Source: Thermoplasmatota archaeon
GTDB lineage: Archaea > Thermoplasmatota > E2 > UBA202 > DSCA01
DNA length: 38,272 bases
Assembly (NCBI GenBank): GCA_049975285.1
Contig: JBNGDQ010000001.1
Span: 1-38,272, forward strand
Reading direction: 5' to 3'
Position numbers and translations under genes: made by a program. The notes beneath the pieces were generated by a model. It was given only the letters and a program-made list of their open reading frames with translations. It made no database searches and was not told the DNA's origin. Every line of letters starts with the position of its first letter. Positions within the stretch are counted from its first letter, which is position 1. This document shows positions 1 to 38,272 of this stretch, one piece after another.

Positions 1-1622
1 CCGATGGGAATCGGGGGAATGATCTCCCGGCCGAGGAGGTTGAGGTAGAGATAGTCCTGCTTGGGAGTCAGCAGGGAGATATCCGGATCCGTGGTGTCGA
101 TGGTGAAGTTGCTGGAGGTCGCCCAGCCGGTGTTGCCCGCATCATCCGTCGCGTTGATGCGAAGCTGGTACTGGCCGTTATCCCAGGTGGAGACATCGAT
201 TAATATGTTGCCTTCATTGTTTAACGGGAATTCATCGCTTATCCAGGATTCATTGATTACAGACCAGGTATCCTCGCCGGCCTCCCGGTACAATATCCAG
301 ATGGTATCATCAAGATTTTCGTCGATGTTGTCCGTGGCGTTCCAGACGACGTCCAGTTCTCCTTCGCCGCCGAGAATCTGCCCTTCCTTGGGCTGCTCGA
401 AAACAATGGTGGGCGGCGTATTGTCCAGGGTGAATTCACTAGATATATTGGAGCCAGTATTGCCGGCATCATCCGTCGCGTTGACCTGGAGCCGGTAGAC
501 CCCGCCGGTGAACGGATTCGTATTCCAGGTATAGGTACCAGTGTTGCTGAGGTTCGATGCCACGGGGATGACCGTATCATCCTGGACGAGAGAAATGTTG
601 ATGGCGCCGCTCAGGTTGCCGTCGACCTGGTCGGTGGCGTTCCAGGTCACGATCACGGTGCCCTTCACGTATTCCACCGTGGGCGTCAGTACCTGGACCG
701 CAGGAGCCGTATGGTCGATCTTTATCTGCCGGCTCCCGGTCGTGGTATGGCCTGCCACGTCGGTCACGCGGAACATGAAGGTATGGTTGTCCTCGTCGCT
801 CAGCTGGAAGAGGCCAGTGTAATCAGTCCAGATGCCACTGGATACATCCCAGTACTCGGTCTGGTTGACGCCGGATGGCGTGTCGGCGGCATCAAGGGTT
901 ATCTCCACCGGGCCCACGTACCAGCCGTTACGGCCGCCCGGTGTCTCTGGATCGAGATGGCATTCAATGGTGGGCAGCGTGGCATCAATTTTGACCTGCC
1001 GGGTGTCCGTTTCTCCCTGAGCACCGCTGGTATCCACCGCGTAATAGGAGATGACGTGTATGCCGTCGGCTGTCAGGTTGAAGACGCCATCGTAGGTGTA
1101 CCAGGGGTCACCGTCGACGCTGTAGTTGATGTAATCAAGATAGGAGGCATTTTCGACCGCTGTTATGGTGACGGATACATTCCCGGTGTACCAGTTTTGC
1201 TGACCGAGCGGGCCGTCGAGGGTAACAACCAGGCTGACGTTGACGTTGTCCACTGTGACGGTGCGCCGGGCAACATCGGAATAATTCACCCCGTCGTAGC
1301 TCCGGGCGGCAATGGTGTGCTCGCCATCGGGAACAAGGGTGGTATCCCAGCTGTAGTTCCAGCTCGTGGTCCCGGTCGCCGCCTGCCATGATCCATCATC
1401 TATCTGCACCTCCACCAACTGGAGGGTCTGGTTTTCATCTGCCACGCTGGCGGTTCCCTCTACCAGTATGGTGCCATTAATCGTGGCTCCCTCCAGAGGA
1501 GACGTTATATCCACCAGTGGCGGCTGGCCTCCCTGGCCCTCGGCCAATACGAAGGTGACGGATACAGCGATGACGGTAACAATGATGAAGGATGTAATGC
1601 CAAGTAACCTTTCCTTTCTCAT
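1..1622 (-). CDS. Cell-surface/secreted protein with N-terminal signal-anchor and tandem Ig-like (OmpL47/Big-type) beta-sandwich domains; partial, 3' end runs off the window
   Basis: Absent from the supplied ORF track because no stop lies inside the window. Manual reverse-complement translation from ATG 1622-1620 (GGTGGA SD-like motif just upstream) stays open to position 3. It reads MRKERLLGITSFIIVTVIAVSVTFVLAEGQ..., a hydrophobic leader. Two 'NWY/NGWYxGxV' Ig modules follow, then repeated modules ending ...NATDDAGNTG(S/W)...F T (L/I) D. N-x-S/T sequons are very frequent. Confidence 0.8.
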   Translation of the reverse strand, partial: MRKERLLGITSFIIVTVIAVSVTFVLAEGQGGQPPLVDITSPLEGATINGTILVEGTASVADENQTLQLVEVQIDDGSWQAATGTTSWNYSWDTTLVPDGEHTIAARSYDGVNYSDVARRTVTVDNVNVSLVVTLDGPLGQQNWYTGNVSVTITAVENASYLDYINYSVDGDPWYTYDGVFNLTADGIHVISYYAVDTSGAQGETDTRQVKIDATLPTIECHLDPETPGGRNGWYVGPVEITLDAADTPSGVNQTEYWDVSSGIWTDYTGLFQLSDEDNHTFMFRVTDVAGHTTTGSRQIKIDHTAPAVQVLTPTVEYVKGTVIVTWNATDQVDGNLSGAINISLVQDDTVIPVASNLSNTGTYTWNTNPFTGGVYRLQVNATDDAGNTGSNISSEFTLDNTPPTIVFEQPKEGQILGGEGELDVVWNATDNIDENLDDTIWILYREAGEDTWSVINESWISDEFPLNNEGNILIDVSTWDNGQYQLRINATDDAGNTGWATSSNFTIDTTDPDISLLTPKQDYLYLNLLGREIIPPIPI

Positions 1623-1661
1623 GATTCCACCGGGCGTAGTGAATTGGTAAAACAGATGTGC

Positions 1662-1715
1662 TTTTAAAACATTTGCTCTCGCGCAGGAGCCGCCATACAC
1701 AAAAAGCGTTATATA
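1662..1715. promoter_or_regulatory. Divergent promoter region with two TATA-like boxes (TTTTAAAA 1662-1669 for the minus-strand surface protein; TTATATA 1709-1715 for the plus-strand rSAM gene)
   Basis: A/T-rich octamers sit in an otherwise GC-rich spacer. The 1709-1715 box is about 27 nt upstream of ATG 1739 (leaderless geometry). The 1662-1669 box is about 40-47 nt from ATG 1622, which leaves room for the SD-like motif. Confidence 0.4.
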
Positions 1716-1738
1716 GCCCCCCGGATTTTGCCCACACG

Positions 1739-3058
1739 ATGGATATCCTTCTTATTTATCCTCATCTGGAGCACGGCGTGACCACCCGGGAGGACAGCCA
1801 CACCCCGTTTTCGAAGCTGTTCGGCAATCCCTCCCTGACGCTGCCCCAGATAGCCGCCGTCACACCCGAGAAACACAACGTCCGTATCCTGGATGAAAAC
1901 TTTGAGCCCGTCCGGTACGACGGAGACTGGGACCTCGTCGGCATCAGCTGCCTGACCATGACCGCACCCTACGCCTACCAGATGGCGGACCGATTCCGGC
2001 AGCGGGGCATCCCCGTAGTGCTCGGCGGATACCATCCGACCGCCTGCCCGGAGGAAGCCAGCCAGCACGCGGATGCCATCGTCATCGGCGAGGGCGAGGC
2101 AGGATGGCCGGAACTGCTCCACGACCTCGAAAACAACGGCAAACTCAAACAGTTCTACGGCCGGCAGAGCTGCGTCCAGGCCGAGCAGATTCCAGAGCCC
2201 CGGATGGACCTCGTCCGGTACAAGCCGCTCACCGGCTGCATCCAGACCCAGCGGGGCTGCCCCCACGGCTGCGAGTTCTGCTCCACCTCTGCCTTCCTCG
2301 GACGACAGGTGCGCAGCCGGCCGATACCCGACGTCATCCAGGAGATGAAAAAGATACCCAACAAGCTGATTATCTTCCGGGATGCATCCCTCACCATCAA
2401 GCCCACCTACAGCCGCAAGCTGTTCAACGAGATGATCCAGCAGGACGTCAACAAGAAATGGATCGCCAACGGCAACATCAACCTGCTCAGCCGAGACGAA
2501 GCATTCCTGGAGCTGGCAAAGGAAGCCGGCTGCATCGCCTGGTTCGTCGGCATCGAATCCATCTCCCCTGAAAGCCTCAAGGAGGCCCATAAGACCTCGA
2601 ACACGGCCAGCCAGTACAAGCAGGCCATCAAAACAATCAGGGATCACGGCATGGCGGTCATCGCCGGCATCATCTTCGGGTTCGACCACGACACCCCGGA
2701 CATCTTCGACACCACGCTGGAAAAAATGCTGGAATGGGAGATAGACGTCGGCGAATTCAACATCCTCACCCCCTACCCCGGGACGGCGCTCTTCGACCGG
2801 CTGGACAGTGAAGACCGCATTTTCACCAAGGACTGGTCAAAGTACACGCAGTCCAACGTCGTCTACCAGCCCAAAAATATGACCCCGGAGGAGCTCATGG
2901 AGGGCACCAAACGAGTCATCGACGGCTACTACAACGGGCTGCAGAGCCTGAAGCGCGTCCTGGGCACCCTGAAAATCAGCAAGCTGGCGCCGACCTCGCT
3001 CGTCGTCCCGTCCATCAACTTCGCCATGCGCCGCTACTATTACCGGGAGTTCTTCTGA
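1739..3058 (+). CDS. Cobalamin(B12)-binding-domain radical SAM enzyme (class B rSAM, HpnP/BchE-like architecture), paralog A
   Basis: The ORF-track entry 1658..3058 starts at GTG; the first ATG is at 1739, downstream of a TATA box. The N-terminal Rossmann-like B12 region reads DLVGISCLTMTAPYAYQMADRFRQRGIPVVLGGYHPT...AIVIGEGE. The radical-SAM CxxxCxxC motif is GCPHGCEFC. It aligns along its full length with the CDS at 28156..29547. Confidence 0.85.
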   Translation: MDILLIYPHLEHGVTTREDSHTPFSKLFGNPSLTLPQIAAVTPEKHNVRILDENFEPVRYDGDWDLVGISCLTMTAPYAYQMADRFRQRGIPVVLGGYHPTACPEEASQHADAIVIGEGEAGWPELLHDLENNGKLKQFYGRQSCVQAEQIPEPRMDLVRYKPLTGCIQTQRGCPHGCEFCSTSAFLGRQVRSRPIPDVIQEMKKIPNKLIIFRDASLTIKPTYSRKLFNEMIQQDVNKKWIANGNINLLSRDEAFLELAKEAGCIAWFVGIESISPESLKEAHKTSNTASQYKQAIKTIRDHGMAVIAGIIFGFDHDTPDIFDTTLEKMLEWEIDVGEFNILTPYPGTALFDRLDSEDRIFTKDWSKYTQSNVVYQPKNMTPEELMEGTKRVIDGYYNGLQSLKRVLGTLKISKLAPTSLVVPSINFAMRRYYYREFF

Positions 3059-3693
3059 TGACAGTCATGAAAAAAGATACCAGCATTCATGTACGCGGGG
3101 CCACGATACGACTGCTGGGCGTCGTCCACGGCCTCGAACGGGAGGGAAAACGCGTACAGCAGGCCTTCCTGGCCTTCGAGCCGGACTGCTGCGCCGTCGG
3201 CATTCCAAAGGAGGACGTGGAGACGCTCCGCGAGTGCCGCGGCATCGACCAGCCGGACTTCGAGACGACATCGGAACGAGACGTATTCTTTGAGCAGCTG
3301 GCCACGTATGGCACCGTGACGGTTCCCCCGGCGGACCTCGTCGCCGCGGCGACGCTGGCCGATGAAGAAGACATACCCTTGGAAGCCATCGATCTGGACG
3401 ACGATGAATACGCGGCGCTGTTCACCGACGAGATATCACTCTTCGGGCTCATGTTCAACCGCTGGAAGAACCGACGCGCGGAAAAAAAGAGCTTCGAGGC
3501 GGCGAGCGCCGAGGATTTCGTCCTGCGGTGGGACAGCCGGTTCAATGCTACTCGGTCATTCCAGGCGATAAAGCAGGCGCAGGAGAAACACATGGCCGAC
3601 CGGCTATGGCAGCTCGCCGGCCGGTACAGCCGCATCCTCGCCGTGATTCCCTACGAGCGATTTGATGGCGTCGCCGCTGGGCTCGGTCATTGA
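3058..3693 (+). CDS. TraB/PrgY-like family protein (tentative); conserved hypothetical
   Basis: The ATG overlaps the upstream TGA by 1 nt (TGATG), suggesting translational coupling; an alternative ATG lies at 3067. The N-terminus IRLLGVVHGLEREGKRVQQAFLAFEPDCCAVGIPKEDV resembles the TraB signature (GTAHVS...PD.VAVEL). The functional call is weak. Confidence 0.5.
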   Translation: MTVMKKDTSIHVRGATIRLLGVVHGLEREGKRVQQAFLAFEPDCCAVGIPKEDVETLRECRGIDQPDFETTSERDVFFEQLATYGTVTVPPADLVAAATLADEEDIPLEAIDLDDDEYAALFTDEISLFGLMFNRWKNRRAEKKSFEAASAEDFVLRWDSRFNATRSFQAIKQAQEKHMADRLWQLAGRYSRILAVIPYERFDGVAAGLGH

Positions 3694-3737
3694 AAAAACA
3701 TAAAAAGAGAAGCGGCATTACCAGCGAAGGTGCTATT

Positions 3738-5054
3738 ATGGCAAAGCAAAAAGTCGTTATCATGGGCGCAGCGGGACGAGATTTTCACAACTTCAACGCC
3801 TACTACCGGGACAACGAGAACTACAAGGTCGTGGCGTTCACAGCCACCCAGATACCGGATATCGCGGGGCGAAAATATCCCCCGGAGCTGGCCGGTCGAT
3901 TATACCCGGAGGGCATCCCGATCCTGCCGGAGAGCGACCTGCCTGAGATTATCAGGCAGCATCACGTTGACGAGGTCGTCTTCGCGTACAGCGACGTGCC
4001 CTACGACTACCTGATGCACCGCTCGGCTATCGCCAACGCCGCCGGAGCTGACTTCCGGCTGCTCGGCCCCAATAATGTCATGCTGAAATCGAGGAAGCCC
4101 CTGATAGCGGTCTGCGCGGCGCGGACGGGCTGCGGCAAGTCACAGATATCCCGGAAGCTCTTTGAACTGTTAAGCCAGCGGTACGACGTGGCCGCCATCC
4201 GGCATCCAATGCCCTACGGGGACCTGGCCAAGCAGGCGGTGCAGCGCTTCGCGGGCTACGATGACCTCGACCGGCATGAGACGACGATTGAGGAGCGGGA
4301 GGAATATGAGCCCTACATTGACATGGGCGGCGTGGTCTACGCCGGCGTGGACTATGGCGCTATCCTGAAGGAGGCGGAAAAAGACGGGGATGTGATCATC
4401 TGGGACGGCGGCAACAATGATTTTCCCTTCTATCGGCCGGATCTGCATATCACCATCGTGGATCCGCATCGAGCCGGGCATGAGCTGGCCTATTATCCCG
4501 GGGAGGTCAACGTCAGGATGGCGGATATCGTCATCGTGAACAAGGTGGATACCGCGGATGAAGGCAACGTCGAGCAGGTGGAGAAAAACGTCCGAAGCGT
4601 CAACCCCGACGCGCGCATCATCCGAATGGCATCCGAGGTGACGGCGGATGACGGCGACCTGTCCGGGAAAAAGGTGCTGGTCATCGAGGACGGTCCGACG
4701 TTGACGCATGGAGAGATGCAGTTCGGCGCGGGCATCGTCGCGGTGCGGAAAGCCGGGGCGACGCCCGTTGATCCCCGCGATGCAGCCGTGGGCTCCATCC
4801 GGGATGCCTTCGAGAAGTATAATCATCTGGAGAACGTACTGCCGGCGCTGGGCTACGGCGAGGAGCAGGTCGCGGAGCTGGAGGAGACCATCAGCCGGGT
4901 GGACTGTGACGTGGTTGTCTCTGCCACACCGATTGACATCACCCGCCTGGTGAACGTGGATAAACCCATCGTCCGGGTGCGGTATGGCGTCGATGAGGCC
5001 GGCGCGGAGAAGCTCCGGCAAGTGCTCGATTCATTTACGGCTGAACACCTCTAA
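3738..5054 (+). CDS. COG2403-type P-loop NTPase (predicted GTPase / cyclic 2,3-diphosphoglycerate synthetase-like)
   Basis: The ORF-track start at 3690 is TTG. ATG 3738 is preceded by GAAGGTG. Recognisable elements are the N-terminus MAKQKVVIMGAAGRDFHNFN, the Walker A motif AARTGCGKSQ, and the NKxD motif VIVNKVDT. At 438 aa the length is typical of this family. Confidence 0.7.
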   Translation: MAKQKVVIMGAAGRDFHNFNAYYRDNENYKVVAFTATQIPDIAGRKYPPELAGRLYPEGIPILPESDLPEIIRQHHVDEVVFAYSDVPYDYLMHRSAIANAAGADFRLLGPNNVMLKSRKPLIAVCAARTGCGKSQISRKLFELLSQRYDVAAIRHPMPYGDLAKQAVQRFAGYDDLDRHETTIEEREEYEPYIDMGGVVYAGVDYGAILKEAEKDGDVIIWDGGNNDFPFYRPDLHITIVDPHRAGHELAYYPGEVNVRMADIVIVNKVDTADEGNVEQVEKNVRSVNPDARIIRMASEVTADDGDLSGKKVLVIEDGPTLTHGEMQFGAGIVAVRKAGATPVDPRDAAVGSIRDAFEKYNHLENVLPALGYGEEQVAELEETISRVDCDVVVSATPIDITRLVNVDKPIVRVRYGVDEAGAEKLRQVLDSFTAEHL

Positions 5055-5073
5055 CCGTTTCCCTTTTCCCCGA

Positions 5074-5080
5074 TTTTTTT
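5074..5080 (+). terminator. Oligo-T tract (T7) downstream of the rSAM/TraB-like/GTPase operon
   Basis: TTTTTTT lies 20 nt after the TAA at 5052-5054. Archaeal terminators are typically oligo-T runs. Confidence 0.4.
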
Positions 5081-5110
5081 CTCTCCAGTGTATCTGAGAC
5101 GGGGAAATGG

Positions 5111-5119
5111 TTTTATAGA
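5111..5119 (+). promoter_or_regulatory. TATA-like box (TTTTATAGA) for the secreted protein gene
   Basis: Its centre is about 25 nt upstream of ATG 5140. Confidence 0.4.
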
Positions 5120-5139
5120 ATATTAGTCATATTGCATCC

Positions 5140-6696
5140 ATGAAAACACTGTTCATATGCGCCCTGCTGGCGGCCGTCATCGGACTGGCGCCGCTGGGAG
5201 GCGTTTCCCTGTATGAGGATGAAACGGCTGCGTTTACTACGACGACGGCTACTGCGGACGATGGCGACCTTGACCCATTGAGCGACATCGAGGTGACCGT
5301 CACCATTGAACAGATACGGTCACTGGTAGCGGATGACGTGGCGCCGGTGACGATTGATAAGATCGACCGGTTGAGCGACCCTGACTTTTATGTCAAGGTG
5401 TACATCAACGGGGAGGAGTTCGTCAGCCCCGTCTGGAAGAATCAGCGATATGTCTACGAGGAATGGTCGGCCACGGCGGACGTCCCGGACGATGAGGAGT
5501 TCGTGGACATCGTGATTCAGCTCTGGGATAAAAATCCCGGCCTGGACCGGCTGTGCGACCTGAGCACCAACGAGGAGATGTATCCCTACAGTTATACCGT
5601 CAACCTGACCTACAGCCTGAAAACCGGTCACTGGTATGGAGATGACTACATCTACAACGAAGAGGAATGGTGGGAGGGACCCGACGAGAGCGGCTACGGC
5701 CGTTTGAATGGCTGCGATGACAACAGCCAGTATCAGCATGACCGGGACTGTGAGCTCTGGTTCGATATCAGCCAGAGCGACCCGGATGGTGACGGCATCC
5801 CCTATTGGACGGAGCAAAACGTGTACGGCACAGATCCCGAGGTGGACAACACGGGCGAGGATGCCGACGGTGACGGCGTACCCATCGAATGGGAGCACAA
5901 ATGGGGTCATACCTTCGAGTGGGACTGGTGGGACGACGAAGTTGAGCACGTCTGGGTCTATGACCCCTTCGTGGCGGAGAATCACTCTGAACTGGATCCC
6001 GATGAGGACGGGCTGACCAACGTCGAGGAATACCTGACCTCGCAGTGGGGCTCCGATCCCTTCCGGGATGACCTGTTCATCGAGCTCGACCAGATGAAGG
6101 CCGGCAGTGACGGCCAGCAGGCCAGCATCCTCACGGAGGGGGCACAGGAACGGCTGCGGACCGCGTACGACAAGCACAACATCGTCTACCATCTCGACGA
6201 CGGCTGCATGGGCGGCGGCGAGATGATACCCTTCGATTTGGAAACCGGGGGACGGGAGCTCCGGGAGGATTACTATCAGGACTACTTTTTGCACGACGGC
6301 GAGAACGAATGGCGGCAGGGTGTCTTCCACTACGGCGTAGTGGTATGGGACGCCGGCTTCAACGGCTACGCGATACGGCGGGACATGTGGCAGATATCCG
6401 CCAAATATATCGAGGAGAAAACCCGGCAGTTGTTCTTCGTCGACGAGGACATCGTCTACGCCAGCGTCTACATGCATGAGACGGGGCACTCCCTCGCCAT
6501 CTACAATCCCGGCGTGGATAACCATAATGCGATGTATCCTTGGCAGCCTGAATACTGGAAATACCGGCCCTACCGGAGCTGCATGAATTACGGATACACG
6601 TATACCTTCGTCGACTACTCGGATGGCTCCCGCGGGATGAACGACTTCGATGACTGGAGCGACCTCGACCTCACCTATTTCGACGACTACCGATAA
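5140..6696 (+). CDS. Secreted acidic protein with thrombospondin-type-3-like Ca-binding repeats and an HExxH zinc-metalloprotease-like motif
   Basis: Signal peptide: MKTLFICALLAAVIGLAPLGG. An N-terminal C2-like beta-sandwich region includes DIEVTVTIEQ...FYVKVYINGEEF...IQLWDKN. DxDxDG repeats are DPDGDGIPYWTE, DADGDGVPIEWE and DPDEDGLTNVEE. The HETGH motif is encoded at 6475-6489. Confidence 0.75.
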   Translation: MKTLFICALLAAVIGLAPLGGVSLYEDETAAFTTTTATADDGDLDPLSDIEVTVTIEQIRSLVADDVAPVTIDKIDRLSDPDFYVKVYINGEEFVSPVWKNQRYVYEEWSATADVPDDEEFVDIVIQLWDKNPGLDRLCDLSTNEEMYPYSYTVNLTYSLKTGHWYGDDYIYNEEEWWEGPDESGYGRLNGCDDNSQYQHDRDCELWFDISQSDPDGDGIPYWTEQNVYGTDPEVDNTGEDADGDGVPIEWEHKWGHTFEWDWWDDEVEHVWVYDPFVAENHSELDPDEDGLTNVEEYLTSQWGSDPFRDDLFIELDQMKAGSDGQQASILTEGAQERLRTAYDKHNIVYHLDDGCMGGGEMIPFDLETGGRELREDYYQDYFLHDGENEWRQGVFHYGVVVWDAGFNGYAIRRDMWQISAKYIEEKTRQLFFVDEDIVYASVYMHETGHSLAIYNPGVDNHNAMYPWQPEYWKYRPYRSCMNYGYTYTFVDYSDGSRGMNDFDDWSDLDLTYFDDYR

Positions 6697-6716
6697 CGGA
6701 CAGATACACAGATGGG

Positions 6717-9101
6717 CTACTGCTTTCGTTCAGCGGAAGCCACCTGCTGCTTGACCGTGATAACGCTGTCAGGATTAACGGAGACCGAGTCGATGCCCGC
6801 ACCGGCGAGAAACGCCGCAAAACCAGGATGATCACTGGGAGCCTGCCCGCAGAAGCCCACCTTGCAGTCATGCCGATGCGCCCGCTCGATGAGCAGGGTA
6901 ACCATGCGCTTGACGGCCTCGTCTCGCTCGTCGAACAGGTCGGAGAGCAGCTCGGAGTCCCGGTCGACGCCCAGGGTGAGCTGCGTGAGGTCGTTTGAAC
7001 CGATGGAGAAGCCGTCGAATCGCTGGGCAAACTCGCCTGCCAGGATGACATTGGAGGGTATCTCCGCCATCATGTATACCTGGAGGCCGTGGTCGCCCCG
7101 CCGGAGGCCATTGGCGGCGAGCTCCGCCAGGACGAGGTCTGCCTCCCGGACGGTGCGGCAGAAGGGAATCATGACGATGACGTTGTCCAGACCCAGCTCC
7201 TCCCGGACGCACCGGATGGCCCGGCATTCAAGGGCGAAGCCTTCCCGGTACCGCTGGCTGTAGTACCGGCTGGCACCGCGGAAGCCCAGCATGGGATTGC
7301 TCTCGGTGGGCTCGAATTGGGCGCCGCCGATGAGGTTAGCGTACTCGTTGCTCTTGAAGTCGCTCATCCGGACGATGACTGGATGCGGGTACTGCGATGC
7401 CGCGATGCGACCGATGCCCCGGGCCAGCTGGGAGACGAAGTACTCCGTCTTGTCGCTGTAGTTGCGCGTCAGCCGGGCGATTTGCTCCTTCGCCTCGGTA
7501 TCGGCGAGGCGGTCGTAGTGGACGAGCGCCAGAGGATGAACTTTGATGATGTTGTTGATGATGAATTCCATCCGGGCGAGACCGATGCCCTGCGCTGGCA
7601 GCCGCCACCAGCGGAAGGCTGCCCCGGGGGTGGCGACGTTCATCATAACCTTCGTGTGCGTTGCAGGTATCTGGCCGATGTCTACGGTTTCTACCTCGAA
7701 GTCCAGGATGCCGTCGTAGATGACGCCGCGTTCCCCCTCGGCGCAGCAGAGGGTTATCTCCTGGCCGTCCTGAATGGCCTCGGTGGCGGTGTCGGTGCCG
7801 ACGACGGCGGGAATGCCGAGCTCCCGGCTGACGATGGCGGCATGGCTGGTCCGGCCGCCGTGGTCGGTGATGATACCGGCGGCTTTTTTCATGATGGGCA
7901 CCCAGTCGGGATGGGTCATGCCCGTGACGAGGATGGATCCCTCCTGGAAGCGATGCATATCCCCGGTGCCCTTGATGACCTGGGCGGTGCCAGTGGTGAC
8001 GGTCTGCCCGATGGCCAGGCCGGCGACGACCTCCCGGCCTTTCTCCGTCAGTTTGTAGGTGCGAAGCGTGGTGCCGGTCTGCCGGGACTGCACCGTCTCC
8101 GGTCGAGCCTGCAGGATGTAGAGCTTTCCGGTTTCGCCGTCCTTGGCCCATTCGACGTCCATGGGTCGGCCGTAGTGTTCCTCGATGCGTTTCGCCCAGC
8201 GGGCAAGCTGGAGGATCTCGTCGTCGGTGAGAACGAAGGAGGCTCGCTCCTCCTGGGAGGTACCCACGGTCTTGGTGCTCTGGACTTCGCCGCTGGTGTA
8301 CACCATCTTGGTGGTCTTCGGGCCGCAGGTCTTGCCGATGATGGGGCGCAGTTTGTCGCTGTCCAGCAGCGGCTTGCATACTATGTATTCATCCGGGGTG
8401 ACGCTGCCCTGGACGACGTTTTCGCCCAGACCCCAGGAGGCATTGATGACCACGGCGTGAGGAAAGCCCGTCTCGGTATCAATGGTGAAGATGACGCCGG
8501 CTCCCGCGGTATCCGACCGAACCATCTTCTGGATGCCGATGGACAATGCCACCTGGAGATGGCTGAAACCGTGCTCCTCCCGATAGATGATAGCCCGGTC
8601 GGTGAACAGGGAGGCAAAGCATTTCTGGCAGGCCTCCAGCACGGCCTCGCTGCCCCGCACGTTGAGGTAGGTATCCTGCTGCCCCGCAAAGCTGGCCTCC
8701 GGTAGATCCTCGGCGGTGGCGCTGCTCCGTACGGCTACATCGGTCTCGTCGACCTGGTAAAACTGGGAGAGCTCGTGGTAGGCCTGGCGGACCTCCTCAG
8801 CCATGTCATCAGGGAAGGACGCCCGGCGGAACAAATCCCGGATGGTCTGGCCGGTGCGCTCCAGGGACTGCTCTCCCTGCTCGAGGCGGGTGAGCTCTCG
8901 TTCGATGCGCCCGGCGAGGCCGTTGTCGTCCAGAAACGTCCAGTAGGCGTCGACGGTGAGCGCGAAGCCCCGAGGCACGTCGATGTCCTGCTGGCTGAAG
9001 GTATGAATCATTTCGCCCAGCGAAGCGTTTTTGCCGCCCACCACCTCCACATCGTCGGACGTGATGTCTGAAAACCAGCGAACGTAGGCCATGGACACCA
9101 T
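6717..9101 (-). CDS. ppsA: Phosphoenolpyruvate synthase (pyruvate, water dikinase)
   Basis: The product is 794 aa. It has the GGKNASLGEM ATP-grasp N-terminus, the phosphohistidine loop GGRTSHAAIVSRELGIPAVVG, and the C-terminal PEP-utilizer motif GSNDLTQ. An alternative ATG lies at 9092. Confidence 0.97.
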   Translation of the reverse strand: MVSMAYVRWFSDITSDDVEVVGGKNASLGEMIHTFSQQDIDVPRGFALTVDAYWTFLDDNGLAGRIERELTRLEQGEQSLERTGQTIRDLFRRASFPDDMAEEVRQAYHELSQFYQVDETDVAVRSSATAEDLPEASFAGQQDTYLNVRGSEAVLEACQKCFASLFTDRAIIYREEHGFSHLQVALSIGIQKMVRSDTAGAGVIFTIDTETGFPHAVVINASWGLGENVVQGSVTPDEYIVCKPLLDSDKLRPIIGKTCGPKTTKMVYTSGEVQSTKTVGTSQEERASFVLTDDEILQLARWAKRIEEHYGRPMDVEWAKDGETGKLYILQARPETVQSRQTGTTLRTYKLTEKGREVVAGLAIGQTVTTGTAQVIKGTGDMHRFQEGSILVTGMTHPDWVPIMKKAAGIITDHGGRTSHAAIVSRELGIPAVVGTDTATEAIQDGQEITLCCAEGERGVIYDGILDFEVETVDIGQIPATHTKVMMNVATPGAAFRWWRLPAQGIGLARMEFIINNIIKVHPLALVHYDRLADTEAKEQIARLTRNYSDKTEYFVSQLARGIGRIAASQYPHPVIVRMSDFKSNEYANLIGGAQFEPTESNPMLGFRGASRYYSQRYREGFALECRAIRCVREELGLDNVIVMIPFCRTVREADLVLAELAANGLRRGDHGLQVYMMAEIPSNVILAGEFAQRFDGFSIGSNDLTQLTLGVDRDSELLSDLFDERDEAVKRMVTLLIERAHRHDCKVGFCGQAPSDHPGFAAFLAGAGIDSVSVNPDSVITVKQQVASAERKQ

Positions 9102-9119
9102 GCTAGTATCTGTCGAGGC

Positions 9120-9136
9120 TATTTAACGTTTTTATG
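9120..9136. promoter_or_regulatory. Back-to-back TATA-like boxes (TATTTAA 9120-9126 for ppsA; TTTTTATG 9129-9136 for the transporter)
   Basis: Each box lies about 20-26 nt from its start codon (9101 on the minus strand, 9159 on the plus strand) within a 57-nt divergent spacer. Confidence 0.4.
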
Positions 9137-9158
9137 CCCCCGGCTGTTTCCCGGGTAT

Positions 9159-10004
9159 ATGTCGGAGTTGCTGGGCTACGCCGGCGTCATCGCAGCCGTC
9201 CTGGCCTTTGGTACCTACCTCGTGCCGATGCGGCAGCTGGAGCGTTACGAGCCCTTCCTGTACCAGTGGGTGATGTGCACTGCCATCTTCTGTTTTAGTC
9301 TCGTCGCTGCCCTAGCACTGGACGGGCTGACCGTTTCTCTCTACGGCGTGGCGACAGGGCTCCTCTGGACCGCCGGGAACGTGCTCTCCATCATCGCGGT
9401 CCAGCGGACAGGCCTGGCCACCGCATCGCCAATCTGGATGTCCCTGGTGGTGCTCTCCGCCTTCGCCTGGGGTATTTTGTACTTCGGCGAGGAAGTCAGC
9501 TCACCCGGCATGACCGTCGGGGGGCTCGCGTTGCTGATAGCGGGCATCGGAGGCATATCCCTAGTGCGGCGGCAGGGCGGCCCGGTCACCCTGCATGGTA
9601 TCCTGTATGCAGGCCTGGCCGGCGTTACCTTCGGCAGCATGATGGTTCCCTTCAAGCTATCCGGGCTGTCTCCCACGCATTATATTCTCTCGATCGGCGT
9701 CGGCGTCCTGCTGGGCGGCTGGCTGTTGTTCGCCCTGGCGCGCCCTCACCTCGACGGGAGCATCGTTCCCGCGGGGACGGCCTCGGGCGCCATGTGGATG
9801 GCGGGGAACCTGGGCAGCCTCATCGCCGTCGATACCCTCGGGTTGACGGTGGGGCAGCCGCTCACCCAGACGGCGCTGTTCATATCCGTCCTCTGGGGCA
9901 TCATCTACTTTCGAGAGGTACAGAGCCGGCGGGGCATCACGCTGGTGGCGGTCAGCGCCGCCGTGCTCTTCGCCGGGTCAGTGCTGCTCTCGCTGGGCAG
10001 ATGA
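9159..10004 (+). CDS. DMT-superfamily membrane transporter (GRP/TMEM144-like putative sugar transporter)
   Basis: The product is 281 aa with about 10 hydrophobic helices and a two-halves architecture. The segment GNLGSLIAVDTLGLTVGQPLTQTALFISVLWGIIYFRE resembles the sugar-transport GRP family. Substrate is unknown. Confidence 0.6.
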   Translation: MSELLGYAGVIAAVLAFGTYLVPMRQLERYEPFLYQWVMCTAIFCFSLVAALALDGLTVSLYGVATGLLWTAGNVLSIIAVQRTGLATASPIWMSLVVLSAFAWGILYFGEEVSSPGMTVGGLALLIAGIGGISLVRRQGGPVTLHGILYAGLAGVTFGSMMVPFKLSGLSPTHYILSIGVGVLLGGWLLFALARPHLDGSIVPAGTASGAMWMAGNLGSLIAVDTLGLTVGQPLTQTALFISVLWGIIYFREVQSRRGITLVAVSAAVLFAGSVLLSLGR

Positions 10005-10030
10005 GTAATCATGCCGGGCTGGCTGCTCTG

Positions 10031-10816
10031 TTATTCAGCCGTGATTTCCCGCTGAATGACGCGGCTCCATCCCGTCGGCCCGGTGCCGCCAGCAGGGGTA
10101 TATGTTTCTGTGGCGTAGGATCCATCGGGACGGGCGACCAAGTAGGGACGGTCTACTGCGTCGAGCAGAGCGACGTCGTTCGCGGAGTCTCCGATACCGA
10201 CGGTGGTCACGTCGCCGTGTTCCCGCCGGTAGATAGCTGTCAGGATAGCCGCGGCTCGTCCCTTATCATGGTCGCCGGTAAGATGATAATACCGGCCACC
10301 TCGGGTGATGTGCAGCCCGTGTGCTGCAGCGGCCAGCCGTAGTTCCTCCTCCCGGCTTTCGTCGGCAAGGAGGAATGGCTCGTCGTAGTCGCGGTTCAGC
10401 GCCCGGCGAGCCGCAGGCAGGGAGAGACCAGCGCTCCCGGCAAGCTCCCAGGGGGTCATCTGATGGAAGCCCCGGAGGGAGAAGCGCTCCGCCAGGTCGT
10501 CCAGTGCCGCAGTTAACTCGTGATATGGAACCCCAAGCTCGATGACGTGGTAGCTGTCTCTCGTGTGGTCGTGCTCGACGGGGATATCGAAGTATCCGTG
10601 GGGGATGAAGATGCCGCCGCCGTTTTCCGTGATGAAGGGATGATCGTTGCCGAGGCGCCGTCGCCAGTGGATGGTCTCACGGTAGGTTTTGCTGGTGCAG
10701 AAGACCAGAGGGATGCCACGCTCGATGAGCGCCTCCAGGGCCCCCTGTGCCGCGTCGTATGCGTAGGTCTCGCCGTCGAGCAGGGTGCCGTCGAGGTCGG
10801 TGAAAAACACCTTCAT
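10031..10816 (-). CDS. HAD-IIB phosphatase, mannosyl-/glucosyl-3-phosphoglycerate phosphatase family
   Basis: The N-terminus MKVFFTDLDGTLL carries the DxDGT motif. Also present are FCTSKT, ITENGGGIF and GIGDSANDVALL. This is the typical MpgP/GpgP/YedP pattern, and the gene lies in an operon with two glycosyltransferases. Confidence 0.85.
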   Translation of the reverse strand: MKVFFTDLDGTLLDGETYAYDAAQGALEALIERGIPLVFCTSKTYRETIHWRRRLGNDHPFITENGGGIFIPHGYFDIPVEHDHTRDSYHVIELGVPYHELTAALDDLAERFSLRGFHQMTPWELAGSAGLSLPAARRALNRDYDEPFLLADESREEELRLAAAAHGLHITRGGRYYHLTGDHDKGRAAAILTAIYRREHGDVTTVGIGDSANDVALLDAVDRPYLVARPDGSYATETYTPAGGTGPTGWSRVIQREITAE

Positions 10817-10890
10817 AGCGATACTATCATCAGATATGGTTCATATTAACGTTGTGCAGTCATTCCGTGCAGAGAAAAAGGTATACAGCC

Positions 10891-12129
10891 TCATGTGTCC
10901 TGCGGAGGCAGCATGTATTCCTCGAAGATATCGTCGAACACCCGAGCCTGGTGCTGGATGACTGCCTCGGCTTCATCCATGTCCATGTCGGCTGTCTCAT
11001 GCGCGTAGCTGACGAATCGACCGAACCAGAGGGCCTTCGTGGCCTCTAGGATGGCTGTCTTTTCATCGCGGGACTCCGCCTGCCGGTAGGCTATGGCCAG
11101 GCTGTACACGCTTTCCGCCCACAGTTCCGCGTCGAACTGGTCCAGATCGTCCATGCAGCGGTCCAGCCGGTCGACGAGCCGGGATGGCAGCATCGAGCGG
11201 AGGCGGTTCCGGTGCAGGGGGAATTCCTGCCGGAAGGAACAGGCGAGGCGCTGAAGGTCGAGGTTGACCGGCACCGGGTTCTGGGTGAAAAATTCCTTGT
11301 GGCCATAGTGACCGCCGTCGTTACACCGATTACGCCAGACATCCCGATAGAAATCAGCCAGCTCGAACATCTGCCCGGTGACCTGCCGGAACATGGGGAC
11401 CAGCAGCTCCTCCGGCTCCAGGTACCGCGTGGTCGATTCATGAATCTTGAGGGAATAGATACCCTCCCGTATGCGCATGTGTTCCGCTGCTGCGGTGGTC
11501 ACGATGAACACGTCGATGCCGAAGTCATACGGAAACAGGGGATGCCGTCGCAGTGTCTCGTATAGCTCCTGGGACATGCCGAACTCGCCGGCCAGCGGCT
11601 GCCGGATGTCCTGCCCGTAGAGCGCCCGGGTGAATGGATACGCCAGGATGTTGGTGATGACGCCGTCGTACTTATCCCGGATGTAGTAGGGAACGATGAG
11701 CTCGGCGCGGCCGCACAGCACCGGGTAGGAGAACTCCTGCAGCCAGGTGGGCTTGATGCTGAGCAGGTCGCCGTCCACCATGACCAGCGATTTGGCGTCC
11801 AGCTCATGCGCGATCTCCATGATGGTTCGGACCCCGGCTCCTTTGCCGCCAGGGGTCATATCCCGGGTGATGATCTTGGCGATGCCGTTGTGGGGCTTGA
11901 ACAGCTCCGCTAGGTCCAGCGTGCGGTCCTCGGAGAAGCCGTCCGTCACCGCTATAGCCGTCCGGTACTCGGGGAAATACGTGTGCAGGCCCTCGCTCAC
12001 CGTGTTGAGGACATGGAGAATGGTGGCTTCCACGTTTTTGCACAGCACGCCTACCAGGATATCCACGTCTCCAGTCTCCTCTAGCTGTCTGCGTACGTTT
12101 TCATCCAGCGAAACATCGTTTTCATGCAT
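10891..12129 (-). CDS. GT-A fold glycosyltransferase, second synthase-like gene of the compatible-solute operon (possibly glucosylglycerate-synthase-like; tentative)
   Basis: ATG 12129 (MHENDV...) lies 4 nt after the upstream TGA at 12134-12136, so the ORF-track extension to 12204 is unlikely. A nucleotide-sugar-binding N-domain reads DILVGVLCKNVEATI...AVTDGFSEDRT...GGKGAG...VMVDGDL, with a DxD-like element. Confidence 0.65.
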   Translation of the reverse strand: MHENDVSLDENVRRQLEETGDVDILVGVLCKNVEATILHVLNTVSEGLHTYFPEYRTAIAVTDGFSEDRTLDLAELFKPHNGIAKIITRDMTPGGKGAGVRTIMEIAHELDAKSLVMVDGDLLSIKPTWLQEFSYPVLCGRAELIVPYYIRDKYDGVITNILAYPFTRALYGQDIRQPLAGEFGMSQELYETLRRHPLFPYDFGIDVFIVTTAAAEHMRIREGIYSLKIHESTTRYLEPEELLVPMFRQVTGQMFELADFYRDVWRNRCNDGGHYGHKEFFTQNPVPVNLDLQRLACSFRQEFPLHRNRLRSMLPSRLVDRLDRCMDDLDQFDAELWAESVYSLAIAYRQAESRDEKTAILEATKALWFGRFVSYAHETADMDMDEAEAVIQHQARVFDDIFEEYMLPPQDT

Positions 12130-12133
12130 GATA

Positions 12134-13336
12134 TCACAGGTCATTCTGTTCGAGGACGATGTCGAGCAGCCGGCTCCGTATCTTTTTCTTCGCCGACATG
12201 GCACGGAGCCAGTCAGGCAGCCGCGTGCCCACGGGCTTTTTCAGATACGCAGTACCGGCATCGAGCAGGTTATCACTGAAGCGCTCCGCCAGGGTTTCCT
12301 CCATATGACGGTCGAAGTGGAGGCCGTTGAGCTGCGCATCAGCATTGTACTGCCGGATGCAATCCTGAGCTCGCCGCTGGTAGACGACCTGGAGAGAGGT
12401 AAGAAACGTTTCCGAGATCTGGAGGTAGTCGGTTTCGATGAGCGCCCGGAGGAGCGTCTTGAATATGTCCCGGGACATCTTTATCAGCCCCTCGGAGGGA
12501 TCACCGATCTGCTGGTGCTTGTGATCATAGAATCCCAGGTCGGTCTGGCAGATGCGTTTCCGAGTGATGTTGCGGTATACCTCTGCCAGGATGCCGACTT
12601 CCAGCCCCCAGTCGCTGGGGATGTCAAGGTCGAGGGCGATGTCGCTGGTCAGGGCGAACTCTCCGGAGAGAGGATACCGGAATGAGCGAAGGAAGCGGAT
12701 GAAGTCTGATTCAGCCTTGGTCTCTTCGGTTAATGCCTGCAGGAGCGGGTTGAGGAACAGGCGGAACACCCGCCCGTAGAGCTGTCGTTCCTCGAAGCTG
12801 ATGCGGGCATAGTAGCCCTTGTTGAACTTGAAGTCGAGCTCCGGGTCGAGCAGTGGAAAGGCCAGCTTGGCGGGATACATCCGGGTGTAGCTCTTGATGT
12901 CGGCATCGTGGACCACGATGGCGTAGGAGCGAAGCGTGGCGATGCCGAACGCCAGCCAGACGTCGCGTCCCTTCCCCGGGGCAGTGACATAGTCCAGTCC
13001 TTCATCCCGCAGTTCCTCCAGCAGCTCCTGTATCTCTGGTCCATTGCACCACATGACCATGCTGGGGACGTCGAGACGGGAAAAAAACTGCTTTACCTCC
13101 TCGAACTGCTCTTCGCTGTCGGCGGACAGGGACACGATGACTTCCTTAAGGAAATCGCAGGCGTTGAGCTCGCTGACGATGGTGTCCAGCGCGTCATTCT
13201 GAAGCTCCTGGTAGAGCATGGGAAGCACCACGGACACCGGCCGTTCCTCGGCTGCTGCCCGGACGCTGTCCAGCAGCGATGCTTCATCCCGGGTCAGGCA
13301 ATGAAGTGTCGTGATTTCTTCTTGTTTTATATCCAT
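12134..13336 (-). CDS. Glucosyl-3-phosphoglycerate synthase / mannosyl-3-phosphoglycerate synthase-family glycosyltransferase
   Basis: Family-type segments are VSVVLPMLYQE..., GKGRDVWLAFG, VVHDADI (DxD) and FNKGYYARI. The preferred start is ATG 13336 (MDIKQEE), with AGGAG 9 nt upstream. The TATA-like box at 13415-13423 is too close to ATG 13402 for that codon to lie in the transcript. Confidence 0.75.
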   Translation of the reverse strand: MDIKQEEITTLHCLTRDEASLLDSVRAAAEERPVSVVLPMLYQELQNDALDTIVSELNACDFLKEVIVSLSADSEEQFEEVKQFFSRLDVPSMVMWCNGPEIQELLEELRDEGLDYVTAPGKGRDVWLAFGIATLRSYAIVVHDADIKSYTRMYPAKLAFPLLDPELDFKFNKGYYARISFEERQLYGRVFRLFLNPLLQALTEETKAESDFIRFLRSFRYPLSGEFALTSDIALDLDIPSDWGLEVGILAEVYRNITRKRICQTDLGFYDHKHQQIGDPSEGLIKMSRDIFKTLLRALIETDYLQISETFLTSLQVVYQRRAQDCIRQYNADAQLNGLHFDRHMEETLAERFSDNLLDAGTAYLKKPVGTRLPDWLRAMSAKKKIRSRLLDIVLEQNDL

Positions 13337-13414
13337 GACATCACGCTCCTGCTGGTGTGCCGCTCCCGTCGAGCGGCTTGACGTGTAGGCGTGCCGTGAC
13401 ATGAGGCTTGTCCA

Positions 13415-13423
13415 TTATAAATG
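13415..13423 (-). promoter_or_regulatory. TATA-like box (minus-strand TTTATAAT) for the compatible-solute operon
   Basis: This is the only A/T-rich octamer upstream of the operon. The predicted TSS near 13393 supports the 13336 start. Confidence 0.4.
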
Positions 13424-13633
13424 TATTGTCTCGGCCTTTCTTTCATCGGAGGAATAAGGCGTAGAGTATCAGGCTGGCAATCACCAGGAACAGGACGCCC
13501 ACAGCGGCCAGCATGAGGGCTCGTTGCCTCCAGTCACGGCCGATGAGAAACGCCCCGTGCATGGTTCCACCTGGCAGTATACTTGCTGCGGACAAAAAAG
13601 TGTTCAAGGAGACCCTAGGAGACCCTGCATCTT

Positions 13634-14461
13634 TTATTCATCATTCTCGGGCAAAGCCCGGCGCTTCGTCTGCCCGGCGAGCATATGTGCCCGTCGTATC
13701 GGCTCCGGGATGCGATGACGGCACCCGTGCTCCGTGATGGATGCCGCGGTCTCCAGCGAGATGCGGTGACCGGGTGAGACATATACGGGATTGTTTGTAC
13801 CGCAGCAGACAGCCGTCCTCCGCCCGTTGAGGTATACATATCGGTTGCATATCTCGCCGCAGAGAAGGGACTTAGCGACGCCGATGACGGGCAGGTCATG
13901 CAGCACGCCGACATGCGATGCCAGCCCGAAGCCATATGGATGCAGGATGCCGTTGCCGTCCACCATGACCAGCGACGGCGTCTCCCCGTCGAGGAGCACC
14001 TCGAGCACGGGAAGCTCCCGGTAGGATAAATACGTGGAAATATAGGGAAACCGGGTCTCCATCTGGATGGCCTTGATGGCGGTGACCTCGCCGTCCATAT
14101 CCATCTCCACGTAGGCTCCGTAGGCTGTCTGACCCTGATAGGCGACGTCGACGCCTGCAATGGTGGCTATCTCATCGAAATCATCGCTGATGACCACTGC
14201 ATCGCGGAGCCTTTGCTGCTCGGCGCGCAATCGCTGGAGGGGCGCCTGGCCGGCAAAATCAGTGAATAGCTCCCTCCCGGCGGCGCTGCCCATGGCAACG
14301 ATGCAGTCTCCCCGGCCGGCGTGCGTCAGCACTCGTTGCACCGCCCGAGCTGCCCGGTGGTCGCCCAGCGCTTCCGCTATCGCTTCAGGAGTAGTGACTG
14401 CTCCATGGGGAACCTGGTCGGCCAGCTCGATGATGTCCTGGTATAGGTCCACGTGCTTCAA
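13634..14461 (-). CDS. nfi: Endonuclease V with an N-terminal MGMT/ATL-like DNA-binding domain (fusion protein)
   Basis: The C-terminal roughly 200 aa carry EndoV motifs: GVDVAY, YLSYRELP, VMVDGNGILHPYGFGLASHVG and VIGVAKS. N-terminal residues about 15-60, VPHGAVTTPEAIAEALGDHRAARAV, match the MGMT helix-turn-helix/'RAV' region. The canonical PCHRV site is replaced by GDCIVAM. The ORF starts at a non-ATG codon (TTG 14461 or GTG 14452). Confidence 0.85.
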   Translation of the reverse strand: MKHVDLYQDIIELADQVPHGAVTTPEAIAEALGDHRAARAVQRVLTHAGRGDCIVAMGSAAGRELFTDFAGQAPLQRLRAEQQRLRDAVVISDDFDEIATIAGVDVAYQGQTAYGAYVEMDMDGEVTAIKAIQMETRFPYISTYLSYRELPVLEVLLDGETPSLVMVDGNGILHPYGFGLASHVGVLHDLPVIGVAKSLLCGEICNRYVYLNGRRTAVCCGTNNPVYVSPGHRISLETAASITEHGCRHRIPEPIRRAHMLAGQTKRRALPENDE

Positions 14462-14500
14462 CCACGGCGGGCTTTATCAACCTAATGGCGGACTGCGTTG

Positions 14501-15709
14501 CTAGGCGCCGTATTTTTCCAGGCGGCCCGCGTGGGCAAGCGCCAGTCCCATGAGGTGTATACCGGGGCGGATGCCCAGGCCGCCGTGCAGGCAGGCTGCC
14601 TCGTCGAACGTCGTCACCCGGTCCCGGCGGGCATGCCGGGCTTTGAGGAGCACGGGAACGGGATGCCAGCTGTGCGTGGCCATGGCTGCCGGGGTGGAAT
14701 GATCCGCGGTGACCACGAACACCTCGGGCTCCAGCTCGAGCAACGCCGGGATGAGCGCGTCGGCTGCCTCGATGGCCTCGACCTTGGCGTCGAAGTCGCC
14801 GTCCTCGCCGCGGCTGTCCGTAGGCTTCACGTGGAGGAAATAGAAGTCATGCGTATCCCGGTAGCCTCTCGCCACCACGGCATAGTTGTCGAGCGTCATG
14901 GCTGGCTCGTGTACGTCCATGCCCACCAGGCGGCTGACGCCTCGATACATGGGATACTGGGCCAGGCAGACGCCGTGCAGACCGAAGCGCTCCTCCAGCG
15001 TGGGCCATTGCTGGTAGGTATCGAAGCCGCGGAGGAGCACCGTGTTGGCTGTCTCTCCCGTCAATGCATCGTTGACCTGCTCGATGAATGAGGCGACAAG
15101 GTCCGCCGTTTTACGGCTACCGTCGCTGCGGGGCTGCGGCGCCCGAGCGGGCTGACCGGTCACCTGTGGATCGGTGTCCGTGATGTCGCCGTTCAGGCCA
15201 GGGCCACGCAACACGAGCAGCGCCCGGTGTTCCTTGACCGTCTGGATGTAAAACGTGCCGTCGAAGGCGAGATTGATGCTGTCTCGGAGGAGGCCGCAGA
15301 GCCGCTCATTCGTCGAGGTGGATATACGCCCGGCCCGCCGGTCAATGATGACGCCGTCGTCCATCGAGGCGAAATTGATGCGAGCGGCCACGTCGCCGGG
15401 CTGGAGGTCAAAGTCGATGCCCAGCGCGGCCAGGATGCCCCGCCCCACGGTGTAGCGCAATGGGTCGTAACCGAACAGGGCGAGGTGACCGGGGCCGCTG
15501 CCGGGCGTGATTCCGGGGCCGACGGGCTCCAGGAGACCGCAAACAGACTGGTCGGCCAGCGCGTCGAGATGCGGGGTGTCCGCCGCCTCCAACTCCGTTT
15601 CACCGTGCTCATTGGGCAGGCCGCCGATGCCGTCGATGACGAGGTATAGAATGTCGTCGCCGGGTCGGGCCAGGTCTTCCCAGGTTTCGGTTACGTCCTG
15701 CGCTACCAT
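14501..15709 (-). CDS. apgM: 2,3-bisphosphoglycerate-independent phosphoglycerate mutase, archaeal type
   Basis: The product is 402 aa. Family segments are ILYLVIDGIGGLPN, TPHLDALA and the C-terminal VVTADHSTP...HSWHPVP. This is the typical ApgM family pattern. Confidence 0.93.
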   Translation of the reverse strand: MVAQDVTETWEDLARPGDDILYLVIDGIGGLPNEHGETELEAADTPHLDALADQSVCGLLEPVGPGITPGSGPGHLALFGYDPLRYTVGRGILAALGIDFDLQPGDVAARINFASMDDGVIIDRRAGRISTSTNERLCGLLRDSINLAFDGTFYIQTVKEHRALLVLRGPGLNGDITDTDPQVTGQPARAPQPRSDGSRKTADLVASFIEQVNDALTGETANTVLLRGFDTYQQWPTLEERFGLHGVCLAQYPMYRGVSRLVGMDVHEPAMTLDNYAVVARGYRDTHDFYFLHVKPTDSRGEDGDFDAKVEAIEAADALIPALLELEPEVFVVTADHSTPAAMATHSWHPVPVLLKARHARRDRVTTFDEAACLHGGLGIRPGIHLMGLALAHAGRLEKYGA

Positions 15710-15762
15710 GCAGATGAAACAGGGTCAGCGATTATAACGATTTCCATGAAAAAACAGCTGGT

Positions 15763-15984
15763 TTATCGGGGTTCCGTCCACCGGAAGTATTTGGTGCCGT
15801 CGCGTTCCTCTGCTGTCAGGTATTCCTGTTTGAGCAGCGAGGTCACCACTCCAGTTACTTTTTTGACGGGGAGATCGATGACGTCGGCTATCTCGGACAT
15901 CGTGTACTGGGCGAAGGGCGGCGTTATCTGGAAGAATGCCGTAACTCGCTCTTTGGGGGATCCCTGAGTGACCAGTGTCTTCAT
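15763..15984 (-). CDS. Small winged-helix DNA-binding protein (73 aa), hypothetical
   Basis: The segment YTMSEIADVIDLPVKKVTGVVTSLLKQEYLTAEERDGTKYFRW looks like helix-turn-helix plus wing. A TATA-like box at 16027-16033 lies about 45 nt upstream. The same-size ORF on the opposite strand has no recognisable features. Confidence 0.5.
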   Translation of the reverse strand: MKTLVTQGSPKERVTAFFQITPPFAQYTMSEIADVIDLPVKKVTGVVTSLLKQEYLTAEERDGTKYFRWTEPR

Positions 15985-16063
15985 GGGACATGTATGCAGT
16001 GATGGCTTGTTAACTTTACTGGTCGGTATAAAAGAGAAGAATAAAAGAGGAAAAAGGGAGGGT

Positions 16064-16456
16064 TTAGTCTTTGCCGACGTCCCAGATAGCCTTGATGGCG
16101 ATGAGGCCAGCCAGCGGAGCGATGAATATGCCCAGCGTGTAGACGATTTGTGCCAGGTAGGGACCGAACCATTTGACGTTCCCCAGCGAGGTCACGGCAC
16201 TCAACGCTATGATTATGATCGTCGACATCATGAACATCGGCATCTCTTTTTCAGTTATGGTTCCACGTCCCATCAGTACCAGTATGCCGGCGATGAAACC
16301 GACGATGCCCAGGATGACTTCGACGCCGCCTCGTATGTCGTCGTCGACCGGGTCTATCCGTCCGTCTGCAATGGCTCCAAATATCAGTCCAGCTATCAGT
16401 GCTATTACTATTCCAATCAGGAATAGCCAGCTACTTATTTTTTTCCACATTTTCAT
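16064..16456 (-). CDS. Small integral membrane protein (4 predicted TM helices), unknown function
   Basis: GAGGGG sits directly upstream of ATG 16456. Hydrophobic segments are SSWLFLIGIVIALIAGLIFGAI, VEVILGIVGFIAGILVLM, MFMMSTIIIIALSAV and IVYTLGIFIAPLAGLIAI. Confidence 0.6.
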   Translation of the reverse strand: MKMWKKISSWLFLIGIVIALIAGLIFGAIADGRIDPVDDDIRGGVEVILGIVGFIAGILVLMGRGTITEKEMPMFMMSTIIIIALSAVTSLGNVKWFGPYLAQIVYTLGIFIAPLAGLIAIKAIWDVGKD

Positions 16457-16504
16457 CCCCTCATTTTTGGCCTTTTAAGGCACTCTGCTAATTGTTGCCA
16501 CGTT

Positions 16505-16548
16505 ATTTAAATATGTCGATATTTTCCGTCGGAGAGACTTTTTAAATA
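16505..16548. promoter_or_regulatory. Divergent promoter region with two TATA-like boxes (ATTTAAATAT 16505-16514; TTTTAAATA 16540-16548)
   Basis: The 16540-16548 box is about 23 nt upstream of ugd ATG 16567. The 16505-16514 box is about 50 nt from the minus-strand ATG 16456, which has an SD. Confidence 0.45.
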
Positions 16549-16566
16549 GAGCCCTGTTTCCCGCCT

Positions 16567-17841
16567 ATGAAATTATGTGTCATCGGCGCTGGCTATGTGG
16601 GCGTCGTGACCGGGGTCTGCTTCGCTAACGACGGCCACCAAGTGACCTTCATCGACATCGACCAGGAGAAGATAGCCCGGCTCAACGACGGCGTGGCTCC
16701 CATCTACGAGGAGGGCCTCCAGGACATACTCCAGCGCAACCGGGAGCGGCTCAGGGCCACGGATGACTACGCTGCAGTCGAGGAGGCCGAGGCTGTCTTC
16801 ATCTGTGTGGGGACACCCTCCCGGGAGGACGGCGGCATCGACCTGTCATATGTGCAGGAGGCAACCCGGCAGATCGGCGGACATCTCGGCCAGGCCTGGC
16901 AGCTCATCGTCGTCAAGAGCACCGTGGTACCGGGAACCACTGATGGCATCGTCACGAGGCTGCTGGAGGAGACAAGCGGGAGAACCGCCGGCAGGGATTT
17001 CAGTGTAGCCATGAATCCTGAGTTTCTGCGAGAGGGCATCGCCATCCAGGATTTCCGGCAGCCGGACCGCATCGTTATCGGCGTTCACAATCAGCAGGCG
17101 GAGGAGCTCCTCAGGCAGCTCTACCAGCCCTACAATGCCCCCATCTATACGACGACGCCGACGGCAGCGGAGATGGTCAAATACGCCAGCAATGCCCTGC
17201 TGGCCACCAAGATATCCTATGCAAACGAGATTGGGAATCTCTGTAAAAAGCACGGCATCGACGTCTACCAGGTGATGGAAGCTGTCGGGCTGGATCACCG
17301 TATCTCTCCGCATTTTTTGCGGGCTGGCGCAGGCTTCGGGGGCTCCTGTTTCCCCAAGGACGTCCGGGCGCTCATCACAGCAGGCAGTGACGCCGGACAT
17401 GAGATGCATCTCCTCCGCTCAGTGATGCAGGTCAATAAGGAGCAACCCCATCGCATGCTCGAGCTGCTCAAGAAACACCTGGGAAACCTAGAGGAGGCAC
17501 GTATCAGTGTGCTCGGCCTGGCGTTCAAACCCAACACGGATGATATACGCGAGAGCCGCTCGATTCCCGTCATCCAAGCATTGATAGAGCAGGGCGCCAC
17601 CGTGGCTGCCTATGATCCCATGGCGACAGAGAACATGCGCCGCCTGTACCCTGACATCGAGTACAGGAACAGCCCGGAAGAGGCCCTGGAAAACGCGGAG
17701 GGTTGCCTAGTCATGACGGACTGGCCCGTGTTCAAGAACCTGGACTTCAGCGGCATGGCACGGCCGGTGGTCATCGATGGCCGGCGCATCATACCAGAGG
17801 ACCAGCACCAGGATATCATATATGAGGGCATCTGCTGGTAG
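16567..17841 (+). CDS. ugd: UDP-glucose 6-dehydrogenase / nucleotide-sugar dehydrogenase
   Basis: It has the NAD-binding N-terminus MKLCVIGAGYVGV and the catalytic-Cys motif GFGGSCFPKD. The 424-aa product has a three-domain length typical of the UDPGDH family. Confidence 0.92.
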   Translation: MKLCVIGAGYVGVVTGVCFANDGHQVTFIDIDQEKIARLNDGVAPIYEEGLQDILQRNRERLRATDDYAAVEEAEAVFICVGTPSREDGGIDLSYVQEATRQIGGHLGQAWQLIVVKSTVVPGTTDGIVTRLLEETSGRTAGRDFSVAMNPEFLREGIAIQDFRQPDRIVIGVHNQQAEELLRQLYQPYNAPIYTTTPTAAEMVKYASNALLATKISYANEIGNLCKKHGIDVYQVMEAVGLDHRISPHFLRAGAGFGGSCFPKDVRALITAGSDAGHEMHLLRSVMQVNKEQPHRMLELLKKHLGNLEEARISVLGLAFKPNTDDIRESRSIPVIQALIEQGATVAAYDPMATENMRRLYPDIEYRNSPEEALENAEGCLVMTDWPVFKNLDFSGMARPVVIDGRRIIPEDQHQDIIYEGICW

Positions 17842-17885
17842 TCCCGGCAACATTTAAGTAGCATCATTTCTTTTTCCCAACTGAT

Positions 17886-17960
17886 GGGCTCGTAGCCTAG
17901 CCAGGATTGGGCGGCAGCCTTCGGAGCTGCAGACCGTGGGTTCAAATCCCACCGAGCCCG
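17886..17960 (+). tRNA. tRNA-Arg (anticodon UCG)
   Basis: Hand-folded cloverleaf. Acceptor stem GGGCTCG/CGAGCCC, D stem GCCT/GGGC, and anticodon stem GCAGC/GCTGC with loop CT-TCG-GA. The T arm is GTGGG-TTCAAAT-CCCAC and the discriminator is G. No CCA is encoded. Confidence 0.9.
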
Positions 17961-18213
17961 CTCACCCGCAACAGCGCAAAAATAGAACCGTTATTTGTAA
18001 AGTAATATTTAAAAATGGTATTAAATTTTGTGCCTATCGATTTCTAGCCCTATTTTTATAAGCTTTTTGAGCGGTTGCACACTAGGGCATTTGCCATACA
18101 CCAAGCAAATGTTACAGAGTAAAACCACGGTACACGTGCCTCAGCGTTTGCTCAATAGGACTGAGGTACAAAGCATGGCTTTTAATCATTGCTTCCTGCC
18201 GCTTTCCTTCCTC

Positions 18214-19890
18214 CTAGAAGTCGTATACCTGCTGGTAGACGGGGTGCTTCACGATCTCATCCTTATGCTCGCGGAACTGTTGGACGCGCTGCTTGGCCTG
18301 CTTGCTGTCCTCCATGAGCTGTTCGGCGCGGTCTCCAGTGGCCTTATGCTTTTCCAGGTAGGCATCACGGTAGATGGAGGGATAGACGTTGTAGGTGCAG
18401 AACGGGATGATGCGGTCTCCAGTGGCGTAGTGGATGCTGCAGCGCTGGACGCGGTTGACGTCGTAGTTGTAGTAGTCCTGGAAGTGCATCATGCCCAGAA
18501 ACAGGAAATTATAATGGAAGGTGCGCAGGCTGTCGTAGCTGCCCTCCCCGAAGATGTTCTCCAGCATGTCCGAGAGCAGCTCGCCGTTCGGCAATTCATC
18601 CTGGATGATATAGTCGGTGAGTTTCTTCGCCAGGGCCTTGTTGATGCCGCGGTAGCGCACCGCATCGCGGATCAGGCTGACGCCGGTGGCGACTTTCTTC
18701 CAGCGGCTCGTCGTCATGTCATTGACGTCCTGGATGAAGCGGTCAACGTCGATGAAATCCGTGATCGGATACAGCTTCATGGCCTCCCGGTCGACGTAGA
18801 CGTAGGTGGCGATACCGCATTTCTCGTTGTTGTAGAAGTGGACGTCATAATGGGCGCGTTTGCCGATAATGTCCGCCAGCGACGACACCGTGGACACGGG
18901 ATACCAGGCCTCCATGCCGAAGCCGAATCGCTGCCTGAGCTGCTCCACGATGTCGCTCTGAACGACGCGGAGTTTCTCCCGGTCACCTTTTTTGATGAAG
19001 CCGACCATGGATATCGGCTGAAAGTTGACGGCCTTGACGCCCTTGTCCATGTTGTGCATGGCAAACCTGACGATGTCCGGTGTTTCCTTGAGATTCAACT
19101 GGCTGACCGTGGGCACCAGCACGGTGCTCTTGATACCTCCGTCGATGTAGGCCTGCAACGCGAACGGCGTCTCATAATGATTCTTGGGGTCACTGGCTGA
19201 ATCCGGGCTGACCCCGTCGAACGAGGTATAGATGGTCTTCAAGCCGGCATCCCGCCATCGCTTCACTCGCTCGACGGCTCTCTCGGGATCCTCATAATAA
19301 TCGATGCCCACCGAGATAGAGTTCGAGTTCAACTGGACATGCGGCGACCCCAGCTCGACGGCTCCAGCGATGATCTCCGCCAGGTCATCCCGCATGGCGG
19401 GCTCCCCACCGGTTATCTGTATCGGGGGCACGTAGCCGTTGAAGCGCTCCGCAGTCTGAATGCCCGCCAGAATCTCATCGATGGATGGCTCATACACGAA
19501 GCCGGCTTTTTCCTCATAAAAGAAGCAGTACCAGCAGCGAAGGTCGCATCTGTTTGTTACCGCAACGTTCAACAATGCCGTGCTGTTCTTGTGCTGGCTA
19601 CAGAGCCCGCAGTTCATCATGTCCTGCGTGTGCTCGATCTCCGTCTGGATGTCTGCTTTCCGGTCCACGGGCGGTGGATACTGTTTGACTTTCTGCCAGT
19701 ACTCCAGGCTGCCGATGCGCTCCCGGGTGCCGTTCTCCTTGAGCAGGTACACCTGCCCGTCTTTTGCTACATAGGCGGCGGGAATCGTGACCGGTATGCC
19801 CCGGGATTCCATTGCCTCCTCGTCGACGCTGCGCGTGGTCTCCAGCACCTCGTATCCCTCCTCCCGGGCAGTTGTTTCAAGGGAACCCAT
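18214..19890 (-). CDS. Large radical SAM protein, COG1964-like; probable tetraether lipid synthase (Tes / GDGT-MAS) homolog
   Basis: The product is 558 aa. The radical-SAM motif is VTNRCDLRCWYCFF, with an extra CGLC pair just upstream. A Cys-bearing C-terminal region reads MMHFQDYYNYDVNRVQRCSIHYATGDRIIPFCTYN. The family resemblance is from memory. The gene is divergent from the GGPP synthase gene. Confidence 0.6.
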   Translation of the reverse strand: MGSLETTAREEGYEVLETTRSVDEEAMESRGIPVTIPAAYVAKDGQVYLLKENGTRERIGSLEYWQKVKQYPPPVDRKADIQTEIEHTQDMMNCGLCSQHKNSTALLNVAVTNRCDLRCWYCFFYEEKAGFVYEPSIDEILAGIQTAERFNGYVPPIQITGGEPAMRDDLAEIIAGAVELGSPHVQLNSNSISVGIDYYEDPERAVERVKRWRDAGLKTIYTSFDGVSPDSASDPKNHYETPFALQAYIDGGIKSTVLVPTVSQLNLKETPDIVRFAMHNMDKGVKAVNFQPISMVGFIKKGDREKLRVVQSDIVEQLRQRFGFGMEAWYPVSTVSSLADIIGKRAHYDVHFYNNEKCGIATYVYVDREAMKLYPITDFIDVDRFIQDVNDMTTSRWKKVATGVSLIRDAVRYRGINKALAKKLTDYIIQDELPNGELLSDMLENIFGEGSYDSLRTFHYNFLFLGMMHFQDYYNYDVNRVQRCSIHYATGDRIIPFCTYNVYPSIYRDAYLEKHKATGDRAEQLMEDSKQAKQRVQQFREHKDEIVKHPVYQQVYDF

Positions 19891-19913
19891 AGTGGATGTG
19901 CCAACTCACGAGA

Positions 19914-19925
19914 TTATTTAAATTT
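19914..19925 (-). promoter_or_regulatory. TATA-like box for the Tes-like gene
   Basis: The minus-strand AAATTTAAATAA is centred about 28 nt upstream of ATG 19890 (leaderless geometry). Confidence 0.4.
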
Positions 19926-20038
19926 TTCTTGTTTGACGGCGCCGCTACAGGAAGAAAATGCCGCATCGGGTGGTCATGGAGCCACCCTGCAGCCAGGCAG
20001 GGATGGATGACAAAACGCTTTAAACTGTTTGGATTCGG

Positions 20039-20047
20039 TTTATAAAA
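20039..20047 (+). promoter_or_regulatory. TATA-like box (TTTATAAAA) for the GGPP synthase operon
   Basis: It lies about 35 nt upstream of ATG 20079 and about 80 nt upstream of the alternative ATG 20127. Confidence 0.4.
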
Positions 20048-20078
20048 CCGTTGAAGCGGGGTAACAATTATTACGTCA

Positions 20079-21104
20079 ATGCCACGGGCGTTAGGTTCAT
20101 ATATAGGATGTTGTTTAGCCCTAACAATGTCCCTCAGTCACGTGCTTACATTTCAGGAATTCGTCGCCCAGATGCAGGACGAAGTCCGCAACAAGATAGA
20201 CCAGGAGGTGACGGATGAGGATATGCGCTACGCCATCGAGGGCGGCAAACTCCTCCGCCCCGTCATGCTCATTCTTTCCTTCAAGGCATGCTCGAACGGG
20301 CAGCACGACCGTTTGTATCAGAAGGCGCTGGAGAGCGCCGTGGGCATCGAACTGGCGCATTCGGCATCTCTGCTCCATGACGACATTATGGATGATGACG
20401 CCGTGCGGCGGGGGAAATCAGCCCTGCACGTCAAAAAAGGCGTAGGCAATGCTATTCTTACTGGGCATCGGATGATTAGCCAGGCGTTCCGCATCTCCGT
20501 GGACCACGGCCTGCAGAATGCACGTATCTTTCTCGATACCTGGGATGACACCCTGGTGGGGCAGCTGCGCGACATCGACCTCAACGCCCACCTGGAGCAG
20601 ATCTTCGAGGAGGAAAACTCTACTGAGCTGCTGATGCAGGAGTACATCCGGGTCATCGAGATGAAGACCGCGTCATTGTTCGCGACTGCCTGCCGCGCCG
20701 GGGCCATCGAGGCGCAGGCCTCTGACGAGGTTCGCTCAACCATGGCCGAATACGGCCGCAACGTCGGGCTGGCCTACCAGATAGCGGACGACATGGTGGA
20801 CATCGCCCAGGGCAAGATGGAGGAGGGCATCATCATGCCCCTACTGAAGGCCTTCGGGACCGACGTCGACCAGCGGACCATCGAGCTGCTGGAGAAAGGC
20901 AAGCTGTCCATCGAGGAGGAACTCGAAAAGAAGGGCACCAGCCTGGAAGAGGTCTACGAGCAGGGCATCACCCGCTACGTCAAGCGCTCGCAGGACATCG
21001 CTGACTCTCCGGCTATCCCGGATAGTTCCTACAAGGCGCTGCTGCGCGAGGCACCGGTGTACATCACCAACAAAATGACGGAAAAAATCGGCGTCACGGT
21101 ATAA
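20079..21104 (+). CDS. idsA: Polyprenyl diphosphate synthase, most likely geranylgeranyl diphosphate synthase
   Basis: The first aspartate-rich motif is LLHDDIMDDD and the second is QIADDMVD. A trans-prenyltransferase fold is expected. An alternative start at 20127 (MSLSHV...) is possible. Confidence 0.88.
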   Translation: MPRALGSYIGCCLALTMSLSHVLTFQEFVAQMQDEVRNKIDQEVTDEDMRYAIEGGKLLRPVMLILSFKACSNGQHDRLYQKALESAVGIELAHSASLLHDDIMDDDAVRRGKSALHVKKGVGNAILTGHRMISQAFRISVDHGLQNARIFLDTWDDTLVGQLRDIDLNAHLEQIFEEENSTELLMQEYIRVIEMKTASLFATACRAGAIEAQASDEVRSTMAEYGRNVGLAYQIADDMVDIAQGKMEEGIIMPLLKAFGTDVDQRTIELLEKGKLSIEEELEKKGTSLEEVYEQGITRYVKRSQDIADSPAIPDSSYKALLREAPVYITNKMTEKIGVTV

Positions 21105-21785
21105 ATGGCCATCGAGCAGAAAGGGATTACGTCTCCCTTTACCGTCGCCACTTCGATTATCACGGGGGGATTGTTTCCCCTGCTGGGTGCTTTTTTTGCC
21201 TATAGCACCGGGGCTATCCCCACGTTGGAGGACATGGCCTGGCCGGCGCTGGCGTTGACCGTCATCGGCGGCTTTCTGGCACATTACCTCCTGTCGCATA
21301 CCATCCATGACCTGTTCCACTATGAGATAGAGGAGCGGGCCACGTTCAGCCGGCAAACTTTAAAAATCATGCTCATCGTGACGGTCGTCGTCCTGCTCGG
21401 CATCGCCATCTATCTCACCCTGCAGGCCGGCTGGCCCGTGATGGTGTTCGCCGTCATCGGCGCACTCGTTTCCATGTACGCGGAGGGATTGTTCCACAGC
21501 GAAGTCCAGATGGCCATCGGGGCCATGTTCCTGGTCATCGGGTCCTTCTACGTCCAGGTCGGCAGCCGGTATCACGGCCTGGATGCCTTCACCGACATCA
21601 ATGGCATGATTTGGCTGAAGGTCGCGATGCTGTCCCTCTTCGCGTTTTTCTCCCAGTACGGCTGGTTGCTCTTCTACCGGCTGGACGACTACGACTGGAG
21701 TCCCCGGGTCCGCAACCAGAGCATCCTGCTCACCAAGCTCGGGCTCCCCTTCCTCATCCTGGCGCTCGCGCTGCCCGTGACGTAA
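21105..21785 (+). CDS. Polytopic membrane protein (about 7 TM) of unknown function, abutting GGPP synthase
   Basis: Its ATG immediately follows the idsA TAA (TAAATG). Loops carry a His/acidic motif, AHYLLSHTIHDLFHYEIEE, and a second LFHSE motif. No family was recognised. Confidence 0.7.
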   Translation: MAIEQKGITSPFTVATSIITGGLFPLLGAFFAYSTGAIPTLEDMAWPALALTVIGGFLAHYLLSHTIHDLFHYEIEERATFSRQTLKIMLIVTVVVLLGIAIYLTLQAGWPVMVFAVIGALVSMYAEGLFHSEVQMAIGAMFLVIGSFYVQVGSRYHGLDAFTDINGMIWLKVAMLSLFAFFSQYGWLLFYRLDDYDWSPRVRNQSILLTKLGLPFLILALALPVT

Positions 21786-21845
21786 CGACAGGGCACTGAT
21801 ACACGCCGAGACGGAAACCATATATAGCCAGAACCGTTGAATGGA

Positions 21846-22955
21846 ATGATGCGCGCACTCATGGCTCTCGTGGTCGCCATCGTCATGGTGGCGGGCAGCG
21901 TCGGGCTCACCACTGAGATGCAGCACCCCACGGGCGGAGCAGGGCAGCCGTCATCGCTTGCGCCCACTACGGCTGCGGGAGGAGACGACGGCGTGGATGA
22001 TGCAGCTCATTTCAAGTACTATCAGAACGACAGCGACATCTCCCGGTGGTATGAATGGTGGTATCTGAACGTGAAGACGGAGAACGGTCACAGCCTGCTC
22101 ATCGAGTTTTTTACCTTTGGGGATCTCAACAATCTCTTCACCTCGGCAGTCGGCGTGGTCATGTTGTTCATGCACGAGGACGGCTCCACCTATAAGAGCT
22201 TGAAGAGCTACCCGGGGATTCCGTATTCCTTGAGCTATGAGACCTGCGATGTCTCCATAGCGGGAGACCGATTCGTCCAGCGGGACGACGGCAGCTACGA
22301 CGTCTCCTATCACAATTATGTCCAGCAGGTTGACCTAGACCTGCATGTCATGGGCCTGATGGCACCCGTCGTCGGGCGGCACAGCCAGTTGAACGACCGA
22401 GAGTGGATGGCCTGGAATGCAGCCGTGCCAGCCGGTGAGGTGCACGGCAACCTGGCGTTCCGGGAGAACGGCAAAATGGAGTACTACGACATGACCGGTG
22501 TTGGTTATCACGACCATAACTGGGGCATCGCCCGGAAGCTTCCGCTCCAGTGGGACTGGGGCGAGTTCACCGACCCCTCGATGCCGGCCACCTTCATCTA
22601 CGGAGCCGCCAAAGTCGGGGATGGTCCCTACCAGCACGGGGGCATCAACGTGGCCACCACTACCCGGGATCGATATATCCCCATCCAGAACGTTACCATT
22701 GAATACCTTGAATGGGAGGACGTCGCGGGCGTATCCAAGCCCACGATGCTGCGTATCACCGGTGAAAGCAGCGCCATGTCCGTCCAGGCGACGGTGCAGA
22801 TCCACCGTTATTACCTCGTCGCGGGCACTGGATGGTTCGGGATGCCCTACCTGGTCGGCTCCCTCAACGCCGACATATACGTCAACGGCCACCACTACGA
22901 GATGCGGAACGTCATCGGCTTCTATGAGCACCACTATTTCTCTATCTTCAGTTAA
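21846..22955 (+). CDS. Exported AttH/CrtC-like (carotenoid 1,2-hydratase fold, lipocalin-like) protein
   Basis: The ORF-track start at 21837 is TTG. ATG 21846 lies about 23 nt downstream of CATATATAG (21819-21827). The N-terminal signal-anchor is MMRALMALVVAIVMVAGSVGL. The segment SRWYEWWYLNVKTENGHSLLIEFFTFG matches the 'EWWY...G' hallmark of the AttH/CrtC family. Confidence 0.65.
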   Translation: MMRALMALVVAIVMVAGSVGLTTEMQHPTGGAGQPSSLAPTTAAGGDDGVDDAAHFKYYQNDSDISRWYEWWYLNVKTENGHSLLIEFFTFGDLNNLFTSAVGVVMLFMHEDGSTYKSLKSYPGIPYSLSYETCDVSIAGDRFVQRDDGSYDVSYHNYVQQVDLDLHVMGLMAPVVGRHSQLNDREWMAWNAAVPAGEVHGNLAFRENGKMEYYDMTGVGYHDHNWGIARKLPLQWDWGEFTDPSMPATFIYGAAKVGDGPYQHGGINVATTTRDRYIPIQNVTIEYLEWEDVAGVSKPTMLRITGESSAMSVQATVQIHRYYLVAGTGWFGMPYLVGSLNADIYVNGHHYEMRNVIGFYEHHYFSIFS

Positions 22956-23063
22956 AAGGAAAACAGCTATAAATCCGAGTTGAATACGCCACTGAGGGCG
23001 GGGCCGAAAAGACGGATTTGCCTCCAAATTTTCAGGCCCTGCTCTCTCTTTTTCACCTGGCAG

Positions 23064-24737
23064 CTAGAACAATCCGTGCATGGTACCATCGCTGTCGATG
23101 TCCATCTGCTCCGCGGCGGGACACGCCGGCAGCCCGGGCATCGTGGTAATCTTTCCCGTGATGGGCACCAGGAAGCCCGCTCCAGCCGAGATGCGAATCT
23201 GTTTGATAGTGATTTTGAAATCCATGGGCCGTCCCTTCAATGCCGCATCGTCGGACAACGAGTACGGGGTCTTCGCCATACAGATGAGCAGATTCTCCAG
23301 CCCCAATTTTTTGATGATCCGGAGGTCATCCTCCGCCGTCACGGTATACACGACTTTCTCCGCCCCGTACATCCGACGGGCGATCGTTTCAATCTTTTCC
23401 TTCACGTCCATCTCCGGCGCATACAGATACGAGAGCTTCGCCTCCTGATTATGGATAACATCCACCACCTTACCCGCCAGCTCTATCCCGCCGTCGCCGC
23501 CCTCCGCCCAGACGTCGGCCACCGCGAACGGCAGATTATGCTGCCCGCAGAAGGACTCCACAACATCGATTTCTGCATCAGTGTCACCGGAAAAACGATT
23601 GAGCGCCACCACGACCGGGACGTTGAACAATGCCACGTTATCCACATGCTTCTCCAGGTTCGCCAGGCCCTGCCTGACCGCCTCGACATCCGGCTGTCCC
23701 GCCTGGGCATCCTCCTGGGACATGCCGCCGTGGACCTTGAGCGCCCGGATGGAGACCACCATAACAGCCGCGTTCGGGGACAAGCCCTGCCGGCAGACGA
23801 TGTCAAAGAATTTCTCCGCCCCCAAATCGCTGCCGAAGCCCGCCTCGGTGACAAAGTAGTCAGCCAGCTTCAACCCCAGCTGCGTCGCCATCAGGCTATT
23901 GGTACCATGCGCGATGTTCGCAAAGGGACCGCCGTGCACGAAAGCCGGGACATGCTCCACCGTCTGCACCAGGTTGGGGCGCAGGGCATCCCGGAGCAGC
24001 ATCGCCATCGCTCCCACCGCATTGAGATCAGCAGCAGTGACGGGCTCCTCCTCATAGGTGTAGGCGGCAATAATCTTCGAAAGCCGCTGCTTCAACTCAT
24101 CGATGCTCCTCGACAAGCAGAGGATAGCCATGACCTCCGAGGCAGCCGTAATAGAAAACGAGTCCTGATGCGGGATGCCGTCCACCGGCCGGCCGAGGCC
24201 AACAACGGTGTTGCGCAGATTCCGGTCGTTCATGTCCAAAACGCGCGGCCAGACGATGTACCGCGGATCAATGTGAAACGCATCCCCATGATAGATATGA
24301 TTGTCCAGCATCGCCGACAGCAAATTATGCGCCGCCGTAATCGCGCTCAGGTCACCCGTAAAATGCAGGTTGATGTCCTCCATGGGCAGCACCTGCGAGT
24401 AGCCCCCACCGGTCCCCCCGCCCTTGACGCCCATCGTCGGGCCCAGCGACGGCTCCCGGATGGCCAGCGCCGTCTTCTTGCCCAGCTTCGCGAGCGCCTG
24501 CGCCAAGCCAATGGTGACAGTAGTCTTGCCCTCGCCCTCATGCGTCGGCGTGATCGTGGTCACCAGGATGAGCTTGCCGTCCGGTTCATCCCGGACGCGC
24601 TCCCATATCGCCGGGGACACCTTGGACTTGTGGCGCCCCCAGGGAATCAATTCATCGCTGCGAATGCCGATACGGGCTGCAACATCCTCTACGGGCTCCA
24701 GCTCCGTGGCCCGAGCAATCTCCAGATCTGACTTCAT
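23064..24737 (-). CDS. fhs: Formate--tetrahydrofolate ligase
   Basis: The product is 557 aa. Family segments are MKSDLEIA..., TPTHEGEGKTTVTIGLAQAL and PAFVHGGPFANIAHG. The start overlaps the upstream stop (ATGA). Confidence 0.97.
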   Translation of the reverse strand: MKSDLEIARATELEPVEDVAARIGIRSDELIPWGRHKSKVSPAIWERVRDEPDGKLILVTTITPTHEGEGKTTVTIGLAQALAKLGKKTALAIREPSLGPTMGVKGGGTGGGYSQVLPMEDINLHFTGDLSAITAAHNLLSAMLDNHIYHGDAFHIDPRYIVWPRVLDMNDRNLRNTVVGLGRPVDGIPHQDSFSITAASEVMAILCLSRSIDELKQRLSKIIAAYTYEEEPVTAADLNAVGAMAMLLRDALRPNLVQTVEHVPAFVHGGPFANIAHGTNSLMATQLGLKLADYFVTEAGFGSDLGAEKFFDIVCRQGLSPNAAVMVVSIRALKVHGGMSQEDAQAGQPDVEAVRQGLANLEKHVDNVALFNVPVVVALNRFSGDTDAEIDVVESFCGQHNLPFAVADVWAEGGDGGIELAGKVVDVIHNQEAKLSYLYAPEMDVKEKIETIARRMYGAEKVVYTVTAEDDLRIIKKLGLENLLICMAKTPYSLSDDAALKGRPMDFKITIKQIRISAGAGFLVPITGKITTMPGLPACPAAEQMDIDSDGTMHGLF

Positions 24738-25345
24738 AACGCCTCGTCGACCGCGGCGCGGGTCTCCCGCAGCCGCTCCGCCGCCCGCCCGGTGAGCTGC
24801 TCCACCCGCGTGGTCATCTCGCGGCAGAACGCCTCGTCGGTGATACCGCCGAGATTGATGCGGACATTGTACAGAGCCGCATTGAGCGCTGCATGGGCCA
24901 CTAACGCCGCGGTGCCTGCATCGGTAATCGAGTTCTGGTTGCCCTTCCGGGCGACGATGACCGCCTGATCCAGCACATCCAGGCAGTGCTCCGCCGTCTC
25001 CAGGGGCACCTCTGCGGCATGCTTGGATGCCTCCTGGATGGCCTGGCTGCGCTCGTCGCCCTTCGGCATCTTGAAGGCCGCCATGACCTCGTCGAAGGCC
25101 GCAGCGTCATCATTAGCCAGTTCGAGGAGCGCTGCCCGCGTGTCAGCCAGCCTGTCCCGTACTCCTCGTATCTCCGCGTCGACGTCGGCGTAGCGTTCCT
25201 TGCCGATGGTCAGATGGCAGACCATCTCCGCCAGCGATGCCGCCATGGCCCCGCTGACCGCGGCGGCGCTGCCGCCACCCGGCGTGGGGCTGCCGCTGGC
25301 CAAGTCGTCGATGAACTGCTGCAGCGATACATCAGCGAAGCTCAT
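24734..25345 (-). CDS. Formiminotetrahydrofolate cyclodeaminase / methenyl-THF cyclohydrolase (FtcD C-domain family)
   Basis: The segment SGSPTPGGGSAAAVSGAMAASLAEMV is the family hallmark. Both gene junctions overlap by 4 nt (ATGA). Confidence 0.9.
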   Translation of the reverse strand: MSFADVSLQQFIDDLASGSPTPGGGSAAAVSGAMAASLAEMVCHLTIGKERYADVDAEIRGVRDRLADTRAALLELANDDAAAFDEVMAAFKMPKGDERSQAIQEASKHAAEVPLETAEHCLDVLDQAVIVARKGNQNSITDAGTAALVAHAALNAALYNVRINLGGITDEAFCREMTTRVEQLTGRAAERLRETRAAVDEAL

Positions 25346-26244
25346 ACCAGGTCCTCCATCATCCGCTGCTCGAGGACCTGTCCCGGGTCGAAGTCCTCCA
25401 GCCGGAGGTAGTAGTCAGCCACGTCCAGCAGTGCCTCCATGGGCAGCAGGCCGATGAGCTCGCTGCCGATGACGGTGACCCCGTACCGGGCCGCCTCGTT
25501 TTTGATGGTCTCGAAGACCCGGAAGAGCGGCGTGCCGCGGTAGTTGACCATATTCATTGAGACCTGGACGATGCCGCGCTCCTTGATCTCGAAGCCCATG
25601 GCCTTGACGTGCCGGTAGCCACCCGATGAATGACGGACGGCCTTGGCTATCTTTTTCGCTACGTCGATGTCATCCGTACCGAGGTTGACGTTGAACGCGA
25701 TGAGGAAAAACCGGGCGCCGACCGCTGTCGCCCCGGCCGTGGGATGGATTTTATTCGGCCCGAAGTCCGGCTTCCGCTCAGGATCGGTGCCGATGGCGTC
25801 GCGGAGCCCCTCGAACTCGCCCTTGCGTATCTTCGCCAGGTTTTTCCGCTCCGGCCGAGTGGCCGCCTCCTCATACAGATAGCAGGGCACGCCGGTGTCC
25901 CCGGCGAACGTCTTAGCGAAGTCATTAGCCAGCTCGATGCAGTCCTCCATGGTGGCACCCATAAGGGGAATAAAGGGAACAACGTCCATGGCACCCATGC
26001 GGGGATGTTCACCGCTGTGCTCCGTCATATCGATGAGCTCGACGGCCTTCTTCGCCATGGCCAGCGCCGCGTCTTTGACCTCCCCGGGAGCGCCGATAAT
26101 AGTGACATCGGTACGGTTGTGGTCTGCATCCGGTGACCGGTCGAGTATCTTGACGTCATAGTCGTCCAACTCGCCGATAATGGCGTCGATGACCTCCTGG
26201 CGTTTTCCCTCACTGAAGTTTGGGACACACTCTATCAGTTTCAT
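25342..26244 (-). CDS. ftcD: Glutamate formimidoyltransferase (FtcD N-domain family)
   Basis: It has the MKLIECVPNFSEGKRQEVIDAI N-terminus and a 300-aa two-subdomain length. Confidence 0.92.
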   Translation of the reverse strand: MKLIECVPNFSEGKRQEVIDAIIGELDDYDVKILDRSPDADHNRTDVTIIGAPGEVKDAALAMAKKAVELIDMTEHSGEHPRMGAMDVVPFIPLMGATMEDCIELANDFAKTFAGDTGVPCYLYEEAATRPERKNLAKIRKGEFEGLRDAIGTDPERKPDFGPNKIHPTAGATAVGARFFLIAFNVNLGTDDIDVAKKIAKAVRHSSGGYRHVKAMGFEIKERGIVQVSMNMVNYRGTPLFRVFETIKNEAARYGVTVIGSELIGLLPMEALLDVADYYLRLEDFDPGQVLEQRMMEDLV

Positions 26245-26296
26245 AGTGACACCTCAAGGGTGAATGAAGGCCGGTGTTTTAAGCCTTTCTTTGCGG

Positions 26297-26845
26297 CTAT
26301 TCCAGCGAGAACAGGTCCTGCGGCGCTAGCTCATCCAGCTTGTCGGTCGCCCGGATGACACCATCCTCCCGGATGATGAAGCCCTCCTGCTCGTATTCAT
26401 CGAGAATCTGCGTGATAACCGAGGTCTCCCGCATAATCTCGTCCTCCAGCTCCTCGATGTTCACCCGACCCCGCAATCGGAGGCTCACCAGCACAATCAT
26501 CAACACGACCATGACGATATCCTTCGCCAGCACCTTCTCCGCGATATAATCCTCGATGCTCTCCGGCGTATCCGCCATCCGCCAGCCTAACAGGAAGAAG
26601 CCATCCACGACCAAGCGCCCGGCCCACGTGAGCCGGTAGCGTCCCCCCGGCTTCTCAATGAAATGCATCTCCTGTAGCGCCGACAGCGCCCGGTTGAACG
26701 TAGCCGTCGCGATGCCCGTCTCATCCTGGAGCTCCTTCCACCGGAGGCCCTCCTGCTCCCGGAGCACCGTCAGGATAACGATGACGTTTTCGCGCAGCAG
26801 CCGAAAAATCTTGTAGACAACGTCCTGACTCTCAGTATCGTTCAT
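26297..26845 (-). CDS. Winged-helix transcriptional regulator-like protein (HxlR/ArsR-like N-domain), hypothetical
   Basis: The wHTH region is ILTVLREQEGLRWKELQDETGIATATFNRALSALQEMHFIEKPGGRYRLT. A central hydrophobic stretch reads DIVMVVLMIVLVSL. The C-terminus may form a second wHTH-like region. Confidence 0.55.
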   Translation of the reverse strand: MNDTESQDVVYKIFRLLRENVIVILTVLREQEGLRWKELQDETGIATATFNRALSALQEMHFIEKPGGRYRLTWAGRLVVDGFFLLGWRMADTPESIEDYIAEKVLAKDIVMVVLMIVLVSLRLRGRVNIEELEDEIMRETSVITQILDEYEQEGFIIREDGVIRATDKLDELAPQDLFSLE

Positions 26846-26866
26846 CTCATAGCCAACGCTCGTGCT

Positions 26867-28039
26867 TTAATAAAGCTTGCCGCTCCCTGATATTGGCGGA
26901 AGATCATCAACGGCTATGCCAGCCGTCCAGGCCACGCCCCGCCGGACGATCCACCAGTTGTAATCCTCCGGCAGCTCCTCCCGACCCGTCCAGCCGAACA
27001 GCCCCAGACCCAGCATGCGGTTCCGCTCCGTGTCCCGCTCGACGAGGCGGCCACCCCGCCAGACGGGATGCTCGGGATGATTACCGAACAAGACGACGCG
27101 TCCCTCCCCATAACGGCAGGAAATGGCTGCGGGCTTCCCGGCGAGATGCGTCTCAATGACCCGGTCATCCATGTCCCACCAGTCAAGTGGCTGCCATGGA
27201 TCGGGACTGTAGCGCCAGGCGTGCAGCATCGTCGATGCGTTGCCGTGCGGACCGGACATGTTTTCATCTGGATACCAGGCCAGCACCGAGACGTCGCCCG
27301 TGGGCAGCAGGGCAGGGCCACCGACCCACCGAATGATGCGACTGTCACCGTCATAACCGGCAAAGATGGGATGACTCCGGTTGACGGGGCACTGCTGGCA
27401 GAGGCCGCTGCCCTCGATGCTGAGGTTGTACCATATGTAGGCTGACTGCCCGATGCGCTCCGGTACACCGGCGAGGGACAGCGCGATGGGGTCGCCGATA
27501 TCCTGGTATGCCTGCACCGACGCGATGCCGAGCGCGGAGGCATTCATGAACCATTCCCATGCAGTCATCGATGTGTGGCCACGCTGCTCTGGCGGTACGA
27601 GGCACTCGGCGGCCATGTTTGCGCCGCCGCAGGCTCCGAAGTAGCCGCCGCCGTTTGCTATGAATTCACGGATGGCCTCCTTCCATGAGGCTCCGACGGC
27701 GTGAGGGCGACGGTATTCTTTGCCGATGCCGGGAATGATGAGGACGTCGAAGCCATCAAGCCCGCCGGCGGTTATCTGCGGGTCGGTGAGCCACGTGACT
27801 TCGAAGCAATAGCTGTTGGTGCCTTCACTCCACGTGTAGCCGTCGAGGAGGGCGTGCATCTCGGGTGGCGAGGTAAACGAGGGAATGAATGAGTCGAGGA
27901 GAGCGACGGTGATGGTCTGCTGCTCTATGGCCGTCGTGTCCGGCGTGGCAGGACGGGCATCATCGTGATGCTCTAGGGCTGATGGAACGACTGGAAGCAG
28001 GAGAAACAGGGCAAAAAAGAGGACAGGCAGCCATTTCAT
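26867..28039 (-). CDS. Secreted protein with class-I glutamine-amidotransferase-like (BPL_N/ThuA-like) domain
   Basis: The preferred start is ATG 28039 (MKWLPVLFFALFLLLPVVPSALE, a signal peptide); the ORF-track extension to 28114 is A/T-rich promoter sequence. The segment FDVLIIPGIG...FIANGGGYFGACGGANMA resembles the GATase1-like nucleophile-elbow region. Confidence 0.55.
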   Translation of the reverse strand: MKWLPVLFFALFLLLPVVPSALEHHDDARPATPDTTAIEQQTITVALLDSFIPSFTSPPEMHALLDGYTWSEGTNSYCFEVTWLTDPQITAGGLDGFDVLIIPGIGKEYRRPHAVGASWKEAIREFIANGGGYFGACGGANMAAECLVPPEQRGHTSMTAWEWFMNASALGIASVQAYQDIGDPIALSLAGVPERIGQSAYIWYNLSIEGSGLCQQCPVNRSHPIFAGYDGDSRIIRWVGGPALLPTGDVSVLAWYPDENMSGPHGNASTMLHAWRYSPDPWQPLDWWDMDDRVIETHLAGKPAAISCRYGEGRVVLFGNHPEHPVWRGGRLVERDTERNRMLGLGLFGWTGREELPEDYNWWIVRRGVAWTAGIAVDDLPPISGSGKLY

Positions 28040-28155
28040 GGATGTAATATCTTCTATTCTAATATATAATTTTAGAAAAGTTTTAAAATAAACATTCATT
28101 ATTATAGCGTTCAAAATATGAGCGTCAAAAATGTGGATGTTGCCGGGAGGATAGC

Positions 28156-29547
28156 ATGAACATCCTGCTCACCATGCCGTCTCCACAGCGCTACCAAGAC
28201 TGGTACGACCGACTCCTCGAACGCATATGTATACTCTGGCCGCCCCTCACGCTCAGACAGCTCGAAGCCATAACCCCGGACAAACACACGGTTGACGTCG
28301 TTCACAGCCATGAAAAAATAAAAGAAAATGAGGAATACGACGTCGTCGGCATAAGCTTCTTTACCGCCACCGCCCCACAGGCATATGCCCTGGCTGACAC
28401 GTACAGAGAAAAAGGAAGCATCGTCATACTCGGGGGCTACCATGCATCCGCACTGCCCAGCGAAGCAAAACAGCACAGCGATGCCGTCGTCATTGGAGAA
28501 GCCGAACATCTCTGGCCCCGGGTTCTGCATGACATCGAACACGACACGCTCCAGCCCTTCTATCACATGCGACGCCCTACACCGCCACGTGCCATCCCCG
28601 GAGCCACACAGACCAGCATCCCGGGAATGATCAAAATCGGCGGGGCCGAAGCCACCCGGGGATGTCCCTACGGCTGCGAGTTCTGCGCCCTCTCCCACAG
28701 CCCGTTCGGACAGTGCTACCGGAAAAAACCAGTCGAGCAGGTCATCGCAGAGATAACATCCATCCCACACAGATACTTCGTCTTCTACGACGGTTCGCTC
28801 ACCGTGGACCCGACCTACACGAAGGCCCTGTTCCGCCGGCTCCGCGACCTCAACAAAAAATTTGCCGCCTTCGGCCATGCCAGCATGGTCGACGACGAAG
28901 AGCTGCTCCGGCTGGCCCGGGATGCGGGATGCATCGCCTGGGACATCGGCTTCGAATCCATCTACCAGCATACCATCGACCGGCTCAATAAGCGCTCCAA
29001 TGTGGTACAGAGATATGCCGACGTGGTGGAAAAACTCCATGACTATGGCATGAACGTGATAGGGTCGTTTGCCTTCGGCTTCGACGAGCACACCCCGGGC
29101 GTCTTCGACAAAACACTGGAGGCTGTCCACCAGTGGGACATCGACTCCCTGGGCATCACGATTCTCACGCCGCTGCCGGGAACCCGGCTCTACGACCGGT
29201 TGCAAAAAGAAAACCGGATACTGACCAGAGACTGGTCGAAATATGACCTCTACCACGTCGTATTCCAGCCGAAACACATGTCCCCCCGGGAACTCTACGA
29301 CGGAGTGTCCAACTTCGTCAAAGCATTTTACGCACCGGACAACCTCCTGCAGCGCATGATGAGAAATATAGCCCATACGGGCCTCCTCTCCTCGCTGGGC
29401 ATCAACTACCACCTCATCAGCTCCCGGGTCATCTACAAATCAGCCTTCGGACAGCGCTACATCCACAACCATCACCATCAACAATATCCAATATCGTCAC
29501 CAGCAACATCTCTAAAGAGCAGTGCCAGCCCAGCCAGGCAAAAATAG
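28156..29547 (+). CDS. Cobalamin(B12)-binding-domain radical SAM enzyme (class B rSAM), paralog B
   Basis: GGGAGG (28145-28150) precedes the ATG. The B12-domain region reads DVVGISFFTATAPQAYALADTYREKGSIVILGGYHAS...AVVIGEAE. The rSAM motif is GCPYGCEFC. Blocks shared with paralog A are AGCIAW, FGFD..TP, ILTP.PGT, DWSKY and QPK.M.P.EL. Confidence 0.88.
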   Translation: MNILLTMPSPQRYQDWYDRLLERICILWPPLTLRQLEAITPDKHTVDVVHSHEKIKENEEYDVVGISFFTATAPQAYALADTYREKGSIVILGGYHASALPSEAKQHSDAVVIGEAEHLWPRVLHDIEHDTLQPFYHMRRPTPPRAIPGATQTSIPGMIKIGGAEATRGCPYGCEFCALSHSPFGQCYRKKPVEQVIAEITSIPHRYFVFYDGSLTVDPTYTKALFRRLRDLNKKFAAFGHASMVDDEELLRLARDAGCIAWDIGFESIYQHTIDRLNKRSNVVQRYADVVEKLHDYGMNVIGSFAFGFDEHTPGVFDKTLEAVHQWDIDSLGITILTPLPGTRLYDRLQKENRILTRDWSKYDLYHVVFQPKHMSPRELYDGVSNFVKAFYAPDNLLQRMMRNIAHTGLLSSLGINYHLISSRVIYKSAFGQRYIHNHHHQQYPISSPATSLKSSASPARQK

Positions 29548-29585
29548 CAATTATTAAAAGTTTGCAAGGCATATATGCATGTTTC

Positions 29586-30653
29586 ATGGACGTGGTCATC
29601 GTTGGTGCCGGACCCGCCGGCCTCATCACTGGTCTTCAGCTTCTGGAGCGAGGGGAATCACCCGTCATCTGCGAAAAACAGCCCGGGATAGTGACCACGG
29701 TCTGCGCTGAGGCCTGTGACAGCAACTCGCTGAAACAGCTCCCGTTTGACTCTACCCCCTACATCGCCCATGAAGTCGAAGGCGCCTACGCTGTCTTCCC
29801 CGGCGACAGCCACTTCGAGATCCCCAAACCAGGAGTCGTCCTCGACCGGCAGCGGTGGCTGCAGGGCCTCGCTACAGCTTTCGAGCAGCGAGGCGGCGTC
29901 CTCCGCACCGGGACCACTGTGACCTCGACCACCGACAGCGGCGTCATGCTGCAGGATGGAGAACACCTGCAGGCAGACATCGTCGTGGGGGCCGACGGAC
30001 CCTACTCGCGTCTCAGAAAACAGATGGAGATCCCCCAAGAGCTCATATGTGGCGTCCAGTACCGCGTGGCCTGCGACACCAGTGACATGGACCACCTTCG
30101 CTTCTATTTCGACAAGCGCTTCAGCGAGCATTATGGCTGGCTGTTCCCCCGGGGTGAGGTAGTCAACGTGGGCCTCTCCGGTAAATGCAGGCAGCTCGAC
30201 CGGCTCCTGGCTCATCTCGGCTTCGATGCCGCGGCAGTAACGGAGAAGATGGCCGGCGCTATCCCGGTCGGCGGGGTACCGAAACGACTCGTGGATGGCA
30301 ATCGAGTGCTCATCGGGGATGCTGCCTCCATGACGAATCCGCTCTCCGGCGGTGGACTGACACCCATCGCGCATGCATCGGCGCTGCTCGCCCGGTACAT
30401 CGATGACCTTAAGCGATATGAGCAGGCAGTCCATGCGCATCCAATGGCGGACAAGAGCATCGTGCGGGCAAAGAACGTATTGCTCCGCCTGAGTGTCGAG
30501 GACCTGCGGAAGATGGGAGACCTGGTCGACGGGAAAACCATGTACGAGCTGGGGCACCGTGACCGGATTGCAGCCTTGCGGTATCCCCTGCTGGCTCCCT
30601 CCTTCAAAGCGATGGCGAAGGGGGTAGCGCTCTCCCTTGAATGGGGATGGTAG
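29586..30653 (+). CDS. Geranylgeranyl reductase family flavoprotein (digeranylgeranylglycerophospholipid reductase-like)
   Basis: The ORF-track start at 29562 is TTG. ATG 29586 gives MDVVIVGAGPAGL, which contains the FAD GxGxxG motif. LIGDAASMTNPLSGGGL is the conserved GGR motif. A TATA-like TTATTAAAA lies at 29551-29559. Confidence 0.85.
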   Translation: MDVVIVGAGPAGLITGLQLLERGESPVICEKQPGIVTTVCAEACDSNSLKQLPFDSTPYIAHEVEGAYAVFPGDSHFEIPKPGVVLDRQRWLQGLATAFEQRGGVLRTGTTVTSTTDSGVMLQDGEHLQADIVVGADGPYSRLRKQMEIPQELICGVQYRVACDTSDMDHLRFYFDKRFSEHYGWLFPRGEVVNVGLSGKCRQLDRLLAHLGFDAAAVTEKMAGAIPVGGVPKRLVDGNRVLIGDAASMTNPLSGGGLTPIAHASALLARYIDDLKRYEQAVHAHPMADKSIVRAKNVLLRLSVEDLRKMGDLVDGKTMYELGHRDRIAALRYPLLAPSFKAMAKGVALSLEWGW

Positions 30654-32465
30654 CTAGCCCTGCCATTCCTGGAAGCAGATGATGAAGGTGGAGCCTTCGC
30701 CCGGCTGGCTGTCCACGTGAATGGTGCCCCCCTGGTTTTCGATGATGGTTTTGACCAGGTGGAGACCGAGGCCGCTGCCGCTGCTGTCATCGCCCTTTAC
30801 CTTGCGAGAAAAAATATCCTTCCGGATGGCATCCGGGATGCCCCGGCCGTCATCCGCGATGGAGACCGTCACGTGACCGTCTGCTCTCTCGCCGGTGATG
30901 ATGACCCGGTCGGCCCGGGAATGCGCCACGGCGTTGCCGATGATGTTGACGAAGGCCTCCCGGGTGAGCTCGTTGCCCTGGACCACGGCCTGGATGGGCT
31001 CATACTGCACCTGGATCTCCTGCCGGGATAGCTCGCTGGAGAACTCGGCGAGCACCTCGCGTATCAACGGGTCCAGGTCTACCGGCTGGAGTTCCTGTTC
31101 CTCCGTCGCGCGCTGTATCTCCCGAACCTTCTGGATGAGGCGGTTGCTGGACTCCAGTGAACGAAAGGCCATCTCCGCCAGGTCCCGCTGCTCCCCGGAG
31201 AGATCCATGCCCAGGAGCAGCTCGAGGTATCCCATGATGACCTGGTTCTTGTTGCGGACGTCATGCCGGAGCAATGAATGATAAAACGCGGCTTGTTCCT
31301 CCGCCTGCTTCATCCGGGTGATGTCGGTTACGATGGCAAACGTGCCCCCGAACGAGCCATCCGGGTTCCGATAGGGCGCCGCGGACACGATGCCGTTCAA
31401 CAACTGTCCATTCCGATGGCGGAACACTGCCTCGTAGGCGTCCCGCATACCATCCTTGCGCTGCTCCGTCTTGGCCTGGAATACCTGGTATTGCTCCTCA
31501 GTCGTGATGTCCCGCAGGTTTTTACCCGTGAGCTCGTCTACGGGATACCCGATGAAATCCGACATTGTCTGATTGACGAATAATATAGTCTCATCTGGGT
31601 CAAGCTTGATGATGCCCTCCTTCGCCGTCTCCACCAGGATGCGGTACTGGTTCTCCGACGCCCGGAGTTCATCCAGCGTCTGCAGGCTCTTCAACACCGT
31701 CGCCATCTCCGATGCCAGCGTGCTCAGCAGCGTCCGGTCCTCCAGCGTGATAGCGTCAACGGCGTCATTCTGCACGTCGAAGACACCGAACTTTTCCTCC
31801 TTGAACGTAATCGGGATGGCATATTCACAGCGGGCACCCGGCACCCCCTCGATGTAGCGGTCATCCTCCCGAACGTCGGGTACATACAGGGCGTCATCCG
31901 TCAGAAACGCAGCCACCGTGATACCGTCACCGGCCAGCGGCAGCTGCAACGCTTTCTCTGCTGCTGTATACCCGCGCTGCCGGGCAATACGAAGCGCATC
32001 GCCGTCCCGCTCCAGGATAGCGCAGTTGCGGTACCCGAGCAGATCCTTCGCGAAATCCATGACCAGCTCATAGACGCGCTCTTTATCCGGAGCTACCTTC
32101 ATCTCCCGGGAGGCTGCCTCCACCAGCCGCATTTTTTGCTCGAAGCGCATGTGACTGGTGACCTCCATCAGGCAGCCGGAGAGCATATCTTCTCCCTGCA
32201 GCTGGACGGCAGCCCTGCGAAACTCGACCCATCGTTCCACGTCGCCAGCCATTATTTTAAAGCGGACCGGGGTGCCCTGGAGCAACTGTTCCCGGACTTC
32301 GCCGGCGTCCGGGATGAGCGACCAGAACTGGTCCACGGGTACGGCATCCTGCGAAAAGCCAGTCAGGGTTCGCATATGCCGGTTGAGCATCAACAGCCGG
32401 TCATCCCGGATGGCGAAAAAACCCACCGGTACGGCATCCATCAATGTCTCAGCCCGCGATGGCAT
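30654..32465 (-). CDS. Cytoplasmic sensor histidine kinase (PAS-GAF-PAS-HisKA-HATPase_c)
   Basis: The H-box is LLRHDVRNKNQVIMGYLELL, the N-box is VNIIGNAVAHS, and the G-boxes are IADDGRGI and GSGLGLHLVKTII. No TM segment is present. A TATA-like box (minus-strand TTATATAT, 32486-32493) lies about 25 nt upstream of the ATG. Confidence 0.9.
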   Translation of the reverse strand: MPSRAETLMDAVPVGFFAIRDDRLLMLNRHMRTLTGFSQDAVPVDQFWSLIPDAGEVREQLLQGTPVRFKIMAGDVERWVEFRRAAVQLQGEDMLSGCLMEVTSHMRFEQKMRLVEAASREMKVAPDKERVYELVMDFAKDLLGYRNCAILERDGDALRIARQRGYTAAEKALQLPLAGDGITVAAFLTDDALYVPDVREDDRYIEGVPGARCEYAIPITFKEEKFGVFDVQNDAVDAITLEDRTLLSTLASEMATVLKSLQTLDELRASENQYRILVETAKEGIIKLDPDETILFVNQTMSDFIGYPVDELTGKNLRDITTEEQYQVFQAKTEQRKDGMRDAYEAVFRHRNGQLLNGIVSAAPYRNPDGSFGGTFAIVTDITRMKQAEEQAAFYHSLLRHDVRNKNQVIMGYLELLLGMDLSGEQRDLAEMAFRSLESSNRLIQKVREIQRATEEQELQPVDLDPLIREVLAEFSSELSRQEIQVQYEPIQAVVQGNELTREAFVNIIGNAVAHSRADRVIITGERADGHVTVSIADDGRGIPDAIRKDIFSRKVKGDDSSGSGLGLHLVKTIIENQGGTIHVDSQPGEGSTFIICFQEWQG

Positions 32466-32498
32466 CCCTGCTGCAAGGTGTCAGCGATATATAACGTT

Positions 32499-33002
32499 TT
32501 ATTTTTCTTCGTCGACCCGCTGTATGTTCATGCCCTTGTACTCGAGCCGGGCGGATCGCTTGACGATGGATTTCATCTGGATGGAACTGAAATCGAATTT
32601 ACGCTCTGCTTCACGGCCGAGCTCGCCGTCGCCGACGAAGTCGTAGATCTGCTGCTCGATGTCATGGAACGTCTCCTCGTCCATCAGGGCAATGGAGAAC
32701 ACGTCCTGGAGCATGTCAACCGACGATATGACCTTTATATGGAAGGATGAATAAAAAGCATGATATTGTTTCTTCGCGGTGCCGCCGTCCATCTCCCAGC
32801 GGGTCTCCACGAGCTTGACTTTTTCAAAAAACGTGAGGGCCTCCTTTCCCGCCTGGCCGTATTCCTCCTCGACTTCTTCCATGATGGTCCATTCCTCGCA
32901 GACCTTCTCAAACACATGCCGCTTGACGTCGGAGTCAAAGGCTCGCATCAGCCACACCAGATCCGTAATATCGTTGATCAGCTTCGCCTGGCTCATAGAC
33001 AT
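32499..33002 (-). CDS. Hypothetical acidic cytoplasmic protein (167 aa), possibly wHTH-like
   Basis: The ORF is clean with ATG starts (MSMSQ...). It lies immediately upstream of the kinase on the same strand. No confident family was recognised. Confidence 0.5.
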   Translation of the reverse strand: MSMSQAKLINDITDLVWLMRAFDSDVKRHVFEKVCEEWTIMEEVEEEYGQAGKEALTFFEKVKLVETRWEMDGGTAKKQYHAFYSSFHIKVISSVDMLQDVFSIALMDEETFHDIEQQIYDFVGDGELGREAERKFDFSSIQMKSIVKRSARLEYKGMNIQRVDEEK

Positions 33003-33068
33003 TTATGGCACATCCGTTTAAATTTCTATGGGTCAAAAATCATTAATAGCAGGAACAAATACGGGTGT

Positions 33069-33977
33069 ATGGGAGAAGGCTACGGCTACGGCAAAGTCAT
33101 TTTATTCAATGAACACTTCGTCGTCTACGACGTCCCGGCTATCGCGTCAGCCATCGACAAGACAACCACGGCACGCGTCCGGCCCAGTCCATCCGGGCTG
33201 GTGCTCCACGACGACCGCATGGCCACCCCGCGATACAAGGAAAACAAGAAAGACCAGCAGCAGGACTCACTCCGCTACATCTTCCAGGCCATGGACGTCG
33301 ACCCCAACCTGGAGATATGGCTCCAGGGCGACCTCAAGGCAGCCAGCGGCATCGGAGCCAGCGCGGCCAGCTGCGCCGCGATAGCGAGAGCCATCAACGA
33401 TGAATACGACATGGGCCTCAGCATGGAGGACATCAATCGCGTTGCCTATGAGGGAGAACGCGGCTACCATGGCACCCCGTCGGGCCTCGACAACACCGTC
33501 GCCACGTTCGGCGGCCTGGTCTGGTTCCAGTCCGGCGACATGGAACGGCTCACCATCGATGAACCCGTCGACATCGTGATGGGCAACACGGGCATCGTCG
33601 CGGATACCAAGCAGGCCGTGGCCGGCGTCCGCAAACGCAGAGAACAGCAGCCCGATAAATATGAAAAGGTTTTCAAGCAGGCAGAGGAACTGGTACATGA
33701 GGCGCGCGAGGCACTGCTCGCCAGCGACTGGCCAAAAGTCGGCCGGTATATGAACCAAAACCATGAGCTGCTCCAGCAGATCGAGGTGTCATCGCCGGAG
33801 CTGAACGAGCTCGTCGACCTGGCCCGGGAGCAGGGCGCCCTCGGCGCCAAGATGACCGGCGGAGGCCTCGGCGGGTTCATGGTGGCATTGACGCCCGGCG
33901 GGGAGCTACAGGAAACCGTCGCAGCGGCGATAGAAGACGCGGGTTACGAGGCACTCCGCACCCGGGTGGGCATCTAA
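33069..33977 (+). CDS. mvk: Mevalonate kinase
   Basis: The true start is ATG 33069 (MGEGYGYGKVILFNEHFVVYDVPAIA); the ORF-track start at 32760 overlaps the opposite-strand gene. The GHMP motif is KAASGIGASAASCAA and the C-terminal motif is GAKMTGGGLGGF. Confidence 0.92.
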   Translation: MGEGYGYGKVILFNEHFVVYDVPAIASAIDKTTTARVRPSPSGLVLHDDRMATPRYKENKKDQQQDSLRYIFQAMDVDPNLEIWLQGDLKAASGIGASAASCAAIARAINDEYDMGLSMEDINRVAYEGERGYHGTPSGLDNTVATFGGLVWFQSGDMERLTIDEPVDIVMGNTGIVADTKQAVAGVRKRREQQPDKYEKVFKQAEELVHEAREALLASDWPKVGRYMNQNHELLQQIEVSSPELNELVDLAREQGALGAKMTGGGLGGFMVALTPGGELQETVAAAIEDAGYEALRTRVGI

Positions 33978-34004
33978 AGAGAAATGCTTAAATGAGCCCG
34001 GCGC

Positions 34005-34010
34005 TTTTTT
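34005..34010 (+). terminator. Oligo-T tract (T6) after mvk
   Basis: GCGCTTTTTT lies 28 nt after the TAA at 33975-33977. Confidence 0.3.
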
Positions 34011-34020
34011 CATCCCGTCT

Positions 34021-34105
34021 GCGAGGGTAGCCAAGCCAGGCCAACGGCGACAGACTCAAGATCTGTTCCAGCAGTGGTTCGTCGGTTCGAATCCGGCCCC
34101 TCGCA
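34021..34105 (+). tRNA. tRNA-Leu (anticodon CAA)
   Basis: Hand-folded structure. Acceptor stem GCGAGGG/CCCTCGC, and anticodon stem ACAGA/TCTGT with loop CT-CAA-GA. A long variable arm (TCCAGCAGTGGTTC) is typical of tRNA-Leu. The T arm is GTCGG-TTCGAAT-CCGGC and the discriminator is A. No CCA is encoded, and a T7 run follows. Confidence 0.9.
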
Positions 34106-34112
34106 TTTTTTT
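34106..34112 (+). terminator. Oligo-T (T7) immediately after tRNA-Leu
   Basis: TTTTTTT directly follows the discriminator base. Confidence 0.5.
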
Positions 34113-34154
34113 AATATTAAACATTTATATACTACTTCGATGTTATAAGGGGTA

Positions 34155-34688
34155 ATGACTTACGAGAAAAAACCTCGGATTACCAAGCGGACTATTCCGG
34201 TGTATCTCCCGACCATTGAAATGAAAGAGCGGTGGAAAACCAAAGCGGAAGAAGTCGGGTTGTCGGCATCAAAGTTTGTTATCGAATACGTTGAAAACTC
34301 ACTGATGCAGGAAGAGAATAAGGATATATATAGCTCGCGCGCCGAACTAATGGAACAAATAAAAGACCTGAAAGATGAAAATACGGAGTTACGGAAGCGT
34401 AACAAAATGCTTGATACTCTGATTGGTAGAATGGACGAAGATATGAAACGATACCGTACTAAACCATTCATGCAAGATGAGTTTTATGGCATCAGGGAAT
34501 ATGAGGAGCAGCTCATAAATATATTCAAGGAACGGGGGAAGGTTAGAAAGGAAGAAATATATGAGCTGCTAGATATCGACCCCATGAAAAACAGTGACAT
34601 CGTGAAGGGCATAAACCGACAGTTAGAGATGCTGGAACGGTATGGCATGATAGAGGACAAGGGAAAGGTGTGGGTATGGAACGGCTAA
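34155..34688 (+). CDS. Ribbon-helix-helix (CopG/Arc-like) + coiled-coil + C-terminal winged-helix protein; candidate element regulator or excision factor
   Basis: AAGGGG precedes ATG 34155. The N-terminal RHH pattern is KRTIPVYLPTIEMKERWKTKAEEVGLSASKFVIEYVENSL. A heptad-rich middle region reads ELMEQIKDLKDENTELRKRNKMLDTL. The C-terminus is EEIYELLDIDPMKNSDIVKGINRQLEMLERYGMIEDKGKVWVW. Its 3' end overlaps the integrase start. Confidence 0.7.
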   Translation: MTYEKKPRITKRTIPVYLPTIEMKERWKTKAEEVGLSASKFVIEYVENSLMQEENKDIYSSRAELMEQIKDLKDENTELRKRNKMLDTLIGRMDEDMKRYRTKPFMQDEFYGIREYEEQLINIFKERGKVRKEEIYELLDIDPMKNSDIVKGINRQLEMLERYGMIEDKGKVWVWNG

Positions 34689-35617
34689 CCGATACTGAAC
34701 TACTGAGAGAGTTTGTAGATGATTGCAAGGTTAGGGGCCTGACCCATCATACCATCCGATGCTACCGAGGTCAAATACGGATATTTCGGGATTTTTTGAA
34801 TGAGCATAACCGGCATTTCTACGACGTTGACAAGAATATTTTGAAAGAGTTCATCCGATATCTCCGTAACCAGCGTAAGGTCAGCCAGAAGCGTATAGAA
34901 AATTATTTTTCCAGTTTGTCGAGCTTCTATGACTTCCTAACCTACGAAGACATCGTGGATAAAAATATAGTGTTGCAGGTTAGAAAACGGTATCTGCGTC
35001 GCTACAAAAAAGATAACAATGGTGGTAGCAGTCGAAAGCTGATAAGCATCGATGAAATGGCGAACTTCATAAACATGATATCTGATACTAGGGACAAAGC
35101 TGTTGCATTGCTTCTGGCAAAAACGGGCATCAGGAGAGGGGAGCTCATAAGCATAGATGTCGATGATATTGACTGGCAGGACATGAGCATCCGGCTGAAA
35201 CCTAAGGCAAAACGGTCAAACCTAACAGTGTTTTTCGACGACGAAACCACCGCTATCCTATGGCGGTGGGTATCCAAACGTGAAACCGTAGCAAACGAGG
35301 ACTGCCGTGCATTGTTTGTATCATATCAGTATGGCAAGCGGCTGAAACGAAGCGGCGTATATCATCCCTTTATATCTTGGGCTGAAAGGGCGGGACTCCA
35401 TAATTCCGAATCAGCCAGACTAGAGGACCACTTTACCCCCCATTGTTGCCGTCATTGGTTTACCACACATCTACGGCGGGCGGGGATGCCCAGGGAATAC
35501 ATCAAGGAACTACGCGGAGATGCCAGGACCGAAGCAATGGATATCTACCATCACATCGACCGTGAAGAACTGAAAAAATCCTATTTGGTACATATTCCAC
35601 AGTTGGGGGTTGAATAA
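34676..35617 (+). CDS. Tyrosine recombinase / phage-type integrase (XerC/D-like)
   Basis: The N-terminal SAM-like core-binding domain includes GLTHHTIRCYRGQIRIFRDFL. Catalytic signatures are AKTGIRRGEL (Arg), HCCRHWFTTHL (HxxR) and MDIYHH (Tyr). The ORF-track start at 34670 is GTG; the ATG is at 34676. Confidence 0.92.
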   Translation: MERLTDTELLREFVDDCKVRGLTHHTIRCYRGQIRIFRDFLNEHNRHFYDVDKNILKEFIRYLRNQRKVSQKRIENYFSSLSSFYDFLTYEDIVDKNIVLQVRKRYLRRYKKDNNGGSSRKLISIDEMANFINMISDTRDKAVALLLAKTGIRRGELISIDVDDIDWQDMSIRLKPKAKRSNLTVFFDDETTAILWRWVSKRETVANEDCRALFVSYQYGKRLKRSGVYHPFISWAERAGLHNSESARLEDHFTPHCCRHWFTTHLRRAGMPREYIKELRGDARTEAMDIYHHIDREELKKSYLVHIPQLGVE

Positions 35618-35862
35618 TGAATCAATATAGAGGTTTAAAAAGATGAGTGATTCAAGTAGTATAGATGCCAATATGATGTAAAGCGGAAAAAAGATATGAA
35701 CAGCCGAAAAAAAATGCGAAGAGGCAATCCTGCAGCAAACCTTGAGAAGTTATAGAACTGCTGACAGGCGCTTAGAACTCTGTGTAAAGGGACAGAATGA
35801 ACGCTTGGACTATCTTGCCTGAATGGCAATACTATGGCATAATACAATATCGAAAGGATTAG

Positions 35863-35967
35863 GAAAAACAAGAGGGCATCGACATCTATCATCACATTGG
35901 TCACGAAAAACTCAGTAACAAATACGTGGCCTGCATACCCCGCTTGGGCTCGAATAACATACGCTGA
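35863..35967 (+). pseudogene. Relic of the 3' end of a second, diverged tyrosine-integrase gene
   Basis: The frame opens after TAG 35860-35862 and reads EKQEGIDIYHHIGHEKLSNKYVACIPRLGSNNIR*. This aligns with the C-terminus of the intact integrase (EAMDIYHHIDREELKKSYLVHIPQLGVE*), including the catalytic Tyr context. No upstream integrase sequence remains. Confidence 0.65.
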
Positions 35968-36130
35968 TATATCTCTGCTGACACCAATGTTGGCAACCAG
36001 TCAGTGCAAAGAAGAAGGGAACACAATGTGGAGAACCAGGGGGGGGGGTAAATCCTTAATATTGGATCGCATTATAGAGCCATAGGAGCGGATACATGAT
36101 TTTGATGGGATATCGGAACCGGAGGACATC

Positions 36131-36346
36131 ATGCACTCTATACATCTACCCATCTGGCATGAAGCCGTTGGCCACTTGGTGGAGGTCTCCCTGCAACACG
36201 GATACATCCATGCGACGCTCGCCAAAGTTGGCACCATCATTATGCCCTTCAACGAGGACCATTATCAGCGACTCCAGACGTTGACAGGGAAACGGATCGC
36301 TATCCTACGAATAGATACCGGCTATGTAGTAGCAGAAGCAGTCTGA
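36131..36346 (+). CDS. Hypothetical small protein (71 aa) on the island
   Basis: GGAGG (36121-36125) lies 5 nt upstream of ATG 36131. No family was recognised. Confidence 0.35.
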   Translation: MHSIHLPIWHEAVGHLVEVSLQHGYIHATLAKVGTIIMPFNEDHYQRLQTLTGKRIAILRIDTGYVVAEAV

Positions 36347-36738
36347 CACCCCCTAAGGGTCACAAAACCTCGCCCGAAACACCACGACGGGGGCAGCACT
36401 ACGATAGAGCAAGGATGGCTGCATATTGATTTAGACGTAAGACTATCACGGGGTGGAGAGGGGGCATGTGGAGGAAAACTCCAATAACTCCTGCCTATAG
36501 ATGGCAGAAGCACCAACATTTCTGCCCCCCTGACCAATTATAATATTGCAAAGGATATTTAATATTTTTTTTATCAGTGATGTATTTTTGTATGCTGTAT
36601 TTGGTAATCCTGTAAAAAGCCCTTGAAACCAACTACGAATTGTGTTTGATAGCATTTTTAGATATAATGGTTTTAAATGGGTATAACATTGATATAATGC
36701 TGGTGGAGAGCTACCCCAAAAATAAATGGAGAGATAAA

Positions 36739-38262
36739 ATGAAAGGAAAAATAATAGCGGCTGGTATTGTCGGCTTGATGATGCTCGCCGGGATAACAAT
36801 AACGGCTGATGCGCATACCGAGGACCATCCGTATACAATTGACCTCATAGCGGGTCAAGATATAGATGTGGGAGATGTTACAGTCTGGAACGACGGCGAT
36901 ACTATCTATGTGACCTTTACGACCGAAGACGGGTGGTATATGACTGAGACACATCTACACCTTGCAATGTCTTCAGATGCGTTTCCAGTGAATAAGAAGG
37001 GTAACCCCCAGGTTGGACATTTCTATCGTGGTGAAGATGACCTGTACACCCAAACATGGTCGGATACACTCCCATATGGCGGTTCTCTTGGGAATACTGT
37101 ATACATTGCTGCTCATGCGGCTGTAGAAAAAATATGTGAAGAAGAGGTAGTCGTCAATGGAGGCTTCGAAACACCTGACATAGAGGGTTCCTGGGCTATC
37201 GTCTCGGACGACGACATTGCACCCTGGTATACCACTCCAAATGTGGACCCTGAGGGTGATCCTGAGGGATTAGAGATACAACAGATTGAAGAGGATGCAG
37301 AAGGCGATGATGGAGACCAATATGCAGAACTTGATGCCTACTATCCATTGACACTTAGCCAGCCGATACCTGCATGTGAATCCGGAAGATATATCCTCTC
37401 CTACTCATATGCACCCAGACCAGATGTTGAAAACAATAATATGTCTGTAACGTTTGGCGATTACTATGCGGAGCATGATGCAACAGGTGTCGATGTCGAT
37501 TTTGCGTGGACTTCAGTGTATGAAGAAGTAACGGGACCTGACGATGGCGATGTCACTCTCAGCTTTTCGGAGATAGGACCAAATGACCAAGTGGGCATGT
37601 TTCTTGATGCGGTAAGCGTCCATTGTATCCTTGAAGAGAGTGCCTGGGCAGGTGGAGATGGAGAAGATGGAATACGGTTTGTCGAAAAGGGAAACTGGGC
37701 AACATACTTCATGTATACAATACAGTTCGACTTCAATACGCTTGAACTGGTATACTCGACAGACATGACCACCTGGGAACCTATCCCCGGCTGCTACAGA
37801 GAAGGCTATACCCTGGAGCTTGATGGAGTAGATGATACAAAGTATTATATCAATACTTCAACCGTGGAAACCAATGTTCCTCTTGAAGTTGACAAATATG
37901 GTTTCTATTTGAACATCTCCGAGTGGGATGAGAACATGGAAGAGAGTTTCTACAACTACTGGGAAGGTCGTGGCGTCGACGCCACCTCCAGCGGTGGTTG
38001 GGAAGAGCAGATGTGGAAAATCATCAACAACGATGACACTATGCCGAATGAGCCCATATTCTATCTAAAAGTCGATGGCACAGACTACAGAGTACTCGAT
38101 GGACTCCAACAGCTACTGACAAGTGGTACCTCTACTGACCTCCTATATGTTGATGGCGACTACCCTCTGGGCACCTATTACTTTACCGGAACCATAACAG
38201 GCACCAATAGTTGGACAACTGAGATAACCATAGAGATAGAGCTAACTGATACGCTGCCGTAG
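36739..38262 (+). CDS. Secreted acidic protein with a DUF642/galactose-binding-like jelly-roll segment; island cargo
   Basis: The preferred start is ATG 36739 (GGAGAG upstream), giving the signal peptide MKGKIIAAGIVGLMMLAGITITADA. The segment VVNGGFETPDIEGSWAIV...APWYT...LEIQ...GDQYAELDA resembles the DUF642/CBM-like pattern. The gene has low GC like the rest of the island. Confidence 0.7.
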   Translation: MKGKIIAAGIVGLMMLAGITITADAHTEDHPYTIDLIAGQDIDVGDVTVWNDGDTIYVTFTTEDGWYMTETHLHLAMSSDAFPVNKKGNPQVGHFYRGEDDLYTQTWSDTLPYGGSLGNTVYIAAHAAVEKICEEEVVVNGGFETPDIEGSWAIVSDDDIAPWYTTPNVDPEGDPEGLEIQQIEEDAEGDDGDQYAELDAYYPLTLSQPIPACESGRYILSYSYAPRPDVENNNMSVTFGDYYAEHDATGVDVDFAWTSVYEEVTGPDDGDVTLSFSEIGPNDQVGMFLDAVSVHCILEESAWAGGDGEDGIRFVEKGNWATYFMYTIQFDFNTLELVYSTDMTTWEPIPGCYREGYTLELDGVDDTKYYINTSTVETNVPLEVDKYGFYLNISEWDENMEESFYNYWEGRGVDATSSGGWEEQMWKIINNDDTMPNEPIFYLKVDGTDYRVLDGLQQLLTSGTSTDLLYVDGDYPLGTYYFTGTITGTNSWTTEITIEIELTDTLP

Positions 38263-38272
38263 GACCTGAAAA

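Follow-up and report, generated by a model that had tools for sequence, protein, structure and literature searches.

What might a protein of the AttH/CrtC fold, carrying an N-terminal hydrophobic signal, be doing in an archaeon beside genes for a prenyl diphosphate synthase and a radical SAM protein of the tetraether synthase family? The question is raised by a locus in a 38,272-nt stretch of a contig (JBNGDQ010000001.1) from an uncultured Thermoplasmatota archaeon; the whole stretch is called the window below. The locus comprises four genes and a divergent spacer:

18214..19890, minus strand: rSAM, 558 aa, divergent member of the Tes/GDGT-MAS family
19891..20078, no strand: divergent intergenic spacer, 188 nt, GC 0.46
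20079..21104, plus strand: trans-polyprenyl diphosphate synthase, 341 aa, or 325 aa from ATG 20127
21105..21785, plus strand: 7-TM membrane protein, 226 aa, weakly UbiA-fold-like
21837..22955, plus strand: X, AttH/CrtC-fold protein, 372 aa from TTG 21837 or 368 aa from ATG 21849

All four open reading frames are real and lie where the preliminary description had placed them, and the same gene order is found in six other contigs. Other genes of the window code for mevalonate kinase, a protein of the GG-reductase family and two B12-rSAM proteins. The spacer is 188 nt long, not 189 nt as first given, and is merely moderately A/T-rich, because its GC content is 0.46, where the host part of the window has 0.59. 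Each direction has one TATA-like box, as originally described: for the minus strand TTTAAATA (19922->19915, ~32 nt upstream of the rSAM ATG), and for the plus strand TTTATAAA (20039-20046, 40 nt upstream of the synthase ATG at 20079). Both strands of the first 34 kb together contain 30 TTTAWA hexamers, six of them inside the 188-nt spacer, where ~0.17 would be expected; the TATA-like boxes are putative promoters.

The rSAM protein is a full-length but divergent homologue of Tes/GDGT-MAS (MJ0619, PDB 7TOL, NF045702). It matches GDGT-MAS (7TOL) with an E-value of 3.7e-70 across residues 36-503 and covers positions 12-483 of the 486 in the NCBIfam Tes profile NF045702. The CX3CX2C motif, the Cys residues of the C-terminal auxiliary cluster and the labile Met are common to both. 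However, the N-terminal [4Fe-4S] cluster has lost one of its three Cys ligands to a 5-residue deletion, an additional C-terminal helix of ~50 aa extends beyond Tes/GDGT-MAS, and identity to a canonical Thermoplasmatota Tes is only 36-37%. The earlier designation as a probable tetraether synthase holds for family membership but needs correction, given that the profile score (424.4 bits) misses the equivalog cutoff of 450 and that all four rubredoxin ligands (C9, C12, C33, H36) are absent.

The synthase matches Pfam PF00348 (E 3.8e-48), contains both the FARM and SARM motifs and scores far under every NCBIfam equivalog cutoff, the best being IdsA (143 bits vs 468). Its chain-length region, ELAHSASLLHDD, has Ala at position -5 and Ser at -4, resembling the nonaprenyl synthase 9IMQ (HLATLYHDD), whereas the archaeal GGPP synthases 1WY0 and 5JFQ have Y or F in their place. 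This region is kept in all six of the synthase orthologues that adjoin a 7-TM gene. The protein, previously named a GGPP synthase, is a trans-polyprenyl diphosphate synthase, but the Ala/Ser pair and the equivalog scores leave the narrower GGPP label unestablished. Translation may start at ATG 20127, since the genes called in relatives give products of 319-326 aa.

The 7-TM gene abuts the synthase gene, as had been noted, with the synthase TAA followed directly by its ATG (GTATAAATGGCC), and seven long helices are seen in the AF2 model (pLDDT 92.7). The protein matches no Pfam or NCBIfam family. Its 260 homologues, every named one of which comes from Thermoplasmatota, share at least 52% identity among the 120 matches listed, and the family forms only 27 representative clusters among 1.84 billion proteins. 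Three motifs are invariant: HxxHDxxH (loop 2-3), ExxxHxE (loop 4-5) and RxDD (loop 6-7). The nearest structural neighbours belong to the UbiA superfamily, with DGGGP synthase (7BPU/6M31), UBIAD1 and ApUbiA as best Foldseek matches, at E-values (0.14-0.43; TMq 0.45-0.61) that are not significant. UbiA enzymes have conserved polar motifs on loops 2-3 and 6-7, as does the 7-TM protein, and coupling to a prenyl diphosphate synthase gene adds to the likeness. Five of ten distant relatives match PF01040 UbiA below threshold (best E 8.2e-5). However, there are seven helices instead of the eight or nine of UbiA enzymes, HxxHDxxH stands in place of the first Asp-rich motif, the protein itself has no PF01040 match, and hhalign against two UbiA proteins was not significant. 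Overall, the fold is weakly UbiA-like.

For X, the start is probably ATG 21849 rather than TTG 21837, because close homologues begin MRAL/MHAL; a TATA-like sequence, ATATATAG, lies upstream of this ATG at 21822. The AF2 model (pLDDT 84.7, pTM 0.83) shows a hydrophobic helix at the N-terminus, then a disordered linker (~30 aa) and a body of two beta-barrels. AttH (NE1406, PDB 2ICH) is the best structural match (Foldseek E 5e-11, TMt 0.69-0.71), followed by Fsa2/Phm7/CghA, kievitone hydratase (7A0Q/7A0T) and 25-phosphosteroid lyase (9FZN); Foldseek probability is 1.0 for AttH, kievitone hydratase, the lyase and the Diels-Alderases. A family-only HMM scores 89-99 bits on bacterial proteins bearing PF07143, and the A1 profile retrieves KHS (E 0.0018) and AttH (E 0.0032) from PDB sequences. 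The proposed assignment to the AttH/CrtC fold is thereby upheld, although X itself fails the suggested PF07143 search, having no match at E<=1. A positively charged residue (K/R) followed by a hydrophobic stretch opens all 57 family members, so X looks exported, as had been suggested, with the N-terminus probably acting as signal or anchor.

The EWWY hallmark first recognized in X occupies residues 73-76, is invariant in a 63-sequence alignment and aligns to the EWWY of AttH 2ICH. Also invariant are Y224-H-D-H-N-W-G230, W239 and W241, such that Y224-x-D226 is followed 13-15 residues on by W239-x-W241 and complemented by the N-terminal WW. These motifs persist although identity within the family falls to ~31%. 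Bacterial AttH and lipocalin-like proteins share EWWY, YHDHNWG and W-x-W, but this conservation is partly built-in, because retrieval used the shared words; these proteins align with X in the N-terminal domain only, and those checked lack its N-terminal hydrophobic signal. D226 aligns with the Asp of 'YDRQWG' in KHS and the Asp of 'LDREW' in AttH. CrtC has its cavity between the two barrels and requires both Y266 and D268, of which D268 is the proposed proton donor; the cation is stabilised by W110/W283/W285. Motif spacing and the KHS/AttH alignments, rather than a direct CrtC alignment, underlie the proposed mapping of X residues onto the CrtC catalytic residues. X and CrtC/kievitone hydratase (PF07143; 7A0Q/7A0T) have the two-barrel fold in common, together with Y-x-D / D-x-x-W-G, then W-x-W, and an N-terminal Trp, at a structure-based sequence identity of only 12-16%. 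CrtC is membrane-associated, and the reactions of both enzymes are cofactor-free. However, X carries a cleavable signal or anchor plus linker, carotenoid genes are absent near it, and His239 of CrtC has no mapped counterpart.

The preliminary description read the locus as hinting at an uncharacterised hydration, binding or transport step on archaeal membrane isoprenoids, and this interpretation is partly supported. The best overall explanation, still a tentative one, is a lineage-specific grouping of isoprenoid-lipid genes in which X would be a cofactor-independent enzyme doing carbocation chemistry on an isoprenoid chain at the outer membrane face. The stable core is the synthase gene and the abutting 7-TM gene, whose product is probably a UbiA-fold-like enzyme taking the prenyl diphosphate at the cytoplasmic face; in this sub-lineage the core is flanked by the rubredoxin-less Tes-family rSAM gene, divergently upstream, and by X downstream. 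X is most likely, with only moderate support, a cofactor-free isoprenoid hydratase or lyase, exported and tethered N-terminally. At a tertiary carbon, Asp226 of Y224-x-D226 would protonate a C=C bond or aid elimination; the cation would be stabilised by Trp74/75 and Trp239/241, and addition of water would then yield a tertiary alcohol. X could act outside the cell, because a hydratase requires neither cofactor nor energy. The AttH fold also hosts non-hydratase chemistry, in the Diels-Alderases and a phosphate lyase, which counts against the hydratase reading.

The idea of an AttH-like hydratase for archaeal lipids already has an experimental precedent. The AttH-like hydroxy-GDGT synthase Hgs converts unsaturated GDGTs to OH-GDGTs in T. 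kodakarensis, and its gene overlaps ted, which encodes a B12-rSAM desaturase (Garcia, Chadwick, Nayak and Welander, 2025 preprint, bioRxiv 10.1101/2025.10.20.683597). Both Hgs and X are archaeal, AttH-like, cofactor-free and encoded beside lipid-modifying genes, and they share the proposed chemistry, in which an isoprenoid C=C bond of membrane lipids is hydrated to give a tertiary alcohol. By this analogy, the likely substrate of X would be a double bond, either residual or introduced, of archaeol/GDGT-type lipids. However, no Ted-like desaturase gene or other rSAM gene overlaps X, the nearest B12-rSAM gene lying ~5.2 kb off, past FTHFS and FTCD, and every X member bears an export signal or anchor. 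Hgs homologues are reported from Methanobacteriota and Bathyarchaeota, and Thermoplasmatota are described as having none at E<=1e-80 (bioRxiv 10.1101/2025.10.20.683597), which makes X a distant relative at best. The X family was found in Thermoplasmatota only.

The linkage of X to synthase and Tes, central to the original interpretation, holds in one sub-lineage only. In the window and the six other contigs, X starts 34-63 nt past the synthase/7-TM pair on the shared strand, but the linkage is broken in L094 and L175/L176, and in two genomes the pair and X lie on separate contigs. In the other clade (clade B), ferredoxin-AOR-X replaces synthase/7-TM-X; elsewhere X follows unrelated genes. Adjacency of X to FTHFS is as conserved as its linkage to lipid genes and holds in both clades, though a plausible shared function is absent; gene order here is thus largely inherited, and adjacency is weak functional evidence in this lineage. 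It is therefore conceivable, if rather unlikely, that the grouping is functionally meaningless and that X acts on or binds a hydrophobic compound that has nothing to do with the cell's own synthesis of lipids (e.g., an environmental terpenoid or some other lipophilic substrate), an ancestral block (synthase/7-TM, ferredoxin-AOR, X, FTHFS) having lost its middle part in this sub-lineage. The modules do occur pairwise in different genomes: synthase/7-TM with X in the window clade, synthase/7-TM directly followed by ferredoxin-AOR in L176, and ferredoxin-AOR with X in clade B. X also evolves much faster than its neighbours (between L002 and the window, 49% identity compared with 70-76% for rSAM, synthase, 7-TM protein and FTHFS) and may own a separate TATA-like box. 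Outside the family, X is closest to bacterial proteins named 'lipocalin-like' or 'predicted secreted hydrolase'; the two that were examined have as neighbours genes for a sigma-70 factor, for MFS and ABC transporters, or for a TetR regulator. Against a meaningless adjacency stand the short same-strand gap and two more independent arrangements of X beside prenyl-lipid genes, namely next to canonical Tes and GGR (L012) and next to UbiA and a UbiE-like methyltransferase (L096); moreover, membrane lipids are what Hgs acts on, so far the only one of the archaeal AttH-like proteins to have been tested.

The ferredoxin-AOR pair could itself be the partner of X, e.g., with the product or substrate of X tied to an aldehyde for the tungsten AOR to oxidise, such as a hemiacetal arising when an enol or vinyl ether is hydrated, or with AOR and ferredoxin supplying reductant to the same lipid-modifying pathway. 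Seven distinct loci show the arrangement, the AOR stop and X start overlap within the four bases ATGA in all four junctions read, and the pair adjoins synthase/7-TM in L176, with an AOR orthologous to that of clade B (70-72% identity). In M. acetivorans, where MA_1486 is Tes, a ferredoxin gene lies between the GGR gene and Tes. However, the AOR-linked loci count as one evolutionary observation, because all come from a single clade (AORs 76-88% identical); AOR is a cytoplasmic cofactor enzyme, whereas all X members, including AOR-linked ones, bear the export signal; and X is retained in the window, which has no AOR. Such a partnership is thus improbable. That X instead binds or carries lipids at the cell surface without catalysis, for instance in lipid scavenging, in transfer or in organising the envelope, appears slightly less probable again. 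The AttH fold does consist of lipocalin-like barrels, many bacterial relatives are named only 'lipocalin-like domain-containing protein' in databases, and anchor and flexible linker would tether X to the membrane. Against a mere binder, the polar residues E73, H225, D226, H227 and N228 are invariant, and E243, K301 and E364 nearly so, in this divergent family. D226 aligns with the kievitone hydratase Asp, and motif spacing also pairs it with D268, the proposed proton donor of CrtC. Such a conserved polar cluster fits an active site better than a binding pocket.

The arrangement of four genes around a divergent spacer is real and is specific to one sub-lineage of the Thermoplasmatota. All four open reading frames of the preliminary description were recovered at exactly the positions it had assigned to them:

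18214-19890, minus strand: radical SAM (rSAM) gene, ORF of 558 aa
20079-21104, plus strand: polyprenyl synthase gene, ORF
21105-21785, plus strand: membrane-protein (7-TM) gene, ORF
21837-22955, plus strand: gene of the AttH/CrtC-fold protein, here called X, ORF of 372 aa

In the window sequence the ATG of the 7-TM gene lies immediately 3' of the synthase stop codon, as had been described. The spacer between the divergent rSAM and synthase genes, reported as 189 nt long and A/T-rich, measures 188 nt and is only moderately A/T-rich (GC 0.46, against 0.59 in the host part of the window). The TATA-like boxes proposed for it, one per direction, are nevertheless there: TTTAAATA on the minus strand, ~32 nt upstream of the rSAM ATG, and TTTATAAA on the plus strand, 40 nt upstream of ATG 20079. 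Of the 30 TTTAWA hexamers present in the first 34 kb, both strands considered, 6 fall inside the 188-nt spacer. The two boxes are putative promoters. X probably starts at ATG 21849, as its close homologues open with MRAL or MHAL, and the synthase may start at ATG 20127, given that the genes called for its relatives encode 319-326 aa. A further TATA-like sequence, ATATATAG at 21822-21829, lies about 20-27 nt upstream of the likely X start; X may therefore have its own promoter, besides read-through from the 7-TM gene. An Rfam scan found no RNA elements at the locus and only two tRNAs in the whole window.

Assignment of X to a family required indirect methods, as the protein has no usable direct match in Pfam or NCBIfam. 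The proposed search with PF07143 failed: window X gave no match to this profile at E ≤ 1, its sole match being DA_N at E 0.019, and the family members P0027 and P0029 reached E values of only 0.02-0.04. A family profile and a structural model were used instead, and these upheld the AttH/CrtC-like label as far as the fold is concerned. The AF2 model, built from a 63-sequence alignment (pLDDT 84.7, pTM 0.83), matched 27 PDB chains in Foldseek at E ≤ 0.001, all of the AttH fold (including 2ICH, 7A0Q/7A0T, 7E5T, 6KBC, and 9FZN), with AttH itself (2ICH) at E 5e-11 and a TMt of about 0.7. Also within these matches were the Diels-Alderases Fsa2, Phm7, and CghA, kievitone hydratase (KHS), and 25-phosphosteroid lyase; beyond the AttH-fold set the scores drop sharply, the next match having E 4.8e-3 and TM 0.16. 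Against PDB sequences, a profile of 57 X family sequences and 6 bacterial relatives found KHS (E 0.0018) and AttH (E 0.0032), with the EWWY motif, the D-x-x-W-G block, and W-x-W aligned. An HMM of the 57 Thermoplasmatota sequences only, when run on bacterial proteins containing PF07143, scored 89-99 bits (E about 1e-26 at Z=1e6). By predicted fold, profile, and family-only HMM, X is a member of the AttH/CrtC superfamily, whose members have a pair of lipocalin-like barrels and whose Pfam profiles are PF07143 and the related DA_N and AsqO_C.

In CrtC, the residue assigned as proton donor, D268, is part of a Y-x-D motif, W283, W285, and W110 are assigned to stabilising the cation, and the substrate tunnel runs between the two barrels. 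The invariant residues of X include Y224-H-D226, W239-x-W241, and W74/W75, and D226 aligns with an Asp of KHS and AttH. Judged by spacing and by the KHS/AttH alignment, rather than by a direct alignment to CrtC, these residues would map to Y266, D268, W283, W285, and W110 of RgCrtC. All 57 family members open with a Lys or Arg followed by 14-18 hydrophobic residues, and for this reason X is most likely secreted or tethered to the membrane exterior, in keeping with the export proposed for it earlier. The hydrophobic stretch leads, in members of the window clade, into a disordered linker of ~30 residues.

The rSAM protein had been called a probable tetraether synthase (Tes). It is a member of the Tes family by sequence, its residues 36-503 matching the sequence of the GDGT-MAS crystal structure 7TOL (E 3.7e-70), but it is not of the canonical type: it covers the whole profile of the NCBIfam Tes equivalog NF045702 with 424.4 bits, short of the 450-bit cutoff. 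A canonical Thermoplasmatota Tes, from locus L012 (L-numbers denote the other genomic loci compared), reaches 684.6 bits and includes the Pfam HMPTM zinc ribbon, for which the window rSAM gives no match. Alignment of the window protein and three orthologues with the L012 Tes shows that the CX3CX2C motif (C115, C119, C122), the C-terminal cluster ligands C358, C484, and C498, and the labile Met (M468) are kept. The rubredoxin-like iron site, formed in MJ0619 by C9X2C12...C33X2H36, is lost entirely, with none of the four ligands (CX2C...CX2H) present in the window protein or its three orthologues. The N-terminal [4Fe-4S] cluster, bound in Tes/GDGT-MAS by three Cys and a His, retains only C94, C97, and H100, one Cys being missing. 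The C-terminus is ~50 residues longer than in canonical Tes. The protein is thus a distinct sub-type, and its role in tetraether synthesis is putative. Tes paralogues can differ in output: in M. acetivorans, MA_1486 makes GDGTs and MA_1114 only traces of macrocyclic archaeol. Identity with the GMGT synthase Gms was considered and rejected, as Gms is a homologue of AhbD and not of Tes. The variant offers a test of which metal sites a tetraether synthase truly needs.

The synthase was previously labeled a GGPP synthase. That it is a trans-prenyl diphosphate synthase is clear from its match to PF00348 (E 3.8e-48) and from both Asp-rich motifs (FARM DDIMD, 101-105; SARM DDMVD, 237-241), whereas the product label is less secure. 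None of the NCBIfam equivalogs comes near its cutoff (best IdsA, 143 of 468 bits, and GGPP_syn, 124 of 500 bits), and neither these scores nor the PDB matches separate the product classes. The chain-length-determining region, ELAHSASLLHDD, has Ala at position -5 and Ser at -4 before the FARM. Position -5 is Tyr or Phe in the archaeal GGPP synthases 1WY0 and 5JFQ and Ala in the nonaprenyl synthase 9IMQ; the aromatic residue that limits products to C20 is therefore absent at -5 of the window synthase, though other residues can also set chain length, and a long product does not follow from this. The region is identical in 6/6 synthase orthologues that adjoin a 7-TM gene. One orthologue is divergently arranged with the gene for the GGGP synthase PcrB, which favors a role in membrane lipids, and GGPP remains a plausible product.

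Of all features of the locus, the pairing of this synthase with the 7-TM gene has proved the most stable. The genes adjoin without a gap or overlap each other in the window, L176, and L089, the sole exception to the pairing being L090, where (2508-7970) a synthase-less 7-TM gene stands between two B12-binding rSAM (B12-rSAM) genes, two NAS/SAM-methyltransferase-like genes, and a gene for an AMP-binding enzyme. The polytopic nature ascribed to the 7-TM protein is borne out by its AF2 model of seven long helices (pLDDT 92.7). The protein matches no Pfam or NCBIfam family; its 260 homologues come from Thermoplasmatota in every case where a source is named, with at least 52% identity among the 120 matches listed and a mean column identity of 64%. 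Searched exhaustively with its profile, 1.84 billion representative proteins yielded only 27 clusters and no bridge to any named family. Few uncharacterised membrane proteins in this phylum are as well conserved. The invariant polar residues cluster in the loops between helices 2 and 3 (H65, H68, D69, H72), 4 and 5 (E127, H131, E133), and 6 and 7 (R192, D194, D195).

The best PDB neighbors of the 7-TM model in Foldseek belong to the UbiA superfamily (DGGGP synthase, UBIAD1, and ApUbiA), with non-significant E values of 0.14-0.43 and a TMq of 0.45-0.61. The UbiA profile PF01040 does not match the window protein; it appears below threshold in 5/10 distant relatives (best E 8.2e-5, 22 bits against a 34-bit cutoff). 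Comparison with two UbiA proteins by hhalign was negative (probability 0.2%), and both Asp-rich UbiA motifs are absent: in place of NDxxDxxxD the protein has H65-T-I-H68-D69-L-F-H72, and in place of DxxxD it has R192-L-D194-D195. A much-modified UbiA-fold enzyme is a possible reading of the model, to be taken as a lead. With its gene abutting that of a housekeeping prenyl diphosphate synthase, the protein is a concrete candidate for some step of lipid metabolism that is missing or unknown.

The linkage of all four genes was confirmed in the window and on six further contigs, but did not extend beyond one sub-lineage. At 90% identity the X family falls into 63 clusters, exclusively from Thermoplasmatota, which form two clades in a neighbor-joining tree without support values; synteny scans of genomes and metagenomes, dominated by bacterial AttH-like genes, contained at least 6 and 5 X-family loci, respectively. 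In the window clade, the order rSAM, synthase, 7-TM, X, FTHFS recurs in L001, L002, L003, L009, L010, and L174, with X identity down to 43%, so the proposed survey of Thermoplasmatota did find the order again, though confined to this sub-lineage. In L094, of similar divergence, unrelated genes precede X. In assembly GCA_034660695.1, X (L175, 5594-6691) follows a C25 peptidase gene and precedes FTHFS, and on a different contig (L176, 4388-8331) the synthase/7-TM pair is followed directly by genes for a ferredoxin and an AOR-family oxidoreductase. These are the same orthologues (70-73% identity) as in the other clade (clade B), where X lies directly after the ferredoxin-AOR pair in seven distinct loci (L004, L006, L008, L012, L013, L014, and L097; X at about 8001 in most). 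The AOR stop and X start overlap within ATGA in 4/4 junctions read (L004, L006, L008, and L012), and the conserved ferredoxin is of the 2x[4Fe-4S] type. This operon couples an apparently exported, putatively cofactor-free protein to a cytoplasmic tungsten enzyme. In one clade-B genome, PcrB is divergent from a synthase/7-TM pair on a separate contig, with neither X nor Tes nearby.

Three modules (synthase/7-TM, ferredoxin-AOR, and X) are thus found pairwise in different genomes, a pattern that would fit an ancestral block decaying in various ways, and would fit functional coupling as well. The main rival to a lipid function is that X sits beside lipid genes by inherited adjacency, without functional meaning. 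The adjacency of X and FTHFS is as conserved as the linkage of X to lipid genes and has no plausible functional meaning, so that gene order is weak evidence in this lineage. Two single instances point the other way. In L012 (7875-12528), X, an alpha/beta hydrolase, the canonical Tes, and GGR are encoded on one strand downstream of ferredoxin-AOR, and in L096 (11-2849), where the contig ends just upstream of X, it is followed on the same strand by genes for a UbiA-family prenyltransferase (331 aa) and a UbiE/MenG-like methyltransferase. Both lend modest, independent support to a link of X with prenyl lipids. We judge mere inheritance of gene order rather unlikely, yet only somewhat less probable than the reading preferred below. 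If this ordinary explanation holds, the locus becomes a cautionary case of inherited gene order mimicking an operon.

The preferred reading, in which X acts on membrane lipids at the outer face as a cofactor-free isoprenoid hydratase or lyase, is put forward tentatively, with doubts slightly outweighing confidence. The preliminary description had envisaged an uncharacterised CrtC-like step on archaeal membrane isoprenoids; the AttH fold and the apparent export stand, but such chemistry now has a precedent, as the AttH-like hydroxy-GDGT synthase Hgs (GBSed_1000338311) makes OH-GDGTs when co-expressed with the B12-rSAM tetraether desaturase Ted in T. kodakarensis (bioRxiv 10.1101/2025.10.20.683597). 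X and Hgs differ in phylum, in genomic partners, and in the universal export signal of X, and probably in sequence family. Homologues of Hgs were reported mainly from Methanobacteriota and Bathyarchaeota, and Thermoplasmatota were described as lacking it at a threshold of E ≤ 1e-80 (bioRxiv 10.1101/2025.10.20.683597), which argues against close membership of X in Hgs. The hgs gene overlaps ted, homologues of which were filtered at a length of at least 500 aa (bioRxiv 10.1101/2025.10.20.683597). No B12-rSAM gene adjoins X in the window, and the nearest two, at 28156-29547 (463 aa) and 1658-3058 (466 aa), are both below that length. Among 176 loci, no AttH-like gene has an adjacent B12-rSAM gene, L006 aside, where a gap of ~430 bp holds an opposite-strand gene. 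Three candidates for a Ted-Hgs pair were discarded: L040 (Methanobacteriota) passes PF07143 but adjoins TiaS and NOG1, and P0064 and P0067 are bacterial.

A far broader proposal would join the synthase/7-TM (UbiA-like) pair, ferredoxin-AOR, and exported X in one unrecognised Thermoplasmatota pathway that makes or remodels a membrane isoprenoid. Hydration or elimination at a tertiary carbon would complete it, outside the cytoplasmic membrane, the product would be a hydroxylated or otherwise modified archaeol or GDGT, and the rubredoxin-less Tes would couple the tails. We regard this as improbable; if true, it would place modified archaeol or GDGT in a phylum from which Hgs is at present said to be absent. 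Environmental proxies include hydroxylated and unsaturated GDGTs, whose producers are only partly known. Should X hydrate membrane isoprenoids, Thermoplasmatota of sediments and hydrothermal sites would be candidate sources, and the reaction would be the first in which an archaeal core lipid is modified at the outer face of the membrane. The by-products of the analysis (the synthase/7-TM pair, the rubredoxin-less Tes variant, and the ferredoxin-AOR-X operon) are perhaps as useful as X itself.

Several other features of the window were recorded. The B12-rSAM gene at 28156-29547 (plus strand) is followed after 15 nt by a gene of the geranylgeranyl-reductase family (29562-30653; TIGR02032, 150.8 bits, slightly below the 158.8-bit cutoff), and its paralogue at 1658-3058 shares 42% identity with it. 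Orthologues of these two genes are found ~5 kb from X in L174 and L002, and on either side of the 7-TM gene in L090. The B12-rSAM genes of the window fall below every NCBIfam cutoff; their products may be methylase-, desaturase-, or ring-synthase-type enzymes that modify lipids. A minus-strand ORF at 28111-29412, which matches no family, was dismissed as the shadow of the B12-rSAM gene on the plus strand. Within the host region, A/T content peaks at 28001-28110 (GC 0.22 over 100 nt, with several TATA-like runs), between this gene and a divergent BPL_N-like gene (26867-28114, minus strand). A mevalonate kinase gene (32760-33977; TIGR00549, 240.9 bits, above cutoff) with an N-terminal extension of ~110 aa adds to the local concentration of isoprenoid genes. 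The Tes-like gene is separated at its 3' end from a UDP-glucose dehydrogenase gene by tRNA-Arg(tcg) (17886-17961), which is followed by an A/T-rich stretch (17961-18100; GC 0.27-0.33). At tRNA-Leu(caa) (34020-34106), GC falls from about 0.59 to 0.43-0.47, and a tyrosine-recombinase (phage integrase) gene follows at 34670-35617; the region 34020-38272 is probably a mobile element or provirus integrated at the tRNA gene.

Follow-up and report, generated by a model that had tools for sequence, protein, structure and literature searches.

Gene content of the locus

Within the window, by which we mean the entire 38,272-nucleotide stretch of a Thermoplasmatota archaeon contig analysed here, a gene for a class-B (cobalamin-domain) radical SAM protein (rSAM) is followed on the same strand by a gene for a geranylgeranyl-reductase-family flavoenzyme (GGR). 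The gap between the rSAM stop codon and the GGR start codon, an ATG at 29586, is 38 nt, which confirms the coordinates and spacing of the initial annotation, and the NCBI contig record has both proteins as called genes (MGC9307167.1 and MGC9307168.1). The same annotation had placed three isoprenoid lipid genes nearby, for a Tes-like tetraether synthase, a GGPP synthase and mevalonate kinase, and profile scores support all three (Table 1).

Table 1 Features of the rSAM–GGR locus and its surroundings in the window
Feature	Position	Strand	Basis or remark
Second copy (paralog) of the B12 radical SAM family	1658..3058	+	Pfam; 42% identity, 334 bits to the 28156–29547 copy
Tes-like tetraether synthase radical SAM	18214..19890	-	NF045702, 424.4 bits (cut-off 450)
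Polyprenyl (GGPP-type) synthase	20079..21104	+	PF00348, 164 bits
Multi-pass membrane protein	21105..21785	+	Translation; abuts the GGPP synthase gene
HVO_A0261-type double winged-helix (HTH) regulator	26297..26845	-	Pfam
Amidotransferase-like protein (class-I), secreted or membrane-anchored	26867..28114	-	Weak BPL_N and GATase_3 matches
Class-B (cobalamin-domain) radical SAM protein (rSAM)	28156..29547	+	463 aa, ATG start
Intergenic spacer	29548..29585	+	TATA-like box ATTATTAAAAG; conserved stretch reaching the GGR ATG
Geranylgeranyl-reductase-family flavoenzyme (GGR), compact	29586..30653	+	355 aa, ATG start
GAF-PAS histidine kinase	30654..32465	-	Pfam and NCBIfam; convergent with the GGR gene
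ArsR-type regulator	32499..33002	-	PF09824 on homologues in L080, L083 and L088
Mevalonate kinase	33066..33977	+	TIGR00549, 240.9 bits (cut-off 163)

The amidotransferase-like gene, whose probable start is M26 at 28039, is divergent from the rSAM gene and is its most conserved neighbour. Genes for folate enzymes (FTHFS, FchA and FtcD) also sit within the rSAM gene block. On the GGR side, the histidine kinase is conserved in two related loci (L080 and L083), and the ArsR-type regulator is 91% identical to its homologues there. The listed open reading frame of mevalonate kinase begins at 32760; homologues of 302–305 aa align only from about residue 103–112. The membrane protein beside the GGPP synthase had no Pfam match and received no family assignment; a homologue follows GGPP synthase in locus L027 too, and others adjoin rSAM-family genes in L052 and L061. 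Rfam and tRNA scans of the window returned two tRNAs only, neither of them in the rSAM–GGR region.

An HMM search, as the initial annotation had proposed, matched all three domains in rSAM: Radical_SAM (65.7 bits), B12-binding (PF02310; 46.1 bits, cut-off 32.1) and DUF4070 (35 bits). The CxxxCxxC motif reads CPYGCEFC, with C170, C174 and C177 invariant in 26 homologues, and an SD-like GGGAGG lies 7–12 nt 5' of the ATG. The protein reached no NCBIfam equivalog cut-off, and no Grs model was among the NCBIfam results. The bacterial class-B enzymes BchE, HpnJ and HpnR/HpnP, which have the DUF4070 region in common with rSAM, were among the best partial profile matches, but BchE (the top model, 103 bits against 481), HpnJ (84 against 578) and HpnR (58 against 650) matched the core domain only, with scores far under cut-offs of 481–650. 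Scores were also below the cut-off of 360 for MgmA (56 bits) and TIGR04072 (54 bits); the TIGR04072 match spans nearly the full length of rSAM, and the second copy at 1658–3058 scored 90 bits on this model. In a neighbour-joining tree, that paralog falls in a separate clade from the 28156–29547 copy.

The AF2 model of rSAM (pLDDT 86.6) alternates strands and helices over residues 2–128 and has C-terminal helices at residues 377–430, in which a hydrophobic-moment scan found no clear membrane-binding amphipathic helix. Its nearest folds were AprD4, MgmA and TsrM, and TokK and OxsB were also matched. AprD4 (6FD2) and MgmA (9CCB) are the closest solved structures (TM 0.59–0.68; profile matches of 60–65 bits), but at 17–19% identity, and their substrates, an aminoglycoside and a methyl-coenzyme M reductase glutamine, respectively, have no support here. 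AprD4, the best structural match, has a B12-like N-terminal domain but is not known to contain a bound cobalamin; judged from its fold, cobalamin binding by rSAM is therefore putative. Overall, the model shows a generic class-B fold.

The family assignment of the adjacent flavoenzyme stood. In an alignment with the Thermoplasma GGR 3OZ2, each of its motifs has a counterpart (the Cys in VCAEA, YGWLFPRGE..NVG and LIGDAA..NPLSGGG), and its predicted fold has a TM of 0.84 to 3OZ2 and 0.79–0.82 to Sulfolobus GGR; the top seven Foldseek matches were all GGR structures (TM 0.78–0.84). On the TIGR02032 superfamily model it scored 150.9 bits (cut-off 158.8), covering positions 1–294 of 297, and it was far under the archaeal DGGGPL-reductase equivalogs (NF041080, 56.5 against 580; NF041160, 48.4 against 780). 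Like Thermoplasma Ta0516 (3OZ2) and Sulfolobus GGR (3ATQ), it has the FAD Rossmann fold, the catalytic Cys and the YxWxFP..G and GDAA motifs, but it is 40–100 residues shorter and 22% identical. The narrow subfamily to which it belongs occurs in Thermoplasmatota and Chloroflexota, and when metagenomes were scanned with the GGR alignment, whose patterns proved too generic, only GGRs at ≤30% identity came back. GGR is probably a compact lipid reductase, and perhaps the main lipid reductase of the lineage.

Conservation of the gene pair and its spacer

The initial annotation had asked whether the rSAM–GGR order is conserved across related genomes. Adjacency was kept only in L082, L080 and L083, where the flanking genes are 72–98% identical and rSAM is 97%, 77% and 51% identical to the window copy, respectively. 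The last of these is out of step with its surroundings: flanks in L083 are 72–92% identical and GGR is 80% identical, but rSAM only 51%. In L083, then, rSAM has been exchanged or has diverged, and the two genes do not co-vary. An rSAM-family gene adjoins GGR in every close-clade contig inspected, including L083 after its change of subtype, and in L080 the reading frame of GGR is interrupted.

Beyond this clade the pair dissolves. It is absent at positional orthologues with 66% (L091), 62% (L092) and 58% (L081) identity, and in orthologues at about 50% identity (L010, L003, L005, L006 and L032). In the ~50% clade, the upstream HTH and amidotransferase-like genes are kept, and the downstream gene is a DUF362-ferredoxin, an amidohydrolase or others. 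No GGR-like match (E ≤ 1e-5) lay within 6 kb of rSAM-family genes in the 79 genome loci listed; when blastp was run at higher sensitivity, a single remote GGR-type gene, at 26% identity, turned up in L027 some 5 kb away. With synteny lost at ≤66% identity and in the 79 listed loci, the shared lipid-tailoring step that had been proposed from adjacency was not borne out.

Each gene has steadier company elsewhere. The amidotransferase-like gene lies upstream of rSAM in L080, L082, L083, L091, L003, L005, L006, L010 and L032, and the HTH regulator accompanies the rSAM family in L080, L082, L083, L091, L092, L001, L003, L010, L029, L030, L032 and L067. For GGR, the order GGR, ArsR, mevalonate kinase and UbiD is found in L088 and L089, and the order Tes-like, Fe-repressor and GGR in L087, in each case without an adjacent B12 rSAM; the window's Tes-like protein is 67% identical to its L087 homologue, which is itself two genes from a GGR-like gene. 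Further arrangements of the GGR subfamily, again without an adjacent B12 rSAM, occur in L084, L085, L086 and L090.

Two candidate links between the genes were discarded. A three-way association of B12 rSAM, SPASM rSAM and GGR (L081 and L084) involves two SPASM proteins that share only 25% identity and come from separate families. PaaK-like genes adjoin GGR in L085, L087 and L090, but these encode true phenylacetate-CoA ligases, 23% identical to the adenylating enzyme encoded beside rSAM-family genes, and the resemblance is a coincidence.

The 38-nt spacer carries the TATA-like box ATTATTAAAAG at about -38 to -28 relative to the GGR gene. The spacer block is kept in L080 and L083 although the 3' end of rSAM diverges there, the placement of the box agrees with that before other first genes in the window, and GGR homologues in other gene contexts have similar ATTAAA boxes. 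An in-frame TTG at 29562 lies upstream of the GGR ATG, but a 1-nt indel in L080 excludes it as the start of GGR. On sequence grounds, the spacer is probably the GGR gene's own promoter; since a conserved TATA-like box precedes GGR, the two genes would be transcribed separately, with read-through from rSAM into GGR possible.

The wider rSAM family in uncultured Thermoplasmatota

rSAM belongs to a large, paralog-rich and uncharacterised B12 radical SAM family of uncultured Thermoplasmatota. Its best 80 genome matches were all metagenome-assembled genomes from this group, and neither Methanomassiliicoccus nor Bathyarchaeia was among those listed. Family members are typically 430–440 aa long (463 aa for the window copy), and extra tandem copies are present in 28 of the 79 listed loci.

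The neighbours most often seen in these 79 loci were PaaK-like genes (29), methyltransferases (14), Big_7 (13) and NosD (11). Lipid-type neighbours were UbiA (5), GGPP synthase (1) and mevalonate kinase (1). UbiA prenyltransferase genes directly adjoin rSAM-family genes in L018, L019 and L023. An rSAM-family gene also lies near GGPP synthase in L027, which we rejected as a cluster of the two since a pyruvate:ferredoxin oxidoreductase operon lies in between. Strings of PaaK-like and methyltransferase genes recur: L029 has PaaK-like, rSAM, methyltransferase and PaaK-like genes followed by an HTH gene of the same type as the window's, and L092, the 62% relative, has PaaK-like, HTH, methyltransferase, rSAM and B12 rSAM genes. 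Six closest-clade genome loci have a DUF362 / 4Fe-4S gene co-oriented with rSAM and 1–30 nt downstream of it. Secreted Big_7, NosD, PKD and amidotransferase-like proteins are also encoded beside family members. A multi-copy B12 radical SAM family of this kind in uncultured Thermoplasmatota deserves a direct test of its substrate.

Comparison with known enzymes and interpretation

The characterised archaeal class-B radical SAM enzymes that we found in the literature (Grs, Gmm, Cgm, Pgm and Ted) all modify lipids, except for the two methylases of methyl-coenzyme M reductase. A priori, the chance that rSAM acts on a lipid is therefore not small. The initial annotation had named GrsA and GrsB as enzymes of the same architecture, and the literature agrees that they are B12-type radical SAM enzymes. 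Like rSAM, GrsA/GrsB (Saci_1585 and Saci_0240; TK0167) combine a B12-type Rossmann domain, a partial TIM barrel with CxxxCxxC and C-terminal helices, and are archaeal, with a tetraether synthase in the same genome (here the Tes-like protein). The likeness is one of architecture, and the rSAM family differs in being multi-copy with variable, non-lipid neighbours. Gmm, Cgm (Saci_1785), Pgm and Ted (DRO69_02625) are likewise archaeal class-B radical SAM enzymes, and the known ones act on inert isoprenoid carbons. Homologues of Cgm and Ted were defined by their authors as proteins of >495 or ≥500 aa with E ≤ 1e-99 or 1e-100, a length that rSAM, at 463 aa in a family of typically 430–440 aa, does not attain. 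Ted conceptually reverses the GGR reaction, which makes a GGR beside rSAM suggestive. The reported partner of Ted is an AttH-like hydratase (Hgs), and the genes for Ted and Gmm lie near a ring synthase gene, that for Gmm also near gms; neither lies near GGR. A bacterial parallel is the candidate ladderane cluster, in which a B12 radical SAM gene accompanies genes for a phytoene-dehydrogenase-like flavoenzyme and an AMP-ligase: there, as here, a B12 rSAM adjoins a flavoenzyme for hydrocarbon double bonds, and TIGR04072 matches rSAM over almost its whole length, but scores on that model are far under its cut-off, the cluster is fatty-acid based and its ladderane function is itself unproven.

The idea that rSAM modifies isoprenoid lipid chains (by methylation, ring formation, cross-linking or Ted-like desaturation) in a two-gene tailoring unit with GGR draws on the domain architecture common to rSAM and Grs, Gmm, Cgm, Pgm and Ted, the 38-nt co-oriented spacing retained in L082, L080 and L083, the Tes-like, GGPP synthase and mevalonate kinase genes within 10 kb, the prenyl-gene neighbours of some family members, and C-terminal helices (377–430) resembling the one described for Grs models. 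We nonetheless think it rather unlikely. The synteny is gone at 66% identity and below, rSAM and GGR each have other conserved partners and a promoter-like element between them, rSAM has been exchanged or has diverged in L083 while GGR there stayed at 80% identity, the GGR frame is broken in L080, rSAM is shorter than the >495 or ≥500 aa set for Cgm and Ted homologues, and proximity would equally implicate FTHFS, FchA and FtcD. Were rSAM to act on archaeal lipids, the few enzymes that underlie the tetraether biomarkers of palaeoclimate work would gain another member, and uncultured Thermoplasmatota of sediments would be indicated as producers of modified tetraethers. In a more particular form, which we hold to be improbable, a family rSAM was recruited beside GGR in this lineage and acts on tetraether or diether isoprenoid chains, for instance by methylating them or by desaturating them anaerobically in the manner of Ted, and GGR re-saturates or finishes what it makes; the radical SAM enzymes that modify lipids would then include one more clade, and saturation and desaturation would form a regulated pair. 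The initial annotation's specific hypothesis, that rSAM is the missing methylase for butanetriol or pentanetriol tetraether backbones, is extremely improbable: our literature search gave no identified enzyme for this step, class-B rSAMs methylate unactivated carbons and the organism, having a Tes-like gene, probably makes tetraethers, but the window contains no methanogenesis gene, Methanomassiliicoccus and Bathyarchaeia are absent from the best 80 genome matches, and several copies per genome in variable contexts ill fit a single dedicated methylase. The hypothesis presupposed a Methanomassiliicoccales-like organism, whereas PEP synthase gave close matches in Thermoplasmatota and, next among the named ones, in bacteria.

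Two further readings look away from lipids. The gene downstream of rSAM might encode a redox partner that passes electrons to the iron–sulfur cluster or cobalamin, a part that would fall to the DUF362-ferredoxin fusion of the nearest clade and to the GGR-like flavoprotein here; the DUF362 / 4Fe-4S slot in six closest-clade loci, occupied here by a flavoprotein, is consistent with this. We consider it very improbable, as GGR has kept the catalytic and substrate motifs of prenyl reductases in full, is present without a neighbouring rSAM in many genomes and seems to have its own promoter. To our knowledge, no GGR-family enzyme serves as an rSAM reductase. Alternatively, rSAM, like many of its paralogs, could belong to a small-molecule or surface-glycan pathway using PaaK/F390-synthetase-like adenylation and SAM methyltransferases. 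The PaaK-like and methyltransferase genes in 29 and 14 of the 79 listed loci, sometimes in co-oriented strings (L029 and L092), point in this direction, as do the secreted Big_7, NosD, PKD and amidotransferase-like neighbours and AprD4, an aminoglycoside enzyme, as the nearest solved fold. That structural match is generic, however, paralogs may differ in substrate and the window's rSAM copy has no adjacent PaaK-like or methyltransferase gene, and we rate this pathway, too, as distinctly unlikely for rSAM.

The explanation we favour, and think somewhat probable, is that the rSAM–GGR pairing is a lineage-specific junction of two independently conserved gene blocks, probably transcribed separately. 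That the two genes adjoin is no evidence that they share a pathway: the pair occurs in very close relatives only and looks like the meeting point of two unrelated gene blocks, and it argues only weakly for a new lipid-modifying step. The companions of rSAM (the regulator and the amidotransferase-like gene and, family-wide, additional copies, PaaK/F390-synthetase-like enzymes and class-I methyltransferases) favour lipids no more than small-molecule or surface-glycan substrates. Going by fold and motifs, a [4Fe-4S] cluster on C170/C174/C177 of rSAM would cleave SAM reductively, the resulting 5'-deoxyadenosyl radical would take hydrogen from an unactivated carbon of the substrate, and cobalamin in the N-terminal Rossmann domain would deliver a methyl group or, less likely, stabilise the radical for rearrangement or desaturation. 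In the other block, GGR, which travels with mevalonate and tetraether genes, most likely saturates double bonds of isoprenoid lipid chains via FAD and its conserved Cys.

The radical SAM and reductase genes

NCBI lists protein calls for both genes of the pair in its record of the window, a 38-kb contig from the MAG of an uncultured Thermoplasmatota archaeon. In a Pfam search, the radical SAM protein scored 46 bits on the B12-binding model, 66 on Radical_SAM and 35 on DUF4070, in agreement with its initial annotation as a class-B enzyme, and the cysteines of its CPYGCEFC motif were invariant across 26 aligned homologues. In a profile search, it fell far below the cut-off of every curated NCBIfam equivalog (best scores against cut-offs: BchE 103/481, HpnJ 84/578, HpnR 58/650, MgmA 56/360, TIGR04072 54/360). 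Its AF2 model (pLDDT 86.6) had a generic class-B fold, closest to those of AprD4, MgmA, TsrM, CysS, OxsB and TokK (TM 0.59–0.68, 14–19% identity). More than 3,000 relatives came out of a homologue search: single clusters at 97% and 76% identity, a few at 58–66%, then a broad 41–56% plateau of typically 430–440 aa proteins from Thermoplasmata, Thermococci and Promethearchaeota MAGs. Scanning one genome per species confirmed at least 579 relatives, the best 80 of which reach at most 56% identity and all derive from MAGs of uncultured organisms, almost every one carrying a Thermoplasmatota label. Among the matches listed, genomes carry several copies: CP070798 has three, CP070712 and CP070724 have two apiece. 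When 114 members were placed in a neighbour-joining tree, the window's second copy fell in a different clade; its closest relatives there are in loci L074 and L062 (65% identical).

The reductase (GGR) scored 150.9 bits on the geranylgeranyl reductase superfamily model (cut-off 158.8) and just 48–56 bits on archaeal membrane-lipid reductase equivalogs. In an alignment to Thermoplasma GGR (3OZ2), the catalytic Cys (VCAEA), YGWLFPRGE..NVG and LIGDAA..NPLSGGG all match. The predicted fold is confident (pLDDT 92.6), and its top seven Foldseek hits were GGR structures (TM 0.78–0.84). The subfamily is narrow, with about 60 clusters at ≥39% identity (Thermoplasmatota, Chloroflexota) before identity drops below 37%.

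Features of the window
Feature	Position	Strand	Remarks
Second B12 radical SAM, same family	1658–3058		42% identical to the 28156–29547 copy
ORFs after the second copy	3058–3693, 3690–5054, 5140–6696		Two without family assignment, one CobW/HypB-like GTPase-domain protein
PEP synthase	6717–9101
Tes-like (tetraether synthase)	18214–19890		424 bits, cut-off 450
Polyprenyl synthase	20079–21104
Membrane protein	21105–21785		Multi-pass, no Pfam family; abuts GGPP synthase here and in L027
HVO_A0261-type regulator (HTH)	26297–26845	−
Amidotransferase-like	26867–28114	−
Radical SAM	28156–29547	+	463 aa; MGC9307167.1
GGR	29586–30653	+	355 aa; MGC9307168.1; 38 nt after radical SAM
Histidine kinase	30654–32465	−	GAF-PAS
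ArsR	32499–33002	−
Mevalonate kinase ORF	32760–33977		Called ~100 codons too long; overlaps ArsR on other strand
Low-GC segment	34020–38272
Tyrosine integrase	34670–35617

Conservation of the gene pair

ORF coordinates confirmed the short gap and shared orientation of the two genes; the synteny across related genomes that the initial annotation named as a check held in close relatives only. Searching up to 6 kb on each side of 79 family loci with tblastn gave no GGR match at E ≤ 1e-5, and more sensitive blastp found a single distant GGR-type gene (26% identity, ~5 kb away, L027). The window's order (FTHFS, FchA, FtcD, HTH and amidotransferase-like on the minus strand; radical SAM and GGR on the plus strand; histidine kinase and ArsR on the minus strand; mevalonate kinase) recurred in the close-relative contigs L080, L083 and, in part, L082, but not in relatives at intermediate distance (≤66% radical SAM identity). 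There, amidohydrolase and ThiI (L091, 66%), a twitch/SPASM radical SAM (L081, 58%) or KptA and GTP cyclohydrolase genes (L010, 52%) follow or surround the gene, and L092 (62%) has PaaK-like and methyltransferase genes upstream and a second B12 radical SAM downstream. These relatives retain the HTH gene upstream, and mostly the amidotransferase-like gene, but lack GGR; the adjacency is thus derived and belongs to a single genus-level lineage. In six loci at ~50% identity, which form the nearest genome clade (L001, L002, L006, L007, L009, L032), a co-oriented DUF362/4Fe-4S ferredoxin fusion instead lies 1–30 nt downstream and may be a redox partner of the enzyme.

The two genes also fail to co-vary. 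L083 matches the window at 91% (FTHFS), 92% (FtcD), 90% (HTH), 80% (GGR), 91% (ArsR) and 89% (kinase), its flanks spanning 72–92% overall, whereas the radical SAM gene in the same slot (4647–5966) shares just 51% identity and clusters with the L003/L010 type, suggesting in-place paralog replacement or very fast divergence. In the 38-nt spacer, ATTATTAAAAG at about −38 to −28 is followed by a block invariant in L080 and L083, where the radical SAM 3′ end diverges. Most genes opening transcription units in the window have a comparable box 22–38 nt before ATG, GGR homologues in unrelated contexts have similar ATTAAA boxes, and the radical SAM gene has GGGAGG at −12 to −7 in place of a box. From the box, the conserved block and the comparable boxes elsewhere, we infer that GGR has its own promoter. 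TTG 29562 as the GGR start was ruled out by a 1-nt indel in L080.

GGR also occurs without a B12 radical SAM: with ArsR, mevalonate kinase and UbiD (L088, L089; ArsR-kinase block as in the window), between an Fe-repressor and PaaK (L085, L090, and L087, where a Tes-like gene 67% identical to the window's precedes), after a SPASM radical SAM (L084, whose genome has methyl-coenzyme M reductase genes) and between GyrI-like and ABC transporter genes (L086, a Dehalococcoidales MAG). GGR recurs beside mevalonate and tetraether genes and is best read as a compact prenyl reductase of its lineages. A frameshift near residue 103–121, at a CAAAAACGCGGGG stretch, splits the GGR gene of the 77% relative (L080:6661–7733). 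Two contigs carry records of the truncated product, and either decay to a pseudogene or faulty assembly could account for it.

Candidate roles of the radical SAM enzyme

The pair is best read as marking the junction of two gene blocks, one comprising FTHFS, FchA, FtcD, HTH, amidotransferase-like and radical SAM genes, the other GGR, possibly the histidine kinase, ArsR and mevalonate kinase. At class level only, the iron-sulfur cluster of the enzyme would cleave SAM, hydrogen would be abstracted from an inert carbon, and the cobalamin would transfer a methyl group or assist a radical rearrangement.

The nearby lipid genes of the initial annotation (Tes-like, polyprenyl synthase, mevalonate kinase) are indeed present, but the same proximity argument would equally implicate the folate genes. 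We regard a lipid substrate as unlikely, and keep it in play because the characterised archaeal class-B enzymes in the literature surveyed all act on lipids except two methyl-coenzyme M reductase methylases. Homologues of the 21105–21785 membrane protein (L027:4719–5393, L052:6512–7150, L061:3813–4478) adjoin B12 radical SAM paralogs of the family in L052 and L061; a protein shared by GGPP synthase and radical SAM contexts hints, though softly, at isoprenoids. The radical SAM gene and the GGPP synthase cluster of L027 have a pyruvate:ferredoxin oxidoreductase operon between them. The specific proposal of a butanetriol backbone enzyme seems very improbable. The literature surveyed names no enzyme for this step, and no link of the protein to Methanomassiliicoccus or Bathyarchaeia was found among the genome matches listed.

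Across the 79 loci, drawn from the best matches listed, neighbours included PaaK/F390-synthetase-like adenylating enzymes (29), further tandem radical SAM copies (28), class-I methyltransferases (14), Big_7 (13) and NosD (11) secreted proteins, DUF362 (9), UbiA prenyltransferase (5), and GGPP synthase and mevalonate kinase (one each). Assigning the window's enzyme to a PaaK/methyltransferase-type pathway for a small molecule or glycan is distinctly doubtful. Co-oriented strings of PaaK/F390-synthetase-like, B12 radical SAM, CntL/nicotianamine-synthase-like methyltransferase and second PaaK-like genes in L029 (4632–9254), L030, L067 and L092, with a regulator of the window's HVO_A0261 type nearby, look like an undescribed biosynthetic cassette of uncultured Thermoplasmatota. 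Near-identical radical SAM-UbiA pairs occur in L019 (QNBN01000119.1), L023 (JAGGZO010000042.1) and L065, on contigs assigned to MAGs of Spirochaetes, Aenigmatarchaeota and Nanoarchaeia; these labels probably stem from binning errors and do not name the true hosts.

Other features of the window

Mevalonate kinase homologues are 302–305 aa long, and their alignment begins at residue 103–112 of the window ORF. Past tRNA-Leu(CAA), GC falls from ~0.58–0.60 to 0.44–0.46 and the integrase follows; the segment is probably an integrated element continuing past the contig end, and no att repeat was found within the window. The best named non-self relatives of the PEP synthase are bacterial (Desulfobacterota, cyanobacteria, anammox; 65–67% identity), which suggests a bacterial-type gene.

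Follow-up and report, generated by a model that had tools for sequence, protein, structure and literature searches.

The window, a stretch of 38,272 nt, comprises the whole of contig C1 of the MAG G000, an uncultured Thermoplasmatota archaeon with a 1.82-Mb genome. Close to its right end lies an intact tRNA-Leu(CAA) gene (34020–34106, + strand; ARAGORN; Rfam RF00005, 50 bits), which is adjoined by a mevalonate kinase gene in the congeners G001, G002, and G004. The tRNA gene is an integration target, with its 3' end regenerated by the element that follows it. The G+C content is 0.60–0.625 across positions 33200–33999 vs. 0.41–0.45 across 34200–35199 (400-nt windows), and the per-kb values fall from 0.597 to 0.431 at 34001 and stay at 0.43–0.47 until the window end, which confirms the drop at the tRNA 3' end described in the initial annotation, here measured as about 0.60 to 0.43. 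Beyond the tRNA, the + strand encodes a 177-aa accessory protein, a tyrosine integrase, the relic of a second integrase, a 71-aa protein, and a 507-aa secreted protein.

The integrase gene (34676–35617, + strand) is intact and encodes 313 aa, or 315 aa when read from the GTG at 34670. Its identification as a tyrosine integrase is supported by a Pfam Phage_integrase match (PF00589, 9.5e-26) and SAM-like N-terminal domains. The enzyme is Xer-like, with two domains (SAM-like N-terminal and catalytic) and no arm-binding domain, and it matches the XerA structure in the PDB (5hxy, 2.5e-15). An assignment as XerA chromosome resolvase was rejected, as the score against the NCBIfam equivalog NF040815 (175.1 bits) falls below the 220-bit cut-off; the host's own distant Xer-like gene, on contig C37, is 24% identical to the element integrase. 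Residues R155/R156, K181, H258xxR261, and Y293 are kept in 30–31 of 31 family integrases, and the canonical His/Trp-III position aligns instead with an invariant R282-G-D284-x-R286 (RGDxR) motif. A "suicidal" integrase of the SSV type was also rejected, with an ORF that is intact in the integrated state and an attP located upstream of the accessory gene. When 50,697 records of phages and archaeal viruses were searched by tblastn, 63 matches were obtained, all below 60% identity; the 25 of these 63 that were listed are bacterial Xer-like proteins at no more than 26%, apart from one partial match at 32.5%, and none is named as SNJ2, Natrinema, or a halovirus (four were listed without an organism name).

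The accessory gene (34155–34688, + strand) encodes a protein whose C-terminal winged helix is preceded by a long coiled coil and a candidate N-terminal ribbon-helix-helix (RHH)-like region. The AlphaFold model (pLDDT 82) contains two N-terminal helices, a 45-residue helix, and the winged helix, the latter with weak Foldseek matches. Of the RHH/coiled-coil/wHTH architecture proposed initially, the long helix and the winged helix thus appear in the model, while the RHH call is that of a candidate fold, based on a beta-alpha-alpha sequence pattern and a single weak RelB-like match, with no confirming structural match found by Foldseek. The 3' end of the gene overlaps the integrase ORF by 13 nt, as reported previously, if the ATG at 34676 is used, and by 19 nt from the GTG at 34670; the gene caller likewise gives a 13-nt overlap in the close relative on metagenome contig L066. 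No Pfam family was found for the accessory protein and it has no match in the phage and archaeal-virus collection. Its own family comprises 875 representative clusters (50% identity) at E ≤ 1e-3, spread over several archaeal phyla. The homologues are all named "hypothetical".

The final 16 nt of the tRNA, ATCCGGCCCCTCGCAT (34091–34106, + strand), constitute the attL core, as placed by blastn-short and a four-way layout of attB, attL, attR, and attP. Searching the whole genome with blastn-short, we found an identical copy of ATCCGGCCCCTCGCAT beyond the window at positions 590–605 of contig C160 (16 nt exact, 22/23 when extended, E 0.001). This attR core has the correct orientation, with G+C changing from 33% on its left to the host level of 55%–60% on its right, and the core occurs in the MAG as attL and attR only. 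Both the direct repeat of the tRNA 3' part and a right end outside the window, anticipated in the initial annotation, are therefore located on C160. Among the G000 contigs, no contig end was found that overlaps C1 at its end or C160 at its start. On the host side, a 9-nt overlap joins C160 to the reverse complement of C264 and restores a single intact 407-aa lipoprotein gene, and C264 at its far end shares 76% identity with the sequence immediately 3' of tRNA-Leu in the congeneric genome G002. In G002, a host gene in the conserved flank begins right after tRNA-Leu, without a drop in G+C. As C160–C264 runs on into DNA that in G002 comes immediately after the tRNA, this congener represents the empty site, which provides the comparison with a relative lacking the insertion. 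G001 carries a related element at the same tRNA.

The corresponding attP is found in the metagenome contigs L066 and L067, where left arm, core, and right arm are contiguous without a tRNA (left arm vs. C160, 24/30; right arm vs. C1, 17/20); this evidence comes from a close relative with an 89% identical integrase (L066) and not from the copy in G000 itself. Related elements are likewise bounded by repeats, namely those of L042 (22 nt, 9.6 kb), L058 (18 nt, 10.1 kb), and G002 (26 nt, 20.9 kb). The insertion at tRNA-Leu is genuine, and its attribution to a tyrosine integrase is borne out by attR, the empty site, and the attP of the relative.

Just inside the left junction lies a perfect 12-nt palindrome, TTTAATATTAAA (34110–34121), which is the right-arm (P') site and has two occurrences genome-wide, the only other copy being located at C160:567–578, 11 nt left of the attR core. 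The attP core of L066 is bracketed by two copies of the palindrome. A family motif, TTTAC-NN-GTAAA, is present at the equivalent position in 29/29 loci, 18 of which match it at 9/10 or better (background 7.7e-5 per position), and a second, left-arm copy occurs at −21 to −25 from the core in all five testable elements, although that of G002 is weak (9/12, shuffle p 0.1). The half-sites vary symmetrically in L062 and also in G000/L066, where A replaces C5 and T replaces G8. Direct reading of the sequence further reveals a TATA-box-like TTTATATA (34124–34131, + strand) approximately 27 nt ahead of the accessory gene's ATG, and in most family members such a box follows the 12-nt motif by 0–4 nt. 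The box presumably serves as promoter for the two-gene operon, the mRNA of which is probably leaderless. The right half-site and the TATA box could instead form an ordinary BRE/TATA promoter, and the 12-nt motif could be bound by the integrase itself or by a host factor.

Across 34 archaeal loci, the integrase and its accessory partner are the only conserved components. In 31/34 loci the integrase is immediately preceded by an accessory homologue, overlap of the two genes is seen in 28/29, and a tRNA gene (Leu, Ser, Arg, Glu, or Gly) is found directly upstream in approximately 20. The presence of the module is patchy, with 9 of 41 relatives carrying it and zero to three copies in each. The cassette and its paired 12-base sites recur beside many tRNA genes across archaeal phyla; locus L048 comes from Nitrososphaerales, and the linkage also holds in the Nitrososphaera loci L068 and L069, which were found from the accessory side (homologue P0036). 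The accompanying cargo differs widely, from that of an MCM-helicase plasmid-like element to that of islands with transporter, toxin/kinase, defence, or surface-protein genes. An earlier suggestion that the region represents an undescribed type of mobile element was not upheld, as the loci share only integrase and partner, the cargo varies, and the copy in the window is mosaic. The element fits the existing class of cryptic integrated elements (CIE), defined for Thaumarchaeota (Krupovic et al. 2019, PMC6563490), and the island itself is ordinary. Similar to the present elements, CIE span a few kb to tens of kb, are bounded by short direct repeats at tRNA genes, and have the integrase as their sole consistently conserved gene, with variable and often orphan cargo and an MCM or other replication gene in some. 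In contrast, the CIE class is set by exclusion and has no signature partner, whereas the present loci conserve a further gene and a DNA motif to the same degree as the integrase. What seems to be undescribed is the integration module, in which a Xer-like integrase is combined with a fused RHH-coiled-coil-wHTH partner and a pair of 12-bp arm sites.

The closest functional analogy may be offered by the haloarchaeal pleolipovirus SNJ2, in which a MarR-like wHTH protein and a coiled-coil protein that promote integration are encoded by genes overlapping, and transcribed together with, that of the integrase, with binding of these helpers to the P/P' arms proposed by the authors (Wang et al. 2018, PMC5861418). 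Both systems integrate at tRNA genes via a short core (14 bp in SNJ2, 16 nt here) and have upstream genes that overlap the integrase, and the combination of a wHTH and a coiled coil overlapping the integrase is found here in fused form, with an overlap of 13–19 nt (gene layout and model). The SNJ2 helpers, however, are two separate proteins of 141 and 111 aa that only a minority of SNJ2-type elements encode, whereas a single fused protein occurs here in 31/34 loci. XerA, XerC, and XerD share the two-domain SAM-like and catalytic architecture and provide the best sequence and structure matches; the present integrases differ in scoring below the XerA cut-off, lying beside tRNA genes in patchy islands, and having a dedicated partner. 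As in Islander-type islands (PMC4383910) and lambda-type Int/Xis systems, a tRNA 3' end is targeted and regenerated, the integrase gene lies beside the tRNA, a displaced 3' fragment marks the far end, and the core is flanked by (here putative) accessory DNA-binding sites. In lambda-type systems, arm binding is built into the integrase as an N-terminal domain, and Xis is a small, separate protein. The element integrase is without such a domain, and the accessory partner may provide bivalent DNA binding in trans.

The integration very probably took the following course. The integrase recombined the 16-nt attP core with the identical 3' 16 nt of the tRNA (attB), with the identity probably continuing from ATCCGGCCCCTCGCAT into TATTTTA. 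The products were an attL consisting of the intact tRNA followed by the P' arm (34091–34121) and an attR consisting of the P arm followed by the core (C160, 567–605). The accessory and integrase genes would form one operon, expressed from the TATA box within the P' arm; the accessory protein may dimerise via its coiled coil and bind both 12-bp palindromes flanking the core, which lie approximately 42 bp apart in attP, thereby serving the Xer-like integrase, which lacks an arm-binding domain, as a cofactor of architecture or specificity. Auto-repression of the operon by the accessory protein would also be probable, because one palindrome abuts the TATA box. We tentatively propose, with somewhat less than even confidence, that the accessory protein founds a large family of obligate partners of Xer-like integrases, the dimer of which bridges the two palindromes, supplies arm binding in trans, confers tRNA specificity, and auto-regulates the operon. 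If true, the partner would turn a simple Xer-type recombinase into a tRNA-specific integrase, and archaeal integrases, said in reviews to work unaided, would have in it their first widespread helper or directionality factor.

Alternatively, the accessory protein may be solely a transcriptional regulator (an auto-repressor or immunity factor) acting at the TATA-adjacent operator, with the left-arm motif regulating a divergent gene or being incidental. Domains of the RHH and wHTH types are typical of repressors, the right-arm motif lies 0–4 nt upstream of a TATA-like box, at the BRE position, in nearly all loci, and the characterised archaeal tyrosine integrases act without helpers according to a review (PMC8371274). 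We nevertheless regard a purely regulatory role as rather doubtful, since the second motif is held at a fixed −21 to −25 across the core in 5/5 elements, outside obvious promoters, the linkage to the integrase is strict (overlap in 28/29 loci) while other genes vary, and the SNJ2 wHTH and coiled-coil proteins promote integration (PMC5861418).

Downstream of the integration module, the element changes in character. The C-terminus of a second, different integrase is retained as a relic at 35866–35949 (+ strand), and translation of this segment (...IDIYHHIGHEKLSNKYVACIPRLG) supports the relic integrase noted initially. It is identical at 14/28 positions to the C-terminus of the neighbouring integrase of the element (tblastn); the best match is the integrase of the tRNA-Ser element of G002 (16/24), and over 82 nt the DNA shares 72% identity with the 3' end of that gene. 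The relic marks a recombination joint. It is followed by the gene for the 71-aa protein (36131–36346, + strand), homologues of which follow the integrase in two related elements (56%–58% identity to the gene after the G002 integrase, 38% to a 75-aa gene in L066) and for which no family match was found in Pfam, NCBIfam, or PHROGs. These similarities show the element to be a mosaic, with both ends and the integration module of the L066 type and the relic and 71-aa gene of the type found in the 20.9-kb tRNA-Ser element of G002.

The visible cargo is predicted to be a secreted lectin-like protein of 507 aa (36739–38262, + strand) with a CBM-like beta-sandwich core. It has an N-terminal signal-like helix, and residues 30–330 (modelled at pLDDT ~85–93) match CBM61, CBM16, and CBM4 beta-sandwiches in Foldseek (E ~2e-5), in support of the secreted jelly-roll protein described earlier; the C-terminal third has no usable model. 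A weak "choice-of-anchor C" match (2e-4), paralogues on the G000 contigs C278 and C46, and 88 homologues, all named "hypothetical", were also found. The beta-sandwich thus matches carbohydrate-binding modules and not capsids.

Searches of Pfam, NCBIfam, and PHROGs revealed no capsid, portal, terminase, or other virion genes in 34107–38272 or C160:1–589, and no viral or replication family was found in the visible 4.7 kb. The element could still be a complete and active plasmid-like or viral genome with its replication or virion genes in the C1–C160 assembly gap. The att and arm sites are intact at either end, as are the integrase and accessory genes, the nearest relative L066 continues after the module with an MCM helicase and has many small ORFs, and one cargo ORF in the family matches a large terminase. 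Against this, the element departs from L066 immediately after the integrase into the relic and G002-type DNA, the visible 4.7 kb lacks viral and replication families, and the complete sister element of G002 has no such genes among its large ORFs. Furthermore, the MCM of L066 matches in G000 only C13 (33%, a host contig with a G+C of 0.6) and C42 (26%), with nothing at element-level identity. A complete genome is thus an improbable explanation. Compared with G000 by tblastn, the G002 element gives matches only for the integrase module and large multi-copy gene families.

Taken as a whole, 34107–38272 is very probably the left part of a mosaic element that integrated site-specifically into the 3' end of tRNA-Leu(CAA) and whose helper mechanism we infer. 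That the low-G+C block is ancestral and vertically inherited, with the C160 repeat as a chance match or binning artefact, is highly improbable: low-G+C contigs are common (111/357 below 52%) and the tRNA body has two other exact 16-nt matches by chance, but this reading is contradicted by the empty site in G002, the L066 attP uniting precisely the two element-side arms, the confinement of the palindrome to the two junctions, the link from C160 to the conserved flank via C264, and the patchy distribution among relatives, and the case in which an att repeat is missing and every relative has the same genes is excluded. An ABC transporter operon and two additional ORFs occupy the approximately 4.7 kb that separate attR from the conserved flank; the congeners lack this DNA, and the history of the site is therefore more complex than a single insertion.

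The tRNA-Leu(CAA) gene at 34020–34106, called by both ARAGORN and Rfam, marks an abrupt compositional boundary: as the initial annotation had noted, the G+C content drops here, from 0.60–0.625 in the 800 nt before the tRNA to 0.41–0.45 after it, and remains at 0.43–0.47 up to the contig end. The attR that this annotation proposed to look for, a direct repeat of the 3' part of the tRNA, is present on contig C160 of the same genome (G000, a MAG of 357 contigs, 1.82 Mb, 56% G+C, 92% complete), where the 16 nt that end the tRNA, ATCCGGCCCCTCGCAT, are repeated in direct orientation at C160:590–605. This was the single informative match when the tRNA and its flank were compared to the genome, and the extended repeat agrees with the tRNA side at 22 of 23 positions. 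To the left of the repeat, C160 consists of 290 nt with 33% G+C; to the right lies host-like DNA (55–60% G+C), the first gene of which encodes an ABC-transporter ATPase. An Rfam scan of 32520–36200 and of C160 returned the tRNA as the sole match.

A direct synteny comparison of the C160 flank with the congeneric genomes revealed nothing in common at the DNA level, and C160 was linked to the conserved flank through a further contig, C264. There is a 9-nt overlap between the end of C160 and the reverse complement of C264, joining the two restores one intact gene for a 407-aa lipoprotein, and the far end of C264 shares 76% identity with the DNA directly after tRNA-Leu in the congener G002. The conserved flank in G002 starts a few bases past the tRNA and its G+C content is not lowered, so this relative represents the empty site. 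Since the congener G001 contains a related accessory and integrase element at the same tRNA-Leu, G002 is empty, and the congener G004 carries a different, AT-rich insert of 0.58 kb (L021, G004:C135, 56–638), this site is a variable hot spot within the genus. On its opposite strand, the G004 insert has a gene for a small membrane-like protein, and it lacks an integrase. Two G001 contigs (L022, C53, 6100–6276; L019, C8, 2025–2140) have the tRNA-Leu and 21 nt of the P' arm (CATTTTAATATTAAACTTTAT) in common before they diverge: on one the accessory gene follows, on the other an unrelated AT-rich gene with the conserved flank behind it. This could reflect population heterogeneity or the remnant of an earlier element. 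In G000, approximately 4.7 kb of extra DNA separates attR from the conserved flank. Located there is an ABC transporter operon (ATPase, FecCD-type permease, and the 407-aa substrate-binding lipoprotein) with two further ORFs (C160:610–3369 joined to positions 1–1323 of the reverse complement of C264), which is missing from the four congeners at the DNA level and may have been acquired earlier at this hot spot.

The first ORF past the tRNA (34155–34688) encodes the 177-aa accessory protein, and two metagenome contigs, L066 and L067, were reached through a homologue with 83% identity; in both, the accessory gene is preceded by TAATTTAATATTAAACTTACGTTAAT | ATCCGGCCCCTCGCAT | TATTTTAATATTAAACTTTATATATG. 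Of 30 left-arm positions, 24 agree with the element side of C160, and of 20 right-arm positions, 17 agree with the element side of C1, the contig that the window covers in full; no tRNA is found in either metagenome contig. L066 and L067 have the P-O-P' arrangement expected for an unintegrated element, and the two G000 junctions are the recombination products of such an attP with the tRNA. Upstream of the module, L066 carries an AbrB-like gene, a DNA methyltransferase/DUF499/DUF1156/SNF2 block, and an IS91 transposase; downstream of it come a 319-aa protein, small ORFs, and an MCM helicase. Virion genes were not found in this contig.

The ATG of the tyrosine integrase gene at 34676 overlaps the accessory gene by 13 nt, as originally reported. 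The best family match of the integrase is the archaeal XerA model and its best solved structure is XerA, and the score falls below the model cut-off, ruling out XerA itself; the enzyme is Xer-like and has no extra N-terminal arm-binding domain. Within the integrase family, the catalytic R, K, HxxR, and Y residues are kept in 30–31 of 31 members, and an invariant RGDxR motif occupies the usual His/Trp-III position. The accessory protein could not be assigned to any family in Pfam, NCBIfam, or PHROG, where, coiled-coil noise apart, it yielded two weak matches, to an excisionase PHROG (E 0.003) and a RelB-like family (E 0.05). No match was obtained in phage and plasmid collections and no relative in IMG/VR, and homologues in every source are named ‘hypothetical’ or bear a spurious coiled-coil name. 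A profile search nevertheless recovered 875 representative clusters (530 with E ≤ 1e-10), with a uniform length of 165–230 aa. The structural model (pLDDT 82) predicts a conserved V-Y-L-P strand segment, two short helices, a 45-residue helix, and a winged helix, and Foldseek searches with it gave weak matches to winged-helix domains only.

In a survey restricted to one genome per species, we identified 34 loci with integrases showing 40–63% identity, distributed over Thermoplasmatota, Methanomassiliicoccales, Methanothrix/Methanocrinis, Bathyarchaeia, Hadarchaeota, and Nitrososphaerales. In 31 of the 34 loci, the integrase gene comes directly after a gene for a homologue of the 177-aa protein, with the accessory stop and integrase start overlapping in 28 of 29, and a Nitrososphaera genome approached from the accessory protein showed the same pairing. 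Nine of 41 relatives carry the accessory gene, with 0–3 copies each. A tRNA gene (Leu, Ser, Arg, Glu, or Gly) directly precedes the accessory gene in some 20 loci, and in several more the 3' end of a tRNA lies at the contig edge. One contig labelled as a Halanaerobiaceae bacterium (L049, PWDW01000232.1) is near-identical to the Hadarchaeota locus L042 in the accessory protein and upstream region, including the tRNA-Ser(CGA), and is probably a mis-binned archaeal contig.

The junctions share a further feature. The perfect palindrome TTTAATATTAAA occurs twice in the 1.82-Mb G000 genome, both times at an att junction: one copy begins 4 nt past the attL core (3 nt between), and the other ends 11 nt short of the attR core. 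L066 likewise has two copies, 42 bp apart, on either side of the attP core. The corresponding family motif, TTTAC-NN-GTAAA (consensus TTTACNNGTAAA), is located 0–8 nt past the tRNA end and 38–58 nt before the accessory ATG, followed by a TATA-like box. It is found at this position in 29 of 29 loci, with at least nine of the ten specified bases in 18 of them (background 7.7e-5 per position). A second copy lies 21–25 nt before the core in every element for which the other arm is known, agreeing with the element's own right-arm motif at 12 of 12 positions in G000, L066, and, inverted, L042, at 10 of 12 in L058, and more weakly, at 9 of 12, in the G002 element. The two half-sites are altered symmetrically in the variant of G000 and L066 and also in L062 (CTTAC..GTAAG), a pattern that a dimeric binding protein would be expected to select for.

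The tRNA, attL, attR, and attP thus have an identical core, the integrase is intact, the gene pair is operon-like and conserved, and the sites are paired. We infer that the integrase would exchange strands within the 16–23 nt of identity, and that the TATA box of the P' arm (TTTATATA, 34124–34131), located approximately 27 nt ahead of the ATG, would drive transcription of the operon. The accessory protein, as a putative coiled-coil dimer with two kinds of DNA-binding domain, would bind the paired sites, thereby aiding assembly of the recombination complex and repressing its own promoter. We give about an even chance to the accessory protein being an integration cofactor. The nearest tested precedent is virus SNJ2, in which wHTH and coiled-coil proteins, encoded by genes overlapping the integrase gene, increase the efficiency of integration, with arm binding proposed (PMC5861418). 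According to a review, other characterised archaeal integrases need no helpers (PMC8371274). A purely regulatory role of the protein is somewhat less likely. The module offers a testable candidate for an integration cofactor of general importance in archaea, whose integrases, according to current reviews, have none.

The gene content places the element among the ‘cryptic integrated elements’ described for Thaumarchaeota (PMC6563490). An SSV-type element is ruled out because the integrase is not split, and the visible part of the element represents neither a provirus nor a replicon. When 1,342 ORFs were clustered all against all, no conserved cargo or hallmark gene emerged besides the two module genes and their shadow ORFs. 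The cargo includes a PIN toxin and a hybrid sensor kinase (L042), a P-type ATPase and FeoB (L058), a DUF927 helicase (L034/L036), SNF2/PLD proteins (L043), and methyltransferases. A single ORF of 122 cargo ORFs from L031–L063 matched PHROG 7579 (large terminase, E 2.7e-42), so that at least one element with this module may be a tailed provirus; the source locus was not found among 30 candidate ORFs. The island in the window is an ordinary tRNA-targeted integration, showing how Thermoplasmatota genomes gain variable low-GC blocks encoding secreted proteins. Of wider interest is the module, in which one integrase–partner pair and one type of 12-bp site are combined with at least five tRNA species and unrelated cargo. 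We found no description of the fused partner or of the motif in the open-access papers searched, which is not proof of novelty. The order tRNA end, TTTAC-NN-GTAAA, TATA box, and two genes provides a signature to find and delimit archaeal islands in MAGs, and the attP/integrase cassettes, which are compact, self-contained, and naturally specific for different tRNA genes, could become genetic tools for archaea that now have none.

The element in the window is a mosaic. The integrase and accessory protein are 89% and 83% identical to those of L066. Approximately 250 nt past the integrase stop, the relic integrase recognised in the initial annotation is confirmed at 35866–35949 as 28 codons left over from the C-terminus of another integrase, most similar to that of the tRNA-Ser(TGA) element of G002 (16 of 24 aa; 72% DNA identity over 82 nt), and the 71-aa gene at 36131–36346 is 56–58% identical to the gene after that integrase. 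As the module is closest to L066 and the remnant and 71-aa gene to the G002 element, the window element combines the arms and integration module of the L066 type with island DNA of the G002 type, and the relic marks where they join. Three elements encode this 71–75-aa protein after the integrase (36131–36346; L039:11150–11377; L066:12501–12728); it has no family match and a conserved W-EEA-G...ILR-D/E-TGY-V motif. The ‘secreted jelly-roll’ protein (507 aa), confirmed at 36739–38262, has a well-modelled core resembling carbohydrate-binding modules. As for the missing middle of the element, neither the end of C1 nor the start of C160 has a 7–127-nt k-mer overlap with any other contig, neither the integrase nor the 507-aa protein had a match in exact-protein look-ups, and no close copy of the L066 cargo was found in G000. 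The cargo of the G002 element was rejected as a guide: with dozens of G000 paralogues per family, it singled out no specific contig.

This G002 element is fully delimited, spanning 20.9 kb between copies of a 26-nt repeat (18 nt from the 3' end of the tRNA and 8 nt more), with G+C returning to 0.54–0.62 right after attR. Many of its large ORFs have hydrophobic, signal-like N-termini and are read as putative secreted or membrane proteins, and several are members of families that have dozens of G000 paralogues on low-GC contigs. One 664-aa ORF, read as secreted, has around 40 tblastn matches across G000 contigs, 111 of 357 of which have less than 52% G+C; the genus appears to possess very large paralogous families of exported-looking proteins in low-GC DNA (in G000, for example, C29, C17, C28, C149, C31, C48, C20, and C91). 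A segment of approximately 235 nt in the G002 element (L039, about 11485–11720) is 86–88% identical to several G000 contigs outside the window (C55:1016–1250, C183:1–238, and the ends of C51 and C157), two of which terminate in it, and may be a small repeat, MITE, or RNA gene that also breaks the assembly. Finally, with further accessory genes at G002:C2:158156–158671 and G002:C7:36674–37189 besides the tRNA-Ser element, the G002 genome probably contains three elements of this module type.
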